Program-made: the position numbers and the translations under genes
Virus record (IMG/VR): IMGVR_UViG_3300021438_000001
Location: 39,453 to 103,452 of that record
Source of the DNA: a virus
Lineage: Duplodnaviria; Heunggongvirae; Uroviricota; Caudoviricetes
Strand: one strand, 5' to 3'
DNA: 64,000 nt
The notes under the pieces: model-generated
What the model saw: only the letters and a program-made list of their open reading frames with translations
Told to the model about the DNA's origin: nothing
The model's database searches: none
Shown here: positions 1 through 64,000 of the stretch, piece by piece
How positions within the stretch are numbered: position 1 is the first letter of the stretch
How the letters are laid out: each line of letters opens with the position of its first letter

Positions 1-1371
1 AAATCAAAACCCGCACCCACACCCAAGCCGAGCGAGGAGGAAGAGGAGGAAGAAAAGACCCCTCCCAAGTCGAGCAAGAAACCTGAGCCTGAAGCCAAGT
101 CTGAGGAAGAAGAATCTGAAGACGAGAGCAAGGGCGGCAGCGGTAAGGGTGAAGAGGAAGAGAAAGAAGACGAGTCCGAGAAGGAGTCTGAAAAAGAACC
201 TGAAGCCGAGAAAGAACCTGAGCCGGAGTCCGAAGAGGAGCCTGAAGACGAGCCGGAAGACGAAACCGAAGCTGAGGCTGAACCCGAACCCGAACCCGAG
301 CCTGAAGAAGACGAAAGCGAAGCGGAGGCTGAGGTCAAAACCGACCCCAGTTCCTCTGAGGAGATCACGCTCGATGAATCGCAAGCCGTATGGGAGAAGC
401 TCGACAAGGACAGCGCGAACGACTTTGACGACGCCATGACCAAGATCATCTCCGACAACACTGCAAAAGTTGCGGAGAACGCCGAGTACCTGATCTTCAC
501 GAAGGACTATGACGTGATCGAGAAGCTGCCAATCGGTAGCGGCTACTCGCCCTCGATGACCAAGAGCCTGATCGAGAAGACGGAACACATGGTTGCGCCG
601 TTGCAGAAAGACCTTGAACGCGCCATCGCTGCCCGTTCAATGGCAACACGCTCTCACGGCCATCGTTCCGGTCGTCTGCATGCACCCAACCTGGCGCGTC
701 TGAAGTTCAATGACGACCGAGTGTTCAGCCGCAAGCAAGAGTCCACGAGCAAGGATGTGGCCGTCGAGCTGGTTGTTGACGCCTCTGGTTCGATGAGCGG
801 CTCCAAAATTCACACCGCAGCACAGGCTGCATTCGCGCTGTCGTCCGTACTGGATCGGATTGGCATCAAGAATGAAGTGATCTGCTTCACGACGAAGGAA
901 CTGGGCTGCTCGCCTCGTGAACTGAGTGACAGCGCCGCCAAGCTCGGGCGCAGCTACTCACGCATGGAAGGTATCTACATGCCAATTCTCAAGGGCTACG
1001 AGGAGCGCATGACCACTGACGTGAAGGAGCGTTTCGGTTGGTTGCCCAACACGCGCATCCTCCGCAGTAACGTGGACGGAGAGAGCGTGGAGATCGCAGC
1101 GCGACGACTGATGGCTCGCCGCGAGGCTGGCAAGATCATGCTGGTGCTGTCTGACGGCTACCCCGCAGCCGCAGGCAACAGCGCCGACCTGAATCGCCAC
1201 CTCAAGCAGAAGGTCAAGGAGATCGCTGCGTCTGGCGTCAACATCGTGGGCATCGGCATTCAATCGGATGCGGTGCGCCAGTTCTACCCCAAGAGTCTCG
1301 TCCTGAACACGGTCGATGACTTGCCGGCTGTGGTGATCAAGGAGCTGCGCCAGCTTCTCATCGCCCAATAA
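1..1371 (+). CDS. CobT-like von Willebrand A (vWA) domain protein, 5'-partial, with an acidic E/P/K-rich low-complexity N-region
   Basis: Frame 1 is open from nt 1 to the stop at 1369-1371; the track splits it into 149..439 (wrong frame) and 436..1371. MIDAS-like motif VVDASGSMSG is present. An (EP)n / E-K-rich tract spans nt 1-420. Sits directly upstream of a CobS-like AAA ATPase. Confidence 0.6.
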   Translation, partial: KSKPAPTPKPSEEEEEEEKTPPKSSKKPEPEAKSEEEESEDESKGGSGKGEEEEKEDESEKESEKEPEAEKEPEPESEEEPEDEPEDETEAEAEPEPEPEPEEDESEAEAEVKTDPSSSEEITLDESQAVWEKLDKDSANDFDDAMTKIISDNTAKVAENAEYLIFTKDYDVIEKLPIGSGYSPSMTKSLIEKTEHMVAPLQKDLERAIAARSMATRSHGHRSGRLHAPNLARLKFNDDRVFSRKQESTSKDVAVELVVDASGSMSGSKIHTAAQAAFALSSVLDRIGIKNEVICFTTKELGCSPRELSDSAAKLGRSYSRMEGIYMPILKGYEERMTTDVKERFGWLPNTRILRSNVDGESVEIAARRLMARREAGKIMLVLSDGYPAAAGNSADLNRHLKQKVKEIAASGVNIVGIGIQSDAVRQFYPKSLVLNTVDDLPAVVIKELRQLLIAQ

Positions 1372-1410
1372 CCAATCTCAGGCGACTTGCAAGGATAAGT
1401 CACAACTGAC

Positions 1411-1439
1411 TTGCAAGTCCTGGGGTCTGTGTCTATCAT
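1411..1439 (+). promoter_or_regulatory. sigma70-like promoter TTGCAA-N17-TATCAT, immediately 3' of the AAGTCAcaacTGACTT palindrome
   Basis: TTGCAA at 1411-1416, 17-nt spacer, TATCAT at 1434-1439; AAGGAG RBS at 1478 and ATG at 1490 follow. Confidence 0.5.
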
Positions 1440-1489
1440 TCAAACCATCGTAATCAAGTCAATTTTTGACGCTTTTAAGGAGAACCTCT

Positions 1490-2698
1490 ATGTCCGACGA
1501 CAGCAAGATCGTGTGCCAACTGTGCGGTGCTGAAACGCATGCCATCCAACTGCACATCAAGAACGATCACCCCGAAATGACCATCGAGGAGTACACGACG
1601 CGCTACCCTGACGCGCCGCTGCTCTCGAACCTTGCCAAGCGCAAGCTGGAGGAACGCGAAGCTGCAAAAGCTGCCGCCGCACCCGAAACCACCAAGGTCG
1701 AAATGGCCGGCACCGCCGCTGCGGCTGCTGCGCCCGCCAACGTCGCCGCGCTGACTGCGAAGGGCGGCGTGATGAAGAAGGCGTTCAATGAAGTGTTCAA
1801 CCTCGGTCGCCTCAAAGCTGCGCTGTCTTCGAAGGGCGAACCCATTCCGATCACGGTGCTTGCTGCCGGCGATCACGGAAGCATGGTGCCGACTCCTTCG
1901 GACAACTATGTCTACGATATTGACGAACTGAAGAACGTCATCCTGGCCCTCGAACTGAACATCCCCGCCTATGTGTGGGGCCACAAGGGTGCTGGCAAGA
2001 CTGAGCTGTTCGAGCAGATCGCCGCACGAACCAATCGCCCTGTGGTGCGTGTCCAGCACACCGTCAACACTGAAGAAAGCCACATCGTCGGTCAGTGGAC
2101 TGTGAAGGGTGGTCAGACTGAGTTCGAGCTTGGCCCGTTGCCGCTTGCGATGCAGAACGGTTGGATGTACGTGGCTGACGAATATGACTTCGCGCTGCCT
2201 TCGGTTCTCTCGGTCTATCAGGCGGTGCTTGAGGGTAAGTCACTGATGATTAAAGAGGCTGACGCCGCGAATCGTCTGATCAAGCCGCACCCGAACTTCC
2301 GCTTCTGCGCGACTGGCAACACCAACGGCTCTGGCGACGAGACTGGTCTGTATCAAGGCACCAACCTTCAGAACAGCGCCAACTACGACCGCTTCGGCAT
2401 GGTGATCCACAAGCAGTACATGAAGAAGACGGACGAAAGCAAGATTCTCCAGAACCAAGTGGGCCTCACCAAAGAGGACGCTGACAAGCTGGTGGAGTTC
2501 GCAGGACTGGTGCGCGATGCGTATGACGGAGCCAAGATCAGCGATGTGATTTCGCCTCGTACTCTGATCTATGCAGCCAAGATCGGTGTCAAGCGCGGCT
2601 CGTTCCGACAAGGCTTGACGCTCTCGTTCACCAACAAACTGTCCAAGATCGACCGCGAGGTTGTGGACGGACTGGCTCAACGCATCTTCGGCGCGTAA
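1490..2698 (+). CDS. CobS-like AAA+ (MoxR-family) ATPase
   Basis: Walker A GHKGAGKTE. N-terminal C-x2-C...H-x5-H motif (KIVCQLCGAETHAIQLHIKNDHP) typical of phage CobS homologues. AAGGAG RBS 1478-1483; start trimmed from the track start at 1466. Confidence 0.7.
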   Translation: MSDDSKIVCQLCGAETHAIQLHIKNDHPEMTIEEYTTRYPDAPLLSNLAKRKLEEREAAKAAAAPETTKVEMAGTAAAAAAPANVAALTAKGGVMKKAFNEVFNLGRLKAALSSKGEPIPITVLAAGDHGSMVPTPSDNYVYDIDELKNVILALELNIPAYVWGHKGAGKTELFEQIAARTNRPVVRVQHTVNTEESHIVGQWTVKGGQTEFELGPLPLAMQNGWMYVADEYDFALPSVLSVYQAVLEGKSLMIKEADAANRLIKPHPNFRFCATGNTNGSGDETGLYQGTNLQNSANYDRFGMVIHKQYMKKTDESKILQNQVGLTKEDADKLVEFAGLVRDAYDGAKISDVISPRTLIYAAKIGVKRGSFRQGLTLSFTNKLSKIDREVVDGLAQRIFGA

Positions 2699-2701
2699 GC
2701 C

Positions 2702-3352
2702 ATGAACGTCGCCCAGTATTACAACGAGAACGTGGGCCTCGTCCACGCCGTCACGAAGAAGGGCTTCGCTCGTCTTCAGAAGGCGGGCGTGGCGATGGAC
2801 TATGAAGACGTGTTTCAGGAGATGTCTGTCGTCTTCGTGAAAGCGTGTGAGGGCTTTCAAGCCGACAAAGGCTTTAAGTTCAGCACGTACTTCTTCATTG
2901 CCGCGCAGAACAAGTTGGCGAGCTGGACGAAGAAGATCATCGAGGAGCGCCTTGTCCACAAGGTTGTGAGCATCGAGGAGATGAACCACAACCACGGTGG
3001 CGAGGAGCTTGACCTCGAAAGCATCCTTCCAGGCGACCGCACAACGCCGGAAGACATTGCAAGCGCCAAGCAGTGTGTCGCAGACCTGGCGAAGTCACTC
3101 TCGCCAGTCGCGGCGCAGATCATCGAGTGGATGGTCGAACCCCCGCAAGCTCTGCTGGATGAGTTCAACCGACTGGAAGCTCACGCTGCGTTCGCCCGAA
3201 GCATTGGCTTCGAGCAGCGGTTCAGCGCCCAACTGTCACCGCGCTATGTGGGGCAGTTCTTGGTTCTGTTGGGTGTCAGTGACACTCAAGTCAAATCTGC
3301 CTTGCGTGAGATCAAGTCCTACGCGCAGAACCAAATTGGCAAGTTTTTCTGA
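2702..3352 (+). CDS. sigma-factor-like protein (region-2-like segment)
   Basis: Segment FKFSTYFFIAAQNKLASW resembles sigma70 region 2.2-2.3; translationally coupled to the CobS-like stop. Confidence 0.35.
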   Translation: MNVAQYYNENVGLVHAVTKKGFARLQKAGVAMDYEDVFQEMSVVFVKACEGFQADKGFKFSTYFFIAAQNKLASWTKKIIEERLVHKVVSIEEMNHNHGGEELDLESILPGDRTTPEDIASAKQCVADLAKSLSPVAAQIIEWMVEPPQALLDEFNRLEAHAAFARSIGFEQRFSAQLSPRYVGQFLVLLGVSDTQVKSALREIKSYAQNQIGKFF

Positions 3353-3361
3353 AAGGTAAGT

Positions 3362-4048
3362 ATGGAACTGTTTGAAGGCACACGCGCACCTGAGAACGCA
3401 CCGGCATGTTTCGCCGCACCGAGCATCTTCAGCCGTGATTCGCACGTCTGTCAGGGATGCCCAACCTTCACCCAATGCGCTGACGCTTCGGTGGCTGCGC
3501 TACAAGAACTGCGCAAGATGATTGACGTGAGCGACCTGATGGTTCGCCACTCACGAGCGCGAGAAGTCGCATTGGGGCCAAGCATCAACAAAGCGGCAGA
3601 GACGCCTTCGAATCTGAAGTTTCTCCCCTCGCTCAAGCCGCCTTCGTCGCCCATCACGCGCAAGGTACGCGAGGAGAAGTCGGCATTTGCCATCGACGCC
3701 GACATCCAGACGGTGATCGACGGATTGAACAAGAACCCCGCCACGCTGGTCAAGCGTCTCGCCAAAGCTGGTGTCATCGGACTGGTGCGCGAAGAACTCG
3801 CCGCTGGTCGCAACCCGCTCCAATACGACAAGTGGACTTGGGTAAGCATCGCTTGCGAGAAGCTGACGCAAGGCGGGTTCACAAAACAATCGCTGGTCAT
3901 GGCTTATATGACTAAGCTCGGTTGGAAAGAATCGACCGCCCAATCGCACTTCGTCATCATCACGCCCGCCTTCAAAGCGTTGGGAATCATTGAGGAGACT
4001 GAAGGTAAGTGTGTTGTGAATCCTGCATTGCGTCACGACAATGTATGA
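3362..4048 (+). CDS. hypothetical protein (Cys cluster HVCQGCPTFTQC)
   Basis: 228-aa ORF; RBS AAAGGTAAG before the ATG. Confidence 0.5.
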   Translation: MELFEGTRAPENAPACFAAPSIFSRDSHVCQGCPTFTQCADASVAALQELRKMIDVSDLMVRHSRAREVALGPSINKAAETPSNLKFLPSLKPPSSPITRKVREEKSAFAIDADIQTVIDGLNKNPATLVKRLAKAGVIGLVREELAAGRNPLQYDKWTWVSIACEKLTQGGFTKQSLVMAYMTKLGWKESTAQSHFVIITPAFKALGIIEETEGKCVVNPALRHDNV

Positions 4049-4310
4049 GTACCGCACAACAACCTATTGGAGCGCGACGCTGCCCGATCCACTCACGCCA
4101 CCGGCCCCTGGCTTTCGATTGCGTGATTTTAAGGCGGTAACAACCTCTGAATCGGAATCGCACACGGTAGTGGATAGGATCAGCTCAATTGCCAATTCAA
4201 GTGGCGTCTATTCGGGCATCAATATCCCCTACACGCAAAGCGTCATGAAGAGCAAGACGATTCAGTGGGTGGTCTTGTGGGAAAAATATGTAGAACAGGA
4301 GAATGAATGA
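4041..4310 (+). CDS. hypothetical small protein
   Basis: 89-aa ORF; ATGA overlap with the dnaE start. Confidence 0.25.
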   Translation: MYEYRTTTYWSATLPDPLTPPAPGFRLRDFKAVTTSESESHTVVDRISSIANSSGVYSGINIPYTQSVMKSKTIQWVVLWEKYVEQENE

Positions 4311-7300
4311 ACTTGAATCACATGATGGCAGCGAGGTCTGACTTCAGCATTGGCGAATCAATGCTCCAGATCGAACACCTCGTTGCCGACGCAAAGGAGA
4401 AGGGCTATGAGTCCATCACGCTGATGGATACAATGTCACTGCACGGCATGGTGGACTTCACCAACCGCTGCAAGAAAGCAGGCATCAAGCCGATTATCGG
4501 CTGCCGCATTCGTGTCTACGAAGACCCCACCTACCGCAAGCCGAGCAAGGCAAGCGGTGAGCGCGAGAAGCCCAACCCGAGCTTTGGACTGAAGGTCTAC
4601 ATCAAGACTGAAGCCGGCGTCCACGCGCTGATGAAGCTGCTGTCCAAAGGCTTCACCAACGAGTACTTCTACTATCACGCCAGGGTAGGGCTGGCAGATG
4701 TGCTGACGCTCGGCGCTGATGATGTGGCGGTTTCGACTGGCGACCTGTTCAGCATCTGGCACCTCGAACCGACAGTCGTCCAGAACACCATTGAACAGCT
4801 TCAGAGCCACTTCGGTGCGGCCAACGTCTTCGCTGAGTTGTCCCCGATCAACACGCCCCTGTTCGACACGCTCAACGCAAAGGCGATCACCGCAGCTCGT
4901 GCGAACGCCATGCCGCTGCTGGTGACTTACCCCACCTTCTACCGCGATGCAGATGCTGCGGATAGCCTTGAGGTGCTGAACTGCATTACCTCGAACACCA
5001 AAATGGAAGCCGCCTGGCGCCCCATTCAATTCGTCAAAGACTTCTACATTCACGAGCCGAACAAGCTGGTGGAGCGCATCAAGGGCGCAAGCAAGCGGCT
5101 CGCTGAGTTCTCCGCCACCGCAGATGCAAAGGCGTGGGTTGAAGGGCTGTCCAATGTCGAGAAGCTGGTTGAAGACTGCTCGTTCCAGTTTGCCAAGCTG
5201 CCGGTGTCGCTGCCCAAGATGGCCGACAACGAGTTCTTGGCGCTCGGTAAGAAGTGCATCGAGGGCTGGAAGCGCCGCTTCGAGAACCCCGTTCTCGGTC
5301 ACAAGCCCAATGCGGCTGAACTGAAGGTCTACCAAGAGCGGCTGAACTACGAGCTTGGCGTTCTTAAGAAGATGGGCTTCGCAGGCTACTTCTTGCTCGT
5401 GGAAGACCTCGTGATGTGGGCAAAGAAGAACAACATCATCGTTGGCCCAGGTCGTGGTTCGGTGGGTGGTTCGCTGGTCGCCTACCTGATCGGCATCACA
5501 GACGTTGACCCCATCCGATTCGACCTCCTGTTCGAGCGTTTTATCAACCCCGAACGTCTTGACTTGCCAGATGCTGACTTGGACTTCATGTCTTCGAAGC
5601 GCCATCTGGTGATCGAGTACTTGACGGCAAAGTACGGTCTGGATCGCGTTGCAGGCATTTCGAACTACTCGACGCTTGCGAGTGCCTCCGCGCTGCGTGA
5701 CAGTGGTCGCATGTACGGTCTGAATGGCATCGAGCTGACCGCTACCAAACTTGTCCCCAAAGAACACGGTCAATCGTTTTCACTGACCGATGCAGCGAAG
5801 GCTGTACCTGAGATCGACCTGTTCAGGAACGAACATCCGGAAATCTGGAAGCATGCCTTGAACCTCGAAGGGGCAATGCGAGCGTTCGGTCGCCACGCCG
5901 CTGGCGTGGTCGTCGCTGGTGAGCCGCTGGTCAACCGTGCCGTCGTGGAGACGCGAGGGGATGACGCATCGCCAATCGTGTCTTGGGACAAGCGAGTGGT
6001 TGAAGACTGGGGCTTGGTCAAGATGGATATTCTGGGCCTCTCCACGCTCGACGTGCTGGAGATCGCCCGTCAGTACATCAACGACCGTCACGGCGTTGCC
6101 ATTGACTACATGCAACTGCCGCTTGAAGAGACGGACATTATGGAAGCCTTCGGTCGTGGTGACACAACCGGCGTCTTCCAGTTCGAATCGCCAGGCATGA
6201 AGAAGCTGCTCCGTGACCTTGCTGTCGGCGGTACGCTGACCTTCGAGGACATTACCGCTGCGACTGCTCTGTATCGTCCAGGCCCGATGGACTCAGGTCT
6301 GATGGACGACTACGTTGCGATCAAGCAAGGGGTGAAGTCGCCGTACTACGACCACCCCAACATGGAACCCGCGCTTCGCTCCACCAACGGCGTGATCGTC
6401 TATCAGGAGCAGGTGATGCAGGTGGCGGTCGATCTTGCTGGCTTCACTCGCGCAGAAGCCGACCATCTGCGTAAAGCGATGGGCAAGAAAGACAAAGACA
6501 AGATGGCGGAAATGCGCCAGAAGTGGATCGACGGCTGTCTCGCCACGTCCGGACTCGATGACCGCACCGCCGGCAACATCTTCGATAAGATCGAAGCCTT
6601 CGCAGGTTACGGTTTCAACAGAAGCCACGCCGTTGAGTATTCCATCATCAGCTACTGGACGATGTGGGTGCGAGTGCGCTACCCCGCCGAGTACTTCGCC
6701 GCCTGTATGTCGATTGTGGACGAAGAGAAGCTGCCAGGGCTGGTGTCGGACGCTCGGGAGTACAAGATTCAGGTGATGCCACCTGATCTGAACACGTCCT
6801 CGCATCGGTACACCATCCCAGACGACAAGACCATCTTGGCACCGTTCTCTGCGGTCAAGGGCATCAGCGAGAACACCGCCTTGCGTATCGTTGAACTGCG
6901 AGAGCGCAACCGCACTTGGAAGCTGGAGCGCGTGAAGAAGAAGCGTGACGGCACGACGGAGAACATCTACGAGCTGGATGAGACTTCGCCGGTCAAGGGG
7001 CGCTTCGACTCGCCTGATGAGTTCGTGATGGCTGCCGCGCAGCCAGGCTCGAAGGTGAACAGCAAGGTGGTGGAGAACCTGCGTCTCGTGGGTGCGTTTG
7101 CAGCCATTGACCCCGCAGAGCTGTCACCGCTGCACTTCAGCCGCCGCAAAGCCCAGATGGAGCTTCTGCCTGGACTGATCATTGACGATGTGAAGGCTGA
7201 CCGCACGACCGATCTGAGCGCCGGCTTCGTCCGCACCAAGATCATCGAGGTGGTTCAGGACTACAAGAAGTGCAGTGGCTGCACTCTGGCTGGCGAACCA

Positions 7301-7777
7301 CATCCGAGCATTCGCTGCAAGACGAACGTCCGCTTCATGGTGGTGTCCGACTGTCCGACCTGGCAGGAGGAGAAGAAAGACAAGCTGCTCGAAGGCGACT
7401 CGGCTCAGTACATCAAGCAGGCGATCAAAGACGCCGGCCTGTCAGTGACTGACGGCTACTACACCACGCTGGTCAAGGCGAAGAAGAGCGACAAGTTCTT
7501 GGCGAACGAACAGATCAACGGCTGTGCCAAGTTCATCGACCGCGAGCTGGAGCTGATCAAGCCTGCGATCATCGTTGCGCTCGGTTCGGCCACGATCAAG
7601 AAGTTCTTGCCGTCCATCAAGGGCGGAACCGCTGAGTTGGCCGGCAAGTCGTTCTACGACCCCAAGCTCGATGCCACGATTGTCTGTGGCATCAACGCGC
7701 AGCAGATTGGCTTCGATCCGACCAAGCAAGACGTTTTGGATGAGGTGTTCCGCAAAGTCGCCGACATTCTCGCCTAA
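4307..7777 (+). CDS. dnaE: DNA polymerase III alpha subunit (DnaE-type replicase) with a C-terminal family-4 UDG-like domain
   Basis: PHP domain at the N-terminus. Core motif GFAGYFLLVEDLVMWAKKNNIIVGPGRGSVGGSLVAYLIGITDVDPIRFDLLFERFINPER. The last ~170 aa (from CSGCTLAGEPHP ... KPAIIVALGSATIKKF) match the family-4 uracil-DNA glycosylase fold pattern. Confidence 0.9.
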   Translation: MNLNHMMAARSDFSIGESMLQIEHLVADAKEKGYESITLMDTMSLHGMVDFTNRCKKAGIKPIIGCRIRVYEDPTYRKPSKASGEREKPNPSFGLKVYIKTEAGVHALMKLLSKGFTNEYFYYHARVGLADVLTLGADDVAVSTGDLFSIWHLEPTVVQNTIEQLQSHFGAANVFAELSPINTPLFDTLNAKAITAARANAMPLLVTYPTFYRDADAADSLEVLNCITSNTKMEAAWRPIQFVKDFYIHEPNKLVERIKGASKRLAEFSATADAKAWVEGLSNVEKLVEDCSFQFAKLPVSLPKMADNEFLALGKKCIEGWKRRFENPVLGHKPNAAELKVYQERLNYELGVLKKMGFAGYFLLVEDLVMWAKKNNIIVGPGRGSVGGSLVAYLIGITDVDPIRFDLLFERFINPERLDLPDADLDFMSSKRHLVIEYLTAKYGLDRVAGISNYSTLASASALRDSGRMYGLNGIELTATKLVPKEHGQSFSLTDAAKAVPEIDLFRNEHPEIWKHALNLEGAMRAFGRHAAGVVVAGEPLVNRAVVETRGDDASPIVSWDKRVVEDWGLVKMDILGLSTLDVLEIARQYINDRHGVAIDYMQLPLEETDIMEAFGRGDTTGVFQFESPGMKKLLRDLAVGGTLTFEDITAATALYRPGPMDSGLMDDYVAIKQGVKSPYYDHPNMEPALRSTNGVIVYQEQVMQVAVDLAGFTRAEADHLRKAMGKKDKDKMAEMRQKWIDGCLATSGLDDRTAGNIFDKIEAFAGYGFNRSHAVEYSIISYWTMWVRVRYPAEYFAACMSIVDEEKLPGLVSDAREYKIQVMPPDLNTSSHRYTIPDDKTILAPFSAVKGISENTALRIVELRERNRTWKLERVKKKRDGTTENIYELDETSPVKGRFDSPDEFVMAAAQPGSKVNSKVVENLRLVGAFAAIDPAELSPLHFSRRKAQMELLPGLIIDDVKADRTTDLSAGFVRTKIIEVVQDYKKCSGCTLAGEPHPSIRCKTNVRFMVVSDCPTWQEEKKDKLLEGDSAQYIKQAIKDAGLSVTDGYYTTLVKAKKSDKFLANEQINGCAKFIDRELELIKPAIIVALGSATIKKFLPSIKGGTAELAGKSFYDPKLDATIVCGINAQQIGFDPTKQDVLDEVFRKVADILA

Positions 7778-7796
7778 CGAATAAGTCATAACTGAC

Positions 7797-7825
7797 TTGT
7801 AACCCCTGTTTCACGACACTAACAT
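7797..7825 (+). promoter_or_regulatory. sigma70-like promoter TTGTAA-N17-TAACAT, 3' of the AAGTCAtaacTGACTT palindrome
   Basis: Same architecture as the promoter at 1411; GAAGGAG RBS at 7847 and ATG at 7861 follow. Confidence 0.45.
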
Positions 7826-7860
7826 CAACACGTACACCGAATTTTTTGAAGGAGAAATCA

Positions 7861-8694
7861 ATGTCGAACCCTGAGATCGCAGTTGAAGACGCGGAACTTG
7901 CCGCGCTGATGGACGAGCTGGAGGCAGAGAACGAGAAGATCGTTGCTGCCGCCAAGACTGCCGAACCTGAAGCGCCTGTCGCGGTCGCTGCTGCCGAACC
8001 CGAACCCGAACCCGAACCCGAACCGGAACCCGAACCTGAGCCTGAGCCTGTCGCGGTCGCCGAGAAGCTGCCAGACCCTGCGCCCGAACCCGCAAAGGTC
8101 GCCGCCAGCAAGCCGCGCCCCACGCCTGAAGTGGTGCAAGAACCGTCTGACGAGACTGAAGCCATCAGCTTCTCGGCCGATGTGCCCACGACCACGAAAG
8201 CCAAGCTGAACTTCTCCATCGACGTGGTGCAGTTCAACAAGGACACCAAGCTGACCGAAGCCACGCTCGACGCTTGCATGATCGAGCAATCCGGTCTGCG
8301 AGCCTATTACGGTGCCCAGGCTGCGAACGCTGAAGCCCAACACGCTCGTCTGAAGGCGCGTTTTGAGGTTCTCGAAGCCAAGCTCTACGACGAGGCTCGC
8401 AAGTCTCTGGCTGCATCCGGCGAGAAGACCACCGAGAAGATGGTGGAGAACGCTGTGAAGCTGAACCCGCGCTGGATCGCTGGCAAGAATGCCGTGATCG
8501 AAGCCGAAACCATCGCAGCCGTCAACAAGTCGTTGGTTGCCTCTCTGGGCGACCGCCGCGACATGATGATTCAGCTCGGTGCCGACCGCCGCGAAGAGTA
8601 CAAGGGCGCTGCTCGTGTGCTGGCGGAAAAAGACGCTGCCGCATCCCTGAAAGACCGCGCACAGGCGGCCTTCCAGAATCGCAGCGTTCAATGA
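7861..8694 (+). CDS. acidic (EP)n-repeat protein, hypothetical
   Basis: 11 consecutive Glu-Pro repeats (nt ~7996-8061), pI-acidic N half, coiled-coil-like C half; start trimmed to the ATG with RBS GAAGGAG. Confidence 0.55.
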   Translation: MSNPEIAVEDAELAALMDELEAENEKIVAAAKTAEPEAPVAVAAAEPEPEPEPEPEPEPEPEPVAVAEKLPDPAPEPAKVAASKPRPTPEVVQEPSDETEAISFSADVPTTTKAKLNFSIDVVQFNKDTKLTEATLDACMIEQSGLRAYYGAQAANAEAQHARLKARFEVLEAKLYDEARKSLAASGEKTTEKMVENAVKLNPRWIAGKNAVIEAETIAAVNKSLVASLGDRRDMMIQLGADRREEYKGAARVLAEKDAAASLKDRAQAAFQNRSVQ

Positions 8695-8705
8695 TACGAA
8701 CGGGA

Positions 8706-8735
8706 ATGACAGATAAGTCATTCCTGACGTATAAT
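8706..8735 (+). promoter_or_regulatory. sigma70-like promoter ATGACA-N18-TATAAT whose spacer contains ATAAGTCAttccTGAC
   Basis: -35 at 8706-8711, -10 TATAAT at 8730-8735; upstream of the gp32-like gene. Confidence 0.5.
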
Positions 8736-8797
8736 GATTGTGCTGAACGACGAAAGTCTAAAGGCACTTACTAACTCAAACCTCGAAGGAAACCTAA

Positions 8798-9616
8798 ATG
8801 GATACCGCAAAACTTCTCGAACTCATGAAGAACAAAAAGGCCGCGCTCAAGCCGAAAGACAAGACGATCAAGCCGTCCCCTGGCACCAATCGCTACGTCA
8901 TTCTCCCTGGCTGGCGCAAAGGCGAAGAGCATGTGTGGTATCACGACTTCGGCCAGCACTTCATCAAGAATGCCGCTGACGAAATTCAAGCCGTGTACCC
9001 CTGCAATGAAGCGATCTACGGCAAACCCTGCCCGATCTGCGAAAGTCTGAACCGCGCTATGCACGCCGCTTCGGACGACGAAACCACCGAACTGCTCAAG
9101 AAGGCAAAAGCTGGTCGCAGCTTCTTGCTGAACGTGCTGGCTCTGGATTCGGAAGACCCCAACACCCCTCAGATTCTCGAAGTCCGCACTACGGTCTTCG
9201 CGCAACTCGTGGACGCTGTTGAAAACTGGGCCGCGACGATCTTCGACCCCGAAGGCGCTCAAGTCGTGACTGTCGAACGTACTGGCAAGGGTTTGAACAC
9301 CAAGTACGCCGTGCAAGTCAGCCCCAAGAAGCAAGCTGTGCCCAAGTCGGCATACGAGAAGCTCCCCAACCTGGACGAGTACGTGCAGATGGAGAGCGAC
9401 GAACAAAAGCGCAAAGCTCTGTCCGCGATCTCGACTGTCGCCGGCATCCTGCCTGCACCGACCGCCGCTTCGAAGAACCCCGACCGCCCCTCGACGGCCG
9501 ATGTGAGCGATGCCACCCCTGGCACTGCCGCCTCGTTCAACGAGCGCGAAGACGCCAAGCCTACGGTGGCGCTCGACACCGAGCTTGACGATCTGTTGGG
9601 CGAGCTGGCCGAGTAA
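8798..9616 (+). CDS. T4 gp32-like single-stranded DNA-binding protein
   Basis: NRYVILPGW...HVWYHDFGQHFIK parallels the gp32 AVIRFLP...HGFKK core. Putative Zn ligands H..C..C-x2-C (CPICES). Acidic C-terminal tail. Confidence 0.6.
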   Translation: MDTAKLLELMKNKKAALKPKDKTIKPSPGTNRYVILPGWRKGEEHVWYHDFGQHFIKNAADEIQAVYPCNEAIYGKPCPICESLNRAMHAASDDETTELLKKAKAGRSFLLNVLALDSEDPNTPQILEVRTTVFAQLVDAVENWAATIFDPEGAQVVTVERTGKGLNTKYAVQVSPKKQAVPKSAYEKLPNLDEYVQMESDEQKRKALSAISTVAGILPAPTAASKNPDRPSTADVSDATPGTAASFNEREDAKPTVALDTELDDLLGELAE

Positions 9617-9631
9617 TTCAGTAGTGAAGGA

Positions 9632-10588
9632 ATGCACAGTCTGGGTATGAAAGTACCCAGATTGGGCTTCTTTACCTCTATGAATCCCAAGACAACGATC
9701 CTCATTGATGGCAACAGCGTCGGCTATGCCATGCACTACGGAACCAAGCTGACCGCTGGCGGCATTCAAACGCAAGCGGTCTTCGGCTTTGTAAAGGCGA
9801 TGCGCGAAATCCGTGTCGGTCGCCCACACGCTACGCCGCTGGTTCTTTGGGACGGTCGCGCTCAGTGGCGCTTCGACCTGAACCCCGACTACAAGAGCAA
9901 CCGCGACGACGACCCCAAGAAGGTCGCCATCAAGCAAGCCTACACCGAGCAAAAGCCGTACATCCAGGCTGCGCTTCAGCATCTTGGCATTCGTCAGATG
10001 CAGGCGGCAACGCACGAAGCTGACGATATGGCTGGCTATCTGACTCCCATGCTGGCTGAGAAGCCAGACACTGAGATCGAGCTGCTTTCAGGCGACCACG
10101 ACTGGATTCAACTCGTGCGCAGCAATGTCGTTTGGCGTGACCACCGCAACGAAACCAACGTCATCACGTTGGGCAACCTGTACGACAAGACTGGCTATAA
10201 GACGCCGCTGGCGTTCTTGGAGGGCAAGTGTCTCCAGGGTGACTCGTCTGACGTGATCAGCGGCGTGGGTGGCATCGGTGAGAAGGGCGCACCTGAGTTC
10301 TTGGCCGAGTTCGGCAGCGTTCGCAACTTCTGGGCGAAGTGCGACAGCGGCGAGTTCGTTCCCAAGAAGAAAGCTCACATCAAGCTGGCAAGCCCCGAAG
10401 GTCGCGCCATCTTTGGTCGCAACTTGCGCCTCATGCAGCTCATGAAGGTGCCCAAGCCTGCCAAAGAAGCGATCACGCTGACGCCAGGCAAGTTCGACAA
10501 GGACAAATTTGCTGACGTGTGCGGCGAGTTGGCCTTTGCGAGCATCCTCAAAAACTTGGACGTGTTCACCAAACCGTTCGAAAACTGA
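9632..10588 (+). CDS. RNase H / 5'-3' flap exonuclease (T4 rnh / FEN family)
   Basis: ILIDGNSV N-terminal motif and LSGDHDWIQL (compare T4 ISSDGDFTQL), H3TH-like region; start uncertain between 9632 and 9680. Confidence 0.7.
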   Translation: MHSLGMKVPRLGFFTSMNPKTTILIDGNSVGYAMHYGTKLTAGGIQTQAVFGFVKAMREIRVGRPHATPLVLWDGRAQWRFDLNPDYKSNRDDDPKKVAIKQAYTEQKPYIQAALQHLGIRQMQAATHEADDMAGYLTPMLAEKPDTEIELLSGDHDWIQLVRSNVVWRDHRNETNVITLGNLYDKTGYKTPLAFLEGKCLQGDSSDVISGVGGIGEKGAPEFLAEFGSVRNFWAKCDSGEFVPKKKAHIKLASPEGRAIFGRNLRLMQLMKVPKPAKEAITLTPGKFDKDKFADVCGELAFASILKNLDVFTKPFEN

Positions 10589-10597
10589 AAGAAAACA

Positions 10598-11605
10598 ATG
10601 TCCGCACTTACAGACCTCATCTCCACACTCGACAAAGAGATCGGCGCGAACGCCGGCAATCAACAAGTCTCCCGCTTCATTGACACTGGGTTTCCTCCGC
10701 TGAACAAGATCATGTCCGGTCGCTACGACGGCGGTCTGCCTTGCGGTCGCATGGTGGAAATGTTCGGTGACTCCTCGACTGGTAAGACGGCTCTGGCGAC
10801 TCAGTGGATGGTGCAAGCTCAGAAGATGGGCGGCGTTGCCGGCTTCATCGACTGGGAGCGTTCCTTCGACGTGAGCCTTGCTGAAGGCTTCGGTCTGAAC
10901 GCCGAGCGTCCCTACTGGCTCTACTTCAAGCCGAAGACTTGGGAAGAGGGCAACGTGGTCGCTGCGAAAGCCTGCAAGCTCATTCGTGAGAGCAAGGCTG
11001 TCAAAGAAGACGCGCCCATCCTGTTCGTGTTCGACTCCATCGCCGCTGCTTTGCCCAAGTCACAAGCGGAGAAGGAGATTGACGAGTACACGATGAACGA
11101 CACCACCGCGCTGGCTCGCGTTACCTCGACCACGCTCAAGGCGATGGCGCAGCACTGCGAGGAGTACAACGCGACTTTCCTGTACCTCAATCAGATGCGT
11201 CTGAAGCCTGGCGTCGTCTACGGCGACCCCCGTACAACCCCTGGCGGTCGTGCGATGGAGTACTACGCTACCTGCCGCCTGGCGCTCGGTCGTCAGAAGA
11301 TCATGGAGCAGCGTGATGGCGACAAAGAGTTCATTGGACAGAACATTTCGATCCAATGCACCAAGTCGAAAATGACCAAGCCGTTCCAAGAGACTTCGCT
11401 TCGCATGACTTTCGACGATGCGGGCGTGGCCCACTTCGACACGATCATTTCGCTGCTGGAGTATCTGATCGCCAACAAGCTGATTACATACAGCAAGCCT
11501 CGTGCAACGTGGACAGACGGTAAGCAATACTTCGTCAAGGCACTCGCTGAGAAAATCCGCGACGAAGGTAAGTTCGCCGAACTGGTCGCAATGTTGCCAA
11601 CCTGA
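10598..11605 (+). CDS. UvsX/RecA-family recombinase
   Basis: IDTGFPPLNKIMSG..GLPCGRMVEMFGDSSTGKTALA parallels the RecA ISTGSLSLDIALGAGGLP.GRIVEIYGPESSGKTT region. Confidence 0.75.
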   Translation: MSALTDLISTLDKEIGANAGNQQVSRFIDTGFPPLNKIMSGRYDGGLPCGRMVEMFGDSSTGKTALATQWMVQAQKMGGVAGFIDWERSFDVSLAEGFGLNAERPYWLYFKPKTWEEGNVVAAKACKLIRESKAVKEDAPILFVFDSIAAALPKSQAEKEIDEYTMNDTTALARVTSTTLKAMAQHCEEYNATFLYLNQMRLKPGVVYGDPRTTPGGRAMEYYATCRLALGRQKIMEQRDGDKEFIGQNISIQCTKSKMTKPFQETSLRMTFDDAGVAHFDTIISLLEYLIANKLITYSKPRATWTDGKQYFVKALAEKIRDEGKFAELVAMLPT

Positions 11606-11653
11606 CCATTTCAAAACCAGCTCTATACTTGGGGTAACTCAAGTAGGAGCTGC

Positions 11654-12001
11654 ATGGAAATTCAGGTCATCGGTTTTATCCCACCGATCAAGGGGATTGA
11701 TGGAGACTTCAATACCTTCAGAATGGGTCGCAGGCTTGCAAAGCTGCCCGAAGGTATTGAAGTGTTCCTGATGGATGAGAAAAGAAAGGTCGTCATCGGC
11801 AAGGCGAAAGTTCTGTCGGTAACGGTCGGAAGTTTGGATGAGTTGTGCGTTCTATATGGAGCGCAGAACCACACAGAGATTGGGCAAGGCTCTGAGAATC
11901 CGGCACAGAGTTTGTATCGGACGATTCTCAGAATCTATGGGCCACATTTGGTCAACCCCAAGAAGGTTTTTACTGTCATCAGTCTTAGGAGAATCGAGTA
12001 G
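11654..12001 (+). CDS. hypothetical protein (possible ASCH/PUA-like beta-barrel)
   Basis: 115-aa ORF; RBS GTAGGAG; locally lower GC. Confidence 0.4.
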   Translation: MEIQVIGFIPPIKGIDGDFNTFRMGRRLAKLPEGIEVFLMDEKRKVVIGKAKVLSVTVGSLDELCVLYGAQNHTEIGQGSENPAQSLYRTILRIYGPHLVNPKKVFTVISLRRIE

Positions 12002-12363
12002 TGAAATTTCAGCCACACAAAGTCAACTTCAAACACTGTGGCTGCTACTACGAACTCGATGATGGCAGAGGCGTGTACTTGGCTCACCGCCGGTACAGCG
12101 CCGTATATCGCAAGCGCAACGCATGGTGTGTGGAGCGCATTGCTTTGGAAGAGGCGAGAAGTCGCGGTTATCTGGCAGCCGGTGTAGCGGTTCGTGATGG
12201 AAAGAAGACGTACTACTTCCTCACGAACATTGAGGATTGGTTTGGAGAACACTCGTTCGTCAACCCTGACAACATCCTTCAGCGCGGTCTGCCGCTGAAC
12301 CGCTTTCTGATTACGCCATCTTCGAGCAGGGAGAATGTAGATGCAGCGATGCGTCTCCGGTGA
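12001..12363 (+). CDS. hypothetical protein
   Basis: 120-aa ORF starting at GTG; weak support. Confidence 0.3.
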   Translation: MKFQPHKVNFKHCGCYYELDDGRGVYLAHRRYSAVYRKRNAWCVERIALEEARSRGYLAAGVAVRDGKKTYYFLTNIEDWFGEHSFVNPDNILQRGLPLNRFLITPSSSRENVDAAMRLR

Positions 12364-12422
12364 AAACGCTTCAATGCCCTGGGGTAGCGCAGTACGATAA
12401 GAACAACAACGAAAGGTAAGAA

Positions 12423-12833
12423 ATGATTTTAGAGTCCGCTTTGCTATGTATGGCCCTGAACATTTATCACGAAGCTCGTGGTGAAATGATTCCAGGGCAA
12501 TACGCTGTCGCCCAAGTGACGATGAATCGAGCTGGCAACAGTGAGAACGTCTGCAAGACCGTTACCGCCAAGAATCAATTTTCTTGGACGAAGACGATGG
12601 TGCAGAAGAAGAGCGGACGCTTTTACCTGAAAGACAACGGACTGCCGTTCGATGACTACGCCTGGCAGAAGGCAACACGAATCGCGCAAGTGGTTCTAAC
12701 TCAGCGCGTTGGAGACTTCACGCACGGTGGCGCGACTGCATACCACGCGACCAACGTGTATCCAATTTGGCGTCACAGTTATGTGAAGACCGCAACAATC
12801 GGTCGCCACATTTTTTATCGTGAAAAGACATAA
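12423..12833 (+). CDS. SleB-like cell-wall hydrolase (Hydrolase_2 family)
   Basis: ALNIYHEARGE ... AVAQVTMNR signature; RBS AAAGGTAAG. Confidence 0.7.
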   Translation: MILESALLCMALNIYHEARGEMIPGQYAVAQVTMNRAGNSENVCKTVTAKNQFSWTKTMVQKKSGRFYLKDNGLPFDDYAWQKATRIAQVVLTQRVGDFTHGGATAYHATNVYPIWRHSYVKTATIGRHIFYREKT

Positions 12834-12854
12834 GTCATTACTGACAGGAGAAAC

Positions 12855-13910
12855 ATGAAACCCTTTGGACTCATTTCGGACACGCACCACCACAACTGGT
12901 CGTCGTTCGCCACAACCCTCGCATCAGGCGTCAACAGTCGCCTTCAACAAATCTTGGACGAGACGCAACGCTGCGCAACGGAGGTCGGTGCTGCTGGCGG
13001 TGACACGATCATTCATGCCGGCGATCTCTTTCACGTTCGCGGCAGCGTTGCGCCTTCGGTGCTGAACCCCACGCTGGCTCTCTACAAGAAGCTCGTGGAA
13101 GAGGGCTTCAAGATCATCATCAACGCTGGCAACCATGACCTCGAAGGCAAGGACGCAAGTGACCTCGGTTCAGCCATTACCGCGCTCAAGGAAGTCGGCT
13201 GTCAGGTGATCAACAAGCCGACCGCAATCCCAGGCAGCAATCTGTTTCTCGTTCCGTACATTGCAAACAATGAGCAACTGAAAGCGACGCTGGAGAAGCT
13301 GCAAGACGAAACCGATGCGCCAAACTGCGATCTCGTGATCCATGCCGGCATCGACGGTGTGATCAAGGGTCTTCCGAACCACGGTCTTGACGCTGGCTAC
13401 CTGTCCAAGCTCAAGTTCAATCGCATCTTCGCGGGTCACTACCACCACCACAAGAAGCTGGCAGATCGCGTCTGGAGCATCGGCGCTCTGACGCACCAGA
13501 CTTGGGGCGACATTGGCACCAAAGCTGGTTTTGTGATCGTCAATGGAAGCGACGTGACCTGGCGCTCCACACGCGCACCCCAGTTCGTTGAGGTGGACGG
13601 CACGATGTCGCCTGAAGACATTGCGCTGGTCGTGGATGGCAACTACGTCCGAGCCAAGACCTACTCAGGCAAAGGCGCGGAGCTGGAGAAGCTGCGCAAG
13701 TTCCTCGAAGACAGCGGCGCGAAGGGCGTCACCGTCATCGCTCAACCGGACACAGGCGTGACTCGCATTGCGTCCAGCGTCAAGGCTGGCGCATCACTGG
13801 AAGTCAGCGTCTCTGACTTCATCAAGGCATCTGATTTCGAAGGTAAGGAGGAGCTTGACCGCATGTGCCAAGCAATTCTTGCCGAAGCACGTATGGAGGA
13901 AGCGGCATGA
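12855..13910 (+). CDS. Mre11/SbcD-like nuclease (T4 gp47-like)
   Basis: Metallophosphoesterase motifs DTHHH, HAGDLFH, GNHD; followed by a Rad50-like gene. Confidence 0.8.
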   Translation: MKPFGLISDTHHHNWSSFATTLASGVNSRLQQILDETQRCATEVGAAGGDTIIHAGDLFHVRGSVAPSVLNPTLALYKKLVEEGFKIIINAGNHDLEGKDASDLGSAITALKEVGCQVINKPTAIPGSNLFLVPYIANNEQLKATLEKLQDETDAPNCDLVIHAGIDGVIKGLPNHGLDAGYLSKLKFNRIFAGHYHHHKKLADRVWSIGALTHQTWGDIGTKAGFVIVNGSDVTWRSTRAPQFVEVDGTMSPEDIALVVDGNYVRAKTYSGKGAELEKLRKFLEDSGAKGVTVIAQPDTGVTRIASSVKAGASLEVSVSDFIKASDFEGKEELDRMCQAILAEARMEEAA

Positions 13911-15856
13911 ACATCACCAAGGTCGTCATCGACAATTTCCTGACACTGAAGTCAGCCACCATCGAACTGTCTGATCGCGGCTTGCTGCTGATTCAGGGGG
14001 CGAACAAAGACGATTCGTCCGCCGATTCGAACGGCGCAGGCAAGTCGTCCATCGCTGACGCAATCTGTTGGGGTATCTTTGGTGTCACGGCTCGCGGCGT
14101 CGCCACAGATGCGGTGGTCAACAAGCTGGCGAAGAAAGACTGCGCAGTGGAGGTCTACTTGCAGGACGGCACGGATGAGTACCGCATCACGCGCTACCGC
14201 AAGCACTCAGTCCACAAGAATCAGACCTTTGTCCACAAGAAAGACCCGTCGCCTGGCACCGTGCCAATCGACATGCACAAGGGCACCGAGAAGGAAACTC
14301 AAGAGGTGATCAACCGCCTGATCGGTTGCACTCTCGAAGTCTTCCAAGCTGCGGTGTATGCCGGTCAAGAGAAGATGCCTGATCTGCCAGCGATGACGGA
14401 CAAACAACTGAAGCTCATGATCGAGGAGGCTGCCGGCGTCGAGGTGCTGTCACGAGCGCACACAAAGGCGCGTGAAAAGCTCAACGAAGCCACTCGCACC
14501 CAGGCTGAGATCAAGACCGCCATGTCTGTCAAAGAGTCCTTGCGCGACTCGTTGGCCGTAGAGTTCAAGAATGCCACTGATGAAGCGGCCAATTTCGAAG
14601 CGCAGCGCAAGCCCAACGCAAAGGCGGAGCTTGCGAAGGCAGTGCCGTTGCAGGCCACGCTGAACGAGGTGGAAGAGAAGATCAAGACTGAACTGGCGGT
14701 TGATCGCGGCGCGGAGCTGCTGACCATTGCCAAGACGTTCGCTGACCTCAAGCACGAGCGCGACAAGCTGGACACGCTCAACGCCGAAGCTGTCGTCAAG
14801 TCCAAAGCTCTGGCAACTGCGGAGTCGGTGGCTCGCTTGCTCAAGACAGCCCACACCAGCGCGGTAGAGGCTCTGCGAACCGTCGATGACAAAGTTGGCC
14901 AGCCTTGCGGTGAGTGCGGCAAAGCATACTGCGAACACGACATTGAAGCGGCCAAGAAGCTGCGCGAGGCTGACCTTGCCGATGCAACTGCGAAGCTGCG
15001 GGCCGCTGCTACGCAATTGAAGAACGCGAAAACCGAATCAGATGCAGCTCAGAACGCTGCCACTGCGTATAAGTCAACAATGACTGATGTAACCGTACTG
15101 GCTGCGCGTCAAGCGGTTTTGCAGCGTGAGCTGGACGAGATCAAGACCATGCAGACCCAGGCGGCAACCCTTCAGACGCAGATTGACAAGATCAAGGCGA
15201 ACGCGAAGGTGTTCCTGACACGCGAGAACACCTACAACAAGGTGCGCGAGTCCATCGAAGCGCGTCACAAAGCGGCAGCTCAAGAGGTTTCGGATATGGC
15301 TGCAAAGCTGATTGACGCTGAGAAGGCGGTTGCGCTTGCGGACAACGTGGTCAAGGTCTTCGGCCCAAGCGGTGTACGGGCGCACGTCCTCGACACTGTG
15401 ACGCCATACCTGAACGACCGGACGAGCCACTACCTGTCGTCGCTGGCTGACGGCAACATCAAGGCGGTCTGGAACACGCTGACCAAGAACGCGAAGGGCG
15501 AGCTGAAGGAGAAGTTCAGCATCGAAGTCGTGAACGAGAAGGGTGCCGAATCGTTCGAGGGTCTATCAGGCGGTGAGAAGCGCAAGGTGCGCCTGTCTAC
15601 CGCGATGGCGCTGCAAGACATGGTTGCCTCTCGCGCTACCAAGCCGATCAACATCTTCGTCGCCGACGAGGTGGATCACGCCCTCGATGAGTCCGGTCTT
15701 GAGCGCCTGATGACGGTGCTGAACGACAAGGCAAAAGAGCGCGGTACGGTGCTGGTGATCAGCCACAACTCTCTGTCTGATTGGATCGACAACGTGATCA
15801 CGGTGACGAAGGAAAGCGGCTATGGAACGGTTTCAGGAGCCACCAGTGCCAGCTAA
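13907..15856 (+). CDS. Rad50/SbcC-like ATPase (T4 gp46-like)
   Basis: Walker A GANKDDSSADSNGAGKSS, CxxC zinc hook (QPCGECGKAYCEHD) in the coiled coil, ABC signature LSGGEKRKV, Walker B IFVADEVD; ATGA-coupled start. Confidence 0.85.
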   Translation: MNITKVVIDNFLTLKSATIELSDRGLLLIQGANKDDSSADSNGAGKSSIADAICWGIFGVTARGVATDAVVNKLAKKDCAVEVYLQDGTDEYRITRYRKHSVHKNQTFVHKKDPSPGTVPIDMHKGTEKETQEVINRLIGCTLEVFQAAVYAGQEKMPDLPAMTDKQLKLMIEEAAGVEVLSRAHTKAREKLNEATRTQAEIKTAMSVKESLRDSLAVEFKNATDEAANFEAQRKPNAKAELAKAVPLQATLNEVEEKIKTELAVDRGAELLTIAKTFADLKHERDKLDTLNAEAVVKSKALATAESVARLLKTAHTSAVEALRTVDDKVGQPCGECGKAYCEHDIEAAKKLREADLADATAKLRAAATQLKNAKTESDAAQNAATAYKSTMTDVTVLAARQAVLQRELDEIKTMQTQAATLQTQIDKIKANAKVFLTRENTYNKVRESIEARHKAAAQEVSDMAAKLIDAEKAVALADNVVKVFGPSGVRAHVLDTVTPYLNDRTSHYLSSLADGNIKAVWNTLTKNAKGELKEKFSIEVVNEKGAESFEGLSGGEKRKVRLSTAMALQDMVASRATKPINIFVADEVDHALDESGLERLMTVLNDKAKERGTVLVISHNSLSDWIDNVITVTKESGYGTVSGATSAS

Positions 15857-16436
15857 GTCGTTTGCGGAACTTGTCAAAGAGTTCCTCAATTCACCAGGGT
15901 ATAGTACGTCAGAAGTGACTAAGTACGGTGGGCATGACGAATACATGAAAGAGCTGTCCACTCGCAACATTGAAAGCAAAACAACGATGCCACCAACCGA
16001 ACCAAAGATTGAGGCGACAGACGCCGCACCATCTGAGATCGACACCATCGCGGCCGAGTACACCGCCGCCTTCGAGAAGTCCGACGAAACCTTCATGCTC
16101 GGCGAGCCGCTGACGCTCACGGTGCTGAAGGACAAGGGCTACTCGAAGGCGCCGCACGTCGGCTCCGAAGACTTCAAGCCTGTGCGCGCCTACATGGGCA
16201 AGCGCGGCAAGATGATCTTTGTGTTCAAGCCTGTGATGGTGACGAACTACAAAGAAATGGAGATGGAGGAGAGTCAGGCGCTCAAGAGCCTGCTCGGCTT
16301 CAAAGAGTTCCTGAACGAACACCTCAAGTCTGTGGTCGAGCGCCTGAAAGAGACTCGCATCGAACTGGCGGCAGAAGCGGAGCGCAAGAGCCTCGCTGAC
16401 CGATACGAAACCTATGAAGGCTTCGGATCGTGGTAG
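15822..16436 (+). CDS. hypothetical acidic protein
   Basis: 204-aa ORF; RBS GAAGGAAAG before the ATG. Confidence 0.4.
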   Translation: MERFQEPPVPAKSFAELVKEFLNSPGYSTSEVTKYGGHDEYMKELSTRNIESKTTMPPTEPKIEATDAAPSEIDTIAAEYTAAFEKSDETFMLGEPLTLTVLKDKGYSKAPHVGSEDFKPVRAYMGKRGKMIFVFKPVMVTNYKEMEMEESQALKSLLGFKEFLNEHLKSVVERLKETRIELAAEAERKSLADRYETYEGFGSW

Positions 16437-16651
16437 TCGAAGCCGCATTTGAGCAGGCCAAGTATCAAACAGGCGGCAGCCGTCACCGCGATTGGGAAGT
16501 AGTACTCACGCTGCGCATGTCGCCAGACGAAGCGCAGAAGTTCCAGAACGCCCTGATGAACCGAACCAGCCACCTGATACACCTCAACATCCAGTCAGCT
16601 CTTTCAGAAGAGGACACCCCAACAACACCAACAGAAAAGGATCATTGGTAA
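16430..16651 (+). CDS. hypothetical small protein
   Basis: GTG start overlapping the previous stop; fills the gap to the RuvC-like gene. Confidence 0.2.
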   Translation: MVVEAAFEQAKYQTGGSRHRDWEVVLTLRMSPDEAQKFQNALMNRTSHLIHLNIQSALSEEDTPTTPTEKDHW

Positions 16652-17220
16652 TGAGAATTATTGGCATCGACCCATCGCTGCGAAACTTCGGCATCGTTCA
16701 AGCCGAGCTGGACCCGCAGACTCTGGACTTCAAGATCGGCGAAATGCGCCTGGTTGAGTCCGAGGACAACGCGACCAAGGCGAAGACGGTTCGCAAGAAC
16801 TCCGACGACCTTCGACGCGCTTCCATCCTCTTCGAAGGCATGGTTGAAGCAGTGAAGGGTGCTTCCTTTGCGTTCGTTGAGGTGCCTGTCGGCTCTCAAA
16901 GCGCACGAGCTATGGCGTCATACGGCATTTGTATCGGTGTGTTGGCTGCTTGCCCCATTCCGATCATTCAAGTCACGCCAGGCGAGGTCAAACAGGCTGC
17001 CACCGGCTACAAGACCGCTGAGAAGTCGGAGATGATCGCTGCTGCCGTCAAAGAGTTCCCCGAAGCCAAGTGGCTGACTCGCAAGGTCAAAGGCGAAGTC
17101 AAGCTGGTCAACGACAACGAACACTTGGCTGACGCCTGTTACGCAATCAAGGCCGGTCTGCGCTCGGCCGAGTTCAAGTCGGCGCTGGCAATGTTTCGAG
17201 CTGCTCATTCTGCCGCCTGA
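16651..17220 (+). CDS. RuvC-like Holliday junction resolvase
   Basis: N-terminus MRIIGIDPSLRNFGIV is RuvC-like (MIILGIDPG...GYGV). Start trimmed from the track start (16492) to the ATG with RBS AAAGGA. Confidence 0.55.
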   Translation: MRIIGIDPSLRNFGIVQAELDPQTLDFKIGEMRLVESEDNATKAKTVRKNSDDLRRASILFEGMVEAVKGASFAFVEVPVGSQSARAMASYGICIGVLAACPIPIIQVTPGEVKQAATGYKTAEKSEMIAAAVKEFPEAKWLTRKVKGEVKLVNDNEHLADACYAIKAGLRSAEFKSALAMFRAAHSAA

Positions 17221-17250
17221 CAGTCAGTCACCCGTGACTAGACTATAAGC

Positions 17251-17739
17251 ATGATTGACCCAAATGACTCCGCAGTAGTGATCGAGGAAAGGTGGCGTGT
17301 GCAACCAACAATGGCAAGCAACACGCTGCAAATCTCCATCGACAAGATCGACCTGTACCGCGCCGCTGACGCGCAAATGGCTAACGAAGCGGCGATGCGC
17401 AAGTTGCATCACGCCATTCTGAGAGATACGCCTGGCTGTGCCGGCTGCCAAAACCTGAAGGTCGAACGCACGGAAGACCTGATGCGTATGGCAGACAGGA
17501 TCGTCGTGCGCTGCAAGCACTACGGCATGGTCAACATTCGCTGTCCAGATGGCACAACCTTGGCGCGACGAGGTGACGAGTACGGCGTCCTGAGCTTCGA
17601 AGCAACAGGGCCGGCAACGATGCCTCCAGGCAATGAGAGTTGGCTCGACATCATCCCTGAACGCCAGGTGATCGTGAAGCGGCCAAACCTTATACAGCGC
17701 AGCCCAGATCAGCCTACGACCGCCTCAGACGCTTGGTAG
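17251..17739 (+). CDS. hypothetical protein
   Basis: 162-aa ORF. Confidence 0.4.
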   Translation: MIDPNDSAVVIEERWRVQPTMASNTLQISIDKIDLYRAADAQMANEAAMRKLHHAILRDTPGCAGCQNLKVERTEDLMRMADRIVVRCKHYGMVNIRCPDGTTLARRGDEYGVLSFEATGPATMPPGNESWLDIIPERQVIVKRPNLIQRSPDQPTTASDAW

Positions 17740-17818
17740 CGTCCTTATATGGTAAGTCACGACTGACTGCCGTAGAATCACCGTCCCCCGATTTCTAAAC
17801 AACAACAAAAGGAGTTCT

Positions 17819-20239
17819 ATGAACGATAGTTTTCAAACACCCGCACGGACTTACGCCAAAGGTATTGGTGATGCCGTTGCTGACCGGACAGTGAATCGCA
17901 AGATCACTCGTCCTGTCGAGCCTTATACAAAGACGATTGACCTTCCTCGCCGTGATGACATGGCGCTGGATCATGAAGTTGATGAGTGGTGTAAGTCCAA
18001 TAACCTCGTGATCGAGTCCTATCACGTCAGCTATGGCGACGAGCTGATCGTCCGCTGTGACCTGAAGGTGATCGGCCACGTCGAGGTGGAGAAGTGGGAA
18101 GACGTTGCTCGTCGTGTGGCGACAGGTAACGTGATGCTGCATCCAGAGACTGCCGAGCGTGAGTTCGAGTTCCACGCGATGCACCATCACCTGCGCCAAG
18201 CGTCGATTCTCATGTCCGGTCGCCACCTGCAACACGGTGATGAGAATCAAGCGAGCCGCAACATGGAGGTGTTCACGAACTGCTCGACCGCAGCCTCGAC
18301 CTTCCTGACGTTCTATCTGCTGCTCAACGGCTCCGGTGTCGGTCGCTCCTACGACAACGAAATGATTCGCGCCGACCTGAACAGCTTGCCAATCACGGTT
18401 TGCACCATCGACATGATGCACCCTGATGTGCAGTCAGGCGAGATCGCCGCACTTGACCTGCGTACAGCAAAGCATCTGTATGGCAGCCGCTTCATCGAAG
18501 TGTTCGAAGTGCCTGACAGCCGCGAAGGTTGGGCAAAAGCTATCGAAAAGATGGAAGTTGCCGCATTCAAAGGTCGTCGCAATGAAGTTCTGATTTTGGA
18601 CTTCAGCAAGGTTCGCCATCGCGGTTCGCCAATCGCCGGTATGCAAAACCGTCCTGCGTCTGGCCCTGGCCCAATGATGACTGCCTTGAACAACGTCGCC
18701 AAACTGCGTGACGCCGGTATGGCTCCCTGGCGCGCCGCCATGTACGCCGACCACTACATCGCCGAATGTGTGCTGGTTGGTGGCGCTCGTCGCGCAGCTC
18801 GCATGGCAACGAAGACTTGGAAAGACAAGAACGTGCTGGACTTCATTCATGTCAAGCGCGGTGGCTTCCTCTGGTCTTCGAACAACTCGGTCACTGTGGA
18901 CTCTGAGTTCTGGGCATACGTGAAGGGCGATTTGACTGCGATCAAGGGTGACTACGACCCAGAGGTGCAAGCGCACGCCAAAGCCGTGTTCGACGCATTG
19001 ACTGAAGCTGCCTACTATGACGGTACTGGCGAGCCAGGCATCATTACCGTGGACAAGCTGACTTGGAACGACGAAGGCACTGAGGTGCTGCTTGATGGCA
19101 ATTTCGCTGAGTCCGAGCGTTACAAGCTGGACACCGAAACCCTTGAGCTGACTGCGGTTCTGGCGAAAGCCTGGCTCAACAGCGAATACAAGGTCATCAC
19201 CAACCCATGTGGCGAGATCGTTCTCGGCGCTCTGGGTGGCTACTGCGTGATCGCTGACGTGGTTCCGTTCCACGCTGGCTACCGAGGTGATGGCGCGACC
19301 GCGATCCTGAAGTCCGAATGGGATGACGACGCAGAAGACGCCTTCCGCACCGCGACCCGCGCCTTGATTCGCACTAACCTGATGGACAGCCTGTACTCGA
19401 AAGAGGTCAAGCGAACCAACCGCATCGGCGTTGGCATCACCGGCCTGCATGAGTACGCTTGGGCACGTTTCGGTTACGGCTGGAAGGACATTGTGGATGA
19501 AGTCAAGTCTTTGGACTTCTGGCTCACTCTGTCGCGCTTCAAGCGCGCCGTTCAAGCTGAAGCTGAGAGCTACGCAAAGAGCTTGGGCGTGACGGTTCCG
19601 CACACCAACACTACGATCAAGCCTGCTGGCACCACATCCAAGCTCTTCGGTCTGACTGAAGGCGCTCACCTGGCGTCCATGCGCGAGTTCTTGCGTTGGG
19701 TTCAGTTCCGCAACGACGATCCTCTCATCGACCAGTACCGCGAGTTGGGCTATCCAGTGAAGAAGCTCAAGACCTACTCTGGCACGACCATCGTTGGCTT
19801 CCCCACTGTGCCGACCATCTGCACTCTGGGCATGGGCGACAAGCTGGTCACGGCTGCTGAAGCAACACCGGAAGAGCAATACCAGTACCTGCGCCTGCTT
19901 GAGAAGTATTGGATCACTGGCGTCGAAGAAGACGGCGTGACTCCGCTTCCTGAGCGTGGCAACCAAGTGAGCTACACCCTGAAGTACAACCCCAAGAAGG
20001 TCAGCTTCGAGGAGTTCAAGCGCACTCTGCTGGACGGTCAATCGACTATCCGCTGCTGCTCGGTGATGCCACAAGCTGACACCACAGCCTACGAGTACCA
20101 GCCGGAACAGCCTGTCACCAAGCATGAGTTCGAAATGATCGTGGAAGCGATCAAGGACTCGGAAGAGGTCAAGCAGGACGTGGACTTCGCTCACATCGAC
20201 TGCTCGTCTGGCGCATGTCCGGTGGACTTCAATAAGTGA
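17819..20239 (+). CDS. nrdJ: class II (adenosylcobalamin-dependent) ribonucleotide reductase
   Basis: Active-site NPCGEIVLGALGGYCV motif; C-terminal redox Cys pair CSSGACP; RBS AAAGGAG. Confidence 0.8.
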   Translation: MNDSFQTPARTYAKGIGDAVADRTVNRKITRPVEPYTKTIDLPRRDDMALDHEVDEWCKSNNLVIESYHVSYGDELIVRCDLKVIGHVEVEKWEDVARRVATGNVMLHPETAEREFEFHAMHHHLRQASILMSGRHLQHGDENQASRNMEVFTNCSTAASTFLTFYLLLNGSGVGRSYDNEMIRADLNSLPITVCTIDMMHPDVQSGEIAALDLRTAKHLYGSRFIEVFEVPDSREGWAKAIEKMEVAAFKGRRNEVLILDFSKVRHRGSPIAGMQNRPASGPGPMMTALNNVAKLRDAGMAPWRAAMYADHYIAECVLVGGARRAARMATKTWKDKNVLDFIHVKRGGFLWSSNNSVTVDSEFWAYVKGDLTAIKGDYDPEVQAHAKAVFDALTEAAYYDGTGEPGIITVDKLTWNDEGTEVLLDGNFAESERYKLDTETLELTAVLAKAWLNSEYKVITNPCGEIVLGALGGYCVIADVVPFHAGYRGDGATAILKSEWDDDAEDAFRTATRALIRTNLMDSLYSKEVKRTNRIGVGITGLHEYAWARFGYGWKDIVDEVKSLDFWLTLSRFKRAVQAEAESYAKSLGVTVPHTNTTIKPAGTTSKLFGLTEGAHLASMREFLRWVQFRNDDPLIDQYRELGYPVKKLKTYSGTTIVGFPTVPTICTLGMGDKLVTAAEATPEEQYQYLRLLEKYWITGVEEDGVTPLPERGNQVSYTLKYNPKKVSFEEFKRTLLDGQSTIRCCSVMPQADTTAYEYQPEQPVTKHEFEMIVEAIKDSEEVKQDVDFAHIDCSSGACPVDFNK

Positions 20240-20349
20240 AACGATGGCGTGATCGCTTCAACACCCTGAAAGGGGTGTTGGAGTTCACCACCTGTCTGTT
20301 CATCATTGCCGGAGTGATCCGGCATTGGTGATTCAACAAGGGGAAAGCA

Positions 20350-20475
20350 ATGAACGAAGATGGTTTGGACGTACCGACACCTGAACAAGAAGCTGCACAA
20401 GAGCGCCAATCGCACGATGCGTTCGACGACATTGCACAGCAATTGGCTCGCTACGGGGCAGCAATGACGCGCTGA
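20350..20475 (+). CDS. hypothetical small acidic protein (41 aa)
   Basis: ATG preceded by AAGGGGAAAG; not in the track (<60 aa). Confidence 0.3.
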   Translation: MNEDGLDVPTPEQEAAQERQSHDAFDDIAQQLARYGAAMTR

Positions 20476-20567
20476 CAAGCGGTCGAACAGGCAAGTTGAG
20501 CGGATAAGTCATGAGTGACTTGCATTCCCGTCAAAACTTATATAAGATTACGACATTGAAAGATTGA

Positions 20568-20644
20568 AGCGGGTTAGCTCAGTTGGTTAGAGCGCCGGAT
20601 TCATAATCCGGAGGCCGCAGGTTCGAGTCCTGTGCCCGCAACCA
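20568..20644 (+). tRNA. tRNA-Met (anticodon CAT; could be Ile-lysidine type)
   Basis: Cloverleaf read by hand: D arm GCTCAGTTGGTTAGAGC, anticodon loop TTCATAA, T arm GCAGGTTCGAGTCCTGT, 3' ACCA; position 1:72 is an A-A mismatch. Confidence 0.7.
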
Positions 20645-20645
20645 T

Positions 20646-20721
20646 TCCCTAGTAGCTCAGTTGGTAGAGCAATGGACTGTTAATCCATGTGTCGGTGGTT
20701 CGAACCCACCCTGGGGAGCCA
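20646..20721 (+). tRNA. tRNA-Asn (GTT)
   Basis: Acceptor TCCCTAG/CTGGGGA, anticodon loop CTGTTAA, T loop GGTTCGAAC, 3' GCCA. Confidence 0.8.
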
Positions 20722-20816
20722 TCAAGACTGTTCTCTCTAAGAGGCAACCGTCCCGCAGCGCGAGTCGTACCGTGCCGCATCGACTAACGCCCACCAGAGA
20801 ACAGCCTTGATGGAAC
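20722..20816 (+). ncRNA. structured spacer element A (candidate stable sRNA)
   Basis: 13-bp closing stem CAAGACTGTTCTC / GAGAACAGCCTTG (one mismatch); internal conserved boxes TCTAAGAGGCAAC and GCCCACCAG shared with element B. Confidence 0.35.
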
Positions 20817-20891
20817 GCTCGGTTCGTCTATCGGTAAGGACACTGGCCTTTCACGTCAGTAAGGCGGGTTCGATTCCCGCACCGAGTACCA
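20817..20891 (+). tRNA. tRNA-Glu (TTC)
   Basis: Acceptor GCTCGGT/ACCGAGT (G1-U72), anticodon loop CTTTCAC, T arm GCGGGTTCGATTCCCGC, 3' ACCA. Confidence 0.75.
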
Positions 20892-20894
20892 GTT

Positions 20895-20971
20895 CGGAGA
20901 TTAGCGCAGTCTGGTAGCGCATCTGCTTTGGGAGCAGAGGGTCGTAGGTTCGAATCCTACATCTCCGACCA
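20895..20971 (+). tRNA. tRNA-Pro (TGG)
   Basis: Acceptor CGGAGAT/ATCTCCG, D arm GCGCAGTCTGGTAGCGC, anticodon loop TTTGGGA, 3' ACCA. Confidence 0.8.
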
Positions 20972-21063
20972 TGAAGTTTGGTCACTCTAAGAGGCAACGG
21001 CTAGGTTCCCTGATTCTGATTCGGGGAGGCGATGTTAAGCCCACCAGTGACCAAACTTGATGG
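20972..21063 (+). ncRNA. structured spacer element B (paralog of A; candidate stable sRNA)
   Basis: Perfect 12-bp closing stem AAGTTTGGTCAC / GTGACCAAACTT; same CTCTAAGAGGCAAC and GCCCACCAG boxes as A; ends ...CTTGATGG like A. Confidence 0.35.
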
Positions 21064-21150
21064 GTAGATAGACTTGTAGGGGGCAAGAGCGGACTGTAAA
21101 TCCGTTGTTCTGCGGAACCCCACTGGCTCGACTCCAGTTCTGCCCACCAC
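21063..21150 (+). tRNA. tRNA-Tyr-like (GTA) with long variable arm, irregular 5' half; possible pseudogene
   Basis: Clean anticodon arm GCGGA-CTGTAAA-TCCGT, variable hairpin GTTCtgcgGAAC, T arm ACTGGctcgactCCAGT and 3' TCTGCCC-A-CCA. No 5' strand pairs with the 3' acceptor: GGGCAGA is needed but GGTAGAT/GGGCAAG is found. Confidence 0.3.
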
Positions 21151-21226
21151 GCCACCTTAGCTCAGTTGGTAGAGCAGCTGCCTTGTAAGCAGAAGGTCTG
21201 GGGTTCGATTCCTCAAGGTGGCACCA
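21151..21226 (+). tRNA. tRNA-Thr (TGT)
   Basis: Acceptor GCCACCT/AGGTGGC, anticodon loop CTTGTAA, T arm TGGGGTTCGATTCCTCA, 3' ACCA. Confidence 0.8.
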
Positions 21227-21328
21227 TCATGAGTGAAGACTTCTGGGTTCGATTCCCAGGGGACGGGTGAAACTAAAACGGCTAACTACCGACCTATCCC
21301 GAGCTGGACGAAAGTCTTCACCCATGAT
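21227..21328 (+). ncRNA. structured spacer element C (candidate sRNA or tRNA-derived remnant)
   Basis: 15-bp closing stem CATGAGTGAAGACTT / AAGTCTTCACCCATG (one mismatch); contains a perfect tRNA T-arm-like hairpin CTGGGTTCGATTCCCAG; ends ...CATGATGG. Confidence 0.3.
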
Positions 21329-21404
<76 letters not shown>

Positions 21405-21405
21405 A

Positions 21406-21490
21406 GCCCAGGTGGTGAAATTGGTAGACGCAACAGCTTCAGGTGCTGTCGCCGCAAGGCGTGCCGGTTCGAGTCCGGCTCTGGGCACCA
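21406..21490 (+). tRNA. tRNA-Leu (CAG), type II
   Basis: Acceptor GCCCAGG/TCTGGGC, anticodon arm ACAGC-TTCAGGT-GCTGT, long variable arm, discriminator A, CCA. Confidence 0.8.
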
Positions 21491-21491
21491 C

Positions 21492-21576
21492 GCGCTCGTG
21501 GTGGAATTGGTAGACACGCTGTCTTGAGGTGGCAGTGCCGAAAGGTGTGGGAGTTCGAGTCTCCCCGAGCGCACCA
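21492..21576 (+). tRNA. tRNA-Leu (GAG), type II
   Basis: Acceptor GCGCTCG/CGAGCGC, anticodon arm CTGTC-TTGAGGT-GGCAG (anticodon GAG), long variable arm, discriminator A, CCA. Confidence 0.7.
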
Positions 21577-21670
21577 AATTTTGAAGCAATGCCGTTGCGT
21601 TGCCTGCTGATTTAGCAGAGTCCATCGCTACAATGTATAAGTCACGAGTGACATTCAAGAAGGAGAAACT

Positions 21671-22084
21671 ATGACAAACCCCAACCCAAGCCACCCGCAA
21701 GCGGTCGCAGCTTTGGCTCGCGCCAAGCAACGCGATCTTGAGCGCCGCGCTGAACGCGCAACCATCGAGGAGGCCCGCGAAGCTGGCATTCGATTCGTGG
21801 AGGTGACTCCGCAGAGCTTCAGCTTCTCTGACACCGGCCCCATCAAGGCTGGTCGCATGACCATCGCCTACCGCGAACGTGGTCGCAACATCGTGGAAGT
21901 GTCCACGTCGATCTGCCACCGCGCAGACGAGTTTAACAAGTCCACTGGTCGCGCTCTCGCTGGCTTGGGTCTGCTGAATGGTCAGTCGATTCTGCTCCGC
22001 AAGCCGCGCTTCGACCCGAACCGCCACATCACCACGAAGAACTGGCTGATCGGCACGTTCACCTTCACGGCGGACGAGCAATGA
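21671..22084 (+). CDS. hypothetical protein
   Basis: 137-aa ORF; RBS AAGGAGAAA; follows an ATAAGTCAcgagTGAC box. Confidence 0.45.
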   Translation: MTNPNPSHPQAVAALARAKQRDLERRAERATIEEAREAGIRFVEVTPQSFSFSDTGPIKAGRMTIAYRERGRNIVEVSTSICHRADEFNKSTGRALAGLGLLNGQSILLRKPRFDPNRHITTKNWLIGTFTFTADEQ

Positions 22085-22569
22085 ATAGCATCCGCATCAC
22101 GGCAGCAGCCGTCATTGCCCTGAGCCTCGCTGCTTGCAGCGATCACAAAGAGCGCGAAGCTCTGCCTCAACAGCAGTACGCGCCTCAACAGCAAGCACCC
22201 GTTGCCGCAGCTCCTGCGCCAGCCCCTCAACAGGTGGTCGTGCAGCAAGCCCCGCAGCAAGACAACAGCGCCACCAACATGCTCATTGGCGGCATGGTGG
22301 GCTACATGATGGGTCGTTCGAACTCGCCTTCGACGCCTTCATACCAGTCGGCCCCTCAGCAAGTGGTCGTCCACAAAACCATCGTCAACAAGACGGTGGT
22401 TCAAGAGGCTCCGAAGCCAGCTCCGGCACCTGTCACCGCACCTGCGCCAGCTCCCAAGCCCGCACCTGCACCCGCGCCGGCACCGAGCTTCAAGCCTGCA
22501 AACACGGGGTATAGCCACTCGTCTATGTCCTCGTCTCGTCCATCCCCGTCCTCTTACGGACGCAAATAA
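22081..22569 (+). CDS. putative lipoprotein with Pro/Ala-rich (PAPAP) repeats
   Basis: Signal peptide with lipobox LSLAAC; Q/P/A-rich low complexity. Confidence 0.5.
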   Translation: MNSIRITAAAVIALSLAACSDHKEREALPQQQYAPQQQAPVAAAPAPAPQQVVVQQAPQQDNSATNMLIGGMVGYMMGRSNSPSTPSYQSAPQQVVVHKTIVNKTVVQEAPKPAPAPVTAPAPAPKPAPAPAPAPSFKPANTGYSHSSMSSSRPSPSSYGRK

Positions 22570-22578
22570 GGAGAACCT

Positions 22579-23064
22579 ATGAGTGAAATCAAACTGGGTT
22601 GTATCGCCATTGACCAGGCTTCGGGCTTCGAAGGCACGGTCATTTCCAAGCTCGAAGCGTTCAATGGCAACGTGCAGTACGGTCTTCAGCCCAAAGCTGC
22701 AAAGAGTGCCGACAAGCTGCCGGAAGCGTGGAACTTCGATGCCGCACTGGTGAAGTTCAAAGCAAAGGGCATCAGCGAGCAGGCGACAACGCCTCAAGCG
22801 ACCGACATCCAAATCGGCGATGAAGTCGAGGACATCATCAGCGGCCACAAGGGTATCGCGTCGAGCAAGACGACCTTCCTGAACGGCTGCGTTTACTTCG
22901 ATGTGGTCAAGCCCGCGAACGACGCCAAGAAGATCGAATCGACCGCGATGTTCATTTCCTGCGTCCGTCTGAAGAAGGTCAGCAAGACTCCGCTCAAGCC
23001 TCTCGTGCCCAAGAACGAGAAGCCCACTGGCGGCCCCGCAACCCGTGCGATGCGAGCCTGCTGA
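22579..23064 (+). CDS. hypothetical protein
   Basis: 161-aa ORF; RBS AAGGAGAAC. Confidence 0.45.
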   Translation: MSEIKLGCIAIDQASGFEGTVISKLEAFNGNVQYGLQPKAAKSADKLPEAWNFDAALVKFKAKGISEQATTPQATDIQIGDEVEDIISGHKGIASSKTTFLNGCVYFDVVKPANDAKKIESTAMFISCVRLKKVSKTPLKPLVPKNEKPTGGPATRAMRAC

Positions 23065-23894
23065 TGACGATCATTACTGCCAAGGTCATCGAAGATTCGG
23101 TCGCGGCAGATACCGGAGTTCGCCTCACCACGATGCAGCTCCAGTACCCGCGCTTCGTTCACGCTGAGTTCATGACCCATCGTGTGTTCAGCCGCAACGC
23201 CAGCTCCAGTCGAGCCATCCCTGTCTCCAAGGTGATTGAGCAGGTTCGCAACGATCCGGCAATGCCTGTTCACTGGGGTAAGAACCAGCCAGGCATGCAG
23301 GCTCGTGAGGAGTTGGACCATGATGATCAGCAAAAGGCCGTGACTCTGTGGCGACGCGCCGCGAACGAAGCTGCCGACACTGCGGAAATGATGATGAACC
23401 TCGGCCTGCACAAGCAGGTTGCCAACCGCATTCTGGAACCCTTCCAGTACATGCACGTCATCATGTCCAGCACTGAATGGGACAACTTCTACGAGCTGCG
23501 TGACCACGAGGACGCTGACCCCAACATCTTTGCGCTGGCGAAGGTGATGCGTGTCGCCCAAGAGCGTTCTGAGCCGTCGATTCGCTTCGAAAACGACTGG
23601 CATCTGCCTTACGTCTCTCGCGCCGAACGCCTGGAACACTACGGCAACTTCGAGTTGCTCCTGAAGCTCTCGGCTGCTCGTTGCGCTCGTGTGTCTTACC
23701 TGACCCATGACGGTAAAGAGCCAGAGATCGAGAAGGACATTGCGCTCTATGAACGCCTCGTCGGTGGCCGTCCGCTCCATGCGTCGCCCATCGAACATCA
23801 AGCCACTCCGCTTCTGTCTGCCGACCAGTGGTCAGGCAACTTCAGAGGCTGGATGCAGAACCGTCAAATTGTGGAATCAGGAATGAAGCAATGA
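23064..23894 (+). CDS. thyX: flavin-dependent thymidylate synthase (ThyX-like)
   Basis: HAEFMTHRVFSRNASSSRA resembles the ThyX RHR-x7-S signature block; sits in a nucleotide-metabolism context. Confidence 0.55.
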   Translation: MTIITAKVIEDSVAADTGVRLTTMQLQYPRFVHAEFMTHRVFSRNASSSRAIPVSKVIEQVRNDPAMPVHWGKNQPGMQAREELDHDDQQKAVTLWRRAANEAADTAEMMMNLGLHKQVANRILEPFQYMHVIMSSTEWDNFYELRDHEDADPNIFALAKVMRVAQERSEPSIRFENDWHLPYVSRAERLEHYGNFELLLKLSAARCARVSYLTHDGKEPEIEKDIALYERLVGGRPLHASPIEHQATPLLSADQWSGNFRGWMQNRQIVESGMKQ

Positions 23895-24076
23895 ACTTTA
23901 GAACCATCTTCGCACTCGCTTGGCTCGCCATCATCATCACTGGTGCTGTGGGCTGGTGTTTCAACATCGGCGCAATCATCGCTGCCGACTTCTCACACGT
24001 CACGGGACTGATCGTCCTTCGACTGATCGGCGTGTTCGTCGCGCCACTCGGGGCTTTCTTGGGTCTGTTCATCTGA
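23891..24076 (+). CDS. small membrane protein (2 TM)
   Basis: ATGA-coupled to thyX; hydrophobic 61-aa product. Confidence 0.35.
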   Translation: MNFRTIFALAWLAIIITGAVGWCFNIGAIIAADFSHVTGLIVLRLIGVFVAPLGAFLGLFI

Positions 24077-24127
24077 CCCAGATTTCCATCGCTAAACTGC
24101 ATAAGTCATCACTGACATAAAGGAGAA

Positions 24128-24382
24128 ATGATGCTTTCACTCTTGAACCCCAAACGCACAGTCGCAGACGTGATGAGCGCCTTCACACAGGCAATCGCCG
24201 ATCTGCAAACCGTGGCTGACAACCAGACCGCCGAAGCCGAGCGCCAGGGCGAGATCGCTGCACAAGCTACTCGCGCCCAAGTCGAGGCTGCTTCGGAAGC
24301 TGAGAAAGCCCGCAACGTCAAAGCCAAGCTCGACGCAATCGTCAACCCCGCTGCGGCAGACAAGTTCGCCCCAGTCGAATAA
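24128..24382 (+). CDS. hypothetical protein (Ala/Gln-rich, coiled-coil)
   Basis: RBS AAAGGAGAAATG; preceded by an ATAAGTCAtcacTGACA box. Confidence 0.5.
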   Translation: MMLSLLNPKRTVADVMSAFTQAIADLQTVADNQTAEAERQGEIAAQATRAQVEAASEAEKARNVKAKLDAIVNPAAADKFAPVE

Positions 24383-24389
24383 AGAACCT

Positions 24390-25004
24390 ATGGACTCCCT
24401 CGAATACAACCGCCGCGCTCTCCTGACCGAGAGCAAGCCGACCGAACTCAACTTCGGTGAGATCGGCCTGCACATCCTTCTGAACGCCGCAATCAACATG
24501 GGCGAGATCATGAACATCGCCAAGCGCACCATGTTCTACGGCAAGGAGTTCGATGCTGTGAAGGTGCGTACTCTGGCCGAAGCTCAAGCTGGCTATGCCC
24601 AATTGATCTACGAACTGTCGGACAAGCTGGCTCAGAAGAACGACAAGGGCGACTACGACGCGCTGCCTGATGAGGCTCGCAACATCGACGCCAAGAACGT
24701 GAACATGCGCCTGCTGCACTGCTCTGTCGGCATCAACACCGAGTCCACCGAGCTGCTGGAAGCAATGCGCGATCAGCTTGAGGGCAAGCCTTTCGACAAG
24801 GTGAACTTCGCTGAAGAACTGGGTGATGTGGATTGGTACAAGCAGGTGGGTCACGCCGAGACTGGCGTTCCTGAGTCCGAGACTCGCGCCAAGAACGTCG
24901 CCAAGCTGGAGCTGCGCAACAAGGGTCAGACCTTCAACGCCGAAGCCACGATCAACCGCGATCACGCTGCCGAACGTGCAGTGCTGGAAGGCAAGACTGA
25001 ATGA
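24390..25004 (+). CDS. MazG-like nucleoside triphosphate pyrophosphohydrolase
   Basis: All-alpha NTP-PPase motifs: E..ELLEAM and EELGDVDWY. Confidence 0.55.
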   Translation: MDSLEYNRRALLTESKPTELNFGEIGLHILLNAAINMGEIMNIAKRTMFYGKEFDAVKVRTLAEAQAGYAQLIYELSDKLAQKNDKGDYDALPDEARNIDAKNVNMRLLHCSVGINTESTELLEAMRDQLEGKPFDKVNFAEELGDVDWYKQVGHAETGVPESETRAKNVAKLELRNKGQTFNAEATINRDHAAERAVLEGKTE

Positions 25005-25636
25005 AGTTTGGCCGTCTGACTGTGTTGGGCGAATTGCCCAACCGATCTAAAGATGGCCGAATTATGTGGCGCTGTCTTTGCGAGTGTGGAGCAACCATTG
25101 AGCGCACAGCAAAGACAGTCCGCACAGGTAACACGAAGTCCTGCGGCTGCATCAACAAGGAGCGCCTGACGCTTCGGAACAAGGCTGGTGCGAAGCATGG
25201 GATGAGCAACACGCCAACCTTCAATGTCTGGACGAATATGAAGGAGCGATGCCTCAACCCAAACCACAATTCCTACCACCGCTACGGCGGTCGCGGAATC
25301 ACCATCTGCGACAGGTGGCTAGAGTCCTTTCAGAACTTCTACGACGACATGGGGCCGATGCCCGAAGGCATGTCCATTGATCGCGTGGATGTCGATGGCG
25401 ACTACGAACCTTCCAACTGCCGTTGGGCAACGTCGGAAGAACAGTCGAATAACAGAGCGAACAATCGCGTTCTGGAGTTCAAAGGGCGAAAACAAACAAT
25501 CGCACAGTGGGCAAGAGAAGTTGGGGTATCGAAAGAGGCTCTGCGCTACCGCTTGAACGCTGGCTGGAGTGCAGAGGAGGCACTGACAATGAAGATCGAC
25601 TACGCCAACAACAACCACTGGAAGGCCGCAGCATGA
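25001..25636 (+). mobile_element. free-standing HNH-type homing-endonuclease-like gene
   Basis: Characteristic phage HNH block KERCLNPNHNSYHRYGGRGITICDRW..F..DMGP.P.G.SIDRVDVDGDYEPSNCRWAT..EQ..N; Cys cluster CLCECG...KSCGC; inserted between MazG and a P-loop kinase. Confidence 0.5.
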
Positions 25637-26265
25637 TCGGTCTTTGCGGCGCGCACAGATGTGGCAAGACAACGCTGGCTCGTGAGTATGCAGACCGCAA
25701 TCACGTTCCTTTTGTCGAGACTTCGGTAAGCGCCATCTTTCGAGAGCTTGGCTACGACCCTGCTGTCACCTACGACTTCGAGACACGGATGACGATCCAA
25801 GAGGAAATCTTGGTTCGCATCGACAAGCGTCTTGGAGAGTTCGCAGGGACTGAGTTCATCACTGACCGGACGCCGATTGATATGGCTGCATATCTGTTGG
25901 CAGAAGCGGTGGGTGACTCGGTTCCTGACCATGTGCAGTATCGGGTCGAACGCTACGTCGCAGCCTGCTTCGGTGTCACGAATCGACGCTTCGGCGTCAT
26001 CGTGCTGGTTCAGCCTGGTATCCAGCTCGTGCATGAAGAGGGCAAGGCCGCGATGAACACCGCCTACATCGAGCATCTGAACTCCTTGATGCTCGGTCTG
26101 TCATGCGACGAACGCCTGCACAGCGCCAATTTCTATCTGCCTCGCGCAACGACTGATCTTGGCCGACGCATCAAGGCGCTCGAAGCATCGGTTGCTCGCT
26201 CCAAGCAAGCCGTGTCGAACGACTACGAGAACCGCAAAGCGCAGGGAGATTTCAATCTGCACTAG
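25633..26265 (+). CDS. P-loop NTPase, probable (deoxy)nucleotide kinase
   Basis: Walker A GAHRCGKTTLA near the N-terminus; ATGA-coupled; track start at 25507 over-extended. Confidence 0.45.
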   Translation: MIGLCGAHRCGKTTLAREYADRNHVPFVETSVSAIFRELGYDPAVTYDFETRMTIQEEILVRIDKRLGEFAGTEFITDRTPIDMAAYLLAEAVGDSVPDHVQYRVERYVAACFGVTNRRFGVIVLVQPGIQLVHEEGKAAMNTAYIEHLNSLMLGLSCDERLHSANFYLPRATTDLGRRIKALEASVARSKQAVSNDYENRKAQGDFNLH

Positions 26266-26341
26266 GGAATAAGTCACGGGTGATAAAAAGCCCGTGACTT
26301 TCTCGCTATGATAAGAGCAAGAGTTATTCAGTGAGGAGATT

Positions 26342-26623
26342 ATGTCCGCTCTACCAACGCTTCAAGAAGAAGTAAACCGCAAAGCCTTCGAAACGATTAC
26401 ATGGCTGACGTTGGCGGTGACACAAAAGAAAATCACACCCGAACAATTCTCCACTGGGATTGATTCGCTGTTCATGGCGGTGTCGGGACTGGTGACGGAC
26501 AAAGACTTCATCATCATCATCACTGAGGCGCAACGCCTTTGTGACGCCGCTAAGACCGCCAAGCCGAAAGAGACGGTCATCCCAGAACAAACAGAAGAAC
26601 CAGCCGACGCAGTGGTTTGGTAG
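26342..26623 (+). CDS. hypothetical protein
   Basis: 93-aa ORF; RBS GAGGAG. Confidence 0.4.
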   Translation: MSALPTLQEEVNRKAFETITWLTLAVTQKKITPEQFSTGIDSLFMAVSGLVTDKDFIIIITEAQRLCDAAKTAKPKETVIPEQTEEPADAVVW

Positions 26624-26633
26624 GAGTAGAAAA

Positions 26634-26798
26634 GTGAAAATCCCGCGCCAAATTTTTTACTCGATTTTAGCCACCCTTATACTTCTCACCATTGAGTTGT
26701 CCAGTCTGGCTCTCGCAATCGGAATTGCAATCGCGTCATCAGGCAAGTCCTTCGGAACAGGTCTGCTCGATTTGTGGAATCCTCGTCACTGGAGCTGA
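26634..26798 (+). CDS. small membrane protein
   Basis: GTG start after an AGGAG RBS; one strong TM helix. Confidence 0.25.
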   Translation: MKIPRQIFYSILATLILLTIELSSLALAIGIAIASSGKSFGTGLLDLWNPRHWS

Positions 26799-26801
26799 GA
26801 T

Positions 26802-27014
26802 ATGGATCAAGGACTGATTAGAAGCCTTCTGGCAGCGAAACCCGAACACGAGCGCACGAGTTGCAGCGACGACCGTCCTGTGAACTGGTACACAACGCCA
26901 GGTAGAGGAGGGTATCCACGCTGCAATCGCTGCGCCTTGCTCAAGGCGATGGTGGATGAGGAGTTCTCGGCAACCCTGACTCTCGACTTCAACGTGACGA
27001 TGCCACCAGAATGA
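26802..27014 (+). CDS. hypothetical Cys-containing small protein
   Basis: 70-aa ORF. Confidence 0.3.
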   Translation: MDQGLIRSLLAAKPEHERTSCSDDRPVNWYTTPGRGGYPRCNRCALLKAMVDEEFSATLTLDFNVTMPPE

Positions 27015-27232
27015 GTCACGCAGTCCTCAAGCGCGTTGGCACGATCTTGTGCATCGTCGGCATGTTCCTGACGGCCTTCAACGTCTACCCCATCAACATC
27101 GTCTTCAGCGGCATCGGCTCGTCCATGTGGGCTGCTGTAGGCTTCGGCACCCGAGACAAGGACTTGTTCGTAGTGGAGATCACAGCAGTGGCGTTTGCGA
27201 TCAGTGGATTAGCGTGGTGGTTCTTCCGCTAA
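27011..27232 (+). CDS. small membrane protein (2-3 TM)
   Basis: ATGA-coupled; hydrophobic. Confidence 0.4.
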   Translation: MSHAVLKRVGTILCIVGMFLTAFNVYPINIVFSGIGSSMWAAVGFGTRDKDLFVVEITAVAFAISGLAWWFFR

Positions 27233-27259
27233 CGATTCGGCGAGTACAATAAGTCACCA

Positions 27260-27442
27260 GTGACAATGCAGGAGCCGACTTTGGACTTCGACCACGTAGA
27301 GATCAAGACCCACGCCCAAGCCGTCGCCGATAGAGGCGGCTTTTCCAGCGAGTGCCCATACGACCAGGGTATCGCCTATGACCTGTGGATGAACTACTTC
27401 TACAACCGAATCATGTGGCTGATGGGAGAGTCGTCGGAGTGA
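27260..27442 (+). CDS. hypothetical small protein
   Basis: ATG immediately after an ATAAGTCAccagTGACA box. Confidence 0.3.
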   Translation: MTMQEPTLDFDHVEIKTHAQAVADRGGFSSECPYDQGIAYDLWMNYFYNRIMWLMGESSE

Positions 27443-27527
27443 TGCAAGTCTCCTGCGGGAATGATTGTTTCCCCGTTGCTTGCATTGAATAATTACATCA
27501 GTCGCTTATGACTGAAAGGAAGTAGAA

Positions 27528-28049
27528 ATGAAGCTCACCAAGATTCACCGCCAGGCGTTCGTCCGTGCGGTTATGCAAGACGTTCCAACCGTCAACTTCG
27601 ATGACCAAATTCACAAGTTTGTGAAGGAGCGCGCCATCGAATACCTCCCACCCCAACTGCGTCCAGTTGCGCTCGACAAAGACCTGTCCGGCTTTCTGTC
27701 GATGGACACGATGTGGTTTGAGCAGCACCGTACTGGCGTCGGTGCCGTTCGTGTCTTCGCCGCTCGTAGCGGTGGCTTTCGTTTGAACGACAAAGATCAG
27801 GCGCACATCAGCAAGCTCATGAATGAAGCCGAGCGCCAGATCGAAGACCGCAAAAACCTTCAAGAGCGTATCGAAGGGGTCATCGCATCCTGCACCACGC
27901 TGCGCCAGGCGACCGAGCGTCTGCCTGAGTTCGTGAAGTACCTGCCAGCAGAGCAAGAGAAGACGAACAATCTGCCTGCAATCGCCAACATCGTGGCTGA
28001 CCTCGCAAAGCGTGGCTGGCCCAAGTCTGCAACTCCGGCGGCAGCATGA
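27528..28049 (+). CDS. hypothetical protein
   Basis: RBS GAAAGGAAG; 173 aa. Confidence 0.5.
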   Translation: MKLTKIHRQAFVRAVMQDVPTVNFDDQIHKFVKERAIEYLPPQLRPVALDKDLSGFLSMDTMWFEQHRTGVGAVRVFAARSGGFRLNDKDQAHISKLMNEAERQIEDRKNLQERIEGVIASCTTLRQATERLPEFVKYLPAEQEKTNNLPAIANIVADLAKRGWPKSATPAAA

Positions 28050-28441
28050 CACTCGAAGTCGTCCACACAACGCACAACTTCGCGCCCATTCCGGTGCGAG
28101 CTGGCGACACGTTGACCGTCCACTACACCGACAGTAATGGTGAGACGCAAAAAGTTGCCCAACACGACTTCACCGAGTCCATGACGATTGATCGCGCTGT
28201 GATTGCCAAGATCGAGAACGAGCATGGCTTCAAGAAGGCAATTGGTGCCTTTCTGGGCCAAACAGCAATCGTCAAAGGCGCTCGTGTTCGCGTGAAGATG
28301 ACAGCGGGCTTCCACAAGGGAGCTGTCGGCACTGTGGAGTTCGTTGAACCGGCATCAGGCAAAGTCTGGGTGATTCGTGATCACGCCGGTAGTGCCTTGT
28401 GGTGGCATGAAGATGAGCTTGAAGTGATTCAGGACGCTTGA
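28046..28441 (+). CDS. hypothetical protein
   Basis: ATGA-coupled; 131 aa. Confidence 0.45.
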   Translation: MTLEVVHTTHNFAPIPVRAGDTLTVHYTDSNGETQKVAQHDFTESMTIDRAVIAKIENEHGFKKAIGAFLGQTAIVKGARVRVKMTAGFHKGAVGTVEFVEPASGKVWVIRDHAGSALWWHEDELEVIQDA

Positions 28442-28532
28442 GCGTTCCTGTGCAAGTCCCCTGTGTTTTCAGTTGAGTGTCCTGTACTGACACTCGAAAA
28501 TTCAATTATCGACAAACAACCAAAGGAGTTAT

Positions 28533-29453
28533 ATGAGCCACTTCACCGTTATGGTCATCGGCGAGAACCACGAAAAGCAACTCGCCCCGTTCCATGAGTT
28601 CGAATGTACCGGCAACAACGACGAGTACGTTCAGGATGAGGATGTCACGGAAGAGATTCAAGCGCGTATTGACGACAAAGAAGACCCCGAGTCCATCGAA
28701 GAAGCTCTTGGCTACTACGGTCTGGAAGACAAGATCGTGGATGACGAGTCCAAGGTCGAGAAAGTCGGCGACGAGTGCGTCCACAAGTACGGTTACGCCA
28801 TCGTCAAGGACGGCAAGCTGATCAAGGCGGTGAACCGCACCAACCCGAACCGTAAGTGGGACTGGTGGCAGATGGGTGGTCGCTGGTCTGGCTTCCTCAA
28901 GCTGAAAGAGGGCGCTGAAGGCGAATGCGGTCAACGCTCGTGGATGAACCGTGGTGAGCCGCAAGATGCCGGCTTCTGCGACAGCGCACTGAAGGGCGCT
29001 ATCGACTTCGAAGGAATGCGCAACGATGCCGGCGAACGCGCTGGTGATCAGTGGGACAAGGTTCACGAAATCTTGGCTGACCGCAGCTTCCGCACTTGGG
29101 ACCAAGTGAAAGAAGACTGCACTGTCGATGGCAGTACCGACTTCGACAAGGCTCGCCAGGTCTACAACGCGCAACCTCCTGTCGCTGACTTCCGCAAGGG
29201 CGACTTCGGCTTCTTCAGCTCACCGGACGAATACCTCATCACCCGCGATCAGTACGTCGCCAACGCTCGTGCAAGCGCCATCAGCACCTACGCAGTCCTC
29301 AAAGACGGCGAGTGGTACGAGAAGGGCGAAATGGGCTGGTTTGGCATGTCGTCCGACAAAATGACCGACCAAGAGTGGGCGATCAAAGTTGGCGAGCTGC
29401 TCGACGGCCTGAGCGACGACACGCGCATCACCGTGGTGGATTGCCATATCTAA
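28533..29453 (+). CDS. hypothetical protein with WDWWQMGGRW motif
   Basis: RBS AAAGGAG; acidic N-terminal region. Confidence 0.5.
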   Translation: MSHFTVMVIGENHEKQLAPFHEFECTGNNDEYVQDEDVTEEIQARIDDKEDPESIEEALGYYGLEDKIVDDESKVEKVGDECVHKYGYAIVKDGKLIKAVNRTNPNRKWDWWQMGGRWSGFLKLKEGAEGECGQRSWMNRGEPQDAGFCDSALKGAIDFEGMRNDAGERAGDQWDKVHEILADRSFRTWDQVKEDCTVDGSTDFDKARQVYNAQPPVADFRKGDFGFFSSPDEYLITRDQYVANARASAISTYAVLKDGEWYEKGEMGWFGMSSDKMTDQEWAIKVGELLDGLSDDTRITVVDCHI

Positions 29454-29485
29454 GCACATCAGTCATTACTGACAGAAAGGAACGT

Positions 29486-29794
29486 ATGCCATCAGTTTCA
29501 ACCTCCAGAGCTGCATTGCACTCAGTCAGCACGCCACACCTTGAGTTGGAAGTGCTTCGGGTCATCGAGAGCTTCGGCGCTCGTGGCTGTATCTCAGACG
29601 AAGTGCGGGAGCAGTTCCCCAACCTCGCGTACTCGTCCGTGACGGCGCGCTATGCAGCTTTGGAGAAGAAGAAGCTGATCGTGCGTTCCGGTCGTCGCCC
29701 TGGCGACTCTGGTCGCCAGCAAGCAGTGATGTTCGCCGCGACTGTCGCGCCAGCGACCGCCTTCACTGCGTCCGCCGTGCCGGAGGTCGCATGA
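29486..29794 (+). CDS. winged-helix DNA-binding protein (MarR-like fold)
   Basis: LEVLRVIESFGARGCISDEVREQFPNLAYSSVTARYAALEKKKLIVRSG; RBS AAAGGAA; track start at 29312 over-extended. Confidence 0.45.
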   Translation: MPSVSTSRAALHSVSTPHLELEVLRVIESFGARGCISDEVREQFPNLAYSSVTARYAALEKKKLIVRSGRRPGDSGRQQAVMFAATVAPATAFTASAVPEVA

Positions 29795-29940
29795 AGGGTG
29801 CGATTTTGTTCCAGGGCATCTACCTGATGCCTGGATCACAAGCTCACAAGCTCCACACCGAGAAGAAGTGGGCCGAACTCACTGCTCACATGAAGGAGCT
29901 GGATGACAAGAAAAAGAAGTTGGAAGGAACAACGAAATGA
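29791..29940 (+). CDS. hypothetical 49-aa protein
   Basis: ATGA-coupled on both sides. Confidence 0.25.
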   Translation: MKGAILFQGIYLMPGSQAHKLHTEKKWAELTAHMKELDDKKKKLEGTTK

Positions 29941-31094
29941 GTACCTTTGCCTGTCCAGTGGTTCGCATCAAGATCGAGCCGCATCCGAACGCTGACGCCA
30001 TCGAGATCGCTCGTGTCGGCGACTACCAGTCCATCGTCAAGAAGGGCCAATTCAACGAAGGCGACCTGGCGGTCTACATCCCCGAGCAAGCGGTGCTGCC
30101 GCAGTGGTTGCTGGAGCTGATGGGTTTCTGGGACGCGATCAAGGTCAAAGGCAGCCTCTCTGGTTCGCTCGGCAATCGTGTCAAGGCGATCAAGCTGCGC
30201 CAAGTGCTGTCGCAGGGCCTGATTCTCGGCATCGAGGTCGCTGAAGACCGTATCGGCAACCCGCTGCGCCAGCTCCAAGAGGGTGAGGACGTGTCTTCGT
30301 ACCTTGAGATCGTCAAGTACGAGCCTCCCATCCCCTCGCACATGGCTGGTCGCATCGTTGGCGTCGATCTGGCTGCCACCCTGAACTACGACTTTGAGAA
30401 CCTGAAGAAGAACCCCGAACTGTTCGAGGACGGCGAGGAGGTTGTCATCACGGAGAAGATTCACGGCACCTTCATGCAAATCGGCGTCGTGCCTTCGGAG
30501 ATGGCGAACGAACGCTACTACAAGGGTCGCGTCATCGTGTCCAGCAAGGGTATGGGTGCGAAGGGCTACATCCTCGACCACACCGACGAGACGAACCTCT
30601 ACGTCCAAACAGCCAAGAAGTACGGTCTATTGGACTCGACGCTCGAATACTTCGGTGACGCTGCCGACGATGTGGGCAAGCCTTACTTCATCTGCGGCGA
30701 AGTGTTCGGCAAGACACCTGAAGGCAAGGGTGTTCAGGATTTGGTCTACAACGGCGAGGTCTTGGGCTTTCGCATGTTCGACGTGTGCTGTGGCACTCGC
30801 GGTCAGCAGGAGTTCTTCGACTTCGAGTCCTTCTGCGATGCCGCCATGTCGCTGAATGCTCCGATTGCGCCGGTTCTCTATGTTGGGCCGTACAGCAAAG
30901 AGGTCGTCCTTCACCACACAGATGGCAACACTGTGGTGCAGCCAGAGGTCACGCGCAACTACATCGCGCAGATTCGTGAAGGCGTCGTTGTGAAGTCGAT
31001 TAGCGAGCTTCCTCACAAGCGTTACGGTCGCAAGATCGCTAAGAGCGTGAGCGAAGCGTACCTCCTGCGCAAGAACGCCACTGAGTTCAACTGA
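29937..31094 (+). CDS. RNA ligase-family nucleotidyltransferase fused to an N-terminal tRNA-binding (Myf/EMAP-like OB) domain
   Basis: N-terminus VVRIKIEPHPNADAIEIARVGDYQSIVKKGQFNEGDLAVYIPEQAVLP matches the PheT/CsaA tRNA_bind pattern (hPNADkL...Vd.G...iV.GA.N). Covalent nucleotidyltransferase motif I is present as TEKIHGT (KxHG). Confidence 0.55.
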   Translation: MSTFACPVVRIKIEPHPNADAIEIARVGDYQSIVKKGQFNEGDLAVYIPEQAVLPQWLLELMGFWDAIKVKGSLSGSLGNRVKAIKLRQVLSQGLILGIEVAEDRIGNPLRQLQEGEDVSSYLEIVKYEPPIPSHMAGRIVGVDLAATLNYDFENLKKNPELFEDGEEVVITEKIHGTFMQIGVVPSEMANERYYKGRVIVSSKGMGAKGYILDHTDETNLYVQTAKKYGLLDSTLEYFGDAADDVGKPYFICGEVFGKTPEGKGVQDLVYNGEVLGFRMFDVCCGTRGQQEFFDFESFCDAAMSLNAPIAPVLYVGPYSKEVVLHHTDGNTVVQPEVTRNYIAQIREGVVVKSISELPHKRYGRKIAKSVSEAYLLRKNATEFN

Positions 31095-31270
31095 TGTTGC
31101 CTGAAGGATTCACTTGCGAGTGCGGCACTAAGCACGAGTTCTCGTCCTATGTGTACGCACATTGGGACGTTCCGCTGGTTCACACCTGCCCTGAGTGCGG
31201 TCGCAAGCATGACGTGTTCAGAGGCAAAGCCACGCTGTCCGGCTCTGAGGACGGAAAGAAAGGAGATTGA
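31094..31270 (+). CDS. zinc-ribbon protein (58 aa)
   Basis: CECG...CPECGRKHD; TGATG coupling; not in the track. Confidence 0.3.
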   Translation: MLPEGFTCECGTKHEFSSYVYAHWDVPLVHTCPECGRKHDVFRGKATLSGSEDGKKGD

Positions 31271-31432
31271 ATGTTGAACTTCTTCGCCAAGCGGCGATTC
31301 AACTATATCGACGTGATGACAATGAGCCTGGCTTCAGGCTTCTTCTCGCAAGGTCATTGGAGTCAAGGCATCGCCGTGATGATCGTCGGCTTCCTGTTCT
31401 CGCTCAAATGCGAAGACTGGAGTGCCAAATGA
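31271..31432 (+). CDS. small membrane protein (53 aa)
   Basis: AAGGAG RBS 5 nt upstream of the ATG; the track instead shows a TTG-started frame-1 ORF at 31267. Confidence 0.4.
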   Translation: MLNFFAKRRFNYIDVMTMSLASGFFSQGHWSQGIAVMIVGFLFSLKCEDWSAK

Positions 31433-31629
31433 TTGCTCGTGTCCTGCTTGGTCTGGGCCTGCCTCTGTTCGCTCTGTGGCTGTGGATCATCTACCGCACC
31501 TACACCAACCCAACACAGACGCTGGAGGCTGCACCCAAGGTCGGCCGCTGGTTCCTGTTCACCGTCATTGCCGTGCTTCTGACCGTCGCGGTACTTGGCT
31601 TCCTCTATACGGTCGAGCATCAAATCTAA
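31429..31629 (+). CDS. small membrane protein (66 aa, 2 TM)
   Basis: ATGA-coupled; MIARVLLGLGLPLFALWLWIIY... Confidence 0.4.
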   Translation: MIARVLLGLGLPLFALWLWIIYRTYTNPTQTLEAAPKVGRWFLFTVIAVLLTVAVLGFLYTVEHQI

Positions 31630-31639
31630 GGAGAGTCCA

Positions 31640-32422
31640 ATGAAACGAATTTGGATGTTTGTCGCAATTGCCTGCATGACGCTGCTGACCGCCTGCGGTC
31701 GCATCGAGACTGGAAACGTCGGTATCCGTACCGACTTCAATGGCGAGGTGAACTCGAAGGTGGAGGGGTCTGGCTTCTACACCGCCGTGTTCGGTCACGT
31801 CGATGAGTACTCGGCGAAAGAGATTCCAGTGATCCTCAATGACATGAAGCCCAAAGCGCATGACAACCTGTCGCTGGCAGAGCTGGACATGACGGTCTAC
31901 TACACCGTCGAGCCACAGCAAGTCCGCAACCTCGTGGTCAAGCGAACCGGCAGCTCTTCCAACAACGGTCACGGCCTTTGGTTTCCCGCCTACAACCTTG
32001 TCAGAGGCATCTCCGAGAGTGAGATCGCAGATGCTGTTTCGACAATGGACAGCCTGGTCGTCCACACACAGCGCGACAAGCTGGCGAATCTGGCTCAGGC
32101 GTCGATTCAGAAGAAGCTGGACTCGTCTGACCCTGGCGTCTTCAAGATCACTCGGGTCGTCGTTCGCCAAGTCAAGACGGACGAAACCATCGAGCAATCC
32201 ATTCGCAATGTCGTGGCGAAAGAAAAAGAGCTTGAGGCTGCGAAGCTGAACGTGGCGGTCGCCGAAGCTAACGCTCGTGCCACCCAACAAACGGCTCAGA
32301 CCCTGACACCTGCGTTCCTCCAGCACGAGTACAACCAAGTCCTCATGAAGTTTGCGGAGAAGGGCGGCACCGTGATTCTCGATGGGTCGTCGTCAGGGAA
32401 GATGCTCAATATCCAGCGATAA
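31640..32422 (+). CDS. SPFH/band-7-like lipoprotein
   Basis: Lipobox LLTAC; GNVGIRTDFNGEV...LSLAELDMTVYYTV resembles the SPFH core; AAGGAG RBS. Confidence 0.5.
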   Translation: MKRIWMFVAIACMTLLTACGRIETGNVGIRTDFNGEVNSKVEGSGFYTAVFGHVDEYSAKEIPVILNDMKPKAHDNLSLAELDMTVYYTVEPQQVRNLVVKRTGSSSNNGHGLWFPAYNLVRGISESEIADAVSTMDSLVVHTQRDKLANLAQASIQKKLDSSDPGVFKITRVVVRQVKTDETIEQSIRNVVAKEKELEAAKLNVAVAEANARATQQTAQTLTPAFLQHEYNQVLMKFAEKGGTVILDGSSSGKMLNIQR

Positions 32423-32514
32423 CGCTTGAAGTCCCTGGACTGAGTTCTTACCATTGCAGTCAGTCAGTAATGAACTACTGGCAGACTGCAAGAGCAAGCA
32501 CTAAGGAGTTTTTC

Positions 32515-32721
32515 ATGCCCGATATAAGCATGTGCCACGACAAGACCTGCACTAAGCGCAAGGACTGCTATCGCTACCGCGCTCAGGCAAACCCATACCG
32601 ACAGTCGTATTTCGTGGGTTCGCCCAAGAACGAAGACGGCAGTTGTGACCACCACTGGCCGGTGGAAGCCGGCGACCGATTGACACCTCTGGAGGAACTT
32701 GATGCGCGTAGTTGGACTTGA
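32515..32721 (+). CDS. Cys/His-rich small protein
   Basis: MPDISMCHDKTCTKRKDCYRY...; AAGGAG RBS. Confidence 0.4.
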   Translation: MPDISMCHDKTCTKRKDCYRYRAQANPYRQSYFVGSPKNEDGSCDHHWPVEAGDRLTPLEELDARSWT

Positions 32722-33238
32722 CCTTGAAACAACCGGACTCGAAGTGGAGAAGGGCCATCGCATCTGCGAAGCCGCTCTGCTGACCTACGAGGACGGCAAG
32801 CTGGTGGAACGATGGGTTCACCGCTTCAACCCCGAGCGACCCGTTGATCCAGACGCCTCTCGCGTTCACGGCATCTACTTCGAGGACGTAGCTGAGTGCC
32901 CTAAGTTCAGCGAGTACGCCAGTGAGGTTCGCCAGCGTCTTGAACAGGCTGACGTTGTGGTGATCCACAACGCCCAGTTCGACGCGCCCTTTGTCGGCAC
33001 TGAGCTGATGATGGCTGGAGAAACGCTCCCTGAAATGAACATCTTCTGCACATTGGAGAACGGTCGATGGGCTACACCGAACGGCAAGGCACCCAAATTG
33101 GGCGAACTGTGCTTCGCGCTTGGAATCCCCTACGACGAGACATCCGCTCACTCTGCCGATTACGACACTGAAGTGATGATGAATTGCTTCTTCCAAGGTT
33201 TGAAGCGCGGCTTCTTCGCACCGAAAGGACTGCAATGA
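32702..33238 (+). CDS. DnaQ-like DEDDh 3'-5' exonuclease (probable proofreading subunit)
   Basis: Exo I GLDLETTGL, Exo II HNAQFDAPF, Exo III HSADYD; GGAGGAA RBS. Confidence 0.75.
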   Translation: MRVVGLDLETTGLEVEKGHRICEAALLTYEDGKLVERWVHRFNPERPVDPDASRVHGIYFEDVAECPKFSEYASEVRQRLEQADVVVIHNAQFDAPFVGTELMMAGETLPEMNIFCTLENGRWATPNGKAPKLGELCFALGIPYDETSAHSADYDTEVMMNCFFQGLKRGFFAPKGLQ

Positions 33239-33378
33239 TTCGCGCACTTGCATGGATTGGTGGGTTGACGCTCGCCTTCTGGATTGCCGGCATGTTCGGC
33301 TGGATGGACTACAAGGTCTGTGTGTCTGCGCCTGGCGAATGCGCCATCTACATCAAAGGCGAAAGGGTTGATCAGTGA
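33235..33378 (+). CDS. small membrane protein (47 aa)
   Basis: ATGA-coupled. Confidence 0.25.
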   Translation: MIRALAWIGGLTLAFWIAGMFGWMDYKVCVSAPGECAIYIKGERVDQ

Positions 33379-33746
33379 CTGCCGGTCTATACATCCCAGG
33401 ACTCGATTGGCCTGACGACACGCTCGAAGTCGAGTGCGTTGGCTTCAGCGAAGGGATTCTCTACAACCTGATCGTCGCCATCGACCATGATCGAGTGGAG
33501 GTCGTCAGCAATAGCGAGAACGGCTGGAGTCGAGAGTGGACGTTCGACTATCTCGGCTTTCGATACAGGCTAGAGGCTGAGATCAAAGAGGACGCCTCTG
33601 GCATCTTGCACATCGCTCCGTATCGCATGACCAAGATCGCCAAGATGGGCGTCGATGATGATGGGGAACCAGTTGTGGTGGAGAGCTACCCGCTCACCAA
33701 AGCAATCATGAAGCATAAGTATGAAGGCACATGGGGTAGTTTCTAA
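33375..33746 (+). CDS. hypothetical protein
   Basis: GTGA-coupled GTG start; 123 aa. Confidence 0.35.
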   Translation: MTAGLYIPGLDWPDDTLEVECVGFSEGILYNLIVAIDHDRVEVVSNSENGWSREWTFDYLGFRYRLEAEIKEDASGILHIAPYRMTKIAKMGVDDDGEPVVVESYPLTKAIMKHKYEGTWGSF

Positions 33747-34300
33747 TGGCAACTTTTTTCACATCTGACACCCACTTCGGTCACGAAGGCATCATCAAGC
33801 ACTCCAGCCGTAAGTTCGCTGATTCGTTTGAAATGGACGGCGAGCTGGTTCGACGCTGGAACAGCGTGGTTCGCCCTGACGATACCGTCTATCACTTGGG
33901 CGACCTGTCGTTCAAGGGCTTGGCGTACACGATGCACATCCTTGAATCGCTCAATGGACGCATTCACTGGGTCTTGGGCAACCATGACAAGGCGCTGAAA
34001 AGCAAGTCGCCGATGGTGTCGCGCATGGAGTCCATCCAGTCGTTGCTGGAGGTCAACATCGACGGCCAACACATCGTCATGTGCCATTTCCCGATGCTGA
34101 CGTGGAACAAGGCGCACTACGGCTCTTGGATGCTGCACGGTCACTCGCACGGCACTCTGAAGCACCCCTACGAAGGTATGCGACTGCTGGATGTCGGCGT
34201 CGATACCAACAATCTCACCCCCTATTCACTCGATGAAGTCAGGGAATACATGCAGGGTCGAAGCCACACGGCTGTAGACCACCACACTACAAAGGAGTGA
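33746..34300 (+). CDS. calcineurin-like metallophosphoesterase
   Basis: Motifs SDTHFGH, HLGDL, GNHD, MCHFP. Confidence 0.65.
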   Translation: MATFFTSDTHFGHEGIIKHSSRKFADSFEMDGELVRRWNSVVRPDDTVYHLGDLSFKGLAYTMHILESLNGRIHWVLGNHDKALKSKSPMVSRMESIQSLLEVNIDGQHIVMCHFPMLTWNKAHYGSWMLHGHSHGTLKHPYEGMRLLDVGVDTNNLTPYSLDEVREYMQGRSHTAVDHHTTKE

Positions 34301-34301
34301 T

Positions 34302-34607
34302 ATGGCAACAGGAGACTACAAAATCCCGTTTGACAGCGCCGGCAACCAGTTGGACTACGCAGGTTATGGCTGCGCGGAGATGCGGGAGAATTTCGAGTTC
34401 AACGACACCCTGACGTTCCAGTCATACGGCAGAGGTCGCTCGTCCGTGACCTTCACGATGAAGCGATTTGGCACCAACACCAATGTGTCCATGTTCGTCT
34501 CGGACTTCTCCGACATCGTGAACAAGATGAACCACGGCGCGATCACTGGAACCTTCACGTTCGTCAAGAAGGGCCAAAACTACGGATGCAAGCTGGTGGC
34601 GTCATGA
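34302..34607 (+). CDS. hypothetical protein
   Basis: RBS AAAGGAG. Confidence 0.45.
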   Translation: MATGDYKIPFDSAGNQLDYAGYGCAEMRENFEFNDTLTFQSYGRGRSSVTFTMKRFGTNTNVSMFVSDFSDIVNKMNHGAITGTFTFVKKGQNYGCKLVAS

Positions 34608-34662
34608 CGATCAGAAGCCGCCACATCAACGAGGTCGATCATCACACTACTAAGGAGAACCC

Positions 34663-35067
34663 ATGATCAAACGCTTCAAATACGTCTTCGCTCCAACATG
34701 GCTGCCTGAGCCTCGCAACCTGCGACTGGGTGAGCGCAATCCCAACTACCTGAAGTCGCTGGCGGCAGGCGTGATCTCGCCGTTCTTCCATCTGCCCTGG
34801 ATCATCTTCTACACGTTCCTGCAACCGCTGTTCGAGGCGCTGTTCAAGACCGTCCTGTTCTTCATCGTGTCGATTTGGTTCGGCATCACTGGTCGAGCAG
34901 CCGGCGTGCGCCTGGTGGACGTGCAGGTTGAGCAACCAAGCGAAGAAGAAGTCCAGGCGTACATCAAGTCGATCTTCGAGGGTACTGGCGTGAGTCCAGA
35001 GGTGTTCGACAGCACTCATCGGAAGGTTGCAGAAGACGACACTAAGCGATCAGTCACGCCTGAATAA
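34663..35067 (+). CDS. membrane protein, hypothetical
   Basis: RBS AAGGAGAAC; 2 TM. Confidence 0.45.
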   Translation: MIKRFKYVFAPTWLPEPRNLRLGERNPNYLKSLAAGVISPFFHLPWIIFYTFLQPLFEALFKTVLFFIVSIWFGITGRAAGVRLVDVQVEQPSEEEVQAYIKSIFEGTGVSPEVFDSTHRKVAEDDTKRSVTPE

Positions 35068-35221
35068 TCAGACGCGCTAGAACGCGCTCAGAGCGCGCCA
35101 TTAGGTTTCAGCTATCGGTTTTGACGTAGCACTTAATGGCGCGTTTTTACGTCTAGGGAATCTCTCAGGATGGTATTGCAACCCCTGTATTCGGTTTCTA
35201 AGATTAAGTCATCAGCAAGTT

Positions 35222-35602
35222 ATGAAAGGCAGTTATGCAATGTCAAAGATGCGGAAAATCAATACTGGGGTTGTCTCATTTGGGGTTCATGCCAGACATC
35301 CAGTGGTTTCACTTGTGCGCGCCGCCCTCACCAGCGAACGACGAGAAGTGGAGCCAGAAGTGAAGGCGCATCCAGTACCGAAAGTCGGCGATACGGTTGT
35401 CCTCAATGACGAGGGCTTGGAGCAGGTGTACGGCCGTAAGGCTGGTCTGAACCACATGAAAACCCTGCGCATGAAGATCACGCATGTGGATGCGGAGTCG
35501 CTCACGTTCCCCGAGCCAACCTATCCGGTGGAAGTGGACAACCCCGAGATCAACATCTTCCTGATCGACCACAACTGTTTCGACATTGTGGAGCGAGCAT
35601 GA
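35222..35602 (+). CDS. hypothetical protein
   Basis: Alternative start at 35240 has a better RBS (GAAAGG). Confidence 0.4.
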   Translation: MKGSYAMSKMRKINTGVVSFGVHARHPVVSLVRAALTSERREVEPEVKAHPVPKVGDTVVLNDEGLEQVYGRKAGLNHMKTLRMKITHVDAESLTFPEPTYPVEVDNPEINIFLIDHNCFDIVERA

Positions 35603-35760
35603 GCCAAGAAGAACTGATCGCCTTCCTGCGTGAGAACTTGAGGCTGGATGTGAAAACCACCAGCGAATACACAGGCGGTATGGAAGGCCCGCTCTATGTT
35701 GATCGCCACACCGTTCAGCTCTTGCTGGACGATGAAGTTATCTCGGAGGTGTCGTTGTGA
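35599..35760 (+). CDS. hypothetical 53-aa protein
   Basis: ATGA-coupled. Confidence 0.3.
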   Translation: MSQEELIAFLRENLRLDVKTTSEYTGGMEGPLYVDRHTVQLLLDDEVISEVSL

Positions 35761-35890
35761 AGCGCAAGAAGAAAAAGGCACCCAAGCAGCGGAACCCAGT
35801 GGTACGTGAAATGGTACGCAATCCAAATCGCAGCGCCGGCCGTCACAAAGCCAAGAAGCAAACCAAGCGCGATGACAGGAGGTTAGAGGA

Positions 35891-36376
35891 ATGAACATCT
35901 TCGTCCTTCACCGCAACCCCACTGTGGCCGCGCAAATGGCCTGCGACAAGCATGTGGTCAAGATGATCTTGGAGACGTGCCAGATGCTGTCTGCCGTGCG
36001 GCTCCAGAACGGTCGTGAGGCGCCTTACAAGCTGACCCACGAGCATCACCCCTGCACGATCTGGGCAGGAACCTCGATGCACAACTACGCATGGCTCTGG
36101 AAGCATGGATGCGCCCTGAGCGATGAGTACACCTACCGATACGGAAAGGTTCACGCCTGCGATCAGTACCTGCAAGGGTCGCTGAAATGGGCGCCAGAGC
36201 TGCCACGTATCGGCCTCACGCCATTTGCGCTTGCGATGCCGGAGGAGTTTCGAGACTCCGATCCAGTCATCGCCTATCGCAAGTTCTATCTCGCAACCAA
36301 AGCGCGATTCGCCACCTGGCGCGAACGTGCCGAACCGCTGTGGTTCACCCTGCAAAACCCAGAATTGGAGGTCTAA
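35891..36376 (+). CDS. hypothetical protein; weak resemblance to the pyrimidine-dimer DNA glycosylase (DenV) N-terminus
   Basis: MNIFVLHRNPTVAAQMACDKHVVKMILE... loosely parallels [27 protein letters not shown]. Confidence 0.3.
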   Translation: MNIFVLHRNPTVAAQMACDKHVVKMILETCQMLSAVRLQNGREAPYKLTHEHHPCTIWAGTSMHNYAWLWKHGCALSDEYTYRYGKVHACDQYLQGSLKWAPELPRIGLTPFALAMPEEFRDSDPVIAYRKFYLATKARFATWRERAEPLWFTLQNPELEV

Positions 36377-36378
36377 AT

Positions 36379-36936
36379 ATGGCAGAAGTTATCCGCGACA
36401 TGATGTGTTCATTCCTGAAAGACAACAGCTACGGCCACATCCATAACTACATCGTTCCAGGGCTGACTAGCATGATGCTGGCCGAAGACCCCAACCATGA
36501 CGGTCAGAAGGTACGGCTCTTCCACAGTGCTCGAAACCATCAGGAACACATCACGCCGCACAGTCATCGGTTCGATCTCGCCTGCTGCGTTCTGGCAGGC
36601 AGCGTGACGAACTCGATCTGGTGTAAGAGGACAGGCCCGACTGGAGCTGATGAGTTTCAGGCCACTTCGCTCACGTACAAGGGCGAGCCAGGCCAATACG
36701 ACCGAGCCGATGCCGGTCGTGCCTTCTGGGGAAAGAAGGAGACAACCTATCATCCTTCGGACTGGTACTTTATGCGCCACTCGGACGTTCACTCCATTCA
36801 GTTCTCCCGTGACGCGCTCGTCCTCATCATCGAAGGCCCAAGCCTGACCGACACGACGACCATCATTGAGCCTGTGGTGAATGATGTAGTTGTGCCAACC
36901 TTCAAGGTTGAAGATTGGATGTTTCAGAAAGGCTGA
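36379..36936 (+). CDS. hypothetical protein (His-cluster, cupin-like?)
   Basis: GGAGG RBS; NHQEHITPHSHRFD; track start at 36187 over-extended. Confidence 0.4.
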   Translation: MAEVIRDMMCSFLKDNSYGHIHNYIVPGLTSMMLAEDPNHDGQKVRLFHSARNHQEHITPHSHRFDLACCVLAGSVTNSIWCKRTGPTGADEFQATSLTYKGEPGQYDRADAGRAFWGKKETTYHPSDWYFMRHSDVHSIQFSRDALVLIIEGPSLTDTTTIIEPVVNDVVVPTFKVEDWMFQKG

Positions 36937-36939
36937 CCG

Positions 36940-37380
36940 ATGATCTACTTGGACAAAACAGGGCTTCGCATCGACAAGGCGAAGTGGACTGAGCTGAAGA
37001 AGGACGAGAGCTACTCCGTCATCCGCGAATACGACAACGGCAAGGTTCGTGTTCGCCTGACCTGGCAGGGCAACCTGACACCGCAGCAGGCGTCTTCCTT
37101 CCGCGATACGTGGCCTGTCTTCTGCATCGGCGTGTGGAACTACCGCGCCGATGGCACGATGGTTCCAGACCCCGTGATCAACGGACAGACGTTCGCCACC
37201 ATTGACGAGGCGCTGAACACCTACGAGGAGTTCCTCATCACTTGGGCAGACGCCGAACTGAATGACGATGGCGATCTGATCGAGAAGGACAACTTGCTTG
37301 CGCCACCACCGCCACCTGACCCGAACAAGCCAGCGGATGTGGAGATCGAGGGTCTGACCGACTCGTTTGGCGCTTGGTAG
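36940..37380 (+). CDS. hypothetical protein
   Basis: 146-aa ORF. Confidence 0.45.
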   Translation: MIYLDKTGLRIDKAKWTELKKDESYSVIREYDNGKVRVRLTWQGNLTPQQASSFRDTWPVFCIGVWNYRADGTMVPDPVINGQTFATIDEALNTYEEFLITWADAELNDDGDLIEKDNLLAPPPPPDPNKPADVEIEGLTDSFGAW

Positions 37381-37837
37381 GGCGGCGGAGTACGGCAGCT
37401 AGGCTGAATAGTGACGTAGGCTTTTAATTCACTTTGCTATTCATCTTGGAGGCGGGGATTACCCGCCTTTCCAGTATCCATGCGGGTTCCAAGGCGGTTG
37501 CCTCGGCAAATTTATTATTCATGTTTCCATTCATGTCGCCTGTGGAACGCGTTGACTCTCCTGCCGGCGGCGACTATTCGCGCACACGCGCACGTATATT
37601 TAATTAGTTCCTACTGGCTAATGTCTCCTGTTGGATCGCCTGTGGTTTCGCTTGTTTGTCCTGTATCGGCGCATCACAATTCAAATATCGCAAAACGGTA
37701 TGACAATTTGATCAGCGAAGGCAATCTGAAAAGTCCCCAAGCAAAATGCTTGTAACTCCATGATTCGCTCGATACAGTTCAAATATCGCAAATGCGATGC
37801 CGTTCCACACTGTTCAATTTTTCAAGGAGTATTTTCC

Positions 37838-38596
37838 ATGACCAAAGCAAAGAAAACCACCAAAGCCGAAACCACCTTTCACATGGCCGGCACCCAGTCG
37901 AATATCGGTGACGCTATCGTGAACGATGGCATCCTCGCCGAAGCTCTGCTCGATGAGTTGGCGCTCGAAGACGCCGAGATCGTAGAGAGCCATGAAGTCG
38001 AAGACGCCATCGAAGCTGTCGCTGCCAAAGCTGACGTTGCTGACGCTGACGCCGAAGTGACCGCAGCGCCCAAGAAAGAGAAGAAGGCGAAAGCTCCGAA
38101 AGAGCCGAAAGAACCGAAAGCTCCTCGCATCACCAGCATCACGCACAAGCCTGGCGACCGTCTGGTGGCGCTGCTCGGTGACAAGTCGCACCTCCACTTC
38201 TTCATGTCGGACTCTGCCGAAGCGAACGAGGTGCGCGTCAACTCCTTCGTGGACGCCATGAACACTCGTGATGCCATCGCTGACAAGGTGAAGGACAAAG
38301 CGATCATGCTGTTCACTTGGCTCAAGTCGGAGAAGGGCGCTGACAGCCTCAACGAAGTCATGAAGCGCGCCTTCGAAGTTCTCAAGAAGGATGGCGAGCT
38401 GACTTCGGGCAAGAACGGCAACCTTCAGAGCAATCTGCTCGCCAAGCCGTACAGCCCAGGCACCGCAGCGTCTCAGGCGAATCAGATGTTCATGCTGTTC
38501 CCTCTGCTCGGCATCACGCAGCGCGAGAAGGGCAAGATGGTCGCTAACCCTGACAGCACCGTCCTGACTGTGGTCAACGCTCGTTTGGGCCTGTAA
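37838..38596 (+). CDS. hypothetical protein with acidic N half and K/E/P-rich linker (KKEKKAKAPKEPKEPKAPR)
   Basis: AAGGAG RBS. 460-nt regulatory leader with repeats upstream and a strong terminator downstream suggest high expression. Confidence 0.5.
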   Translation: MTKAKKTTKAETTFHMAGTQSNIGDAIVNDGILAEALLDELALEDAEIVESHEVEDAIEAVAAKADVADADAEVTAAPKKEKKAKAPKEPKEPKAPRITSITHKPGDRLVALLGDKSHLHFFMSDSAEANEVRVNSFVDAMNTRDAIADKVKDKAIMLFTWLKSEKGADSLNEVMKRAFEVLKKDGELTSGKNGNLQSNLLAKPYSPGTAASQANQMFMLFPLLGITQREKGKMVANPDSTVLTVVNARLGL

Positions 38597-38602
38597 GTCA
38601 CG

Positions 38603-38632
38603 ACTGAAGGAGGGCGCCTCGCGCCCCTCTTT
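38603..38632 (+). terminator. rho-independent terminator
   Basis: GGAGGGCGCCTCGCGCCCCTC hairpin followed by TTTCATTC. Confidence 0.55.
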
Positions 38633-38663
38633 CATTCAAGCGTCTTGGTTTTAGGGCGCTTCA

Positions 38664-38870
38664 ATGAAAGGCTTTTCACCGATGCACAGTTTTCAATATG
38701 CGGAGCAGGCAAAGATGCTCCAGATGATGCGTGAACGCGCTACGTATAAGGATATGGCGTTCAAGATGCAAGAGGCGTTAAAGGCTATTGCTGATGGTGG
38801 CGATGCCAAAATTATTGCTCAACAAACTTTGGATGAACTTCAAAAGGAGTATGGAAATGGACCTCAGTAA
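38664..38870 (+). CDS. hypothetical small protein
   Basis: 68-aa ORF. Confidence 0.3.
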   Translation: MKGFSPMHSFQYAEQAKMLQMMRERATYKDMAFKMQEALKAIADGGDAKIIAQQTLDELQKEYGNGPQ

Positions 38871-39240
38871 GCTAGAAGCTCTGAGTTCGGAAACCCTGCA
38901 AGCGGTCAGGGACAAGTGCATCGAAGTCCTGAAGGTGCGTGTCGGTGCCGCGATTCGTGTAGGAGCTATTGCATGGTTCAACGACAGCGCAGGCAAAAAG
39001 CGTTACATCAAGATCAAGCGAGTCAATGGAAAAACCATCAGCGGCGTCGAGTGGGATAACGAGTACAGCAAGGAATTGCCGATGCGCTGGAAGGTGTCGC
39101 CAATGATGCTGAACGTGGTGCTGGAGAAGAAGCGCGAACTGACCACGTTGGCAGCGCAGCGCCTGGCGCAAGAGCGAGAAGCCGCTGAACGAGCGGCAGC
39201 GGACAGACCAAAGGATGACGCATACGATTCGGCGTGGTAG
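38857..39240 (+). CDS. hypothetical protein
   Basis: AAGGAG RBS 7 nt before the ATG at 38857; track start at 38788 over-extended. Confidence 0.45.
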   Translation: MDLSKLEALSSETLQAVRDKCIEVLKVRVGAAIRVGAIAWFNDSAGKKRYIKIKRVNGKTISGVEWDNEYSKELPMRWKVSPMMLNVVLEKKRELTTLAAQRLAQEREAAERAAADRPKDDAYDSAW

Positions 39241-39248
39241 GCGCCAGA

Positions 39249-39278
39249 GGGGTTCGCCCCTCTTTTATTTGTGCGGAA
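39249..39278 (+). terminator. rho-independent terminator
   Basis: GAGGGGttcgCCCCTC followed by TTTTATTT. Confidence 0.65.
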
Positions 39279-39571
39279 ATGTCCTCGGCATAAGGGGTCG
39301 AATTGTGCCTCTTAACCCCTGAAACGCATCATAAAACGCGCATTACAACCCTTTAGGCATCATTTATGAGACGCGCTAGAACACGTTGGCCTTCGATTTC
39401 CACAGTGAGGTGCTACCTCGGTATCAACCGCACTGGAGGCGCGCTCTAATCGCTTCGACGCCGAAGGGTGTTGGCGAGATGAGTGGGGACGTGTGTGGGG
39501 CGGCTCAATGTCCTGGGGTCAGCGTTTACAGTTCAACTATCGAAGCAAGACAAGAAAGGAGCGACGATGAA

Positions 39572-40231
39572 ATGACCCCTGAAAGATTAGATCACATGAC
39601 CGTCCAGTACATCTGGGCATTGGAGAACGACCATGCGTTCATGGTGAAAGCCAGGCACGAGGTTGACCGAGGAAACTTCTCTCAGTTTCGGCGTTACGTG
39701 GGTGGGCACATTATGCCCATTCGCAGAGAGTTGGGTGAAGCTCATGCTCACGCGCTGTCAGGCGTCGAATGGTCGTATCTTTACCTTGAACTGTGGAACC
39801 GATTGGGTGGCAGTTGTTCGCCATACGGCTTCTCCAGCGAAAGCAATATGTCCGAGTTCCGCTATCAGTTGGACCGCCTCAATGAAGCGGACTACACCTA
39901 CACAACAAGCGGCGTTCAGAAATCGGCGCTCAAGCCTGTTGGAACTAACCCCTGTGCCGAGATTGCTCTCGGCGAATCACAACCCTGCATTTTGCAACCT
40001 CAAGAGGAACAAACCATGTCCATTATCAAAATCACCCACGTCACTTACATCAACGGCACTCCTGTCGAGAATATCAAGGACGACGAACTGATCGAAATCA
40101 TCAAGAAGGCGGAAGAGAATGTCGCCGAACTGAAGAAGGTGAAAGCCAAGAGCGAGAAGATCAAGACCAAGATCGCCGAACTGGAAGCTGGCATTGGCGA
40201 AGTGGTCGCAATTTTGGACGCTCGCGTCTAA
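39572..40231 (+). CDS. hypothetical protein (possibly two fused genes; internal candidate start at the MSIIKITHV segment)
   Basis: AAGGAG RBS upstream of the ATG at 39572; the track start at 39386 runs through an intergenic promoter region. Confidence 0.4.
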   Translation: MTPERLDHMTVQYIWALENDHAFMVKARHEVDRGNFSQFRRYVGGHIMPIRRELGEAHAHALSGVEWSYLYLELWNRLGGSCSPYGFSSESNMSEFRYQLDRLNEADYTYTTSGVQKSALKPVGTNPCAEIALGESQPCILQPQEEQTMSIIKITHVTYINGTPVENIKDDELIEIIKKAEENVAELKKVKAKSEKIKTKIAELEAGIGEVVAILDARV

Positions 40232-40329
40232 TTGGCGATCTGCGTGGGTAAGTCACTGCTGAGTATTGCATGTCCAATACTCGGTGGTGAAAATTCAATT
40301 GTCGATTTTGACTTAACCGGAGAACGAAT

Positions 40330-40740
40330 ATGGGACTCGATATGTATGCCTACACCGCACCTGTGGAGCTGGTGGGCGATCAACAAGTGGACGTAAATGA
40401 CAAGCTGTTCAAGGACGGCAACGCTGTCGAAGGCGTCGATACCGACTTCGCTTACTGGCGCAAGTTCAACAACCTGCACGGCTGGATGGAGTCGCTCTAT
40501 CGCAGCAAGGGCGGCACAGGCGCTGACTTCAACTGCAACACAGTGCGGCTGATGCCTGAAGACCTCGACCGGCTGGAGTCGCTTGCGTCACTGAAAGCTC
40601 TGCCACCGACTGAAGGTTTCTTCTTTGGCGGCCAGGAAGAGTTTGATGACGATGACAAGGCGAATGTCTTGGAGTTCGTCAAGAAAGCACGCCAAGCGAT
40701 CAGCGAAGGCAAGGCTGTTTTCTACGATTCGTGGTGGTAA
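40330..40740 (+). CDS. hypothetical protein
   Basis: 136-aa ORF. Confidence 0.45.
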   Translation: MGLDMYAYTAPVELVGDQQVDVNDKLFKDGNAVEGVDTDFAYWRKFNNLHGWMESLYRSKGGTGADFNCNTVRLMPEDLDRLESLASLKALPPTEGFFFGGQEEFDDDDKANVLEFVKKARQAISEGKAVFYDSWW

Positions 40741-40742
40741 GT

Positions 40743-41468
40743 ATGAAGGTCGTCCACATTGATTCTGTCTCCAACGTCGAGACATTCAACGTCACTGCCG
40801 GCGCCCTGCGCGTCACCGACCCCTGCTACGACATGGCGACATGGTGTGCGGGTACGTTGGACAAGGTGCGTAACGGCACTTGGGACGCTCACGTCGGCTA
40901 CCACAAGGACAAGCTCGACATGGAGATGAGCGCCAAGTGGCGCCAGAAGACCGCCGAGAAGATGGAAGCGGCGAAAGCGAATGGCAATGAGGCGTTGGCG
41001 GCAATGTACGCCTCTGATGTTGCGCGGTACGACGAAGGTGCTGCCGCCTACATCGGTCGGGTTGCCTACATCCACATCGTCGCTCAAGGCTTCGAGAAGG
41101 AGTTCGACCCCACAACGGAGCTGAACTTCAATTGGGAACGCTCCGACATTGATGTTGGCGTGGACTCGGGTCAGGCGGGGTTCTTCGACGTTGCCAAGTA
41201 CGCGCTGTCGGTCGCAGACAAGGACGACAGCCGATCACGACGAGACTCGCAGGACTCGACGTTCGAAGCCTTTTATGACTCCGTGTGCAACCTGACGCTG
41301 GAGGATAAGAGTTTTGGCGTCGTTGAGTTCGGAGCAGTGTCGAGTTCAGGCTACGGCGATGGCGGCTACACCTGCTACTTCCGGCGCAACAGCTTGGGCG
41401 AAGTCATCGAGGCGATGATCACCTTCCTCGAAGACTGCGAAGACGAAGACACGGAACAGGCTGATTGA
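40743..41468 (+). CDS. hypothetical protein
   Basis: ATG at 40743; the track's GTG start at 40731 overlaps the previous stop. Confidence 0.45.
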   Translation: MKVVHIDSVSNVETFNVTAGALRVTDPCYDMATWCAGTLDKVRNGTWDAHVGYHKDKLDMEMSAKWRQKTAEKMEAAKANGNEALAAMYASDVARYDEGAAAYIGRVAYIHIVAQGFEKEFDPTTELNFNWERSDIDVGVDSGQAGFFDVAKYALSVADKDDSRSRRDSQDSTFEAFYDSVCNLTLEDKSFGVVEFGAVSSSGYGDGGYTCYFRRNSLGEVIEAMITFLEDCEDEDTEQAD

Positions 41469-41551
41469 TTGGGTAAGTCACAAGTGACGTTGCAAGTCCA
41501 ATAGTCACTTGTGACAATTAACTCATCAGCAACAAAGACAAGGAGAACGCG

Positions 41552-41761
41552 ATGTTCAACATAGGCACACGAATCAAGGTGAACGATCACCACTGGATCA
41601 CTGGCACCGTGGTCGGGTTCGCCACCTACCAAAGCGCCCACTACGCAACGATGCACCCCGCCTACTGTGTGCGTCTTGACAAGGGGCATTGGGTGGACGA
41701 CAACAAAGCCTTCATTGACACCGTTCTCGTGTCCGCAGATCGCGCAGAGGAGATCGAGTGA
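41552..41761 (+). CDS. hypothetical small protein
   Basis: AAGGAGAAC RBS. Confidence 0.4.
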   Translation: MFNIGTRIKVNDHHWITGTVVGFATYQSAHYATMHPAYCVRLDKGHWVDDNKAFIDTVLVSADRAEEIE

Positions 41762-41967
41762 TGAGACTTCTCATGATTCAGGGCGATCACGTCGGCGTCT
41801 ACGAAGCCGGCACAACTGACCGCCGATACATCAAGCAGTTGGCGATCTTTGCTGGCGCAGATCAATTGGATGCTGAGTCTGCCGAGCAGCTTCGCCTGAC
41901 ACCCAAGCGCAAGCTCGAAGCAGCCCCTTTGGAGAAAGAAGGACTCAATGGCAGTAGCGAAGTGTGA
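41758..41967 (+). CDS. hypothetical small protein
   Basis: ATGA-coupled. Confidence 0.35.
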   Translation: MMRLLMIQGDHVGVYEAGTTDRRYIKQLAIFAGADQLDAESAEQLRLTPKRKLEAAPLEKEGLNGSSEV

Positions 41968-42646
41968 GTTCATCTGGGGAGAGGATAAAGAGTACGGTAG
42001 CGATGGCTGGATTCCCAAAGCCATGCCTACTTTCAACGCGATGCGCGGCTTAGGCGTGGCGCATGACGTGATGGAGCATTCCGAGATCACGGCTGGGACG
42101 CTGGAAGAGGAAGTCATGGCGTTTGGCGCGATGATCTACGTGCGAATGGATGGCGGTTACTTCCACTACAAGCCAACCATGTATCACCGCCCATCCGAAA
42201 TCATGCCTTCGGATTTGGCGCAGTTCACGCAAGAACGCTTTTGGAACAAGAGCAAAGTATTGGCCGACATGCCCTGGCGCCCTCGTCACATCGACGGTTG
42301 GGAAGAGGAGCTGGTTGAGGTCGTCAACAAGACGATGAAGGCGCTGCGTGAGGAGTTCTTCAGCGCAGAGCAGATGCTGGATTTTCGCATCGCCAACCCT
42401 CGGTTCAAGGAGCTGCTGCTGCGCTGGATGCGAAAGGGGTATTGGCGTGCCCGCAAGAGATACCGCCGCACTGCGTCCTACAACCTCAGTCACACGTTCC
42501 ACGAGATCGAGCAGGTGGTGGATCGCTACTCCAACGGTGCTGAGATTGGCGATCTACTCACGGTGTCCGTCAGTGTCGCGGCAAGTGGACGCACCGATCA
42601 CAAAGTCATCCACACACCAGTTTGGGAGACTTATGAAGACTACTAA
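41948..42646 (+). CDS. hypothetical protein
   Basis: 232-aa ORF. Confidence 0.45.
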   Translation: MAVAKCEFIWGEDKEYGSDGWIPKAMPTFNAMRGLGVAHDVMEHSEITAGTLEEEVMAFGAMIYVRMDGGYFHYKPTMYHRPSEIMPSDLAQFTQERFWNKSKVLADMPWRPRHIDGWEEELVEVVNKTMKALREEFFSAEQMLDFRIANPRFKELLLRWMRKGYWRARKRYRRTASYNLSHTFHEIEQVVDRYSNGAEIGDLLTVSVSVAASGRTDHKVIHTPVWETYEDY

Positions 42647-42724
42647 GTCGCCTGCGTTTTCGGTTGTTTGTCCATAAGTCAGTGGTGACAATAGATATAA
42701 GACAAACAAACGAAGGAGCGATTC

Positions 42725-42952
42725 ATGTCTTACAACTTCACCCTAACGAAGAAGGTTGGTAAATGGGAAGTGAATATCGACCCTGAAGCCATGTACGGAT
42801 ACTTCGAACACGATGATTTTGGCGAGGGTGGTGGCCTGTGGTTCAACGAAGCGAAAGAGCTTGTGGACTATGACGGCGTGATGATCTTGCCCAAGAACGT
42901 CGAGCAGGCAATTCATGAAGCCGGTTACAAGCTGGAGGATGACGATGCCTAA
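42725..42952 (+). CDS. hypothetical small protein
   Basis: GAAGGAG RBS. Confidence 0.45.
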   Translation: MSYNFTLTKKVGKWEVNIDPEAMYGYFEHDDFGEGGGLWFNEAKELVDYDGVMILPKNVEQAIHEAGYKLEDDDA

Positions 42953-43121
42953 GTACATCCGAATCGACTTGCTCGAAATGCCGCCTGGCTGTCACCCGAT
43001 GGGCGAGCCGGATGATTGGCTCGAAGACTTCAAGCGGCAACTGGAGCGCACGTTGGAGAACCAAGGTGCATCAGCCATCGTAACCATCAAAGAGGAGAAC
43101 GACGATGTTCCGAATGAGTAA
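42945..43121 (+). CDS. hypothetical small protein
   Basis: Start overlaps the previous stop. Confidence 0.35.
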   Translation: MPKYIRIDLLEMPPGCHPMGEPDDWLEDFKRQLERTLENQGASAIVTIKEENDDVPNE

Positions 43122-43275
43122 CGCCCGACCCGCCACCTGCAAGGTGATCGAAAAGATGGAGCAGGGTCTGCTTGACCCCATGACCGTCGCAAAAGCCTGT
43201 CTCGACTACATGAGCGAAGACGATGTGAAGGACATGGCTGAGTCCGAAGAATTTATTGACACTGAGGAGGAATGA
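43105..43275 (+). CDS. hypothetical acidic small protein
   Basis: AGAGGAGAA RBS; 56 aa. Confidence 0.3.
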   Translation: MFRMSNARPATCKVIEKMEQGLLDPMTVAKACLDYMSEDDVKDMAESEEFIDTEEE

Positions 43276-43276
43276 A

Positions 43277-43630
43277 ATGCTCGAACGCCGATTCAACAAG
43301 TGCCTGAAGACACTGCTACGCACAGGCCCCGCGCCTGACGATCAGAAGACTTTCGTTATCCCCTACGAGGGCAACCTGACCGCACCCAAGTTCGAGACGT
43401 TGGCCGACAAGTTCGCCCAAGTCATCGCCCCCTTCTATACCAACAAGCATGGCGTCACTTTTGAGCATGTTCGGGAGCAAGCACTGAAGCGCCTCAAGAG
43501 CGAGTGGTACACCGGACGCGAGAAGAACGTGACCCTGTGCCAAAGCAGCACGACAGGCAACTACAAGCTCGAAGGGGGGGGCTGGTGGATGTCCAACTAT
43601 CCCCGCGATCACTTCGTCATCGTGGAGTAA
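43277..43630 (+). CDS. hypothetical protein
   Basis: GAGGAGGAA RBS. Confidence 0.45.
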   Translation: MLERRFNKCLKTLLRTGPAPDDQKTFVIPYEGNLTAPKFETLADKFAQVIAPFYTNKHGVTFEHVREQALKRLKSEWYTGREKNVTLCQSSTTGNYKLEGGGWWMSNYPRDHFVIVE

Positions 43631-43633
43631 GCC

Positions 43634-43816
43634 ATGAGTTACGCCGAAGCAATTAACCAAGCACTTCAGGAACGCGCCGACCAGCTCCGCGACTACGGTG
43701 GACTCTTGGCGCAGGCCGGCATTCCCCTGGCAGAAGCCGAAGTCCAATCGTTCGAAGATTGGAAGTTGGTGAAGCAGGGGCACGAGCGTCAACGCTTCGA
43801 TTACCCCAATGGTTGA
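43634..43816 (+). CDS. hypothetical small protein
   Basis: 60-aa ORF. Confidence 0.35.
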   Translation: MSYAEAINQALQERADQLRDYGGLLAQAGIPLAEAEVQSFEDWKLVKQGHERQRFDYPNG

Positions 43817-43901
43817 CGCAAGATCGCCTGCATTTTCTGTTGTAGGCGCTTAAGTCACTGGTGACAATACAAATACCGCAACACGTTTTGAAAGGATCGT
43901 T

Positions 43902-44246
43902 ATGACACCCCAAGAGCTTCGCTCCAACCTACGCATGTTCACAGGCTGCGAACAACCGTTCAAGCACGCCATTTCCAAGATGCTCTACACCGATGGCGTC
44001 CAGTATTTCGCCAAGAACGCCGGCGCCTACTGGTTTCTCGACATTGTTGGCACCGAGGTGCTGCCTCAAGGTCATGAGTTCGCCGTTGTGAAGCTCGTGT
44101 CCAAAGACAGCAAGGGCACAGTCGTTGTGGAAGACGGCAAAGACAACTTCATTTGGCAGAAGGCCATCGACTACACCGATGCGCCTGTAGGCGTGTGGAG
44201 CTTCTACCTCATCAATGGCATGTTGCTGCTGCCTTCGGAGTACTGA
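43902..44246 (+). CDS. hypothetical protein
   Basis: RBS AAAGGA. Confidence 0.45.
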   Translation: MTPQELRSNLRMFTGCEQPFKHAISKMLYTDGVQYFAKNAGAYWFLDIVGTEVLPQGHEFAVVKLVSKDSKGTVVVEDGKDNFIWQKAIDYTDAPVGVWSFYLINGMLLLPSEY

Positions 44247-44248
44247 TC

Positions 44249-44473
44249 ATGAGCAAAATCAAAGTAGGCGATTTCGTCATTTGGCGCGGTGCGTTTGGCT
44301 CTGACCCCGCCAAGCCCGCAAAGATCGAGTCCATGCAGCTGACTGAGCATCCGCGCTCCAAGTACGGTGAGGATGTCGAAGAGGCAGATTGGGCGCAGAA
44401 GAACTACCTCATCGTCACCCTGACCAACGGTCATTGGGCCTACGGTGAGCAGCTCCAGCCGATGCAGTCATGA
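44249..44473 (+). CDS. hypothetical small protein
   Basis: ATG at 44249; the track's longer version starts inside the previous gene. Confidence 0.4.
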   Translation: MSKIKVGDFVIWRGAFGSDPAKPAKIESMQLTEHPRSKYGEDVEEADWAQKNYLIVTLTNGHWAYGEQLQPMQS

Positions 44474-44823
44474 AGAAGCGCCGCAACCCAACCAAAGCTG
44501 AACGCGAGGCGATGGAAGCGTTCGACGCTATGCAGCGCAAGTGGGCGAATGTACCCAAGTTCTCGCGTTCTAACATTGGCAGTGTTAGATGCAGCGCCGA
44601 TGTTACAAGCGGACTGCCCAAGCTCACGACACCGCCTGGGCGCAGCGCCGGACGAGAGTTCAAGTCGCTCGACACAGGCGGGTCAGGCGGCACCAAACCT
44701 GTGATCGGCAGACGCTACACAGGAACCAAGATGATTGGCATTGGCACACTCCATAAGAGCAATGCCGTGCCTGTGTTCAGTACTGACGAGGCGACCGAAA
44801 TGGCGCGCATGAGGAGAGGATGA
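44470..44823 (+). CDS. hypothetical basic protein
   Basis: ATGA-coupled. Confidence 0.4.
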   Translation: MKKRRNPTKAEREAMEAFDAMQRKWANVPKFSRSNIGSVRCSADVTSGLPKLTTPPGRSAGREFKSLDTGGSGGTKPVIGRRYTGTKMIGIGTLHKSNAVPVFSTDEATEMARMRRG

Positions 44824-45032
44824 TGGGAATGTGCGACCCTAAAGCTATTCGCAATGGCAAAGCCTGGGCTGACGTGGTGAACGAGCCAGGCTTCATCACT
44901 CAAGCGATGAAAGACCTCCACGTCGAGCGGCATGGGATTGTGAAAGGCGTAGTGATTGGCACCATTTCAAGTCCATCGCTTGCAAGTTACAGTAAGTCAT
45001 CGGTGAATGAAACAGAAAGGACTACACCATGA
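44820..45032 (+). CDS. hypothetical small protein
   Basis: ATGA-coupled. Confidence 0.3.
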   Translation: MMGMCDPKAIRNGKAWADVVNEPGFITQAMKDLHVERHGIVKGVVIGTISSPSLASYSKSSVNETERTTP

Positions 45033-45217
45033 CTCCCAAGCAACGCGCAGAACTGGCAATGGCCGCACTCGACGCAGCTTGCCTACACATTCAAGAGCAA
45101 TTGGGCCAAGACGATGGCGGTGTCGCCGGCATCTTCTTTTCTGGGCCGGAAGGCGAACAGATCGTCCGGACTTTCGACCAGTACATCCAGCTCGAACTAA
45201 GCATGAAGGAGAGCTGA
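45029..45217 (+). CDS. hypothetical small protein
   Basis: 62-aa ORF. Confidence 0.35.
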   Translation: MTPKQRAELAMAALDAACLHIQEQLGQDDGGVAGIFFSGPEGEQIVRTFDQYIQLELSMKES

Positions 45218-45441
45218 TGGCTGGAAGATTACCCAAACGACTAGTCGAGGCATTTCGCCTTTATGCACGAGAAGGGTTCACGGTCAAAGCCTGTGAACGA
45301 GCATCAAAACACTGGCGTGTCCATTTCAATGAGTTCCCTGAGACGCAGTTTCTAACCGCCAATCAGGTTGACCAGCACGCCATCAAGAACAACTTGGCAA
45401 GGTTCAGACGCCTGGCCGCAGCAAAGGAGAAAACCGAATGA
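45217..45441 (+). CDS. hypothetical small protein
   Basis: ATGA-coupled. Confidence 0.35.
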   Translation: MAGRLPKRLVEAFRLYAREGFTVKACERASKHWRVHFNEFPETQFLTANQVDQHAIKNNLARFRRLAAAKEKTE

Positions 45442-45761
45442 AACTCAGCGAAGTCTTCCGCGAAGCCAAGACCGACCTTTGGAATGGTCGCGGACAGCAA
45501 TGTCAGGCTCGATTCATCTGCCACGCAATAAATCGGCAGTTCGTCCGGCATCCGCTACATGACGAAAGCATCTATGAAGCCAAGCAAGTGATCGCCCAAC
45601 TGCTCGAAGGTCACGTCACGCTGGATGACTGGCTCATGGCTAAAGGGCATGCCAAGCCCCACGAGATCATCACAAAGAAAGGACGAGACGAAAAGCTCCA
45701 AGCGACAAGACACGCTTGGCTCGACCACCTCATCCAGCACTACGAATCTATCGGCAACTAA
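45438..45761 (+). CDS. hypothetical protein
   Basis: ATGA-coupled. Confidence 0.4.
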   Translation: MKLSEVFREAKTDLWNGRGQQCQARFICHAINRQFVRHPLHDESIYEAKQVIAQLLEGHVTLDDWLMAKGHAKPHEIITKKGRDEKLQATRHAWLDHLIQHYESIGN

Positions 45762-45784
45762 GTAGCACCAAAGGAGTACCCATC

Positions 45785-46198
45785 ATGCAAATCATCAACG
45801 GAGTCGAATGCCGAACACGCGAAGAAAGCCTGCGACACATCGCTCAACAGGCAAAGCTGAAAAAGGTCGGCCCTAAAACCGAACGCGAAGCCTGCGGATG
45901 CGAGTATCAATACCCGTCAGGCAATAATTGCGCGGTAGGCTCGCTATTCAACAAAGCCCAACTGAAGACGATCAAGAAGGCCGGCCTCAACGAAATGGCC
46001 ATCGACTATGTGGCGAGAGATTATGTAGGCCAGAAGAACATCGAAACAGTCACAGGTATGGAGATGAAGGAGCTGAAAAAGCTCCAAGAACTTCATGACG
46101 GAGTTGTCCAAGATCGGTCGCCTCAAGCAGCTCGTGATGCGCTCATCCGGTACTGCGAAACGGAGCTTGAAAAGCTCCAAAAAGGTGTAAGCCAATAG
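45785..46198 (+). CDS. hypothetical protein
   Basis: AAAGGAG RBS; last gene of the + block; followed by two hairpins. Confidence 0.5.
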   Translation: MQIINGVECRTREESLRHIAQQAKLKKVGPKTEREACGCEYQYPSGNNCAVGSLFNKAQLKTIKKAGLNEMAIDYVARDYVGQKNIETVTGMEMKELKKLQELHDGVVQDRSPQAARDALIRYCETELEKLQKGVSQ

Positions 46199-46204
46199 TG
46201 CTCA

Positions 46205-46266
46205 TTTAGGGGCTGAAAAACAGCCTCAAAAACGCACCGAAACCCTGCGAAAAGCAGGGTTCTAAA
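46205..46266 (+). terminator. tandem terminator hairpins
   Basis: GGCTGaaaaaCAGCC and CCCTGCgaaaaGCAGGG followed by TTCT. Confidence 0.5.
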
Positions 46267-46369
46267 CCATTACATTAACTCCAAGGCGTAAGTCCCCGTC
46301 AGCATTGAAGAAAACGCCATTTCACGTCATGACATTTGGACACAGATGTAGTATGAGTATTGTCAGGAA

Positions 46370-47230
46370 ATGACTGTTTTTCGATGCAACAAACGACAAG
46401 CAAAAACATACCTTGGCCAGACCTCAAAACGACCGCTAAAACGAAGCCAAAAAGCAATCAATATCACCGACCTCAGACAAGCAGGAAAAGAGCTTAAAAA
46501 CGATTCTATAAGGTCGGCCTGTAAGCGCGAACCTCAAGGCCAGAACCCTAAGCAACCAGACGCAGGCCACCGAAACCTAAAGCTACCGGAGCAGGCCAGG
46601 AACCGGAACCTAGAACTCCCAAAATCCCCGCGACAATTCAATCTATAAGCCTAAGAACAATACATAAGTAATTAACGCCAGAGAAGAAATCCCCAAAGCC
46701 CCAAAGCTCGGTCCCGAACAGAATCAGGAACCGGCACGGAGTACGGCAGCAAGGCTGAATAGAGCTTCATGGCACCGAGCAACCCAGACGACCAAAAGCT
46801 GCAAGGCATAGGAAACGCTCAAAGCCGAACTCCTAAGGAACCAGAGTCAAAACCCAATCAAGAAACGCTAAGGAATAAACCAAAGCGAATCCAGCCCCAA
46901 AAGCAACATCGGCAACCAGAACAGCTATAGGAAAACACCAAACGCAACCAGACCGGAATCAGGCAACAGCTACAGGAAAAACAATCTCGTCACACAACAG
47001 GAGAACAACGACACGGAACCGGACAACGACCACAAAGCGCATAGACACAAGGAACAGGAAGATCAATCACACATAGGGAATGAATTAAGAGAGGATCAAG
47101 AAACATAGATAGGAGAGAACAATGAATGAACGGAAAACGCACCAAAGATGCACCAAATAGGGGTGAAGTAATCCCTCGACGAAAAACGCTTCGAAATGCC
47201 AAACCTTACACATAAAAAATTCGCCCGCGA
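46370..47230 (+). other. A+C-rich, T-depleted non-coding tract with GGAACC(G/A)G-like periodic motifs
   Basis: Read directly: long runs such as caaccagaacagctataggaaaacaccaaacgcaaccagaccggaatcaggcaacagctacagg; no credible ORF. Confidence 0.5.
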
Positions 47231-47584
47231 ATCGCCTAGGCATCCCACAACGCCTAGGAACCATGCGGGTTTGCGGGGCAGGGTACGGCTCCAAGGCTGA
47301 GTACGGCCGACCGGCTGAATAACGTCCTAGGAGGTTGAGATACGGCTCCAAGGCTGAATGTTGGACGTTGGCGGTATAAGAGTGCATCGCCCTATGTATA
47401 AGTTCCCCTATAAGCTCCTAGGCATCCCTAGGCGTCGCCCTATAAGAGTCCCTATAAGGTTTTGGCGTTCGCCCTATAAGGTTAGGCAACTTGCATGGAG
47501 ACTTTGTATAAGGTTGATTAGGAACGATCTTTTTCGCTTACAGTAAAAGCACTGAGATTTTTCAGTTCAACGAAAGACGTTCCT

Positions 47585-47854
47585 ATGAACATACTCGACG
47601 CCTGCAACCTAACCGACGAAGAAGCAGACACCGCTGTCCTACTCGTCAACACCTTCGGTCACTGCGTACAGGAAGCGAACGAAGAAAACATTTATTACTT
47701 CACACCAGACTTCATGTTGGAAACCATCGCAAATGCGTTGGCCGCACAACACGCTGCAAAGAACCTTCGACCTGAGTTCTACCGACGAACCGCAAACCTC
47801 CAAGTCAAGCTGCTACGTCATCAGGCCGATTGGGGAAAGCTCAAATCCGCCTAA
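47585..47854 (+). CDS. hypothetical protein
   Basis: The only clean ORF in the gene-poor region; CTTGCAtggagacTTTGTATAAGG promoter-like motif ~90 nt upstream. Confidence 0.35.
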   Translation: MNILDACNLTDEEADTAVLLVNTFGHCVQEANEENIYYFTPDFMLETIANALAAQHAAKNLRPEFYRRTANLQVKLLRHQADWGKLKSA

Positions 47855-48080
47855 GACCATGAACCGAGCAGGCCACGCTCGGTTTTTCGTATCCAAACAC
47901 TCCCTAGGCATCCCTAGGCCAGACATGACCTTCACGCCTAGGCCGTAAGCATCGGTTCCTAGGCCGTAAAGCTTCGTCATCAGGCCATCTCATTGGAGAC
48001 TTGCCAGGCCACATGAAAAACAATCAAAAGTCGTGTTACATTGCAATCACTCGATTTTGAGTGATCAAAGAAAGCGTACT

Positions 48081-48332
48081 ATGAACTTCCGCCAATCAAC
48101 CTTCGTCTACACCATAGCAACAACCATCATTGGATTCGTTCTCGCAGCGTTGTGTGCGTTCGCACTCAGCTCGGAGACTGGTGGTGGTTACTTGCACATC
48201 TTCGGATTGTTCTTCTCAGGTGGACTGGTCATCGGTTCCTGGGTAAATGCTTTGCACGTTCTCGGTATGAGTGACTTCGCCGAAACCGACGAGTTCGGCA
48301 TGACGTACCCCAAAGTCGGTGAAACCGCATAA
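48081..48332 (+). CDS. small membrane protein
   Basis: 3 TM segments. Confidence 0.4.
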   Translation: MNFRQSTFVYTIATTIIGFVLAALCAFALSSETGGGYLHIFGLFFSGGLVIGSWVNALHVLGMSDFAETDEFGMTYPKVGETA

Positions 48333-48357
48333 GTCATCAATGACATAGGAGAACATC

Positions 48358-48546
48358 ATGAGCATGATTCAACCAGCACAACCAACCCCAACGAACCGCA
48401 TTCCTGAAGACAAGCGATTCGACTTCGCTGACACCTTCGAGGATCAGGAAGCGTACTACGACGAGATGCAGGAAGAGGTTGAGCTTCACATGCTTCGTCA
48501 GGGGCACGGAGTTCGGCGATCTCCCCGTCTGTACGACGAACGATGA
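48358..48546 (+). CDS. hypothetical small acidic protein
   Basis: TAGGAGAAC RBS after an ATAAGTCAtcaaTGACA box. Confidence 0.4.
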   Translation: MSMIQPAQPTPTNRIPEDKRFDFADTFEDQEAYYDEMQEEVELHMLRQGHGVRRSPRLYDER

Positions 48547-48821
48547 TCGAAGACAGCAGGGTGTGAGGAGAACTCACACCCTTTGTTCGTTGAAGACGCT
48601 GCCTAGGGATGCCTAGGAGTACGGCAAGACGGCTGAACAGAACCGCCTAGGAAGAGTGATCGACAGCCTCGGAGTACGGCTGGACGGCTGAATGAAATCG
48701 CCTAGGAGTACGGCTGGGTGGCTGAGTAGAGCAGCGTAGGAGGTCGGGGAGGTCAGGGCGGTCGGTGACGTTGGAGTCGCCGAAACGCGGATGAGAATCG
48801 TCCTCATCCAACTCTCCTATA

Positions 48822-48950
48822 AGACCCAAGACCAGTCTCCTAGGAGAGTAGTCTCCTATAAGACATAAGAGAAGTCTCCTAGGAGAGTAGTCTCCTGTCT
48901 CCTAGGAGAGTAGTCTCCTGTCTCCTATAAGACTTGATTGCCTGCCCGTG
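48822..48950 (+). repeat. iteron-like cluster: 3x palindrome TCTCCTAGGAGAGTAG interleaved with 3x TCTCCTATAAGAC
   Basis: Direct reading of 48,822-48,950; adjacent to an AT-rich stretch. Confidence 0.6.
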
Positions 48951-48984
48951 CGTTTACCATACAATCAAAACCCCTGCAAGCATT

Positions 48985-49035
48985 TGACGATTGAAAAAAT
49001 CAATCAGCACGATTGAAAAAATCAATCACAAAATG
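48985..49035 (+). promoter_or_regulatory. tandem palindromic operator-like sites GATTGAAAAAATCAATC (x2)
   Basis: Two identical 17-bp palindromes 20 bp apart in the AT-rich leader of the 49120 gene. Confidence 0.5.
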
Positions 49036-49119
49036 ATTGTTTTCTGGTTTGATTGTGTTATAGTTCAGTCATCGGTTGATTTTGACCGATACAACAAACC
49101 AACTTTTAAGAGGTACAAC

Positions 49120-49761
49120 ATGAGCAAAGCAAACGCAAACACTAGCAAAGCGAAGCAAGGTAAAAACGCAGTAGCAGCAAAGACCGACTATCAAGCGTTG
49201 ATCTTAGCAGCTATTCAAAAGCGAATCGACAATGCGGACAATGACAATCAACGCGACACGCTGCAAGCTGAATACAAGTTTTTCAATGACGCAAACGGTG
49301 CAGCTATTCTAAGCAAGTGCAGCGAAATTCAAGGTTTGAACCTTGCAGCATTGGTGCAACAAATTGCAGTTCTCAAGACAGAATCAAAGAGTGATTTTCT
49401 CGCAGTGTATGCACTGCAAAAGGTACGCAAAGCACTGTATGCACTCGCAAACAATGCGCGTTCATCGTTTGATGGTTATTCTAACTCTATCATGTTCAAT
49501 CTGGTGAAGCTGCAAACGGTGAACACCAAAGAGACGCGCATGAGCATTTGCAAAGCTATCGAATATAGCGAAACCGAACAAGTGCAAGCACTCAAACGCT
49601 TGCACAATTGCAGCGAATCGACCGCAAGCACTCAAGCAAGTAGCACGCGAATGATGCTCAAAGCGTTGAACCTTGCAAACGTGATCAAGTCAAAAAACAA
49701 TGACGCTATCACGCTTCAAGACAATGACGCAGCGCGCATGATTGTGACAATGTACGCTTAA
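49120..49761 (+). CDS. hypothetical protein encoded in a low-GC island (Ala/Asn/Lys-rich, alpha-helical)
   Basis: RBS AAGAGG; base composition markedly AT-richer than the rest of the window. Confidence 0.45.
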   Translation: MSKANANTSKAKQGKNAVAAKTDYQALILAAIQKRIDNADNDNQRDTLQAEYKFFNDANGAAILSKCSEIQGLNLAALVQQIAVLKTESKSDFLAVYALQKVRKALYALANNARSSFDGYSNSIMFNLVKLQTVNTKETRMSICKAIEYSETEQVQALKRLHNCSESTASTQASSTRMMLKALNLANVIKSKNNDAITLQDNDAARMIVTMYA

Positions 49762-50242
49762 CAGTGAAACCGATAGAGCGTGACACAATCACGCTCTATC
49801 AATGAAACCTATTGGAGATTGATAATGATTGATTTTATTGATTGTGCAGTAATTGCAATCGGTGCAGTGTACGTGATAGCGTGTCTCTATCGACCAGATG
49901 TGATGCTGTAATGTGAAAAAGAATACCGAAGTCCTAGAGATTTTCGGTTGCCTAGGAGGCGACCCCTTCCTCGTTCCGACCTCTCCCGAGCGCCCCTTAT
50001 ACAGCCAGGCAGACCCCTGAGATCACATCCTTATACAGCCGGCACACATAATGTAAAACGTACTTTGCAAAAGCGCCCCCAAGTGACAAATACGCTTTAC
50101 GTTAGTTCAGAATCCGTAAGACCGAGCGGAAAATGACCCGATGGGGACATTTCAGGCCCAAATCCCCACGTTCGCACCGAAAATGACCCGATGAGGACAT
50201 TTGCTTATCCTTATACAAGCAAAAAATTTCGAGGCGAGTGGG

Positions 50243-50614
50243 TCAAGATGGGAAATGAGAGCGCAACTTCTCGGCAAACAGGACTTTGACTCCGGCGGCT
50301 GTCGCCGCAGTCGTCATGTCCCGTGTGCCAGCACCGCCTTCGAAAGCGATGACGAGATCAGGTTTGCCAAGCTCCAGCATCAGCCTGTTGCGAATGGGGC
50401 CAGCGCGTGACCCGTGCTTCTTCCAGTCCGCAGGTACGCCAAAGCTCGTGCAACCGTCTTTCTGAGCTGCCCATTGCTCTGCGATGCTGTCAGCACCCGA
50501 CGCACAACCGTGGATGATCAGATTGATTGATTTTTTTGCGTGAATTGCGTCCAGAACGAAACTAATGAAATTTTTTTCGTTGTTGTCACGACCACCGCAG
50601 ACGAGGACTCTCAC
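50243..50614 (-). CDS. SLOG-superfamily protein (DUF2493/YspA-like, LOG-related Rossmann)
   Basis: VLVCGGRD...HGCASGADSIAEQWA...ADW.KHG.RAGPIRNRLML...PDLVIAFEGGAGTRDM matches the DUF2493 pattern. Confidence 0.55.
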   Translation of the reverse strand: MRVLVCGGRDNNEKNFISFVLDAIHAKKSINLIIHGCASGADSIAEQWAAQKDGCTSFGVPADWKKHGSRAGPIRNRLMLELGKPDLVIAFEGGAGTRDMTTAATAAGVKVLFAEKLRSHFPS

Positions 50615-50817
50615 CAGACCTCCCCGTAGCGTTCCTTGTACTGGCGCTCTGTCTCCATCTGCTGCTTGTGTTGAGCGGCACCCCTGCGCATCTGCGCCAC
50701 CATGCTCATCTGCGACTCCCGATCACAGGCGTTCCAAACCGCTGGCTTGATCTCGTGACCGGCGTCGAAGCCACACTCCAAGCGAAGCTGGCAGTACTCA
50801 TCGTAGAGGGTAGTCAT
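50611..50817 (-). CDS. hypothetical small protein
   Basis: ATGA-coupled chain on the - strand. Confidence 0.4.
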   Translation of the reverse strand: MTTLYDEYCQLRLECGFDAGHEIKPAVWNACDRESQMSMVAQMRRGAAQHKQQMETERQYKERYGEVW

Positions 50818-51026
50818 TTGTACCTCGCCATGTTGAGCTTGATGCGTTCTTCGTGAACCTCGATGCAGGCATTGCGAAGCTGTTGCAGCCTGGCTTTCTG
50901 CTCAGGTGTCTTGTCCTTGTCTGGCGTCTGGTGGATGTCGCAGATCGCACGGTTGTAGGCTGCCAGAACCCACTCCGAGACTGTCCACTCATCGACGGTG
51001 ATGGTGCAGATTGACGACGCCATCAT
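50814..51026 (-). CDS. hypothetical small protein
   Basis: Start trimmed to the ATGATG overlapping the upstream stop. Confidence 0.35.
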   Translation of the reverse strand: MMASSICTITVDEWTVSEWVLAAYNRAICDIHQTPDKDKTPEQKARLQQLRNACIEVHEERIKLNMARYK

Positions 51027-51226
51027 GCGTACCTGTCGTTCTTGAAGTCTTCGTCGGAAATGGCAAAGGTGCAATGCTGCGCCAGCGCATCTGCCGCCTC
51101 TTCCAGAAGGTCTGCGAGGCGGTCTGGTTTGCCTTCCTGCACCGACTTGCGCCCAGGAATTTGCCGACGAATCTCAGCCCGCTTGCGCAGCCGATACACG
51201 AGGTCTTCGATCTTGTTGGTCATCAC
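51023..51226 (-). CDS. hypothetical small protein
   Basis: GGAGG RBS before the ATG at 51226 (start MTNKIEDL...). Confidence 0.35.
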   Translation of the reverse strand: MMTNKIEDLVYRLRKRAEIRRQIPGRKSVQEGKPDRLADLLEEAADALAQHCTFAISDEDFKNDRYA

Positions 51227-51471
51227 GCCTCCAGTCGATACAGTTTGAATGGACGGCTCTTGTCGAGTCCGGCACTGCTTCGCACCCACTTGATCACGTC
51301 AGCACGGTCTTGGCTGGTCATCGTCATGGGGAAATTGCAGCCTTCGGTCATGTAGATCGCGACGTAGATGAATCGCTGGTTGGACGTGACCAGTTGCGGC
51401 TTGGGCGCGGCCAGCTCTTCGAGGTCGGCTTCCGTGAGGTCGCCCCAGTCGTTTGCCAGCTCATCCATCAC
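51223..51471 (-). CDS. hypothetical small protein
   Basis: Coupled chain. Confidence 0.4.
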   Translation of the reverse strand: MMDELANDWGDLTEADLEELAAPKPQLVTSNQRFIYVAIYMTEGCNFPMTMTSQDRADVIKWVRSSAGLDKSRPFKLYRLEA

Positions 51472-51710
51472 TTGCCTTCCAGGGCGATCTGGTGCATCAG
51501 CTCCAGCGTCTCGTTCTCGTCAGGCGTCATCGCATCCATGATCGCTTGGGCGTTGTCATGGTGGTCGAGGAACAAGAACTGCGCGGTCATCGCCTTCTCG
51601 TACTCACCCTCACTGATTCGCTGCCACATGAGCGCCAGCATGTAGACCGCCGACCACGCTTGGATCAGGTAATTCATCGGCTTGTTGATGTGGTGGGTCT
51701 TCTCCGTCAT
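51468..51710 (-). CDS. hypothetical small protein
   Basis: Coupled chain. Confidence 0.4.
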   Translation of the reverse strand: MTEKTHHINKPMNYLIQAWSAVYMLALMWQRISEGEYEKAMTAQFLFLDHHDNAQAIMDAMTPDENETLELMHQIALEGK

Positions 51711-52105
51711 TTCTTCTCCCAGAATGATTCGGCTTTTCCATAAAACGGAAAGGCTGCTTGTTTTTGTCCGTTATCCAGCGCCAGGCGGCCGCACTTCGGT
51801 GTGCGGCAGCGATGGTTCGGCCGGCAGCCAGGGCAGGGGTCGTCAGGTGGTGCGCCAGCCGCGACTTGCAGTTGTTCATTCGTGACTGATGTGTTGTCTG
51901 CCATAGCTGGCGGGTTGATGCGAACAGGTGGATGCGGTTGATTCCACCACAGCACCTTGCCACCCTCGGTGATAGCACCGTGGCGCGTCACGCCGTCTTC
52001 GCCAGGCATCGAAAAGCACACTCCGTTGATCTGCCAACCGGCGTTCTGAAGGTCATCGAGCTTGCGCTTGGCGACCCCTTGAAATTCGAGACAGACTGTG
52101 GTCAT
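51707..52105 (-). CDS. hypothetical protein with C-terminal Cys cluster
   Basis: DPCPGCRPNHRCRTPKCG. Confidence 0.45.
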   Translation of the reverse strand: MTTVCLEFQGVAKRKLDDLQNAGWQINGVCFSMPGEDGVTRHGAITEGGKVLWWNQPHPPVRINPPAMADNTSVTNEQLQVAAGAPPDDPCPGCRPNHRCRTPKCGRLALDNGQKQAAFPFYGKAESFWEKK

Positions 52106-52362
52106 GTCAGCTCCTTAAAGAAGAACCGAAACTTCTTGCCGCACTTGGGACATTGCTCGACCGTCTCGTTGCTTGTGACTTGCTCCAACCGCTCGGTCTT
52201 CGTGTCGTCATAGGGGCACAGAGCCTCCATCTGAGGGCTGATGTCGAACATTGGCAAGAACGGCTGCTTCTCGCGCCTGGGGAACGTGTTCTGCCAGGCG
52301 GTAGTGAACTGATCGACAGGCACCACGAATGGACGTGGTGCGCTGCCCTTGCCGCCGCTCAT
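52102..52362 (-). CDS. zinc-ribbon small protein
   Basis: EALCPYDD...EQCPKCGKKF. Confidence 0.45.
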   Translation of the reverse strand: MSGGKGSAPRPFVVPVDQFTTAWQNTFPRREKQPFLPMFDISPQMEALCPYDDTKTERLEQVTSNETVEQCPKCGKKFRFFFKELT

Positions 52363-52658
52363 GTCTCGTCTTTCGGCAGTTGGGCTGCCAGGGCTTCGAG
52401 CTGCTCGGGGGTGAGCTTGCTCAGACGCTTCAGAATGGCGGTCTTGCCGGTGCGACCAGCTACCTTGGCCTCACGACGAGCCTTGAACGCTTCTTCCAGC
52501 TTGCCCATGTCGGCGCTGTCCATGAGCGTCTCAACGACCGCACCTTGAGAAATCTTGTAGGTCTTGGCGATCTTGGCGAGCTTCTCCTGCACGGTCTGCT
52601 CGACCACGATGGCGTAACGCTTGCCCTTCTCTTCGGCAACGTGGGTTTCCGTAGTCAT
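52359..52658 (-). CDS. small DNA-binding regulator, ribbon-helix-helix-like
   Basis: GGAGAAA RBS before the ATG at 52658; KRYAIVVEQTVQEKLAKIAKTYKISQGAVVETLMD; first gene downstream of the - strand promoter and operator. Confidence 0.4.
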   Translation of the reverse strand: MTTETHVAEEKGKRYAIVVEQTVQEKLAKIAKTYKISQGAVVETLMDSADMGKLEEAFKARREAKVAGRTGKTAILKRLSKLTPEQLEALAAQLPKDET

Positions 52659-52679
52659 GTGTTTCTCCGTTGAAAAATG

Positions 52680-52725
52680 ATTGTGTTTGCTAAGTATACA
52701 ACAGCAAACCTTATACAAGCAAAAC
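52680..52725 (-). promoter_or_regulatory. promoter-like TTGCTTGTATAAGG motif plus TTTGCTgttgtatacttAGCAAA palindromic operator (- strand)
   Basis: Reverse-complement reading of 52,680-52,725; lies directly 5' of the RHH-like gene. Confidence 0.45.
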
Positions 52726-52798
52726 GATGGGCAAAAAAATAGCCCCGTAGATGGGGCTAGAGGTTAGGAGGTAAAAACTGATTATACCGTCGATTCGC

Positions 52799-52990
52799 TT
52801 ATTTCTCTTCGTGGTGAACAAATCCGATGGGATTTCCCTGTTCTTCTTCGTCCTGATCGGCAAGCATAAGACCAAACGGCATTTCCTTGAGGAACATCAG
52901 GGCAAATAGCGCGAGGGGATTACTTGTCAGAATGATGGTCAGAACGATAGCGCCGATGATTGCGAGGTTGATGAGGAGTGCGTGGAGCAT
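52799..52990 (-). CDS. small membrane protein
   Basis: 63 aa, 2 TM. Confidence 0.35.
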   Translation of the reverse strand: MLHALLINLAIIGAIVLTIILTSNPLALFALMFLKEMPFGLMLADQDEEEQGNPIGFVHHEEK

Positions 52991-53056
52991 AGCCTGCCTT
53001 TCTAGTTATGTCATGACTGAGTGACATTCTAGGACAGTCAGGCAAGATTGCAAGAC

Positions 53057-54598
53057 TTAGGCGGTAGCGGCGCTGAAGATTCCGTAGTCGAAGTCAGCCT
53101 CATCCGGAAGCACGTTCTCCCCGAAACCCTCGGTATCGGTGACGATCTGGCGGCGCTGCTGCGCGTGAGACTTCAGGTAGGTGTTGAAGTCGTCTTGGAA
53201 GTCGAGAATGAACGCGCAGTTCGGCCCTTTCTTCTTGGCTCGAAGACCGCGACCGATGCGCTGGCGCAGCGCAACCTCGGCCTTACCACCGCCACCCAGA
53301 ATCACCATGCCGACTGCGGGAACGTCTACACCAACGTCCAGAATGGTCGAACCGATCAGAACGTCAATTGCACCAGTGGCGAGCTGTGAGAGTGCTTGCT
53401 TGCGCTCCGCTTGGTCATTGTCACCGTCGATGAACCGCGCACGTACACCTGCTTCGAGGAGCATGTCGCGCAGAAGGTGTCCATGCGCTTTCTGCTGGAT
53501 CAGAATCATGGTCGAGAGCTTGTGGCGAGCTGCTCGGGTCGCTTCGGCAATCATGATTGCGTTGCGCTCGACGTTCTGGACGATACCCAGACGGTAGGCA
53601 GCCTGCCAGGGCGTGCCGCGCAGCAGATGCTGAGGCTTTTGCTTGAGCTTGGCGTACTTGAAGATCGGACGAGCAAGAATGCCTCGGTCGATGAGCATCT
53701 TCTCGGTCACTTTGATGCCGATTGAGCCAAACGCAGCCATCAGACGCATGTTGGACTCTTCGTTGTCCTTCATGAATGGCGTGGCGGTCAGCGCCAGGCG
53801 GTAATGAGCATTCTTGCAGTGGCGAAGAATCTCGTAGTAGCTGTTGCCGGATGCCTCGTGCGCTTCCTCACCGATCACGAACTCGAATTTGCCCAGAAGG
53901 TCGATGGTTTGCTGACGGATCGCAGCCTGCTTGTTCTGCTGCTCGATGGTGTCGTCGGGGTTGGGTTCCTGAAGACGTGAAACGAGCGTCTGAACCATGC
54001 CAACCGACATTTTCTTGATGTACTGGCGTCCGTCCGCACCCGTGAAGCCGAATTGACCGTCGCCCAGTACCGAGCAGGGGATGCCGAGATCGTTCTCGAA
54101 CGTGTCCTTCATTTGGTACATCAGAATGCCGCGAGTGGTCAAAAACAGAGTAGGGCGGTTGATTCGCATGAACGCCAGGCGCGCAATGCGTGACTTGCCA
54201 CCGCCTGTGGCGACCTGAGCAATCATGGAGCCGTGCTTGCACAGCCGGTTCACCACTTCCATCTGATAGTCGTAGCGCGGGTCTTCGGGGAATGCGTCAA
54301 CCTTGGGGTTCTCGGGGCCTGTTGGCAGCGGCAAAGGCTTGCGAACGCGATTGACCTTGTAGCCCTCTCGCGTGAGCTGCGCCGCCACGTAGTTGACGAA
54401 GCCAGCAGGGAAGGTGCCGGTGCGGAAGTCAAAGAAGGACGACCGACCGTCCCAGTTGCCTGTTTTGAACGCCCCAGTATGTTCCGCACCCTCGACTCGG
54501 TAAGAAACATACTTCTGGACGGCCAATTTTGCTTGACGTGTCGGCTCATGCAGCTTGGCTGTCGTGGCGTTGTAGGCAATCGTTACGATTTCAGTCAT
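53057..54598 (-). CDS. SF2 DEAH-box DNA helicase
   Basis: Walker A VATGGGKSRIA, DEAH box IGEEAHEA, motif III LTATPF, arginine finger QRIGRGLR; AAAGGAA RBS; track start at 54625 over-extended. Confidence 0.8.
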   Translation of the reverse strand: MTEIVTIAYNATTAKLHEPTRQAKLAVQKYVSYRVEGAEHTGAFKTGNWDGRSSFFDFRTGTFPAGFVNYVAAQLTREGYKVNRVRKPLPLPTGPENPKVDAFPEDPRYDYQMEVVNRLCKHGSMIAQVATGGGKSRIARLAFMRINRPTLFLTTRGILMYQMKDTFENDLGIPCSVLGDGQFGFTGADGRQYIKKMSVGMVQTLVSRLQEPNPDDTIEQQNKQAAIRQQTIDLLGKFEFVIGEEAHEASGNSYYEILRHCKNAHYRLALTATPFMKDNEESNMRLMAAFGSIGIKVTEKMLIDRGILARPIFKYAKLKQKPQHLLRGTPWQAAYRLGIVQNVERNAIMIAEATRAARHKLSTMILIQQKAHGHLLRDMLLEAGVRARFIDGDNDQAERKQALSQLATGAIDVLIGSTILDVGVDVPAVGMVILGGGGKAEVALRQRIGRGLRAKKKGPNCAFILDFQDDFNTYLKSHAQQRRQIVTDTEGFGENVLPDEADFDYGIFSAATA

Positions 54599-54604
54599 CA
54601 AATT

Positions 54605-54640
54605 CCTTTTGTGTAAGGCTTGCAAAGTCTTTGTATAAGG
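54605..54640 (+). promoter_or_regulatory. promoter-like CTTGCAaagtcTTTGTATAAGG motif in a divergent intergenic region
   Basis: Same composite motif as at 47492; followed by a GTCAgcaaTGAC palindrome. Confidence 0.4.
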
Positions 54641-54716
54641 ATTATAGTTCAGTCAGCAATGACTAACAAATCCATTAGGCCCGTCCGTGAGTAATTCCAA
54701 AAACATCAAGGTGGAG

Positions 54717-55346
54717 ATGATTGACCCAGGGCGGCTTTCGCCAAACCCCTGGAACACCAACATCGTTTCACCCGAAAACATGGCGAAGCTCGATGCCAGC
54801 ATCGAACGACTTGGCCTGTTCAAACCAATCGTCGTCCGAGAACTCAAAGACGGCTCTCTCGAAATCCTCGGTGGCGAACACCGATGGGAGTCGGCAAAGC
54901 GCCTGGGCCACCAGAGTGTGCCTATCGTCAACCTCGGTAGCGTCACAGACAAGCGAGCCAAAGAGATTGGCCTTGTCGATAACGGTCGCTACGGGGCCGA
55001 CGACACGCTTCAGCTTGCAGGCTTGCTCGATGACCTTGGTCTGAGTCCAGAGGAGCTGTCGAGCTTCATGCCTTATTCCGAGAGCGACTTCGCGTCGATC
55101 TTCTCAAGCGTGAATATAGAGCTGGATGACCTTGACCTCGATGACGGGGATAGCGAACCCCAACTGCCGGCAACCAAACCCACCCAGACGCATCAAATTA
55201 TGCGTTTCAAAGTCCCAGTCGAGGACGCAGGAGCCATCTCCGAGCTGATCGAGAAAACCATGAAGGAGCAACGCTTTGTCGATGAAGATTCACTTTCTAA
55301 TGCCGGCAATGCCCTTGTTTTCCTCATCGGAGCCACAGGAAAGTGA
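54717..55346 (+). CDS. ParB-like nuclease domain protein (paralog 1)
   Basis: ParB N-terminal domain pattern: LEILGGEHRWESAKRLG ... VPIV; GGTGGAG RBS. Confidence 0.55.
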   Translation: MIDPGRLSPNPWNTNIVSPENMAKLDASIERLGLFKPIVVRELKDGSLEILGGEHRWESAKRLGHQSVPIVNLGSVTDKRAKEIGLVDNGRYGADDTLQLAGLLDDLGLSPEELSSFMPYSESDFASIFSSVNIELDDLDLDDGDSEPQLPATKPTQTHQIMRFKVPVEDAGAISELIEKTMKEQRFVDEDSLSNAGNALVFLIGATGK

Positions 55347-55353
55347 GTCGGAT

Positions 55354-55542
55354 GTGACCAAGTGTGCCTACCGCTACCCAGAGTGCGAAACGTGCGTCAA
55401 CCACGTCTACGACCCCGATATGTGTGATGAGTGCGAAGACGCCGACTGCTATGAGGAAGGCGACACGGAAGAGGACTTCTTCGACCGCCCAGAGGACATG
55501 ACTATTCAAGAATTTAAGGACTTCCTCAACGGAAGCTCCTGA
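55354..55542 (+). CDS. Cys-rich acidic small protein
   Basis: GTG start; YRYPECETCVNHVYDPDMCDECEDADC. Confidence 0.25.
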   Translation: MTKCAYRYPECETCVNHVYDPDMCDECEDADCYEEGDTEEDFFDRPEDMTIQEFKDFLNGSS

Positions 55543-55556
55543 AGCGAGGAGATGTA

Positions 55557-56213
55557 ATGAGCAAGACAACCCTGCCAGGCCAAATCACGGTCTGGGACAT
55601 TGAGAAAATCAAACCCTATGACCTGAACGTCAAGAACCACGACGCCAGCCAAGTCGAACGCATCGCCAAGTCGATTCAAGAGTTTGGTTGGGACCAGCCT
55701 ATCGTCGTTGACAAGGACGGCGTGATCATCAAGGGTCATGGTCGCCGCCTGGCTTCTATCAAGCTCGGTCTGAAGCAAGTGCCGGTCTGGGTGCGTGACG
55801 ATCTCACCCCAGAGCAGGTTCGCGCCTCGCGCCTGGCAGACAATCGCGTTGCGATCTCTGACATCGACAGCGCCATGCTCCAGAAAGAGCTGGAATCGCT
55901 CAATTTCGACCTCGAAGGCATCTTCGACAAAAAGGAGCTGAACTTCCTCGAAGCGGACCTCGGCTCTGTTAATACCGACGCCTTCGTTGACGACATCGAG
56001 GTGGAGGTGGCTCGCCAGGCTGAGGACAGCACACGCACGGTCGAGAAGGTCGATTCCCGTGATGTGAAGATCGACAAGGCACTGGGCTTCAAGAGCATCC
56101 AGGGCAAAGACGAACGTCACGTCGCTGCGTTCATGGCGCAGGTTGAGAGTGAGACAGGCAAGGAGGGCGCTGAGGCGTTCGTTACCTTTGTCAAAACGCT
56201 GTTGGAGGGCTAA
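55557..56213 (+). CDS. ParB-like nuclease domain protein (paralog 2)
   Basis: VIIKGHGRRLASIKLGLKQVPVWV; GAGGAG RBS. Confidence 0.55.
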   Translation: MSKTTLPGQITVWDIEKIKPYDLNVKNHDASQVERIAKSIQEFGWDQPIVVDKDGVIIKGHGRRLASIKLGLKQVPVWVRDDLTPEQVRASRLADNRVAISDIDSAMLQKELESLNFDLEGIFDKKELNFLEADLGSVNTDAFVDDIEVEVARQAEDSTRTVEKVDSRDVKIDKALGFKSIQGKDERHVAAFMAQVESETGKEGAEAFVTFVKTLLEG

Positions 56214-56216
56214 GTC

Positions 56217-56585
56217 ATGAGTGAGGTATATCTCGGCTTGCCCCGCAAAGTGAAGATCGGTCAGTACACCTTCCGCATCTTCATCACCACCCCCGACAAG
56301 CACGAAATTCTTGAAGGCTGTGACGGCATCACGGACTTCGAGACGTTCCGCATCTATCTCCACGAAACGCTTGCGCGACAGCGCGCCATCAACGTGGTGC
56401 AGCACGAGATCACCCACGCGATCAACTGGGTCTATGGGATTGACGACGGCGCTCAGGAAGAGGCCATCACCACCCAACACACCAACGGACTCATCGAAAT
56501 GTGGATTAGCAATCCGAAAGTATTCAACTGGTTCGCCAAGACATTGCGCTCGATGAAGCGCGAGGCGAAGAAAGACGACGAATGA
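56217..56585 (+). CDS. HExxH-motif mini-protein (putative zinc metallopeptidase-like)
   Basis: VVQHEITHAINW; 122 aa. Confidence 0.4.
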   Translation: MSEVYLGLPRKVKIGQYTFRIFITTPDKHEILEGCDGITDFETFRIYLHETLARQRAINVVQHEITHAINWVYGIDDGAQEEAITTQHTNGLIEMWISNPKVFNWFAKTLRSMKREAKKDDE

Positions 56586-57244
56586 GTTCCTACACCCTCG
56601 ACAAACGCTTCACTTCCGCAGTGGAGCGCACCGACCGAGTTCTGGAGATCGCTGAGGCGTTCGGTCTGGGCTTGGACGATAAAGAGTTCGTGATCTTCGA
56701 CCAGCAAGAAATCGTGGTGGAGCAAGGCGATGTGGTCTACATCACCGGCCAATCCGGTTCAGGCAAATCGCTGGCTCTGCGCGAGCTGAAGAAGCAGATG
56801 TCCGAAAAACATATACAAGTTTCGGACATTGATGAGGTTCCGCTCGACAACACGAAGCCACTGATCGACCAGATCGGCAAGAACACGACGGAGGCGCTGA
56901 CGCTGCTTTCCATCGCCGGCTTGAACGACGCCTACCTGTTCGTTCGCAAGCCAAACGAGTTGTCTGACGGTCAACGCTACCGCTTCCGTCTTGCCAAGAT
57001 CATCGAGTCTGGCGCGAAGGTATGGGTCGCTGACGAGTTCCTCGCAGTGCTGGATCGCGTCACTGCCAAGGTGATCGCGTTCAACCTGCAAAAGATCGCC
57101 CGCAAGATGGGCGCAACCCTCATGGTTGCCACAACTCACACCGACATGGTGGAAGACCTGGCGCCGAACCTCTACATCGAAAAACGCTATCGGGAAAAGA
57201 TCAAGATCGTTCGCTCTCCTGATGGATACAAGGAGAAAGAATGA
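56582..57244 (+). CDS. small ABC-type ATPase
   Basis: Walker A GQSGSGKS, ABC signature LSDGQRYR, Walker B VWVADEF, H-loop ATTH. Confidence 0.6.
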   Translation: MSSYTLDKRFTSAVERTDRVLEIAEAFGLGLDDKEFVIFDQQEIVVEQGDVVYITGQSGSGKSLALRELKKQMSEKHIQVSDIDEVPLDNTKPLIDQIGKNTTEALTLLSIAGLNDAYLFVRKPNELSDGQRYRFRLAKIIESGAKVWVADEFLAVLDRVTAKVIAFNLQKIARKMGATLMVATTHTDMVEDLAPNLYIEKRYREKIKIVRSPDGYKEKE

Positions 57245-57552
57245 CCGACCAAGAAACCTTCGAACAAGCAATTCTCAAGTCTTGGGCTGAGGAGAGCGGC
57301 GCCAAGTCGTTCGTGCTGTTCAGCTCGCCGACATGCGGCCCTTGCAAGGGCGTCAAGCTGACCCTGGAGAAGCTCGAAGCTGAACTCGGCGTGCAAGTGT
57401 CCTATGTGAACGTGTTCCACGCTCAGGCGGCTGCGCAATCCAATGGCATCCGTGCTGTTCCGACCCTCATCAAGTTCGAAAAGAGTGTGGCAACTGCTCG
57501 GATCGTCGGTGCGGAGTCTGAAACAAAGATGCGCGAGTTCCTGAATGCCTGA
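57241..57552 (+). CDS. thioredoxin
   Basis: CGPC active site (SPTCGPCKG). Confidence 0.75.
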   Translation: MTDQETFEQAILKSWAEESGAKSFVLFSSPTCGPCKGVKLTLEKLEAELGVQVSYVNVFHAQAAAQSNGIRAVPTLIKFEKSVATARIVGAESETKMREFLNA

Positions 57553-57826
57553 CATGAGCGTTGCCGACTTCCTGCTGGTCTTCCTCGGTAACTTCACCGT
57601 GGTGTTCCTGCTTGGCATCCAGTCGCGCAATGTGCAGCACGGCCGTTACCTTGCGGCCGTCCTGACATCGGCCGGCATCAACATCTCCAACTTCATCTTC
57701 GTCAAGTACGCCAGCAACGGCGCACTGGCGGTTCTTGGCGTCTCGACGCTTGGTGGCTGCATGGGCATTGCCACCGCAATCTGGTTCTACAAACACATCA
57801 TCGAAAGGAAGAGCAATGGCAACTAA
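57545..57826 (+). CDS. membrane protein (3 TM; holin-like size)
   Basis: Hydrophobic 93-aa product. Confidence 0.4.
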   Translation: MPDMSVADFLLVFLGNFTVVFLLGIQSRNVQHGRYLAAVLTSAGINISNFIFVKYASNGALAVLGVSTLGGCMGIATAIWFYKHIIERKSNGN

Positions 57827-57959
57827 GAAGCCTCTTGGCCCCAACCCGAAGGAAGTGACTGAGAAGGTCAGCAAGACCAACGGCCACACCGACATCTCCA
57901 AGAAAGCCGATCTGCGTGACTCTGGCAAGACGCCAGCAACGAAGAAGGCCAAGAAGTAA
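57816..57959 (+). CDS. small basic protein (47 aa)
   Basis: GAAAGGAAG RBS; Lys-rich. Confidence 0.3.
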   Translation: MATKKPLGPNPKEVTEKVSKTNGHTDISKKADLRDSGKTPATKKAKK

Positions 57960-58318
57960 TGAGCGGCTCTGGCTGGATCGGTGTCGATCTCGACGGCACC
58001 CTGGCGCGCTACGACGGCTGGAAGAGCGAAACGCACATCGGAGAGCCGGTGCGTGAAATGGTTTCGCACGTCCAACAATGGCTGTCTGAGGGGCGCACGG
58101 TCAAGGTCTTCACGGCTCGCGTGTACGAAGGCGCTCGCAATCTTGATGGATCGCTGCGCGACATCTCTCACGTTCGCAAGGCCATCGAAGATTGGTGCGA
58201 GCAGCACATCGGACAGCGCATGGAGGTCACGAACGTCAAAGACTACGGAATGATTGCCCTGTACGACGACCGCGCCTTTCACGTCCGTCCCAACACCGGA
58301 GAGATCGTGCATGGTTGA
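57959..58318 (+). CDS. HAD-superfamily-like small phosphatase
   Basis: Motif I IGVDLDGTLA; ATGA-coupled. Confidence 0.45.
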   Translation: MSGSGWIGVDLDGTLARYDGWKSETHIGEPVREMVSHVQQWLSEGRTVKVFTARVYEGARNLDGSLRDISHVRKAIEDWCEQHIGQRMEVTNVKDYGMIALYDDRAFHVRPNTGEIVHG

Positions 58319-59234
58319 AACCAACAACGCCGACATTCTGATCGAGCGCCGGCAGCCGCCGGCTAACCATGCTCTGTCGCTGCTGGACGAGTGCTACGTC
58401 GAGCGTGGCGACATTGACGATTGGAACCTGCTGCACGAGCTGCATTACAAAGCAGAGAGCCTGGGCATCGGCCCTCGCATCTACCGCTGTGTGCTGCGCG
58501 GACAGACCATCGGCGTTGGCGTCATGACAGTGCCCAAAATTCTGCTTTCCGGCCGCAATGAGGTTTTCGAACACCTCAAGCCCAACACGGGAGGCATGGA
58601 CAGCCGACTGATTAACCGTCATCGAGCAATGTGGATCAACGATCACGCCTGCACGAACAGTCGGCTGGTCTTGGACACCATGTATCGCGGTGCCGGCATT
58701 GCCTACCGCATGCAGAACCTCATGATGCGAATGACAGGCTGCCAAGTCGTTGAGTTCCAGTCATCCATGTCCAAGTTCAACCCCTTCGCGGGCAAGGCAG
58801 GTATTCGGTTCACCAAACCGCGCCGCTCTGCCAAGTTCGAGAAGGGTGTCGAGTTCTTCCGTCGCTGGTTCGAATCGAACCCTTCGGATTACGTCGGCAT
58901 CATGAAAGAGATTGAGGACATGCCCAAGGCGGTGCGCGAGAAGTGCGTCGCCGAAATGCGAAAGTTCTACTACGCATCGTCCGCGCTGGAAAAGACAGGC
59001 AACGCCCGTATGCGCGGCGTTGAACGGTCGGAGACGATGGAGGTTGGACACCTTCTGAAATCGCTCCAGCAGTTGACGTTGGCTAGTCCGCTGTACGGGG
59101 TTTATCTGAACCCCGATGCAAGCCCTGAAAAAGCCAAGTCGATGCTCCCACCTCGACTGCCCCTGTTGGCATTCGATTATCAGCCTACGGACGCGCCGCT
59201 CGACCTGTCGAAGCTGCCGCAACAGTACCGCTGA
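58311..59234 (+). CDS. hypothetical protein (possible GNAT-like fold)
   Basis: 307 aa; ATG overlaps the previous stop; RGQTIGVGV segment. Confidence 0.45.
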   Translation: MVETNNADILIERRQPPANHALSLLDECYVERGDIDDWNLLHELHYKAESLGIGPRIYRCVLRGQTIGVGVMTVPKILLSGRNEVFEHLKPNTGGMDSRLINRHRAMWINDHACTNSRLVLDTMYRGAGIAYRMQNLMMRMTGCQVVEFQSSMSKFNPFAGKAGIRFTKPRRSAKFEKGVEFFRRWFESNPSDYVGIMKEIEDMPKAVREKCVAEMRKFYYASSALEKTGNARMRGVERSETMEVGHLLKSLQQLTLASPLYGVYLNPDASPEKAKSMLPPRLPLLAFDYQPTDAPLDLSKLPQQYR

Positions 59235-59252
59235 CACGCAAAGGTTGAAGCC

Positions 59253-59585
59253 ATGCACCTTACATACAAACAAATTGAACTTCTGAAGGTGGTGAACGCC
59301 GGCAACCCCGACGGCACCCCAACCGATCTGGACGAACTGATCGAGCGCGTTTCGTACAAGCCGACCAAGCAGTCCATCCAATTCTCCATCCGAGCTTTGA
59401 TTGCTCACGGCTTGATTGAGAAGGGAACCACTGAGAAACGACGGGGCCGAATGCGGGCGATCATCAAGATCACACCTGCCGGCGCCACCATGATGGGCGA
59501 AACAACTTCATCGGGGCCGAGCTTCGTCACCAGCGTGGAAGAAGATGAGACTTTTCAAGAGCTTGAAGAGTTTCTGGAGCCGTGA
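59253..59585 (+). CDS. winged-helix DNA-binding protein
   Basis: QSIQFSIRALIAHGLIEKG...RGRMRAIIKITPAG. Confidence 0.4.
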   Translation: MHLTYKQIELLKVVNAGNPDGTPTDLDELIERVSYKPTKQSIQFSIRALIAHGLIEKGTTEKRRGRMRAIIKITPAGATMMGETTSSGPSFVTSVEEDETFQELEEFLEP

Positions 59586-59649
59586 CGTTGCTTTCGGGAC
59601 CGTCACGGGGAAAACGACTCCCACGTTAATATAGATAGATAAATAAAGA

Positions 59650-60027
59650 ATGAATCAATGTAATGATGTAAATGTCGCGGGACAAAAATTCCCCCAGAAC
59701 GGGGAAGACCTCGACACGCGCATCGCTCGGCTCCTGGGGCTGCGGGCGGAAGTGCAGGACGAGATCATGAAGGTCTGGCCCTGGGACGTGGCGCCTGACG
59801 AGTCCAATTGGTCTGTCGGTACTCGATATACCAAGGAACCAGCAAAGACGGCTGAACTGCTCGCAGAACGCGGCATTCAGCACTTCATTCGCAACAAGGG
59901 TCCGGTGGTCTTCTGCGTCTTCGGCGCAGGAGGGTGGCTGGACGAGACTCCGCTATTCGAGAACGAAGATGACGCGCTCGCCGCAGCTCTTTGGATGGTT
60001 CTCGTAAATAAGTCACGAATGACTTGA
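59650..60027 (+). CDS. hypothetical protein
   Basis: AT-rich leader; 125 aa. Confidence 0.4.
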   Translation: MNQCNDVNVAGQKFPQNGEDLDTRIARLLGLRAEVQDEIMKVWPWDVAPDESNWSVGTRYTKEPAKTAELLAERGIQHFIRNKGPVVFCVFGAGGWLDETPLFENEDDALAAALWMVLVNKSRMT

Positions 60028-60124
60028 ATATGCGAAGTCTTTCCACTACACTTGGCGCCAATCGAGCTTTCTCCTCGGGGCGTCTTCTCCAACGCCCTTT
60101 TTTTTCGACCGCGAAAGGCTCGAA

Positions 60125-60787
60125 ATGACAGAAGAAGTAATCAAAAAGAAAAAGCCGAAGCCTCGTAAGAACTCGCCCCGCATGTCTGCTCGCAAGTGGG
60201 CGGAAGCCGAAGCTCTGTGGGAGGCCGGCGAGATCACAGTTAATGAATTGGCGACCAAGTTCGGTTTGAGTCGCCAGGCGTTTCAACGCCACTTCAAAGC
60301 CCACGGTGTCGTGTTCGGCTCTAAGAAGGTCGAGCTGAAGAAAGCCGTTTCTGAAGGCGTGACGAAAGCAGTTCAAGAGGACGCACAAATCCTCGCAGCT
60401 CGCATTAAAGAGACGAAGGAAGAGCATTACAAGATGGCTTCCGGTCTGGCGAAGCTGACTTGGGCGGAGATTCTCAAAGCGAAGCAAGACAGCGTGCCTG
60501 TGGGCACCGCGATCATGAACCTGAAGGCGCTGGACACAGCGGCATCGGTTCTGAAGAAGACACGCGAGGAGCGTTACGCAGTCCTGGGTCTGGACAAAGA
60601 CGCAGTGGACGAAAACGACGTGCCGGAACTGGTGATCTCGGAACTGACCGCAGATCAGATCGAGGCATTGCGCAACCGCAGCTTCCAAGAGATTGACGAG
60701 ATCGACGTTGAAGTCGATGAAGACACCAGCAACAGCCTGGCCGACCCAGATGAGGACGGCGAAGACGATGTTGTCGAGGAGAAGTAA
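60125..60787 (+). CDS. terminase small subunit (HTH DNA-binding, acidic C-tail)
   Basis: Basic N-terminus, HTH ITVNELATKFGLSRQAFQRH; directly upstream of and ATGG-coupled to the large terminase. Confidence 0.5.
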   Translation: MTEEVIKKKKPKPRKNSPRMSARKWAEAEALWEAGEITVNELATKFGLSRQAFQRHFKAHGVVFGSKKVELKKAVSEGVTKAVQEDAQILAARIKETKEEHYKMASGLAKLTWAEILKAKQDSVPVGTAIMNLKALDTAASVLKKTREERYAVLGLDKDAVDENDVPELVISELTADQIEALRNRSFQEIDEIDVEVDEDTSNSLADPDEDGEDDVVEEK

Positions 60788-62034
60788 TGGCTCGACAGCG
60801 CGTCAATCTCTCACTTCACACCAAGCAGATGGAGGTCTTTCGCTCCACCTGCCGCTATCGCGTCGTTGTCGCGGGGCGTCGTTGGGGTAAGACCGCGCTG
60901 TCTCGCGTTCTGATCATCAAGAAGGCACAGAAAGCCAAGCAAAAAATCTGGTACGTGGCACCCACGTACAAGATGGCAAAGCAAATTATGTGGGTTGACC
61001 TGATGGATGCGATTCCGCGCAAGTGGATTCGCAAGGTCAACGAAACCAGCCTGACGATCACGCTGATCAACGGCACTCGCATCGAGCTGAAGGGCGCCGA
61101 CAAGCCGGACTCGCTTCGTGGCGTGGGTATCCACTTCCTTGTGCTGGACGAGTTTCAGGACATGGCGGAAGAGGTCTGGACGCTGGTTCTGCGACCCACT
61201 CTTGCTGACACAGGCGGCCATGCGATCTTCATCGGCACCCCAAAGGCGTACAACTACCTCTACGAGCTTTACAAGAAGGGCCAGAACAAGCGCCTGACGG
61301 CGACAAAGCAGTGGGAGAGCTGGCAGTTCCCCACGATCACTTCGCCGTTCATCCCGCTCGATGAGATTGAGGCGGCTCGGTCCGACATGGACGAGAAGAG
61401 CTTCCGACAAGAATTCGAAGCCAGCTTCGAAACCATGTCTGGGCGCGTCTACTACCCGTTCGACCGCAAGACCCACATCGGCAAGTACGAGTTCAATCCA
61501 AAGCTGCCCATCTGGGTGGGTATGGACTTCAACATCGACCCGATGTCCACGGTGATCTACCAACCGCAGCCCAGTGGCGAGCTGTGGGCGGTGGATGAGA
61601 TTGTGCTATTCGGCTCAAACACGGAAGAGGTCTGCGAGGAGCTGGAGAAGCGGTACTGGCGCCACCAGGCGCAGATCACCGTCTACCCTGACCCTGCCGG
61701 CGGACAGCGCCAGCACGCTCGTGGTGAAACCGACATGGACATTCTTCGAGAGAAGGGGTTCAAACGCATCAAGTACCGTCGCAAGCACCCGATGGTGGCT
61801 GATCGCGTCAACGCAGTGAATCGAATGCTGCGCGATGCCAACGGCAAAGTGCGCTTGAAGATTGACGAAAAGTGCAAGCACTTCATCAACGCGATGGAAC
61901 AAACCATCTACAAGAAGGGAACCCGAGAGGTCGATAAATCGGCCGGCGTGGAACACTCGGCTGACGCGGGTGGCTACTGCATCGAGCTGGAATTCCCAGT
62001 CCGCAAGATCGAGGTTGGTGGCATCTCGATTTAA
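60787..62034 (+). CDS. terminase large subunit
   Basis: Walker A VVVAGRRWGKT; Walker B/adjacent LVLDEFQD; C-terminal RNase-H-like nuclease region (VYPDPAGGQ). Confidence 0.85.
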   Translation: MARQRVNLSLHTKQMEVFRSTCRYRVVVAGRRWGKTALSRVLIIKKAQKAKQKIWYVAPTYKMAKQIMWVDLMDAIPRKWIRKVNETSLTITLINGTRIELKGADKPDSLRGVGIHFLVLDEFQDMAEEVWTLVLRPTLADTGGHAIFIGTPKAYNYLYELYKKGQNKRLTATKQWESWQFPTITSPFIPLDEIEAARSDMDEKSFRQEFEASFETMSGRVYYPFDRKTHIGKYEFNPKLPIWVGMDFNIDPMSTVIYQPQPSGELWAVDEIVLFGSNTEEVCEELEKRYWRHQAQITVYPDPAGGQRQHARGETDMDILREKGFKRIKYRRKHPMVADRVNAVNRMLRDANGKVRLKIDEKCKHFINAMEQTIYKKGTREVDKSAGVEHSADAGGYCIELEFPVRKIEVGGISI

Positions 62035-62077
62035 TCCTTGACATCAGTCACCAGTGACGTATAAGATAGGCGCCCAA

Positions 62078-63724
62078 ATGAGCAACTTCCAACTTAAACC
62101 CAACGAGAGCATGTCGGTTGACCCGAAGAGTCCGCTTGCAGGCGCAGGCACGGCTCCGACCACTGACGAGCAAAAGAAGCTGAAGGCTCTGATCGAACGC
62201 CGCCACCCCGAATATGTGGAGAACGTCGATCACTGGGAGTTTCTGGAAGAAACCTACGAAGGTGGGCGCGAGTGGTTCAAGGAGAACATCTTCCGCTACA
62301 TCAAGGAAGGTGACACTGAGTTTGCCGACCGCCTGGCTCGCGCATATCGCTTCAACCACAGCCGCGAGGTTGTGGACCTTCTGAACAAGTACCTGTTCAA
62401 ACAAAACATCCAGCGCAACGACGCCGATGCACCCGAGTCGGTGAAACGCTTTTGGAAACGCGCAACGCTCAACGGGTTGGGCATCAAAGACCTGGCACGC
62501 CAAATCTCGAAGAAGGCTTCGATCTCTGGTCGCGTCGGCATTGTGATCGACAACACAACCCAAGGTCAGTTGGTCGTGTCGAAGGCGGATGAGAAGAAGT
62601 CCGGCGTTCGCACTTACGCCTACATCGTCGGCCCAGAACAGCTTCTGGACTACGCCTTCGATGACACTGGCGACCTGACATGGGCGCTGATTCAAGAGTG
62701 TGTCCGTGACGACGCTGACCCACTCACATCGTCTGGTGAAGAGGAAGAACGCTTCCGTCTGTGGACGAAGAACGAATGGAAGCTGTACCAAGAGGTGAAA
62801 GAGGGCCGCAAAAAGGTCATCAAGCTCATCGACAGCGGCGAGCATAACCTCGGCATGGTTCCGGTCGTCCTGGCGGACAACATCATCTCCGACGAGGAGT
62901 ACTGCGCTCCATCGCTGATCGGCGACATCGCCTATCTCGACCGCGCAGTGGCAAACTACCTGTCGAACTTGGATGCAATCATCCAAGACCAAACCTTCTC
63001 GCAACTGGCAATGCCGGCTCAGAACGTGCTGCCAGGCGAGGACAACTACACCAAACTCACAGAGATGGGCACGAAGCGCATCTTCCTCTATGACGGGGAA
63101 GGTGGCGCAGCGCCGTTCTATCTTTCGCCTGACCCAAAGCAGGCACGAATGATCATCGAGACGGTCAACAAGATCATCTCGGAGATTTACCACACGGTCG
63201 GCCTGGCTGGTGAACGCACCAAGCAGGACAACGCGATGGGTATCGACAACTCCAGTGGCGTTGCTAAAGCCTTCGACTTCGAGCGAGTGAATGCTCTGTT
63301 GGCGGCGAAAGCAGACAGTCTTGAAGTGGTCGAGAACAAGATCGTGACCATTGTGGCAGCGTGGAACGGTGAAGAGTCCAAGGTTCAGGACAAGGAACTT
63401 GTCTCTTACCCCGACGACTTCGACACCCGTGGCTTGTACGACGAGTTCGACATCGCCGCACGCCTGATGCTCATCGACGCTCCTGACGAGGTGCGCCAAG
63501 AGCAGATGAAGTCGGTGCTGGACAAGCTGTTCCCGCAAATTGGAGAGGCTGTTCGAGGAAAGCTCGATAAGGCTCTCAAAGATTGGCCTGTCGATCCATT
63601 GTCTTTGGTTCCCCCAGTGCAAACCGTGGGTGAATCGAACAAGGACGGCAACGTCAAAAGCGGTCTGACGGTCAAGAAAGACCCGAAAGACAACAAGCAA
63701 GGGCAGAACAACTCTGCTCCTTAA
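62078..63724 (+). CDS. portal protein (by position and size)
   Basis: 548-aa ORF immediately 3' of the large terminase; start ambiguous (GTG 62054 vs ATG 62078). Confidence 0.5.
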   Translation: MSNFQLKPNESMSVDPKSPLAGAGTAPTTDEQKKLKALIERRHPEYVENVDHWEFLEETYEGGREWFKENIFRYIKEGDTEFADRLARAYRFNHSREVVDLLNKYLFKQNIQRNDADAPESVKRFWKRATLNGLGIKDLARQISKKASISGRVGIVIDNTTQGQLVVSKADEKKSGVRTYAYIVGPEQLLDYAFDDTGDLTWALIQECVRDDADPLTSSGEEEERFRLWTKNEWKLYQEVKEGRKKVIKLIDSGEHNLGMVPVVLADNIISDEEYCAPSLIGDIAYLDRAVANYLSNLDAIIQDQTFSQLAMPAQNVLPGEDNYTKLTEMGTKRIFLYDGEGGAAPFYLSPDPKQARMIIETVNKIISEIYHTVGLAGERTKQDNAMGIDNSSGVAKAFDFERVNALLAAKADSLEVVENKIVTIVAAWNGEESKVQDKELVSYPDDFDTRGLYDEFDIAARLMLIDAPDEVRQEQMKSVLDKLFPQIGEAVRGKLDKALKDWPVDPLSLVPPVQTVGESNKDGNVKSGLTVKKDPKDNKQGQNNSAP

Positions 63725-63800
63725 AACCCAAAGCCGACATAGCGACTTGTCGGCTCGTTAGTAACTCAACGACCAAGCGAACGGTCTGAAAGGCAAAAAA

Positions 63801-64000
63801 ATGTTTGTAACCCGAAATGTGTTCCGCAAGTACATGGCTCCTCAAAACGGCGATGGCGGTGACGGTGGCGGCGGTAGCGGTGGCTCTGCTGGTGGAGATG
63901 GCGGCGCAGGTGGCGACGGTGGTGCTGGTGACGGCAACAACGGTGGCGGCCAGAGCAATGCCGGTGGTTCCAATGATGGCGGCAACAAAGGCGACAACAG
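63801..64000 (+). CDS. Gly/Asp/Asn-rich structural protein (scaffold/decoration-like), 3'-partial
   Basis: AAAGG RBS; (GGDG)n low-complexity region; runs off the window. Confidence 0.35.
   Translation, partial: MFVTRNVFRKYMAPQNGDGGDGGGGSGGSAGGDGGAGGDGGAGDGNNGGGQSNAGGSNDGGNKGDN

Follow-up and report, generated by a model that had tools for sequence, protein, structure and literature searches.

A promoter-phased 20-bp dyad as the probable operator of an element-encoded regulator in a family of phage-plasmids

The 64-kb window analysed here, that is, the whole stretch of viral DNA, carries ~25 exact and degenerate copies of a palindrome, GTCA-N4-TGAC, and a complete genome of ~110 kb would probably carry at least 40. 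We interpret the element, with a probability of roughly 60%, as the operator of a sequence-specific dimeric regulator that is encoded by the phage-plasmid itself, likeliest an Xre/434-like protein, and that would silence most lytic promoters. An earlier note on this DNA had proposed the operator of a phage-encoded global regulator, and that proposal is supported by the enrichment of the element, its rigid dyad structure, its phasing with promoters and its conservation across a family of relatives.

Inspection of the window reveals 22 exact copies of GTCA-N4-TGAC against 1.58 ± 1.23 expected from dinucleotide shuffles, where the largest shuffled count was 5. The longer consensus ATAAGTCANNNNTGAC gives 44 strand-hits at up to two mismatches, with 3.35 expected, and the top over-represented 8-mer of the window is the left half-site ATAAGTCA, found 13 times against 0.73 expected and 0 times on the opposite strand. 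Non-coding DNA makes up 13.4% of the window and holds 18 of the 22 exact copies (binomial P = 8e-13). The palindrome is therefore repeated far above chance and lies mostly between genes, as the earlier note had described, and every position in its list carries a copy; the copies at 15069, 17223, 27497 and 54648 are additional to that list (Table 1). The right arm is degenerate (TGAT, TGAA or TGAG) at 26269, 38593, 40248 and 44992, and those at 12255, 15904, 35049 and 56210 are probably chance or coding matches.

The full element is a 20-bp dyad, ATAAGTCA-N4-TGACTTAT, with half-sites of 8 bp each and with conserved positions confined to -4 to +13. Its central 4 bp are fixed in length and free in sequence, carrying 0.02-0.26 bits, and orthologous copies keep the arms while the N4 varies. 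In 787 kb of pooled related DNA, the N4 spacing is represented by 222 copies against 10.4 expected, and the other spacers within N0-N10 give 14-33 copies each, near background. GTCA-N6-TGAC is likewise near background (25 versus 10), and the enriched core is solely 4-N4-4, or 5-N4-5 with flanks. Near-perfect 20-bp dyads are present in relatives. The copies had been taken to be always plus-oriented; the bias of the flank stands, in that ATAAGTCA occurs on one strand only, but a true orientation does not, since the core is palindromic, the ATAA flank alone is asymmetric and symmetric copies exist. Where nothing constrains the downstream flank, it is the mirror image of its upstream counterpart, as at 54648, at position 7922 of contig L048 and in Massilia (ATAAGTCAccacTGACTTAT), and in the Rhizobium phage V1VFA-S operator copies are equal on both strands. 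The apparent single orientation arises because the downstream flank overlaps promoter hexamers or a ribosome-binding site.

Table 1. Copies of the dyad in the window, with their placement and surroundings. SD, Shine-Dalgarno sequence; centres are relative to the transcription start; L-numbers denote related contigs.
Positions	Sequence	Strand	Placement	Surroundings and orthologous copies
1395..1414	ATAAGTCAcaacTGACTTGC	.	Abuts -35 TTGCAA (1411-1416)-N17- -10 TATCAT (1434-1439); centre -41.5	Upstream of CobS/MoxR-like ATPase, sigma-like and DnaE genes; orthologue L001 8716 keeps both arms, N4 changed
7781..7800	ATAAGTCAtaacTGACTTGT	.	-35 TTGTAA (7797-7802)-N17- -10 TAACAT (7820-7825); centre -41.5	Upstream of gene 7861-8694; orthologue L001 14837 retains motif and -10 but not -35
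8713..8732	ATAAGTCAttccTGACGTAT	.	Fills spacer of ATGACA (8706-8711)-N18-TATAAT (8730-8735); centre -19.5	Promoter of gp32-like SSB gene 8798-9616; retained in L001 15772
12830..12849	ATAAGTCAttacTGACAGGA	.	Right flank reaches SD of SbcD-like gene 12855	TAA is stop codon of 12450-12833; N4 differs in orthologue L001 19864
15069..15088	ATAAGTCAacaaTGACTGAT	.		Near-perfect; within SbcC-like gene 13907-15856
17223..17242	GTCAGTCAcccgTGACTAGA	.	Fills spacer of CTGACA (17217-17222)-N16-TAGACT (17239-17244); centre -18.5	Upstream of ORF 17251-17739
17752..17771	GTAAGTCAcgacTGACTGCC	.	In spacer of TGGTAA-N17-TAGAAT (17773-17778); centre -23.5	Upstream of class II ribonucleotide reductase gene 17819
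20504..20523	ATAAGTCAtgagTGACTTGC	.	-35 TTGCAT (20520-20525)-N17- -10 TAAGAT (20543-20548); centre -41.5	Promoter of nine-tRNA cluster (20568-21576)
21637..21656	ATAAGTCAcgagTGACATTC	.	Between -10-like TACAAT (21629-21634) and SD; centre ~+5.5	Gene 21671
24101..24120	ATAAGTCAtcacTGACATAA	.	SD-adjacent	11 nt 5' of gene 24128
26269..26288	ATAAGTCAcgggTGATAAAA	.	Upstream of TATGAT (26307-26312)	Degenerate (right arm TGAT); gene 26342
27249..27268	ATAAGTCAccagTGACAATG	.	SD-adjacent	Upstream of ORF 27281
27497..27516	ATCAGTCGcttaTGACTGAA	.		Degenerate; 15 nt 5' of gene 27528 (Nmad5-domain protein)
29458..29477	ATCAGTCAttacTGACAGAA	.	SD-adjacent	Upstream of gene 29486-29794
38593..38612	GTAAGTCAcgacTGAAGGAG	.		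Degenerate; TAA is stop codon of 37838-38596; followed by terminator-like hairpin
40248..40267	GTAAGTCActgcTGAGTATT	.	Upstream of TTGCAT (40266-40271)-N17-GAAAAT; centre ~-43.5	Degenerate; gene 40330
41473..41492	GTAAGTCAcaagTGACGTTG	.	Just 5' of -35 TTGCAA (41490-41495); centre ~-42.5	First of a pair, N4 caag; paired layout also at L048 3287/3333
41500..41519	AATAGTCActtgTGACAATT	.	Spacer and -10 region of promoter shared with 41473 copy	Second of the pair, N4 cttg, the reverse complement of the first's; gene 41552
42674..42693	ATAAGTCAgtggTGACAATA	.	Followed by TATAAG and SD	Gene 42725
43850..43869	TTAAGTCActggTGACAATA	.		Upstream of gene 43902 (DUF6876)
44992..45011	GTAAGTCAtcggTGAATGAA	.	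Overlaps -10-like TACAGT (44988-44993); centre ~+1.5	Degenerate
48329..48348	ATAAGTCAtcaaTGACATAG	.	SD-adjacent	TAA is stop codon of upstream ORF; gene 48358
54648..54667	TTCAGTCAgcaaTGACTAAC	.	Overlaps start of TTGCAA (54620-54625)-N17-TATAGT (54643-54648); centre +2.5	Symmetric; divergent region between UvsW-like helicase gene (53057-54598, minus strand) and ParB/Noc-like gene (54717)
60008..60027	ATAAGTCAcgaaTGACTTGA	.	-35 TTGAAT (60024-60029)-N17- -10 TACACT (60047-60052); centre -41.5	Promoter of TerS-like and TerL genes
62043..62062	ATCAGTCAccagTGACGTAT	.	Fills spacer of TTGACA (62038-62043)-N18-TAAGAT (62062-62067); centre -21.5	Promoter of portal gene 62078; GTAA-type orthologues L105 9965 and L103 9943

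Register offsets, counted from the G of GTCA, indicate that the dyad is phased with sigma70-type promoters. A TAnnnT hexamer starts exactly at +35 in 39 of 221 pooled copies and at +12 to +14 in 64 of them; when orthologues are collapsed these become 25 and 58 of 220 clusters, respectively, over a background of 1-2 per offset. Hexamers resembling a -10 element occur at +12/+13/+14, +35 and -8 only, and Shine-Dalgarno strings peak at +15 to +17 across the 221 pooled copies. At promoters, the dyad abuts the -35 (centre -41.5), fills the 17-bp spacer (-18.5 to -21.5) or lies over the transcription start. A further placement is directly 5' of ribosome-binding sites in short intergenic gaps, where the SD-adjacent copies have no recognisable promoter. 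The contexts reported earlier (5' of the -35, within the spacer and 5' of the Shine-Dalgarno) are thus real, and the coupling to sigma70-like promoters takes the form of discrete registers sharper than had been described. Within the window, four to six copies adopt the -41.5 register, including those with G at 1399, 7785, 20508 and 60012, and five of the eight stringent non-coding sigma70-like promoters bear a copy. Operators accompany textbook promoters in relatives as well (TGAC-TTGACA-N17-TATAGT and TTGCAG-N17-TAGAAT). In V1VFA-S they directly follow the rhizobial -10 (gCTATAA) and cover +1, and the capsid-region promoters of this phage are bracketed by two operators ~50 bp apart, an arrangement of the kind that repressors use.

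The dyad is conserved in more than 200 related contigs, the first 2.0 Mb of which contain 547 copies, and the relatives that bear it include stand-alone contigs of ~112-114 kb from cultured bacteria. A variant with GTAA arms characterizes the Acinetobacter plasmid pABTJ2, V1VFA-S and, more loosely, SSU5, whose related dyads are TAAGTA-type operators. GTAA-N4-TTAC substitutes in a concerted manner for GTCA-N4-TGAC at orthologous sites in L028, L103, L105, V1VFA-S, pABTJ2 and several isolates, which gives a GTAA-type operator, ATAAGTAA-N4-TTACTTAT, beside the GTCA-type described above. CAGG-N4-CCTG, seen in L039 and BUCTxx99, was rejected as a variant because all its copies lie in coding sequence, and no comparable dyad was found in Nickie or BUCTxx99. 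Because the dyad or its variants are common to relatives that include pABTJ2, V1VFA-S and SSU5, the window is placed among the SSU5/AB-type phage-plasmids. Its TerL is 75% identical to the TerL of ~110-kb Acinetobacter plasmids and 60-80% identical to those of ~945 plasmid records, ~1,000 PLSDB records have this TerL in common, and the group has been described as phage-plasmids (PMC7969092, PMC12509600). A nucleotide search of a phage collection with the window returned no match, and the cultured relatives found by protein searches were all distant.

The likeliest binder is an Xre/434-like immunity-repressor homologue predicted to be encoded just outside the window. In relatives its gene keeps a place ~5.5 kb from DnaE, upstream of it and on the other strand; where a relative's sequence extends to the syntenic position the gene is nearly always there, the closest relative included. 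A tblastn search gave no match inside the window; judged by synteny with a relative that shares 87% identity in DnaE, the gene would lie ~1.25-1.7 kb to the left of window position 1, divergent from the CobT/CobS-sigma-DnaE operon. The protein (QNH71710.1 in V1VFA-S, WP_000833465.1 in pABTJ2) has profile matches to PDB 8bny, an 'immunity repressor protein' (E = 4e-5), and to 434 Cro (E = 0.013). In the gene's neighbourhood, inspection by eye of the translation of a divergent 67-aa ORF (L151 9612-9815) revealed no obvious HTH motif.

The residue aligned to the first position of the recognition helix co-varies with the operator type. In 47 genomes with Lys or Arg at this position, 208 sites have both arms GTCA and 41 have a GTAA arm, and in 10 genomes with Asn or Thr the corresponding counts are 9 and 59. 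The odds ratio is 33, or 17 without V1VFA-S, figures in which the sites are not independent and ancestry is partly a confounder; Asn/Thr types stand at no fewer than five places in the protein tree, in line with several independent switches. pABTJ2 obeys the rule, and L202 is a partial exception, with an Asn-type protein and mostly GTCA sites. Asn/Thr-type genomes favour asymmetric GTAA/GTCA hybrid operators (21 of 23 sites), a preference not explained by a simple homodimer. Genomes with hybrid operators include L221, L192 and L176. In SSU5, no homologue of the Xre-type protein is detectable, though the related dyad is present.

From these patterns we infer that a protein binds the dyads, which protein it is and that its effect is to repress. 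The Xre/434-like protein would bind the operators as a dimer and, once bound, would keep RNA polymerase off most lytic promoters or stop read-through there, including the promoters that serve replication, the tRNAs, packaging and the head. In this way the element, ~110 kb in size, would be held silent while it is carried as a plasmid prophage. Some sites may activate instead, as -41.5 is the position of a class II activator and the -35 at 7797 is not kept in a relative.

A rather unlikely rival reading has the same operator bound by a dimeric phage-encoded factor that works mainly during lytic development and in both directions, activating in class II fashion where the dyad is centred at -41.5 and repressing from the spacer and +1 placements, so that it would time gene classes and not maintain lysogeny. 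The sharpness of the -41.5 register, with its 25 independent clusters beside the four named window sites, is consistent with such a role, as is the closest relative's retention of motif and -10 but not of the -35 at 7797, and CI-type repressors are known to activate from ~-42, for example at lambda PRM. The registers are, however, interleaved within single modules: TerS/TerL has the -41.5 placement, the portal gene the spacer placement, the next head gene -41.5 plus +5 and the next again the spacer, which does not resemble a set of temporal classes. Good hexamers (TTGACA-N17-TATAGT/TACAGT) are already in place at several of the -41.5 promoters, and most phased copies occupy occluding positions (58 + 15 clusters versus 25).

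Returning to repression by the Xre-type protein, we advance only tentatively the wider idea that the dyad and this repressor form an immunity-specificity code across the whole SSU5/AB-type phage-plasmid superfamily. Were this true, Lys/Arg versus Asn/Thr at the start of the recognition helix would set the operator base pair that is read and hence hetero-immunity, the strictly hybrid GTAA/GTCA operators of some lineages would reveal asymmetric or heteromeric binding, undescribed for this repressor class, and one protein might silence at spacer and +1 sites while activating at -41.5 sites. Phage-plasmids of the SSU5, pHCM2, pKpn and AB types, ~110 kb in size, are common as replicons in Salmonella, Klebsiella, E. 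coli, Yersinia and Acinetobacter baumannii, and resistance genes are found on some of them. For these groups a 2024 review names no regulator of lysis or lysogeny (PMC11652158), and literature searches on the motif strings and on SSU5 regulation found nothing relevant. An operator, a candidate repressor and a predicted specificity residue make the lysis/lysogeny switch of this large, clinically relevant family directly testable, with V1VFA-S, pABTJ2 and SSU5 as cultured systems at hand, and allow promoters, regulons and immunity groups to be predicted for plasmids and metagenomic contigs by the hundred from their sequences.

Other proteins encoded in the window were considered as the binder. 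Among ~90 window proteins scanned against Pfam and PHROG, the sigma-like protein, two ParB_N proteins and a weak winged helix stood out, with no other clear transcription factor; a PHROG 'DNA binding protein' at 35891 proved to be a DenV-like glycosylase. The protein at 29486, named earlier as a possible regulator, has no significant DNA-binding match (T4 MotA N-domain, E = 1.1). A second earlier candidate is an improbable binder: the small winged-helix protein 59253-59585, of the phrog_900 family, whose gene lies shortly before TerS. The protein is conserved in all groups, SSU5 included, its recognition helix and Arg-rich wing are the best-conserved parts, the helix differs between GTCA- and GTAA-type clades, and helix and wing together could recognize half-sites of 8 bp that are AT-rich on their outer side. 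Yet helix and operator type are discordant twice: L097-L101/L110 have a very different recognition helix (GRSALHCSLKFL) with GTCA operators, and SSU5_130 has a GTCA-type helix (TKQSMQFSIRAL) with TAAGTA-type operators. Family matches are weak (HTH_27, E = 0.003; MarR, E ~1), and the gene lies within an operator-controlled late operon.

Equally improbable is that the dyads are loading or binding sites of the ParB/Noc/KorB-like protein 54717-55346 or its paralogue 55557, serving as dispersed centromere-like sites and for a KorB-style global silencer. The 54717 protein is genuinely of ParB/Noc type (Pfam ParB_N, 3.5e-13; Noc 7ng0, E = 3e-9; Spo0J, 4e-8; KorB, 0.017), its gene is conserved in all groups, SSU5 included, and has a symmetric dyad copy over its promoter start, and class I operators of KorB lie immediately upstream of the -35. 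Known sites of ParB, KorB and Noc are contiguous 13-16-bp palindromes with a specific centre, unlike the dyad, whose centre is free and whose half-site centres are ~12 bp apart. The spacer-filling and +1 registers, moreover, suggest direct steric action at each promoter, which argues against ParB-type sites.

We regard as very improbable that the left half, ATAAGTCA, is a promoter element for the sigma-like protein 2702-3352, the remaining regulator suggested earlier. This protein has a sigma-70 region 2 and a C-terminus that reads as sigma4.2-like, ATAAGTCA is strand-biased, and -10 elements of ECF sigmas typically contain GTC. Such a factor would need a bipartite -35/-10, but the element is a rigid 4+4+4 dyad with no conserved partner element 16-17 bp from either arm and less than 0.15 bits of information upstream. 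Left unexplained would be the invariance of the right arm at a distance of 4 bp, the 20-bp dyads and the symmetric strand counts of V1VFA-S, and SSU5 has the dyad but seems to be without the sigma gene at the syntenic position.

The chances are just as slim for an RNA hairpin acting as a processing, stability or translational-control site beside ribosome-binding sites, an alternative that the earlier note had allowed and that is now disfavoured. The element is an inverted repeat, many copies lie 8-20 nt 5' of a Shine-Dalgarno, and in the GTAA variant both arms change together with pairing preserved. However, the -41.5 and spacer copies lie upstream of the start of the very promoter with which they are phased, the arms are conserved as sequence beyond mere pairing, and N4 alone is enriched, yet the loop sequence is free. 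Most copies would form a 4-bp stem of ~-2.7 kcal/mol, and 18% of random 20-mers equal the site-mean stability; Rfam matches were to tRNAs only. The rigid 4-N4-4 dyad and its phasing with promoter hexamers led us to drop several further readings: CRP/FNR geometry, ECF-sigma promoters, nick sites, REP-like elements and PeSL-like cassettes.

Among known systems, class II sites of CRP/FNR are, like the element here, dyads centred at -41.5 beside the -35, a position taken here by a subset only (25 of 220 clusters). The GTCA-N4-TGAC core is 2 bp narrower than TGTGA-N6-TCACA or TTGAT-N4-ATCAA, most copies occupy positions where activation is impossible, and the scans of window proteins revealed no member of the CRP family. 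The RK2 KorB/KorA regulon (PDB 8qa8 KorB, a weak match) also has one palindrome at many plasmid promoters in discrete position classes, one of them next to the -35, and the window, too, encodes a protein of the ParB family. KorB binds an uninterrupted 13-bp palindrome, whereas the present dyad has a free centre, its spacer and +1 registers prevail and the ParB-like protein is not the best-supported binder. The C1 repressor of P1 silences a ~100-kb plasmid prophage through many dispersed asymmetric 17-bp operators, with late genes controlled indirectly through Lpa. The two systems share a plasmid prophage, one repressor and operators scattered over a genome of ~100 kb; C1 is, however, an unrelated protein, and here structural-gene promoters carry the operator directly.

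Stoperators of Cluster A mycobacteriophages (L5 gp71) are asymmetric 13-bp sites that are bound by a monomer, depend on orientation and act on elongation (PMC9283540, PMC6550527). As here, dozens of repressor sites lie in short gaps genome-wide, near stop and start codons, and site consensus and repressor co-evolve into specificity groups (PMC9283540, PMC6550527). The many copies in short intergenic gaps throughout the genome are a stoperator-like trait; the asymmetry and single orientation of stoperators are not shared by a 20-bp dyad that is phased with promoter hexamers, has equal strand counts in V1VFA-S and owes its orientation to hexamer overlap. The 434/lambda CI-Cro proteins (Xre/HTH_3) likewise recognize a dyad whose outer half-sites are conserved and whose centre, fixed in length, is not contacted, and their operators likewise lie over the -35, -10 or +1. 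The candidate repressor matches 8bny and 434 Cro at the HTH, with specificity that tracks the first recognition-helix residue. Against the handful of operators in one immunity region of 434 or lambda, ~25 operators in 64 kb here extend across promoters for replication, tRNA, packaging and head genes. Half-sites here are long, at 8 bp, the element is carried as a plasmid, and binding is predicted from sequence.

Inspection of the window for the palindrome GTCA-N4-TGAC reveals 22 copies where 1.58 are expected and where dinucleotide-preserving shuffles reach a maximum of 5, so that the frequency claimed in the earlier note lies far above chance. With up to two mismatches, ATAAGTCANNNNTGAC gives 44 strand-hits (3.35 expected), and the most over-represented 8-mer, ATAAGTCA, occurs 13 times against 0.73 expected and never on the other strand. 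Non-coding DNA, as called from a self-trained gene map, holds 18 of the 22 exact copies while making up only 13.4% of the window (P = 8e-13); four of the window copies supply, with their TAA, the stop codon for the gene before them. Every position listed by the earlier note does hold a copy, those at 26269, 38593, 40248 and 44992 being degenerate in the right arm, but the list had overlooked 15069, 17223, 27497 and 54648. As to whether late structural operons lack the element, which the earlier note had asked to be checked, copies do occur beyond portal, at conserved places within the structural module, and the element is therefore not confined to early genes.

Spacer length was analyzed in 45 related loci pooled with the window (787 kb). 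Enrichment is confined to the 4-bp spacer, with 222 copies versus 10.4 expected, the remaining spacers from N0 to N10 giving 14-33. The pooled logo, a-T-(A/C)-A-GTCA-N4-TGAC-T-(A/T), carries almost no information at its four central positions and is better conserved in the left flank than in the right; in the closest relative, orthologous copies differ in the N4 but have retained both arms. Where no other signal shares the downstream flank, that flank mirrors the upstream one (see table), and the element is therefore a 20-bp dyad with 8-bp half-sites. Two pairs of copies bracketing a promoter, at window 41473-41519 and at 3283-3348 of L048, a contig that extends the window, have mutually reverse-complementary 4-bp centres (caag/cttg and ccga/tcgg), so that their 12-mers are exact inverted repeats. 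Paired copies in Rhizobium phage V1VFA-S differ, being direct repeats (gtgc/gtgc).

To relate the dyad to promoters, offsets of the hexamer TAnnnT were counted from the G of GTCA. Among 221 pooled copies, 64 have it starting at +12, +13 or +14 and 39 at exactly +35, with 0-5 copies at neighbouring offsets. Collapsing orthologues into 220 clusters leaves 24, 26 and 8 clusters at +12, +13 and +14, 25 at +35 and an extra peak of 15 at -8, over a background of 1-2 per offset. At +13, the 16-bp motif plus one base forms an exact 17-bp spacer (e.g. TTGCAG-ATCAGTCAcgacTGACg-TAGAAT). At +35, the -35 hexamer directly follows TGAC (e.g. TGAC-TTGACA-N17-TATAGT) and the dyad is centred at -41.5, which is also a classic activator position. 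A copy lies in the core region of 5 of the 8 stringently defined sigma70-like promoters on the + strand of the window's non-coding DNA. The three contexts described earlier (before the -35, in the spacer, before the Shine-Dalgarno) all recur among the window copies; for the Shine-Dalgarno-adjacent ones, roadblock action is a possibility by analogy with stoperators. The dyad had also been called always + oriented. This is true of the conserved ATAA, which always lies upstream because an ideal dyad has TTAT as its right outer flank, letters that can also serve as the TT in a -35 or as the TAT in a -10; the core itself is palindromic, and the bias is explained by this overlap with promoter hexamers. 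About 1.8 kb past the window's right end, at L048 4323-4385, a terminator-like hairpin (GGCGGGT-N7-ACCCGCC-TTTTT) stands directly 3' of an operator-filled promoter. The predicted transcription start falls inside its 5' arm, so that termination would affect transcripts reading through but perhaps not those started locally.

Dyad copies and other features. Window copies are named by the start of the 20-bp site or by the G of GTCA, 4 bp apart.
Feature	Location	Detail
Dyad centred at -41.5	window 1399, 7785, 20508, 60012	
Dyad in promoter spacer	window 8717, 17227, 62047	
Dyad near +1 to +6	window 21641, 44996, 54652	
Dyad immediately 5' of Shine-Dalgarno	window 12834, 24105, 27253, 29462, 48333	no recognisable promoter
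Mirrored-flank copy	window 54648	divergent region
Mirrored-flank copy	L048, upstream of capsid gene	GTAAGTCAcgccTGATTTAC
Mirrored-flank copy	Massilia	ATAAGTCAccacTGACTTAT
Mirrored-flank copy	L105 (related locus)	ATAAGTAAgtgtTTACTTAT
Hybrid operators	L221, L192, L176, L203 (related loci); V1VFA-S 75212, 75809	
Degenerate copy in longer hairpin	window 26269-26305	GTCACGGG-N10-CCCGTGAC, then TTTCTC; looks terminator-like
String TCCATCGCT upstream of three Shine-Dalgarno-adjacent copies	window 21607-21636, 24075-24100, 44966-44991	then -10-like TACAAT, TAAACT, TTGCAAG...; a possible second motif linked to promoters, perhaps one for the phage sigma factor
DnaE-type polymerase	window 4307-7777	C-terminal uracil-DNA-glycosylase-superfamily domain, residues 1004-1105
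Sigma-like gene, 228-aa protein, 89-aa ORF	window 2702-4310	228-aa protein conserved (phrog_3616; V1VFA-S V110 homologue)
HNH endonuclease gene	window 25001-25636	phrog_374, E = 5e-78; amid nucleotide-metabolism genes; likely a mobile homing element
Low-GC region	window 46000-50300	GC 47-49% vs ~55%; few confident genes, single operator copy
9-mer CCTTATACA	window 49995, 50029, 50209; also 17688, 17921, 52709	with the low-GC region, could mark iterons, an origin or acquired cargo
Tandem AACCCGAACC	window 280-295, 7994-8035	coding hexanucleotide repeats in two different genes

GTCA-N4-TGAC is at least ten-fold enriched in almost every related locus, at GC contents of 50-65%, with 547 copies in the first 2.0 Mb of these loci. 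In one subclade, ATAAGTAA-N4-TTACTTAT takes its place at orthologous positions, with unchanged promoter registers (related loci L028, L103 and L105; Acinetobacter, Paracoccus, Chelativorans and Qipengyuania loci; Acinetobacter plasmid pABTJ2; V1VFA-S). In V1VFA-S, AAGTAA-N4-TTACTT occurs 24 times in 100 kb versus ~0 expected, equally on both strands. Many copies follow a rhizobial-type -10 (gCTATAA) by 1-2 nt and thus cover the start site, and two head-region promoters each lie between two operators ~50 bp apart; both layouts are repressor geometries. The phage-plasmid SSU5 has ~13 copies of a looser TAAGTA-N6-TACTTA. Such concerted change at all sites of a genome implies a co-evolving, element-encoded reader. 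Neither dyad type was seen in L141 (Ancylobacter), L039, L191, nickie (L134) or BUCTxx99 (L135), which may lack the system or follow a specificity of a third kind and would give the repressor hypothesis a natural control.

Window proteins include no clear transcription factor except the sigma-like protein, two ParB_N proteins and a weak winged helix. V105 of V1VFA-S, a 130-aa Xre-type helix-turn-helix protein, adjoins RepC and an RHH-like gene and has an operator copy on each side. Nearly all relatives reaching that far have a homologue on the strand opposite DnaE, ~5.5 kb upstream of it; that of pABTJ2 is annotated as a helix-turn-helix transcriptional regulator. The closest relative's gene maps ~1.25-1.7 kb left of window position 1, outside the window, and is divergent from a small ORF with a degenerate operator in its promoter spacer. 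The Xre-type profile matches 8bny 'immunity repressor protein' (E = 4e-5) and 434 Cro (E = 0.013), and the alignment places one variable residue opposite the first of the Cro recognition helix, Gln28, a base-contacting residue. Across 57 distinct Xre-type proteins, Lys or Arg at this position accompanies 208 sites with both arms GTCA versus 41 with a GTAA arm, and Asn or Thr accompanies 9 versus 59 (odds ratio 33, or 17 with V1VFA-S removed). Asn/Thr types arise at at least five places in the protein tree; pABTJ2 (Asn) obeys the rule, and the related locus L202 is a partial exception. No Xre homologue was detectable in SSU5, where the dyad is present. From these sequence comparisons we infer that the Xre-type protein is the candidate reader, together with its binding, its identity as binder and the sign of regulation. 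Asn/Thr-type genomes also carry hybrid operators, with one ATAAGTAA half (GTAA) and one ATAAGTCA half (GTCA) in either orientation, at 21 of 23 sites. This excess is far above what relaxed specificity would give and is not explained by a simple homodimer; it suggests that binding is asymmetric or heteromeric.

Other readers fare less well. The winged-helix protein at 59253, proposed in the earlier note, varies between clades, yet is discordant twice with operator type: L097-L101 and L110 combine a different helix with GTCA operators, and SSU5_130 combines a GTCA-type helix with TAAGTA-type operators. That the dyad instead acts as an RNA hairpin, the earlier alternative, is unlikely, since a promoter's start lies downstream of the copies phased with it, the arm sequence itself is conserved, the stem in most copies has 4 bp (~-2.7 kcal/mol), the mean stability of the sites is already reached by 18% of random 20-mers, and Rfam matches are tRNAs only. 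The ParB/Noc-like protein is a genuine family member, but proteins of this kind are known to bind contiguous palindromes whose centre is specific, and we consider it an improbable reader. Also unlikely is a promoter for the sigma-like protein, another earlier candidate, which leaves the right arm and the dyad unexplained and finds no partner element at 16-17 bp in the pooled alignment of copies.

The window encodes a DnaE-type polymerase with UDG domain, a CobS/MoxR-like ATPase and a sigma-70-region-2 protein; gp32-like SSB, 5'-3' exonuclease, UvsW-like helicase, RecA-like and SbcCD-like proteins; class II ribonucleotide reductase, ThyX, nine tRNAs and RNA ligase; and two ParB_N proteins, TerS-like, TerL and portal. 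In pABTJ2 the polymerase and glycosylase parts are separate genes with a NUMOD4-domain gene between them. In most relatives, the sigma-like, 228-aa and 89-aa trio is flanked by the CobS-like ATPase and DnaE; the sigma gene seems to be absent from this place in SSU5. No deposited phage matches the window at the nucleotide level. Its TerL shares 75% identity with the TerL of ~110-kb Acinetobacter baumannii plasmids (pABTJ2, for example) and 60-80% with those of ~945 plasmid records (Klebsiella, Escherichia, Salmonella, Yersinia and others), the enterobacterial ones of which we take to be SSU5/pHCM2-type groups. Relatives form stand-alone 112-114-kb contigs in cultured Massilia, Magnetospirillum, Ancylobacter and Paracoccus assemblies. 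Pfeifer et al. describe an Acinetobacter-specific 'AB' phage-plasmid group, with P1, N15 and SSU5 also known phage-plasmids (PMC7969092), and a report on the Rhizobium relatives B1VFA and V1VFA-S notes their parA, parB and repC and regards them as possible prophage-plasmids (PMC12509600). Given these TerL matches, stand-alone contigs and reported prophage-plasmids, the window is part of a phage-plasmid of the SSU5/AB-type superfamily.

The hybrid operators and the candidate single-residue specificity switch are the undescribed features of this system. The searchable literature yielded no description of the dyad operator or of lysogeny control in SSU5/AB-type phage-plasmids. Its proposed mode of control is of a known kind, in which one repressor and many dispersed operators silence a large temperate element, as do P1 C1, the Cluster A stoperators and RK2 KorB/KorA.

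What the first reader, a model, noticed from the sequence alone, without database searches (positions are those of the whole stretch)
20722..21063. Two paralogous ~90-nt hairpin-closed structured elements (A: 20722-20816, B: 20972-21063) inside the tRNA array: candidate stable phage sRNAs
Each element sits exactly between two tRNAs, separated by 0-3 nt. Each is closed by a 12-13-bp terminal stem: A is CAAGACTGTTCTC...GAGAACAGCCTTG, and B is AAGTTTGGTCAC...GTGACCAAACTT. Both carry the same internal boxes in the same positions, CUCUAAGAGGCAAC just 3' of the 5' stem and GCCCACCAG just 5' of the 3' stem, while the central ~40 nt differ. Both end in CTTGATGG. The stem sequences differ but pairing is preserved (compensatory change), and primary-sequence boxes are conserved, which argues for a functional RNA rather than random spacer. 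T4 is known to encode two stable RNAs of unknown function inside its tRNA cluster, so this may be an analogous but distinct family.
Basis: partly seen in the sequence, partly recalled or inferred. Interest (0 to 1): 0.8.

Follow-up and report, generated by a model that had tools for sequence, protein, structure and literature searches.

The report
New structured RNAs inside phage tRNA array
Two ~90-nt spacers in a phage tRNA gene cluster belong to a previously undescribed, evolutionarily conserved family of rod-shaped RNAs with an anticodon-loop-like tip, whose function is still unknown.

Summary
A (20722-20816) and B (20972-21063) are paralogs of one RNA family. I found 14 distinct copies in about a dozen related uncultivated ~105-kb phages, always inside the tRNA array downstream of a class II RNR gene.

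The architecture is fixed:
- a 15-bp closing helix P1, extended 3 bp by pairing with the upstream tRNA's CCA
- an invariant asymmetric internal loop (CWAAGA / CACS)
- a 2-4-bp P2, then P3 and P4
- usually a 7-nt apical loop YYNUGAY, which resembles an anticodon loop

P1, P2 and P4 all show compensatory changes. Rfam 15, ARAGORN, blastn against cultured phages and the T4 rnaC/rnaD region give no match. No Ro60 gene is present in the window.

Short-P1 copies carry the same core, and one of them is 73 nt and ends in ACCA. An unrelated core (element C, 21227-21328) uses the same kind of closing helix. P1 therefore looks like a generic embedding and processing module, and the core looks like the functional part.

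Best guess (inferred): the RNA is cut out of the polycistronic tRNA precursor as a stable RNA that mimics a tRNA anticodon arm and binds a protein. It is a new family of a loosely known kind. Function and expression are untested.

The parts
20722..20816 (+). Element A, whole (between tRNA-Asn and tRNA-Glu)
   Evidence: CM R1 scores 68.6 bits on the + strand and 30.7 on the - strand.
20719..20721 (+). CCA end of tRNA-Asn, which pairs with UGG 20811-20813 (the clamp extending P1 of A)
   Evidence: Fold. C-G, C-G and A-U are conserved in 9-10 of 10 long copies.
20722..20736 (+). A: P1 5' strand (15 nt)
20737..20742 (+). A: invariant internal-loop strand CUAAGA (J1/2)
   Evidence: Alignments.
20743..20745 (+). 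A: P2 5' strand GGC
   Evidence: P2 covaries across the family: GG/CC, AC/GU and GC/GC.
20758..20775 (+). A: apical hairpin GCGCG-AGUCGUAC-CGUGC (8-nt loop, the divergent copy)
20789..20795 (+). A: P2 3' strand GCC plus internal-loop strand CACC
20796..20813 (+). A: P1 3' strand (15 nt) plus the UGG clamp
20972..21063 (+). Element B, whole (between tRNA-Pro and tRNA-Tyr). Bases 21062-21063 are shared with tRNA-Tyr.
   Evidence: CM R1 scores 82.3 bits on the + strand and 31.1 on the - strand.
20972..20986 (+). B: P1 5' strand
20987..20995 (+). B: CUAAGA loop strand plus P2 GGC
21006..21028 (+). B: apical hairpin P4 (8 bp) with the 7-nt loop UUCUGAU (21014-21020), which is anticodon-loop-like
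21039..21063 (+). B: P2 3' strand GCC, CACC loop strand, P1 3' strand and UGG
21227..21328 (+). Element C. This is a third non-tRNA element in the same array, with an unrelated core (canonical T-arm CUGGG-UUCGAUU-CCCAG, GACGAAAG) but the same kind of ~18-bp closing helix that reaches into the upstream CCA.
   Evidence: A homolog in L195 has compensatory P1 changes. Rfam matches only the T-arm.
20507..20549 (+). Conserved leader of the array: palindrome AGTCATGAGTGACTT, then TTGCAT...TATATAAGATT (promoter-like)
   Evidence: The same leader is present in L098, L174, L175 and L183. The palindrome is reiterated about 25 times in the window against 2.1 matches expected.
21640..21654 (+). The next copy of the palindrome, just downstream of the array. 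There is none inside the array.

Best explanation
A and B are two copies of a new family of structured RNA genes carried in the tRNA array of a clade of ~105-kb phages.

Shown:
- They lie on the tRNA strand inside a unit with no internal promoter- or terminator-like site.
- They start exactly after the CCA of the upstream tRNA.
- They fold into a rod made of P1 (15 bp, plus 3 bp with the CCA), an invariant 6/4-nt internal loop (CWAAGA/CACS), P2, P3 and P4, usually capped by a 7-nt loop YYNUGAY.
- The helices covary while the loops stay fixed.

Inferred:
- The array is transcribed as one precursor.
- Host tRNA-processing enzymes release the element. RNase P cuts at the 5' end of the next tRNA. 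An endonuclease cuts at or near CCA|U, either RNase E as it does for hairpins abutting E. coli proline tRNAs, or RNase III within the 18-bp helix.
- The long terminal helix then protects the ~90-nt product from exonucleases.
- P1 is a generic embedding and stability module, because unrelated cores use the same design and some copies of this core have only a 5-7-bp P1.
- The conserved internal loop and the anticodon-loop-like tip are the working surfaces.

My committed guess is a trans-acting tRNA anticodon-arm mimic. It would bind, and perhaps titrate, a protein that recognises anticodon loops, such as a host tRNA-targeting nuclease or a modification enzyme. That is the same arena in which phage tRNA genes are thought to act.

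Confidence that it is a real, selected structured RNA is about 0.9. Confidence that it is a released stable RNA is about 0.55. Confidence in the mimic/decoy mechanism is about 0.25-0.3. The single figure given for this explanation (0.45) is for the statement as a whole.
For: - Family and conservation: there are 14 distinct copies in related phages. CM R1 finds non-training copies L173a (47.9 bits, E 2e-9), L188b and L183b.
- P1: 10 of 11 long copies have arms of exactly 18 nt. 95.5% of cells are paired, 9 of 18 pairs show changes on both sides, 0 of 500 shuffles reach the observed score, and slid registers give 21-50% paired.
- P2 covaries as GG/CC, AC/GU and GC/GC.
- P4: all 7 pairs show changes on both sides and 0 of 500 shuffles reach the score. 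UGA is invariant in the loop of the 8 copies that have a 7-nt loop.
- Strand: 68-86 bits on the + strand against about 30 on the - strand.
- No ORF overlaps A or B.
- No promoter- or terminator-like site lies inside the array. The reiterated palindrome flanks the array but does not interrupt it.
- Modularity: short-P1 copies L173b (73 nt, ends GGCAG-ACCA) and L188b carry the same core. Element C and its L195 homolog have a different core inside a similar ~18-bp helix that reaches the CCA.
- Precedent for one-step endonucleolytic removal of a hairpin directly after CCA by RNase E: PMC5291269 abstract.
- Precedent for stable non-tRNA RNAs processed from a phage tRNA cluster: T4 rnaC and rnaD.
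Against: - There are no expression data of any kind.
- The apical loop is not conserved in every copy. A has an 8-nt loop AGUCGUAC, and L173a, L188b, L189a and L198a also differ.
- Loop position 33 is C, not U, in two copies, and P4 length varies from 3 to 8 bp, so mimicry of an anticodon arm is loose.
- The fixed 15-bp P1 length and the invariant UG/CA step would also fit a purely cis-acting processing signal.
- No partner protein has been identified.
- The family is small and closely related (effective sequence number 3.0), so invariant positions may partly reflect shared ancestry.
Confidence: 0.45

Rival explanations
1. The element is a cis-acting processing or insulator element. P1, together with the CCA:UGG clamp, forms a double-stranded site (for RNase III or another endonuclease) that separates the flanking tRNAs and sets the order of their maturation. 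The excised RNA has no function of its own.
For: - The element begins exactly at the CCA.
- P1 length is fixed at 15+3 bp in 10 of 11 long copies, with invariant UG/CA and CU/AG steps.
- Unrelated cores (element C) sit in the same kind of helix.
- Other tRNA-tRNA spacers in the array are only 1-3 nt.
Against: - The most conserved parts are the internal loop and the apical loop, not P1.
- Copies with a 5-7-bp P1 keep the same core.
- Most tRNA junctions in these arrays manage without any such element.
- Arrays in close relatives lack it altogether (L176, L178, L187, L200).
Confidence: 0.25
2. The element is a new self-cleaving ribozyme that releases the 3' end of the upstream tRNA. It would be functionally analogous to the HDV-like theta ribozymes of gut phages.
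For: - The position directly against a tRNA 3' end is the context reported for theta ribozymes (PMC10879173).
- About 20 positions are invariant.
- The window encodes a DRB0094-family RNA ligase (TIGR02306, 207 bits). That paper reports this family as 140-fold enriched in theta-ribozyme phages.
Against: - No ribozyme family in Rfam matches, even at E <= 10.
- The fold is a plain hairpin with no nested pseudoknot.
- The conserved loop lies 15 bp (about 40 Å) from the CCA|U junction, so it could not reach that bond.
- The tRNAs here encode CCA, whereas only 4.5% of theta-associated tRNAs do.
- Cleavage would leave a cyclic phosphate on A76.
Confidence: 0.07
3. The element is a Y-RNA-like partner of a Ro60 (TROVE) protein. 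Bacterial and phage YrlA RNAs are long-stem RNAs with a tRNA-like module.
For: - The general layout fits: a long terminal stem plus a tRNA-like feature, 80-130 nt.
- Phages are known to encode YrlA (PMC4201824).
- Neighbouring element C has a T-arm, a GACGAAAG motif and a YrlA-like order of modules.
Against: - No TROVE domain occurs in any ORF >= 250 aa of the window.
- The Rfam YrlA model does not hit A, B or C. It gives only 25-29 bits, on tRNAs, against a gathering score of 69.
- A and B have no GNCGAA motif, no T-like arm and no D-like arm.
Confidence: 0.05
4. The element is a degenerate tRNA gene, or a bizarre but functional tRNA (Gln/His-like, given NUG 'anticodons' and no tRNA-Gln or tRNA-His in these arrays).
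For: - The apical loops read CUG, UUG, GUG and AUG, flanked like anticodon loops.
- L173b is 73 nt and ends in ACCA.
- The arrays of the element-bearing sub-clade never contain tRNA-Gln or tRNA-His.
Against: - ARAGORN in bacterial modes and the Rfam tRNA model reject every copy. The permissive mitochondrial mode gives inconsistent calls on both strands.
- There is no D-arm or T-arm.
- Covariation and invariant loops argue against a pseudogene.
- Long copies have no free acceptor end.
Confidence: 0.04
5. The element acts at the DNA level, as a MITE-like inverted repeat, a recombination site or an attachment site.
For: - It has terminal inverted repeats.
- Its position within arrays varies.
- P1 and the core appear to have been exchanged as modules.
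Against: - The inverted repeats vary while the interior boxes are fixed, which is the opposite of a transposon.
- There are no copies outside the tRNA array in 64 kb.
- Scores are strongly asymmetric between strands.
- G.U pairs occur in P1 and P4.
Confidence: 0.03

Closest known systems
Phage T4 stable RNAs rnaC (species 1) and rnaD (species 2)
   Same: They are non-tRNA RNAs of 119-139 nt encoded inside a phage tRNA cluster, on the tRNA strand, 1-6 nt from their neighbours. rnaC contains a tRNA-like T-arm. Their function is unknown.
   Different: There is no sequence or structure homology (R1 scores <= 6 bits). The T4 RNAs sit at the end of the cluster. They are not closed by a 15-18-bp helix that pairs with the upstream CCA, and they lack the CWAAGA/CACS loop.
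Bacterial/phage Y RNAs (YrlA, Rfam RF02553)
   Same: They are 80-130-nt RNAs with a long terminal stem plus a module that mimics part of a tRNA. Some phages encode them (PMC4201824).
   Different: YrlA is encoded next to Ro60, carries GNCGAAN0-1G, and mimics the T, D and acceptor arms. A and B have none of these and mimic, at most, an anticodon arm. The Rfam model gives no hit.
Theta (minimal HDV-like) ribozymes next to phage tRNAs (PMC10879173)
   Same: They are structured RNAs placed directly at the 3' end of phage tRNAs. The phages that carry them often co-encode a DRB0094-family RNA ligase, and this window encodes one too.
   Different: Theta ribozymes have a nested double pseudoknot with a catalytic C and sit mostly beside tRNAs that lack an encoded CCA. 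A and B are simple rods beside tRNAs that encode CCA, and no HDV-like model matches them.
Leader-trailer processing helices (rRNA operons) and phage T7 RNase III sites (from general knowledge)
   Same: A long helix formed by sequences flanking a functional RNA, often interrupted by an internal loop, serves to excise it from a polycistronic transcript.
   Different: Here the helix encloses a small conserved core. RNase III cleavage is not shown.

Membership tests
tRNA | Cloverleaf with D-arm, T-arm and a 7-bp acceptor stem, detectable by ARAGORN or Rfam RF00005 | tested here: not met
   ARAGORN bacterial, relaxed and intron modes found 0 genes in all elements. RF00005 hits only the 9 true tRNAs.
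tRNA | 7-nt anticodon loop with U33 and a purine at position 37 | tested here: inconclusive
   8 of 13 distinct cores examined have a 7-nt loop YYNUGAY. Position 33 is C in L174 and L183b. A has an 8-nt loop.
YrlA / bacterial Y RNA (RF02553) | Match to the Rfam covariance model at the gathering score (69 bits) | tested here: not met
   There is no hit on A, B or C at E <= 10. Flanking tRNAs score only 25-29 bits.
YrlA / bacterial Y RNA (RF02553) | Encoded within ~4 kb of, and on the same strand as, a Ro60 (TROVE) gene (PMC4201824) | tested here: not met
   No TROVE domain occurs in any ORF >= 250 aa of the 64-kb window. The rest of the ~105-kb genome was not seen.
YrlA / bacterial Y RNA (RF02553) | GNCGAAN0-1G motif near the 5' end, and conserved T-like and D-like stem-loops | tested here: not met
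   All are absent from A and B. Element C has a T-arm and GACGAAAG, but the motif is on its 3' side.
T4 rnaC/rnaD-type stable RNAs | Non-tRNA gene inside a phage tRNA cluster, on the same strand, within a few nt of neighbouring tRNAs | tested here: met
T4 rnaC/rnaD-type stable RNAs | Sequence or structure homology to rnaC or rnaD | tested here: not met
   R1 with filters off scores <= 6 bits across the T4 cluster. The folds differ.
T4 rnaC/rnaD-type stable RNAs | Accumulates as a discrete stable RNA processed from the tRNA precursor | not testable with these tools
   No expression data are available.
HDV-like / theta ribozymes | Nested double-pseudoknot fold with a catalytic C in J4/2 | tested here: not met
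   No HDV-like Rfam family matches at E <= 10. The consensus fold is an unbranched hairpin whose 5' end pairs with its 3' end.
HDV-like / theta ribozymes | Cleavage site adjacent to a tRNA 3' end | tested here: inconclusive
   The position fits, because the element starts right after the CCA. Cleavage itself was not tested.
Other small self-cleaving ribozymes (twister, twister-sister, hatchet, pistol, hammerhead, hairpin) | Match to the Rfam model | tested here: not met
   A 106-nt scan of A returned 0 hits at E <= 10.
MITE / transposon-derived inverted repeat | Conserved terminal inverted repeats, dispersed copies, target-site duplications | tested here: not met
   The termini vary while the interior is fixed. 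The only copies in the window are the two in the array.

The most novel reading that the evidence does not exclude
The elements are RNA-based counter-defence or tRNA-maturation devices of a kind not yet described. One possibility is a tRNA anticodon-arm decoy that titrates a host anticodon-loop-directed nuclease or enzyme. The other is a new catalytic or guide RNA that, together with the phage DRB0094 RNA ligase, controls release or resealing of the tRNA 3' end held in the CCA:UGG clamp. Cleavage at CCA|U would leave a nick in a continuous duplex, which is the preferred substrate type of that ligase family (from general knowledge).
Probability: 0.15. Interest if true: 0.85.

Novelty: new variant of a known kind. 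Interest (0 to 1): 0.62.

Why it matters
Phage tRNA clusters are usually read as lists of tRNAs. The non-tRNA RNAs in the T4 cluster have had no assigned function for about 50 years.

This clade shows that tRNA arrays can act as a general expression platform for several unrelated structured RNAs, each packaged in a similar closing helix that abuts the neighbouring tRNA ends. At least three or four core types are visible in the arrays examined.

The family described here has a small, well-defined conserved core, consisting of one internal loop and one apical loop. That makes it experimentally tractable for protein pull-downs, processing assays and phage competition assays.

If it proves to be a tRNA mimic that engages host tRNA-directed enzymes, it would add an RNA-level layer to the phage-host conflict over tRNAs. 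If it is only a processing signal, it would still show how tightly packed phage tRNA precursors are matured.

Tried and rejected
1. Known RNA family. Rfam 15 was run at gathering and at E <= 10, on the whole window, on the array, on A alone, on C alone and on 8 related arrays. Only tRNAs were found. The RtT (21.9 bits) and YrlA (29 bits) sub-threshold hits lay on tRNAs and vanished when A was scanned alone.
2. Cultured-phage homologs. megablast and blastn match only the tRNAs. The nearest cultured relatives (Rhizobium phages RHph_I4 and P11VFA) have no tRNA array after RNR.
3. Wider distribution. Exact-box scans of the viral, metagenome and genome collections gave only L098 and L158 as real hits. 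All other hits lacked a closing stem. R1 found nothing in 69 more distant RNR loci (548 kb), and most of those have no array.
4. tRNA or armless tRNA. ARAGORN rejected them in all bacterial modes.
5. Ro60 partner. No TROVE gene was found.
6. Tertiary or kissing pairing between the apical loop (..CCUCU..) and the internal loop (..AGAGG). It exceeds chance only in L174 and L175, so it is not a family feature.
7. Shine-Dalgarno plus small ORF inside the elements. No consistent start codon or ORF exists (by eye).
8. Kink-turn, loop E, UAA/GAN and 11-nt tetraloop-receptor readings of CUAAGA/CACC. By eye, the opposite strand does not fit any of them.
9. Co-occurrence of the DRB0094 ligase with the elements across the clade. 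The last viral scan returned only one 40% relative, so this is inconclusive.

Full report
**Observation.** The window carries a nine-tRNA array on the + strand: Met, Asn, Glu, Pro, Tyr, Thr, Trp, Leu, Leu (20568-21576). tRNA-tRNA spacers are 1-3 nt, except for three gaps of 95, 90 and 102 nt.

The 14-mer CTCTAAGAGGCAAC occurs exactly twice in the window. GCCCACCAG and CTTGATGG are present in both elements, and both are closed by a long stem. Both fold much better than dinucleotide shuffles (z = -4.5 to -6.3). No ORF of 60 aa or more overlaps them.

Three corrections apply:
- The helix is 15 bp, and it continues for 3 more pairs because the upstream tRNA's CCA pairs with the UGG that follows the helix.
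- B's final GG is also G1G2 of tRNA-Tyr.
- The third gap (C, 21227-21328) holds another hairpin-closed element with a different interior.

**Not a known family.** Rfam 15 finds only tRNAs at gathering score. At E <= 10 there is nothing on A or B. The weak YrlA and RtT matches lie on tRNAs and disappear when A is scanned alone. For C, only the T-arm hairpin matches.

ARAGORN does not call any element a tRNA in bacterial modes. Cultured-phage records match only the tRNAs.

**Homologs.** Exact-box scans of the public collections gave two real hits, L098 (viral contig) and L158 (a 105-kb metagenome contig). All other hits lacked a closing stem.

Using the class II RNR gene just upstream (17819-20239) I collected related phages, which are an uncultivated clade with ~105-110-kb genomes. 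Most have a tRNA array 100-300 nt downstream of RNR. Their non-tRNA gaps contain further copies with diverged boxes and stems. The 14 distinct sequences are winA, winB, L098, L158, L197, L173a, L173b, L174, L175, L183b, L188a, L188b, L189a and L198a.

A covariance model built from ten long copies (R1) finds only A and B in the window. They score 68.6 and 82.3 bits on the + strand, and about 31 on the - strand. R1 also recovers three copies it was not trained on: L173a (47.9 bits, E 2e-9), L188b and L183b.

R1 finds nothing in 69 more distant RNR loci (548 kb). Sixty-one of the 72 loci scanned for tRNAs there have no tRNA near RNR. The nearest cultured relatives, Rhizobium phages RHph_I4 and P11VFA, have no array there either. 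The family is therefore confined to one sub-clade.

**Anatomy.**
- P1: in 10 of 11 long copies both arms are exactly 18 nt from the CCA to the internal loop. 95.5% of cells are paired. Nine of 18 pairs show changes on both sides. None of 500 shuffles reaches the observed score, and slid registers fall to 21-50% paired. Four P1 pairs never vary: a UG/CA step in the middle and CU/AG next to the loop.
- Internal loop: CWAAGA on the 5' side and CACS on the 3' side. These are invariant apart from the marked positions.
- P2: 2-4 bp, and it covaries as GG/CC, AC/GU and GC/GC.
- Interior: variable in sequence but shared in layout, namely P3, a 6/4-nt loop and P4.
- P4: covaries at all 7 positions examined (0 of 500 shuffles).
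- Apical loop: in 8 of the 13 distinct cores examined, P4 is capped by a 7-nt loop YYNUGAY. The loops are UUCUGAU, CUCUGAC, CUCUGAA, CUAUGAC, UUGUGAU and UCUUGAY. This is the format of an anticodon loop carrying CUG, UUG, GUG or AUG. The 8 copies were selected for having a 7-nt loop, so the invariance of UGA is partly by construction. A itself has an 8-nt loop.

None of the arrays in the element-bearing sub-clade encodes tRNA-Gln or tRNA-His.

**Modularity.** Two copies have the same core in a short P1:
- L173b is 73 nt: CUGCC-CUAAGA-...-CACC-GGCAG-ACCA. It is tRNA-sized and has a tRNA-like 3' end.
- L188b has a 7-bp P1 followed by UGG.

Conversely, element C has an unrelated core (a canonical T-arm, a second hairpin and GACGAAAG) enclosed by an ~18-bp helix that again reaches into the upstream CCA. 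Its homolog in L195 has compensatory changes in that helix. Further core types occur in the relatives' arrays.

A's P1 resembles that of L174 at the same Asn|Glu position, while its core is of the L098/L158 type. P1 and core have evidently been exchanged. I infer that P1 is a generic device for embedding a foreign RNA in a tRNA precursor, and that the core carries the specific function.

**Transcription context.** No sigma-70-like promoter or intrinsic terminator is predicted inside 20200-21900. A conserved leader precedes the array here and in the relatives. Its palindrome AAGTCA-N4-TGACTT is reiterated about 25 times in the window (44 matches against 2.1 expected). Copies lie just before (20507) and just after (21640) the array, and none lies inside it. 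Co-transcription with the tRNAs is therefore likely, but it is inferred.

**Mechanism.**
- Shown: this is a selected RNA structure on the tRNA strand, abutting tRNA ends.
- Inferred: RNase P cutting at the next tRNA, plus an endonucleolytic cut at or near CCA|U, releases a ~90-nt rod protected by its terminal helix. RNase E removes hairpins placed directly after CCA in the E. coli proline tRNAs (PMC5291269 abstract). RNase III is the alternative, given the 18-bp helix.
- Conserved single-stranded surfaces are what one expects of a protein- or RNA-binding ncRNA. My committed guess is a tRNA anticodon-arm mimic that binds or titrates an anticodon-loop-recognising factor (about 0.25-0.3).
- The main rival is a purely cis-acting processing element (0.25). 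The fixed P1 geometry favours it. The conserved core, the short-P1 copies and the dispensability of the element in sister arrays count against it.

**Other rivals.**
- Self-cleaving ribozyme. Theta ribozymes abut phage tRNAs (PMC10879173), and the phages carrying them are enriched 140-fold for DRB0094-family RNA ligase. The window encodes such a ligase (TIGR02306, 207 bits). However, no ribozyme model matches, the fold is an unbranched hairpin, and the conserved loop is 15 bp from the junction.
- Y-RNA-like. There is no TROVE gene, no YrlA model hit and no GNCGAA, T or D elements.
- Aberrant tRNA. Rejected by tRNA finders, and the covariation argues against a pseudogene.
- DNA-level repeat. 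The termini vary while the interior is fixed, the copies occur only in the array, and the scores are strand-asymmetric.

**Comparison with T4.** T4 annotates rnaC (139 nt) and rnaD (119 nt) at the end of its tRNA cluster, 1-6 nt from their neighbours. rnaC contains a T-arm. R1 scores 6 bits or less there. The analogy of context holds. Homology does not.

**Verdict.** This is a real, conserved, previously uncatalogued structured-RNA family. It is a new variant of the loosely defined kind 'stable non-tRNA RNAs embedded in phage tRNA clusters / tRNA mimics'. Expression and function remain to be shown.

Noticed in passing
window 21227-21328: Element C is a third hairpin-closed non-tRNA element, lying between tRNA-Thr and tRNA-Trp. 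Its closing helix is ~18 bp and reaches the upstream CCA. Next come a canonical T-arm (CUGGG-UUCGAUU-CCCAG) and a second hairpin. GACGAAAG sits just before the 3' strand, matching the YrlA motif GNCGAAN0-1G but on the wrong side. The module order (stem, T, hairpin, GG-containing strand, stem) resembles YrlA, but Rfam YrlA does not hit it. A homolog in L195 (5824-5930) has compensatory changes in the helix.
   Followed up: partly
L173 6902-7019; L176 ~3115-3211; L183 ~6972-7100; L188 ~5527-5645 and 5726-5851; L198 ~6275-6455; L174 6827-6923: The tRNA arrays of related phages contain several further hairpin-closed elements with other cores. One type shares the box CUGCUUCAUGUGA in L176, L183 and L188. 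None matches Rfam at gathering score. These arrays look like a general platform for structured RNAs.
   Followed up: partly
window 29937-31094: This ORF is a DRB0094-family RNA ligase (TIGR02306, 207 bits against a cutoff of 151; Pfam PF09414 plus the PHA02142 OB-fold). The family is reported as 140-fold enriched in phages that carry tRNA-adjacent theta ribozymes (PMC10879173). I could not establish whether it co-occurs with the elements across the clade.
   Followed up: partly
window, about 25 sites, e.g. 1398, 7784, 15072, 17755, 20507, 21640, 24104, 48332, 60011: The palindrome AAGTCA-N4-TGACTT gives 44 matches against 2.1 expected by shuffling. Judged by eye against the ORF map, most sites appear to fall between genes, often just before a start codon or a promoter-like TTGC..TATAA. 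It is probably a phage-specific operator or promoter element. The same motif occurs in the leaders of relatives' arrays.
   Followed up: partly
window 4307-7777: The DNA polymerase III alpha ORF (1156 aa) carries a C-terminal uracil-DNA-glycosylase-superfamily domain (PF03167, residues 1004-1105).
   Followed up: no
window 32699-33238 and 33746-34300: A DEDD/RNase T-family exonuclease (PF00929, 88 bits) and a borderline calcineurin-like phosphoesterase (20.9 bits against a cutoff of 21.5) lie a few kb from the RNA ligase. They could be a Pol III proofreading subunit and a DNA-repair enzyme, or RNA end-trimming and end-healing enzymes.
   Followed up: no
window 21062-21149: tRNA-Tyr(GTA) is missed by Rfam at gathering score in the whole-window scan, and scores only 32.9 bits in the sensitive scan. 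In relatives L158 and L197, ARAGORN misses the orthologous tRNA-Tyr altogether. This is an atypical class II tRNA.
   Followed up: no
L180 7655-8097: ARAGORN calls a permuted tmRNA (tag peptide AGKPGCPPHSFGCA*) downstream of RNR in a more distant relative that has no tRNA array.
   Followed up: no
L198 5086-5538; L200 1749-2504; the P0038 locus: GIY-YIG or HNH homing-endonuclease genes sit next to RNR and the tRNA array in several relatives. This recalls segB inside the T4 tRNA cluster and may drive the rapid reshuffling of these arrays.
   Followed up: no

What the first reader, a model, noticed from the sequence alone, without database searches (positions are those of the whole stretch)
21227..21330. 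Third structured spacer (element C) with an embedded perfect tRNA T-arm hairpin
The region between tRNA-Thr and tRNA-Trp is closed by a 15-bp stem (CATGAGTGAAGACTT / AAGTCTTCACCCATG) and ends CATGATGG like A and B. It contains CTGGGTTCGATTCCCAG, a canonical T-stem-loop, but no other cloverleaf parts. It may be a tRNA-derived or tRNA-mimicking sRNA, a decayed tRNA, or a third member of the A/B family with a different interior.
Basis: seen in the sequence. Interest (0 to 1): 0.65.

Follow-up and report, generated by a model that had tools for sequence, protein, structure and literature searches.

The report
Rearranged tRNA look-alike in phage tRNA operon
The 102-base gap between two phage tRNA genes is a conserved folded RNA cassette, not a tRNA, that carries tRNA parts in shuffled order behind a long clamp helix; similar unannotated cassettes occur in many phage tRNA clusters, and their function is unknown.

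Summary
Window 21227-21328 lies exactly between the CCA end of tRNA-Thr and G1 of tRNA-Trp. It is closed by a helix of up to 19 bp with one A.C mismatch, and it contains a perfect 17-nt T-arm. Neither ARAGORN nor Rfam calls a tRNA or any known family there.

One ortholog exists, in the same slot of a related 105-kb phage contig (L025). Its 70-nt interior differs at 1 position. Its stem differs at 5 of 32 positions, all of which keep or repair pairing. This argues against a decaying tRNA.

The parts run: clamp helix, T-arm, a 9-bp hairpin abutting the T-stem, GA, then GCU-GGACGAA-AGU (D-arm-like), then the clamp helix again. That is the order of a tRNA circularly permuted at the anticodon loop, as in bacterial Y-RNA-like YrlA. 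A covariance model built only from unannotated modules of cultured Klebsiella, Erwinia and Xanthomonas phages hits C over its full length (about 23 bits). One tRNA-tRNA junction scores the same.

C fails the membership tests for YrlA, tRNA, tmRNA and the known ribozymes. Its clamp-helix ends match the neighbouring A/B cassettes; its interior does not.

Best reading: an accessory, exchangeable tRNA-mimic RNA that is co-transcribed with the tRNAs and excised from the operon. Its function is inferred, not shown.

The parts
20568..21576 (+). Operon of 9 tRNA genes (Met, Asn, Glu, Pro, Tyr, Thr, Trp, Leu, Leu), each with an encoded CCA. Most neighbours are 1-3 nt apart. Three long structured spacers (A, B, C) interrupt it.
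   Evidence: ARAGORN, Rfam tRNA hits, sequence.
21151..21226 (+). tRNA-Thr(UGU). Its 3' CCA (21224-21226) can form the outermost 3 pairs of the clamp helix of C.
21227..21242 (+). 5' strand of the clamp helix (UCAUGAGUGAAGACUU). In the alternative register the last four bases, ACUU, form a variable-loop-like linker.
   Evidence: MFE fold. Two compensatory double changes and one repaired mismatch against L025. R1 alignment.
21243..21259 (+). Perfect T-arm: 5-bp stem CUGGG/CCCAG and loop UUCGAUU. The U54/U55/C56 equivalents are 21248-21250.
   Evidence: local match to the T-arm of the mascRNA model. The 21-mer is identical to the 3' part of tRNA-Asn genes in unrelated phages.
21260..21300 (+). 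Acceptor-like ('AS') hairpin that starts at the first base after the T-stem. It has a 9-position helix GGGACGGGU/ACCUAUCCC (one C.A, one G.U), a 10-nt bulge, and a 3-bp tip with loop CUAACUA.
   Evidence: Only 1.4% of shuffled interiors give such a helix in this register. One substitution against L025 (A21275G, in the bulge).
21301..21315 (+). GA + GCU-GGACGAA-AGU: a D-arm-like segment with GG in the loop. Its last four bases (21312-21315, AAGU) also belong to the 3' strand of the clamp helix, so the two pairings are alternatives.
   Evidence: R1 aligns it to UAGCUUAAAUGGACGAAAGUG of the cultured-phage modules. In 2 Mb of held loci, the GGANGAAAG motif downstream of a T-loop occurs only in C, L025-C, L112 and L114, plus one ordinary tRNA-Ser.
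21312..21328 (+). 3' strand of the clamp helix (AAGUCUUCACCCAUGAU). It ends directly at G1 of tRNA-Trp.
21329..21404 (+). tRNA-Trp(CCA). Cleavage by RNase P at its 5' end would create the 3' end of C (inferred).
   Evidence: established knowledge of RNase P.
20722..20816 (+). Element A: clamp helix, conserved internal loop CUAAGAGG / CCCACC, and a variable hairpin.
   Evidence: 12 of 26 predicted pairs show compensatory changes in 12 family members.
20972..21061 (+). Element B: same family as A.

Best explanation
Element C is a functional, accessory structured-RNA cassette within the phage tRNA operon. It is a tRNA mimic whose parts lie in the order of a tRNA circularly permuted at the anticodon loop.

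The order is: a 12-19 bp clamp helix (standing in for the anticodon stem, and involving the CCA of tRNA-Thr), a canonical T-arm, an acceptor-like hairpin stacked directly on the T-stem, two bases (GA), a shortened D-arm or D-loop (GCU-GGACGAA-AGU), and then the clamp helix again. This is the topology of bacterial Y-RNA-like YrlA.

Proposed mechanism:
- Inferred: C is co-transcribed with the nine tRNAs.
- Inferred from the exact abutment to tRNA-Trp: RNase P cleavage at G21329 makes its 3' end.
- Inferred, enzyme unknown: 3'-end maturation of tRNA-Thr at CCA|U makes its 5' end.
- Inferred: the released RNA of about 102 nt has both ends locked in a long helix, which resists exonucleases, and displays a T-loop/D-loop elbow.
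- Analogy only: it is handled by T-arm-recognising enzymes (TruB, TrmA) and acts in trans as a decoy or tether for a tRNA-binding host or phage factor, as YrlA tethers Rsr.

Shown: the anatomy, the conservation pattern, and the resemblance to a wider class of unannotated phage modules. Not shown: transcription, processing, partners and function.
For: Placement and non-tRNA status.

Conservation:
- One ortholog sits in the same Thr-Trp slot of L025.
- Stem: 5 of 32 positions changed. Interior: 1 of 70. Fisher p = 0.011.
- Two compensatory pairs (G:C to A:U and A:U to G:C) and one A.C repaired to A:U.
- In the same two genomes, element A is 67% identical and the RNR 3' end is 80% identical.

Topology:
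- The Rfam YrlA consensus runs stem - 4 nt - T-arm - 15 nt - UA - D-arm - stem.
- Chen et al. 2014 (PMC4201824) describe T, AS and D stem-loops in that order.
- C runs stem - T-arm - hairpin - GA - GCU GGACGAA AGU - stem.
- The hairpin abuts the T-stem. Chance of this register is 1.4%.

Model test: model R1 was built without C, from modules of Klebsiella KNP2 and IME260, Erwinia Hena1 and pEp_SNUABM_01, Xanthomonas XbC2 and Klebsiella VAC51. It hits C at 22.9 bits (E about 4e-4) and L025-C at 23.7 bits, both full length, and aligns the clamp helix, T-arm and GAGCU--GGACGAAAGU.

Wider class: stem-closed modules with a T-arm directly after the 5' strand follow a CCA in many viral contigs, and also form the intervening sequence of permuted tmRNA genes.

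Clamp helices of the neighbouring cassettes covary strongly.
Against: - Only two sequences of C exist. No pair in the T-arm, hairpin or D-like part is tested by covariation.
- R1 gives 23.3 bits to the tRNA-Leu/tRNA-Leu junction in the same window, and 25 bits to a Met/Asn junction in L031. Its specificity is therefore limited.
- Rfam YrlA does not hit C at E<=10.
- nhmmer finds no sequence relative of the interior in 2 Mb of phage tRNA regions.
- The D-arm is reduced to 3 pairs, and these compete with the top of the clamp helix. The compensatory pair 21239/21315 favours the clamp helix.
- The position equivalent to U8 is G.
- An in-silico re-permutation is called a tRNA by ARAGORN, but so are 5 of 20 shuffled-interior controls.
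- The slot is empty or holds other cassettes in the closest relatives, so C is dispensable.
- There are no expression data.
Confidence: 0.45

Rival explanations
1. Cis-acting processing or insulator stalk. Only the long helix matters. It could be an RNase III-type site, as in the rRNA operon stalks, or a fold that shields the CCA and separates neighbouring tRNA folding units. The interior is an incidental loop.
For: Many unrelated phages share the architecture CCA-U[CG]A, long covarying helix, UGAUGG, with wholly different interiors. The CCA is complementary to the UGG after the helix in most modules seen. Interiors are swapped between close relatives in the same slot.
Against: The interior of C is more conserved than its stem (1/70 against 5/32). 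The A/B interiors keep an invariant motif across paralogues. An RNase III cut with a 2-nt stagger at CCA|U would remove G1 of tRNA-Trp (geometry worked out). tRNAs elsewhere in the array need no such stalk, since their spacers are 1-3 nt.
Confidence: 0.2
2. Non-functional remnant. C is a scar of recombination or tandem duplication between tRNA genes (the 3' part of one tRNA joined to the 5' part of another), drifting towards loss.
For: The T-arm plus GGGGA 21-mer is identical to the 3' part of tRNA-Asn genes in other phages. tRNA-tRNA junctions score like C with model R1. C is absent from most relatives.
Against: The interior is 98.6% identical between genomes that have diverged by 20-33% elsewhere, and all stem changes are compensatory. 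The clamp helix is far longer than any anticodon stem and matches the A/B-type cassette ends.
Confidence: 0.13
3. DNA-level element. C is a small mobile or recombination cassette whose terminal inverted repeats (CCATCA...TGATGG) serve an enzyme or homologous exchange at tRNA gene boundaries. RNA structure would then be secondary.
For: The termini are palindromic, so orientation is ambiguous. Cassettes occupy different slots and are exchanged between relatives. The same outer stem sequence occurs with different interiors: window A and the L049 Thr-Trp cassette both start TCAAGACTG.
Against: Beyond the terminal 6 bases, the stems differ between copies and covary to keep pairing, which terminal repeats bound by one enzyme would not do. 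There are no near-identical copies within the genome. All cassettes lie in the tRNA transcription direction. This reading does not exclude the RNA function.
Confidence: 0.08
4. Self-cleaving ribozyme that frees the CCA end of the upstream tRNA, as proposed for HDV-like theta ribozymes next to phage tRNAs.
For: Theta ribozymes sit directly 3' of phage tRNAs (PMC10879173). C begins exactly after a CCA, and CGAAAGUC resembles part of a hammerhead core.
Against: No ribozyme family in Rfam hits at E<=10. The 5' end pairs with the 3' end, not with an internal P1 strand, so an HDV-like fold is excluded. The hammerhead CUGANGA box is absent (sequence).
Confidence: 0.04

Closest known systems
YrlA (bacterial Y-RNA-like RNA, Rfam RF02553; Chen et al. 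2014, PMC4201824)
   Same: A long helix formed by the 5' and 3' ends. Inside it, a T-arm, then a closed acceptor-like hairpin, then a D-arm: a tRNA-like domain permuted at the anticodon loop. YrlA is also found in some phages and is processed from a longer precursor.
   Different: C is not hit by the YrlA model. It has no 4-nt variable linker in the fully stacked fold. Its D-arm is cut down to 3 pairs. It has G instead of U8. The GNCGAAN0-1G motif thought to bind Rsr is absent from the 5' strand; a matching GACGAAAG sits in the D-like loop instead. No Rsr/TROVE gene lies nearby. C sits inside a tRNA operon, abutting two tRNAs.
Unannotated T-arm/D-arm modules of cultured phages (Klebsiella KNP2/KB57 group, T5-like Klebsiella IME260/VAC51, Erwinia Hena1, Xanthomonas XbC2)
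   Same: They follow a tRNA CCA. They have a covarying clamp helix of 11-14 bp, a T-arm, a variable hairpin, (U/G)A-GCU..GGACGAAAG, and then the clamp helix. Model R1, built from them, aligns C end to end.
   Different: They have a 4-nt linker (AGAU), a full 4-bp D-stem with a 10-nt loop, and a different middle hairpin. Similarity to C is not detectable by nhmmer. Their function is equally unknown.
Intervening sequence of permuted (two-piece) tmRNA genes, beta type (RF01850/RF04321)
   Same: It lies between an encoded CCA and the G1 of the next tRNA-like 5' end and is removed by tRNA-processing enzymes (PMC11915505). In phage contigs L110, L111, L148, L164 and L170 it is a stem-closed module with a T-arm directly after the 5' strand, and in L110/L111 also a D-arm-like hairpin.
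   Different: C is flanked by two ordinary tRNAs, not by the two halves of a tmRNA. Its interior sequence is unrelated.
Small stable RNAs encoded in phage tRNA clusters (T4 species 1 and 2 RNAs; own knowledge, not checked here)
   Same: Non-tRNA RNAs co-transcribed with phage tRNAs, released by tRNA-processing enzymes, of unknown function.
   Different: No sequence or structure comparison was possible with these tools.
Elements A and B of the same window
   Same: The same slot type (between a CCA and the next tRNA). The same termini (CCAU[CG]A...UGAUGG). Clamp helices of 15-19 bp. The stem of C resembles the stems of A/B-type members in L028 and L029.
   Different: A and B have an internal loop CUAAGAGG / CCCACC and one variable hairpin, with no T-arm. 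C has a three-way junction with a T-arm.

Membership tests
tRNA (RF00005) | Cloverleaf in the order acceptor-D-anticodon-variable-T-acceptor, detectable by tRNA finders. | tested here: not met
   ARAGORN calls nothing in 21227-21328. The Rfam tRNA model has no hit at E<=10, even on the isolated 116 nt.
tRNA (RF00005) | Canonical T-arm (5-bp stem, loop UUCRANN). | tested here: met
   CUGGG-UUCGAUU-CCCAG at 21243-21259.
YrlA / bacterial Y RNA (RF02553) | Score above threshold with the YrlA covariance model. | tested here: not met
   No YrlA hit on C at E<=10. The related L112 module reaches only 12.6 bits against a gathering score of 69.
YrlA / bacterial Y RNA (RF02553) | Order: terminal helix - T stem-loop - acceptor-like stem-loop - D stem-loop - terminal helix. 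| tested here: inconclusive
   The terminal helix, the T-arm and the abutting hairpin are present in this order. The D stem-loop is only a 3-bp alternative that competes with the clamp helix. No covariation is available.
YrlA / bacterial Y RNA (RF02553) | GNCGAAN0-1G motif near the 5' end (putative Rsr contact). | tested here: not met
   The 5' strand UCAUGAGUGAAGACUU lacks it. GACGAAAG occurs only at 21307-21314, next to the 3' strand (definition).
YrlA / bacterial Y RNA (RF02553) | Encoded within about 4 kb of an Rsr/Ro60 (TROVE) gene on the same strand. | tested here: not met
   ORFs within 4 kb are the RNR, ThyX and small ORFs. There is no TROVE hit among the 30 largest ORFs of the 64-kb window. 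The rest of the roughly 105-kb genome and the host were not examined.
   C scores 22.9 bits (E about 4e-4) and L025-C 23.7 bits, both over model positions 1-108. A Leu-Leu tRNA junction scores 23.3, and other tRNA junctions reach 13-25 bits.
A/B cassette family of this phage group | Clamp helix starting right after a CCA, with termini U[CG]A...UGAUGG. | tested here: met
   CCA|UCAUGAG...CCCAUGAU|GG.
A/B cassette family of this phage group | Internal loop C[UA]AAGAGG ... CCCAC[CG] flanking one variable hairpin. | tested here: not met
   Absent from C.
tmRNA / permuted tmRNA | tRNA-like domain with an alanine-type acceptor end plus a tag reading frame. | tested here: not met
   No tmRNA is called by ARAGORN in the window. 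No Rfam tmRNA hit.
HDV-like (theta) ribozyme | Nested double pseudoknot in which the first about 7 nt after the cleavage site pair with an internal strand (P1). | tested here: not met
   The first 16 nt pair with the last 16 nt, supported by compensatory changes. No Rfam HDV-family hit.
Hammerhead ribozyme | Core boxes CUGANGA and GAAA around three helices. | tested here: not met
   CGAAAG is present, but no CUGANGA follows the first hairpin. No Rfam hit.

The most novel reading that the evidence does not exclude
Phage tRNA operons and the intervening sequences of phage permuted tmRNA genes may serve as expression platforms for a large, exchangeable repertoire of clamp-helix RNA cassettes. These would be cut out by the host tRNA-processing machinery. 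One widespread type would be a circularly permuted tRNA mimic (C, and the KNP2, T5-like, Hena1 and XbC2 modules) that works without a phage Ro/Rsr protein, for example as a decoy for tRNA-targeting defence nucleases or as a tether for host RNA-decay or repair enzymes.
Probability: 0.3. Interest if true: 0.8.

Novelty: new variant of a known kind. Interest (0 to 1): 0.6.

Why it matters
Phage tRNA clusters are usually annotated as tRNAs plus 'spacers'. Here the spacers are conserved, covarying RNA structures. At least one type reuses tRNA parts in a permuted order known so far only from Ro-associated YrlA RNAs.

Close analogues sit unannotated in cultured phages that are easy to manipulate: Klebsiella T5-like and KB57-like phages and Erwinia Hena1. 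The question of what these RNAs do is therefore directly testable. Candidate roles are processing aid, tRNA decoy against anticodon or acceptor nucleases, or tether for RNA decay or repair.

The result also bears on how permuted tmRNA precursors are processed, and on annotation practice: some of these modules are at present labelled as hypothetical proteins or 'tRNA-OTHER'.

Tried and rejected
- Rfam searches of the array and of C alone found nothing but tRNAs and noise.
- BLAST of C against 50,697 phage records found only T-arm fragments of tRNAs.
- An exact T-arm+GGGGA scan of IMG/VR found only two ordinary tRNA-Asn genes.
- nhmmer with C, or with its interior, against 2 Mb of phage tRNA regions found only window and L025.
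- I looked for more orthologs through the downstream ORF and through 9 RNR-based contig look-ups. Many related arrays turned up, but no third copy of C.
- HDV-like and hammerhead folds were rejected on anatomy.
- An RNase III staggered cut at CCA|U was rejected because it would clip G1 of tRNA-Trp.
- An RNase P '12-bp ruler' cutting right after the CCA fits the tmRNA-IVS modules (8+4 or 7+5 bp), but not C (16+5 bp).
- Split-tRNA idea: CCGTCCC in element A (20748-20754) is complementary to GGGACGG in C. No D-arm or anticodon context supports it, so I judged it chance.
- Similarity of the stem of C to the repeated motif AAGTCAYGAGTGA (TCATGAGTGA shared) is not conserved in L025, so I judged it chance.
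- Re-permuting C in silico and running ARAGORN was inconclusive, because shuffled controls also give calls.
- The consensus promoter and terminator scan found nothing around the array.

Full report
**1. What is there**

The window is part of an uncultured phage of about 105 kb. It encodes DNA polymerase III alpha, RecA, SbcCD, a class II RNR, ThyX, an RNA ligase, terminase and portal. It has no near relative among 50,697 phage records.

Directly downstream of the RNR gene lies an operon of nine tRNA genes, 20568-21576. Every tRNA has an encoded CCA, and most neighbours are 1-3 nt apart. Three gaps are long: A (20722-20816), B (20972-21061) and C (21227-21328).

C begins at the base after the CCA of tRNA-Thr and ends at the base before G1 of tRNA-Trp.

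**2. The observation**

- The quoted 15-nt arms are present, with 14 pairs and one A.C mismatch. The helix extends to 19 positions if CCA(21224-21226) pairs with U21328-G21329-G21330.
- CTGGGTTCGATTCCCAG is at 21243-21259.
- The T-loop pattern occurs 8 times in 64 kb, all inside the array: 7 in tRNAs plus C. About one is expected by chance.
- The fold is -38 kcal/mol, z = -3.8.
- ARAGORN and Rfam find no tRNA, tmRNA or other known family in C, even when the 116 nt are searched alone at E<=10.

**3. Relatives**

RNR-anchored searches of IMG/VR, JGI metagenomes and ENA/Logan assemblies brought in more than 30 related arrays.

Only one contains C: L025 7327-7428, on a 105.7-kb contig, in the same Thr-Trp slot.

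- The two copies differ at 6 of 102 positions.
- Five of those are in the 32 stem positions. They give two compensatory pairs (G:C to A:U, A:U to G:C) and repair the A.C mismatch to A:U.
- One is in the 70 interior positions. Fisher p = 0.011.
- In the same genome pair, element A is 67% identical, the RNR 3' end 80%, and the tRNAs 90-100%.

C is therefore under selection for pairing in the stem and for sequence in the interior. It is not a decaying tRNA.

In the closest relatives the Thr-Trp slot is empty (L001, L228) or holds other stem-closed cassettes (L049, L229, L230). C is thus accessory and exchangeable.

**4. The cassette context**

A and B belong to a family found in at least 12 relatives. 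It has a clamp helix, an invariant internal loop C[UA]AAGAGG / CCCAC[CG], and a variable hairpin. Twelve of 26 predicted pairs show compensatory double changes.

All cassettes start right after a CCA with U[CG]A and end in UGAUGG, so the CCA can pair with UGG.

A pattern that fixes only these termini behind a tRNA 3' end finds the same architecture, with 16-20 bp helices and unrelated interiors, in many unrelated viral contigs.

The stem of C (UCAUGAGUGAAGACUU) is close to the stems of A/B-type members in L028 and L029. C is therefore a third cassette of the same kind with a different interior.

**5. The interior of C**

After the 5' strand comes the T-arm with no linker. The next base then starts a 9-position helix, GGGACGGGU/ACCUAUCCC, with one C.A and one G.U. 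Only 1.4% of shuffled interiors give this register. Then come GA, GCU-GGACGAA-AGU and the 3' strand.

This is the order of a tRNA opened at the anticodon loop and closed at the acceptor end:

- the clamp helix stands for the anticodon stem;
- then the T-arm;
- then the acceptor-like hairpin;
- then positions 8-9;
- then the D-arm.

It is the published topology of YrlA, as described by Chen et al. 2014 and as seen in the Rfam consensus: stem-uGUu-T arm-15 nt-UA-GCUC..GGUA..GAGC-stem.

**6. A wider class**

Some hits are tRNA 3' fragments. Many are stem-closed modules with a T-arm right after the 5' strand and often a clear D-arm before the 3' strand.

- Five of them (L110, L111, L148, L164, L170) are the intervening sequences of permuted, beta-type tmRNA genes. 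Such sequences are removed by tRNA-processing enzymes (PMC11915505).
- Two (L112, L114) are from cultured phages: Klebsiella IME260 (T5-like) and KNP2. Homologues occur in KB57-like phages, Proteus Mydo, Erwinia Hena1 and pEp_SNUABM_01, and Xanthomonas XbC2. All are unannotated or mis-annotated.
- These share with C the string (U/G)AGCU..GGACGAAAG just before the 3' strand. In 2 Mb of held sequence, that motif downstream of a T-loop occurs only in C, L025-C, L112 and L114, plus one ordinary tRNA-Ser.

**7. Model test**

I built a covariance model (R1) from six cultured-phage modules, not including C.

- It hits C at 22.9 bits (E about 4e-4) and L025-C at 23.7 bits, both end to end.
- It places ACUU as the variable linker and aligns GAGCU-----GGACGAAAGU to UAGCUUAAAUGGACGAAAGUG.

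Caveat: the junction of the two paralogous tRNA-Leu genes scores 23.3. Other tRNA-tRNA junctions score 7-15 in the window and up to 25 elsewhere. Chen et al. warned of the same artefact.

The test therefore shows that C carries T-arm, D-like and closing-helix features as well as real tRNA parts arranged in permuted order. It does not prove common descent with the KNP2 family.

Re-permuting C in silico and running ARAGORN was inconclusive.

**8. Membership**

C fails the tests for:

- tRNA;
- tmRNA;
- YrlA: no model hit, no 5' GNCGAA motif, and no TROVE gene within 4 kb or among the 30 largest ORFs;
- HDV-like and hammerhead ribozymes.

It meets the clamp-and-termini criterion of the A/B cassettes but not their interior motif.

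**9. Mechanism**

Shown: anatomy, conservation pattern, class resemblance.

Inferred:

- co-transcription with the tRNAs. A conserved upstream motif, AGTCA-N4-TGACTTGC..TATATAAGAT, precedes every related array, but the consensus scan is negative;
- the 3' end made by RNase P at G21329;
- the 5' end made during maturation of tRNA-Thr;
- a stable RNA of about 102 nt with a tRNA elbow;
- action as a tRNA mimic.

The rival that only the helix matters (a processing stalk) remains serious, because the helix and its termini are the one feature common to all cassettes. It does not explain the interior conservation.

**10. Verdict**

C is a real, conserved, non-tRNA structured RNA. It is most likely a permuted tRNA mimic of the YrlA type in a new context, and one of a largely unannotated population of cassettes in phage tRNA clusters. 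Its function is open but testable in cultured phages.

Noticed in passing
window 20722-20816 and 20972-21061; L001-L005, L026-L029, L049, L229, L230, L233, L234: The A/B cassette family: a clamp helix plus an invariant internal loop C[UA]AAGAGG / CCCAC[CG] around a variable hairpin. 12 of 26 pairs show compensatory changes. No Rfam match. Function unknown.
   Followed up: partly
window 17754, 20506, 21639, 26271, 27251, 38595, 41475, 56212, 60010 (+ strand): The motif AAGTCAYGAGTGA (part of the palindrome AGTCA-N4-TGACT) occurs 9 times, all on one strand, against 0.3 expected. Copies flank the tRNA operon and precede ORFs. The same palindrome sits upstream of the arrays in all relatives. It is probably a phage promoter or operator; a sigma-70-like gene lies at 2702-3352.
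   Followed up: partly
IMG/VR loci L103/L074/L065, L077, L059/L053, L099/L055, L051, L066, L076, L075: In unrelated viral contigs, a tRNA CCA is followed by a 16-20 bp stem-closed module with the same termini, CCAU[CG]A...UGAUGG, and wholly different interiors. This points to a general boundary signal of unknown meaning.
   Followed up: partly
L110 3573-3661, L111 1606-1695, L148, L164, L170 (permuted tmRNA genes); L201 10892-10971 (between two tRNAs): The intervening sequence of phage beta-type permuted tmRNA genes is a stem-closed module. It has a T-arm, a conserved CAAGGACA...ACACUUGCGG core and a D-arm-like hairpin. The same module type also sits between two tRNAs in L201. In these modules, clamp plus T-stem totals 12 bp, the length of the RNase P ruler.
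   Followed up: partly
L180 (- strand orientation) about 2831-2905: A 75-nt module between two tRNAs that reads as a clean permuted tRNA: GGUGG-UAG-T arm-CCCAGGGC-CAA-GCCCUGGG-UU-D arm-G-CCACC. The acceptor stem is capped by a 3-nt loop.
   Followed up: no
L004 3110-3210, L011 8975-9100, L229 and L230 Asn-Thr spacers: Another cassette family, ending in ..CCACUGCUUCAUGUGA before its 3' strand. Further families: ..AUCGGCUCAC..GUAGGCCCGAC.. in L024, L229 and L230; and GGUYGGGCCAG..CUGGCA in L049, L001, L024 and L228.
   Followed up: no
L026 6921-7028; L029 about 7390-7490: A tRNA-like sequence of about 95 nt ending in ..UUGUCCACCA, with a T-arm GAGGGUUUGACCCCCUC, that ARAGORN does not call. It may be an unusual long-arm tRNA. 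In addition, tRNA-Tyr genes in L027 and L028 are missed by ARAGORN.
   Followed up: no
window 29937-31094: An RNA ligase gene (PF09414 with an N-terminal PHA02142 OB fold) in a phage with a tRNA operon and tRNA-like cassettes. A link to tRNA repair or to cassette processing is possible.
   Followed up: no
window 4307-7777: DNA polymerase III alpha (PHP, NTPase, finger and HhH domains) with a C-terminal uracil-DNA glycosylase superfamily domain (residues 1004-1105) in one ORF.
   Followed up: no
window 20748-20754 against 21261-21267: CCGTCCC inside element A is the exact complement of GGGACGG, the strand that follows the T-arm in C. It could hint at an A-C interaction, but it is about what chance allows.
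   Followed up: partly
GenBank records of Klebsiella phages KNP2, KB57, IME260 and VAC51, Proteus Mydo, Erwinia Hena1: The T-arm/D-arm module is unannotated, or is overlapped by 'hypothetical protein', 'major capsid protein', 'tRNA-OTHER' or other gene calls in several records. These are likely annotation errors.
   Followed up: no
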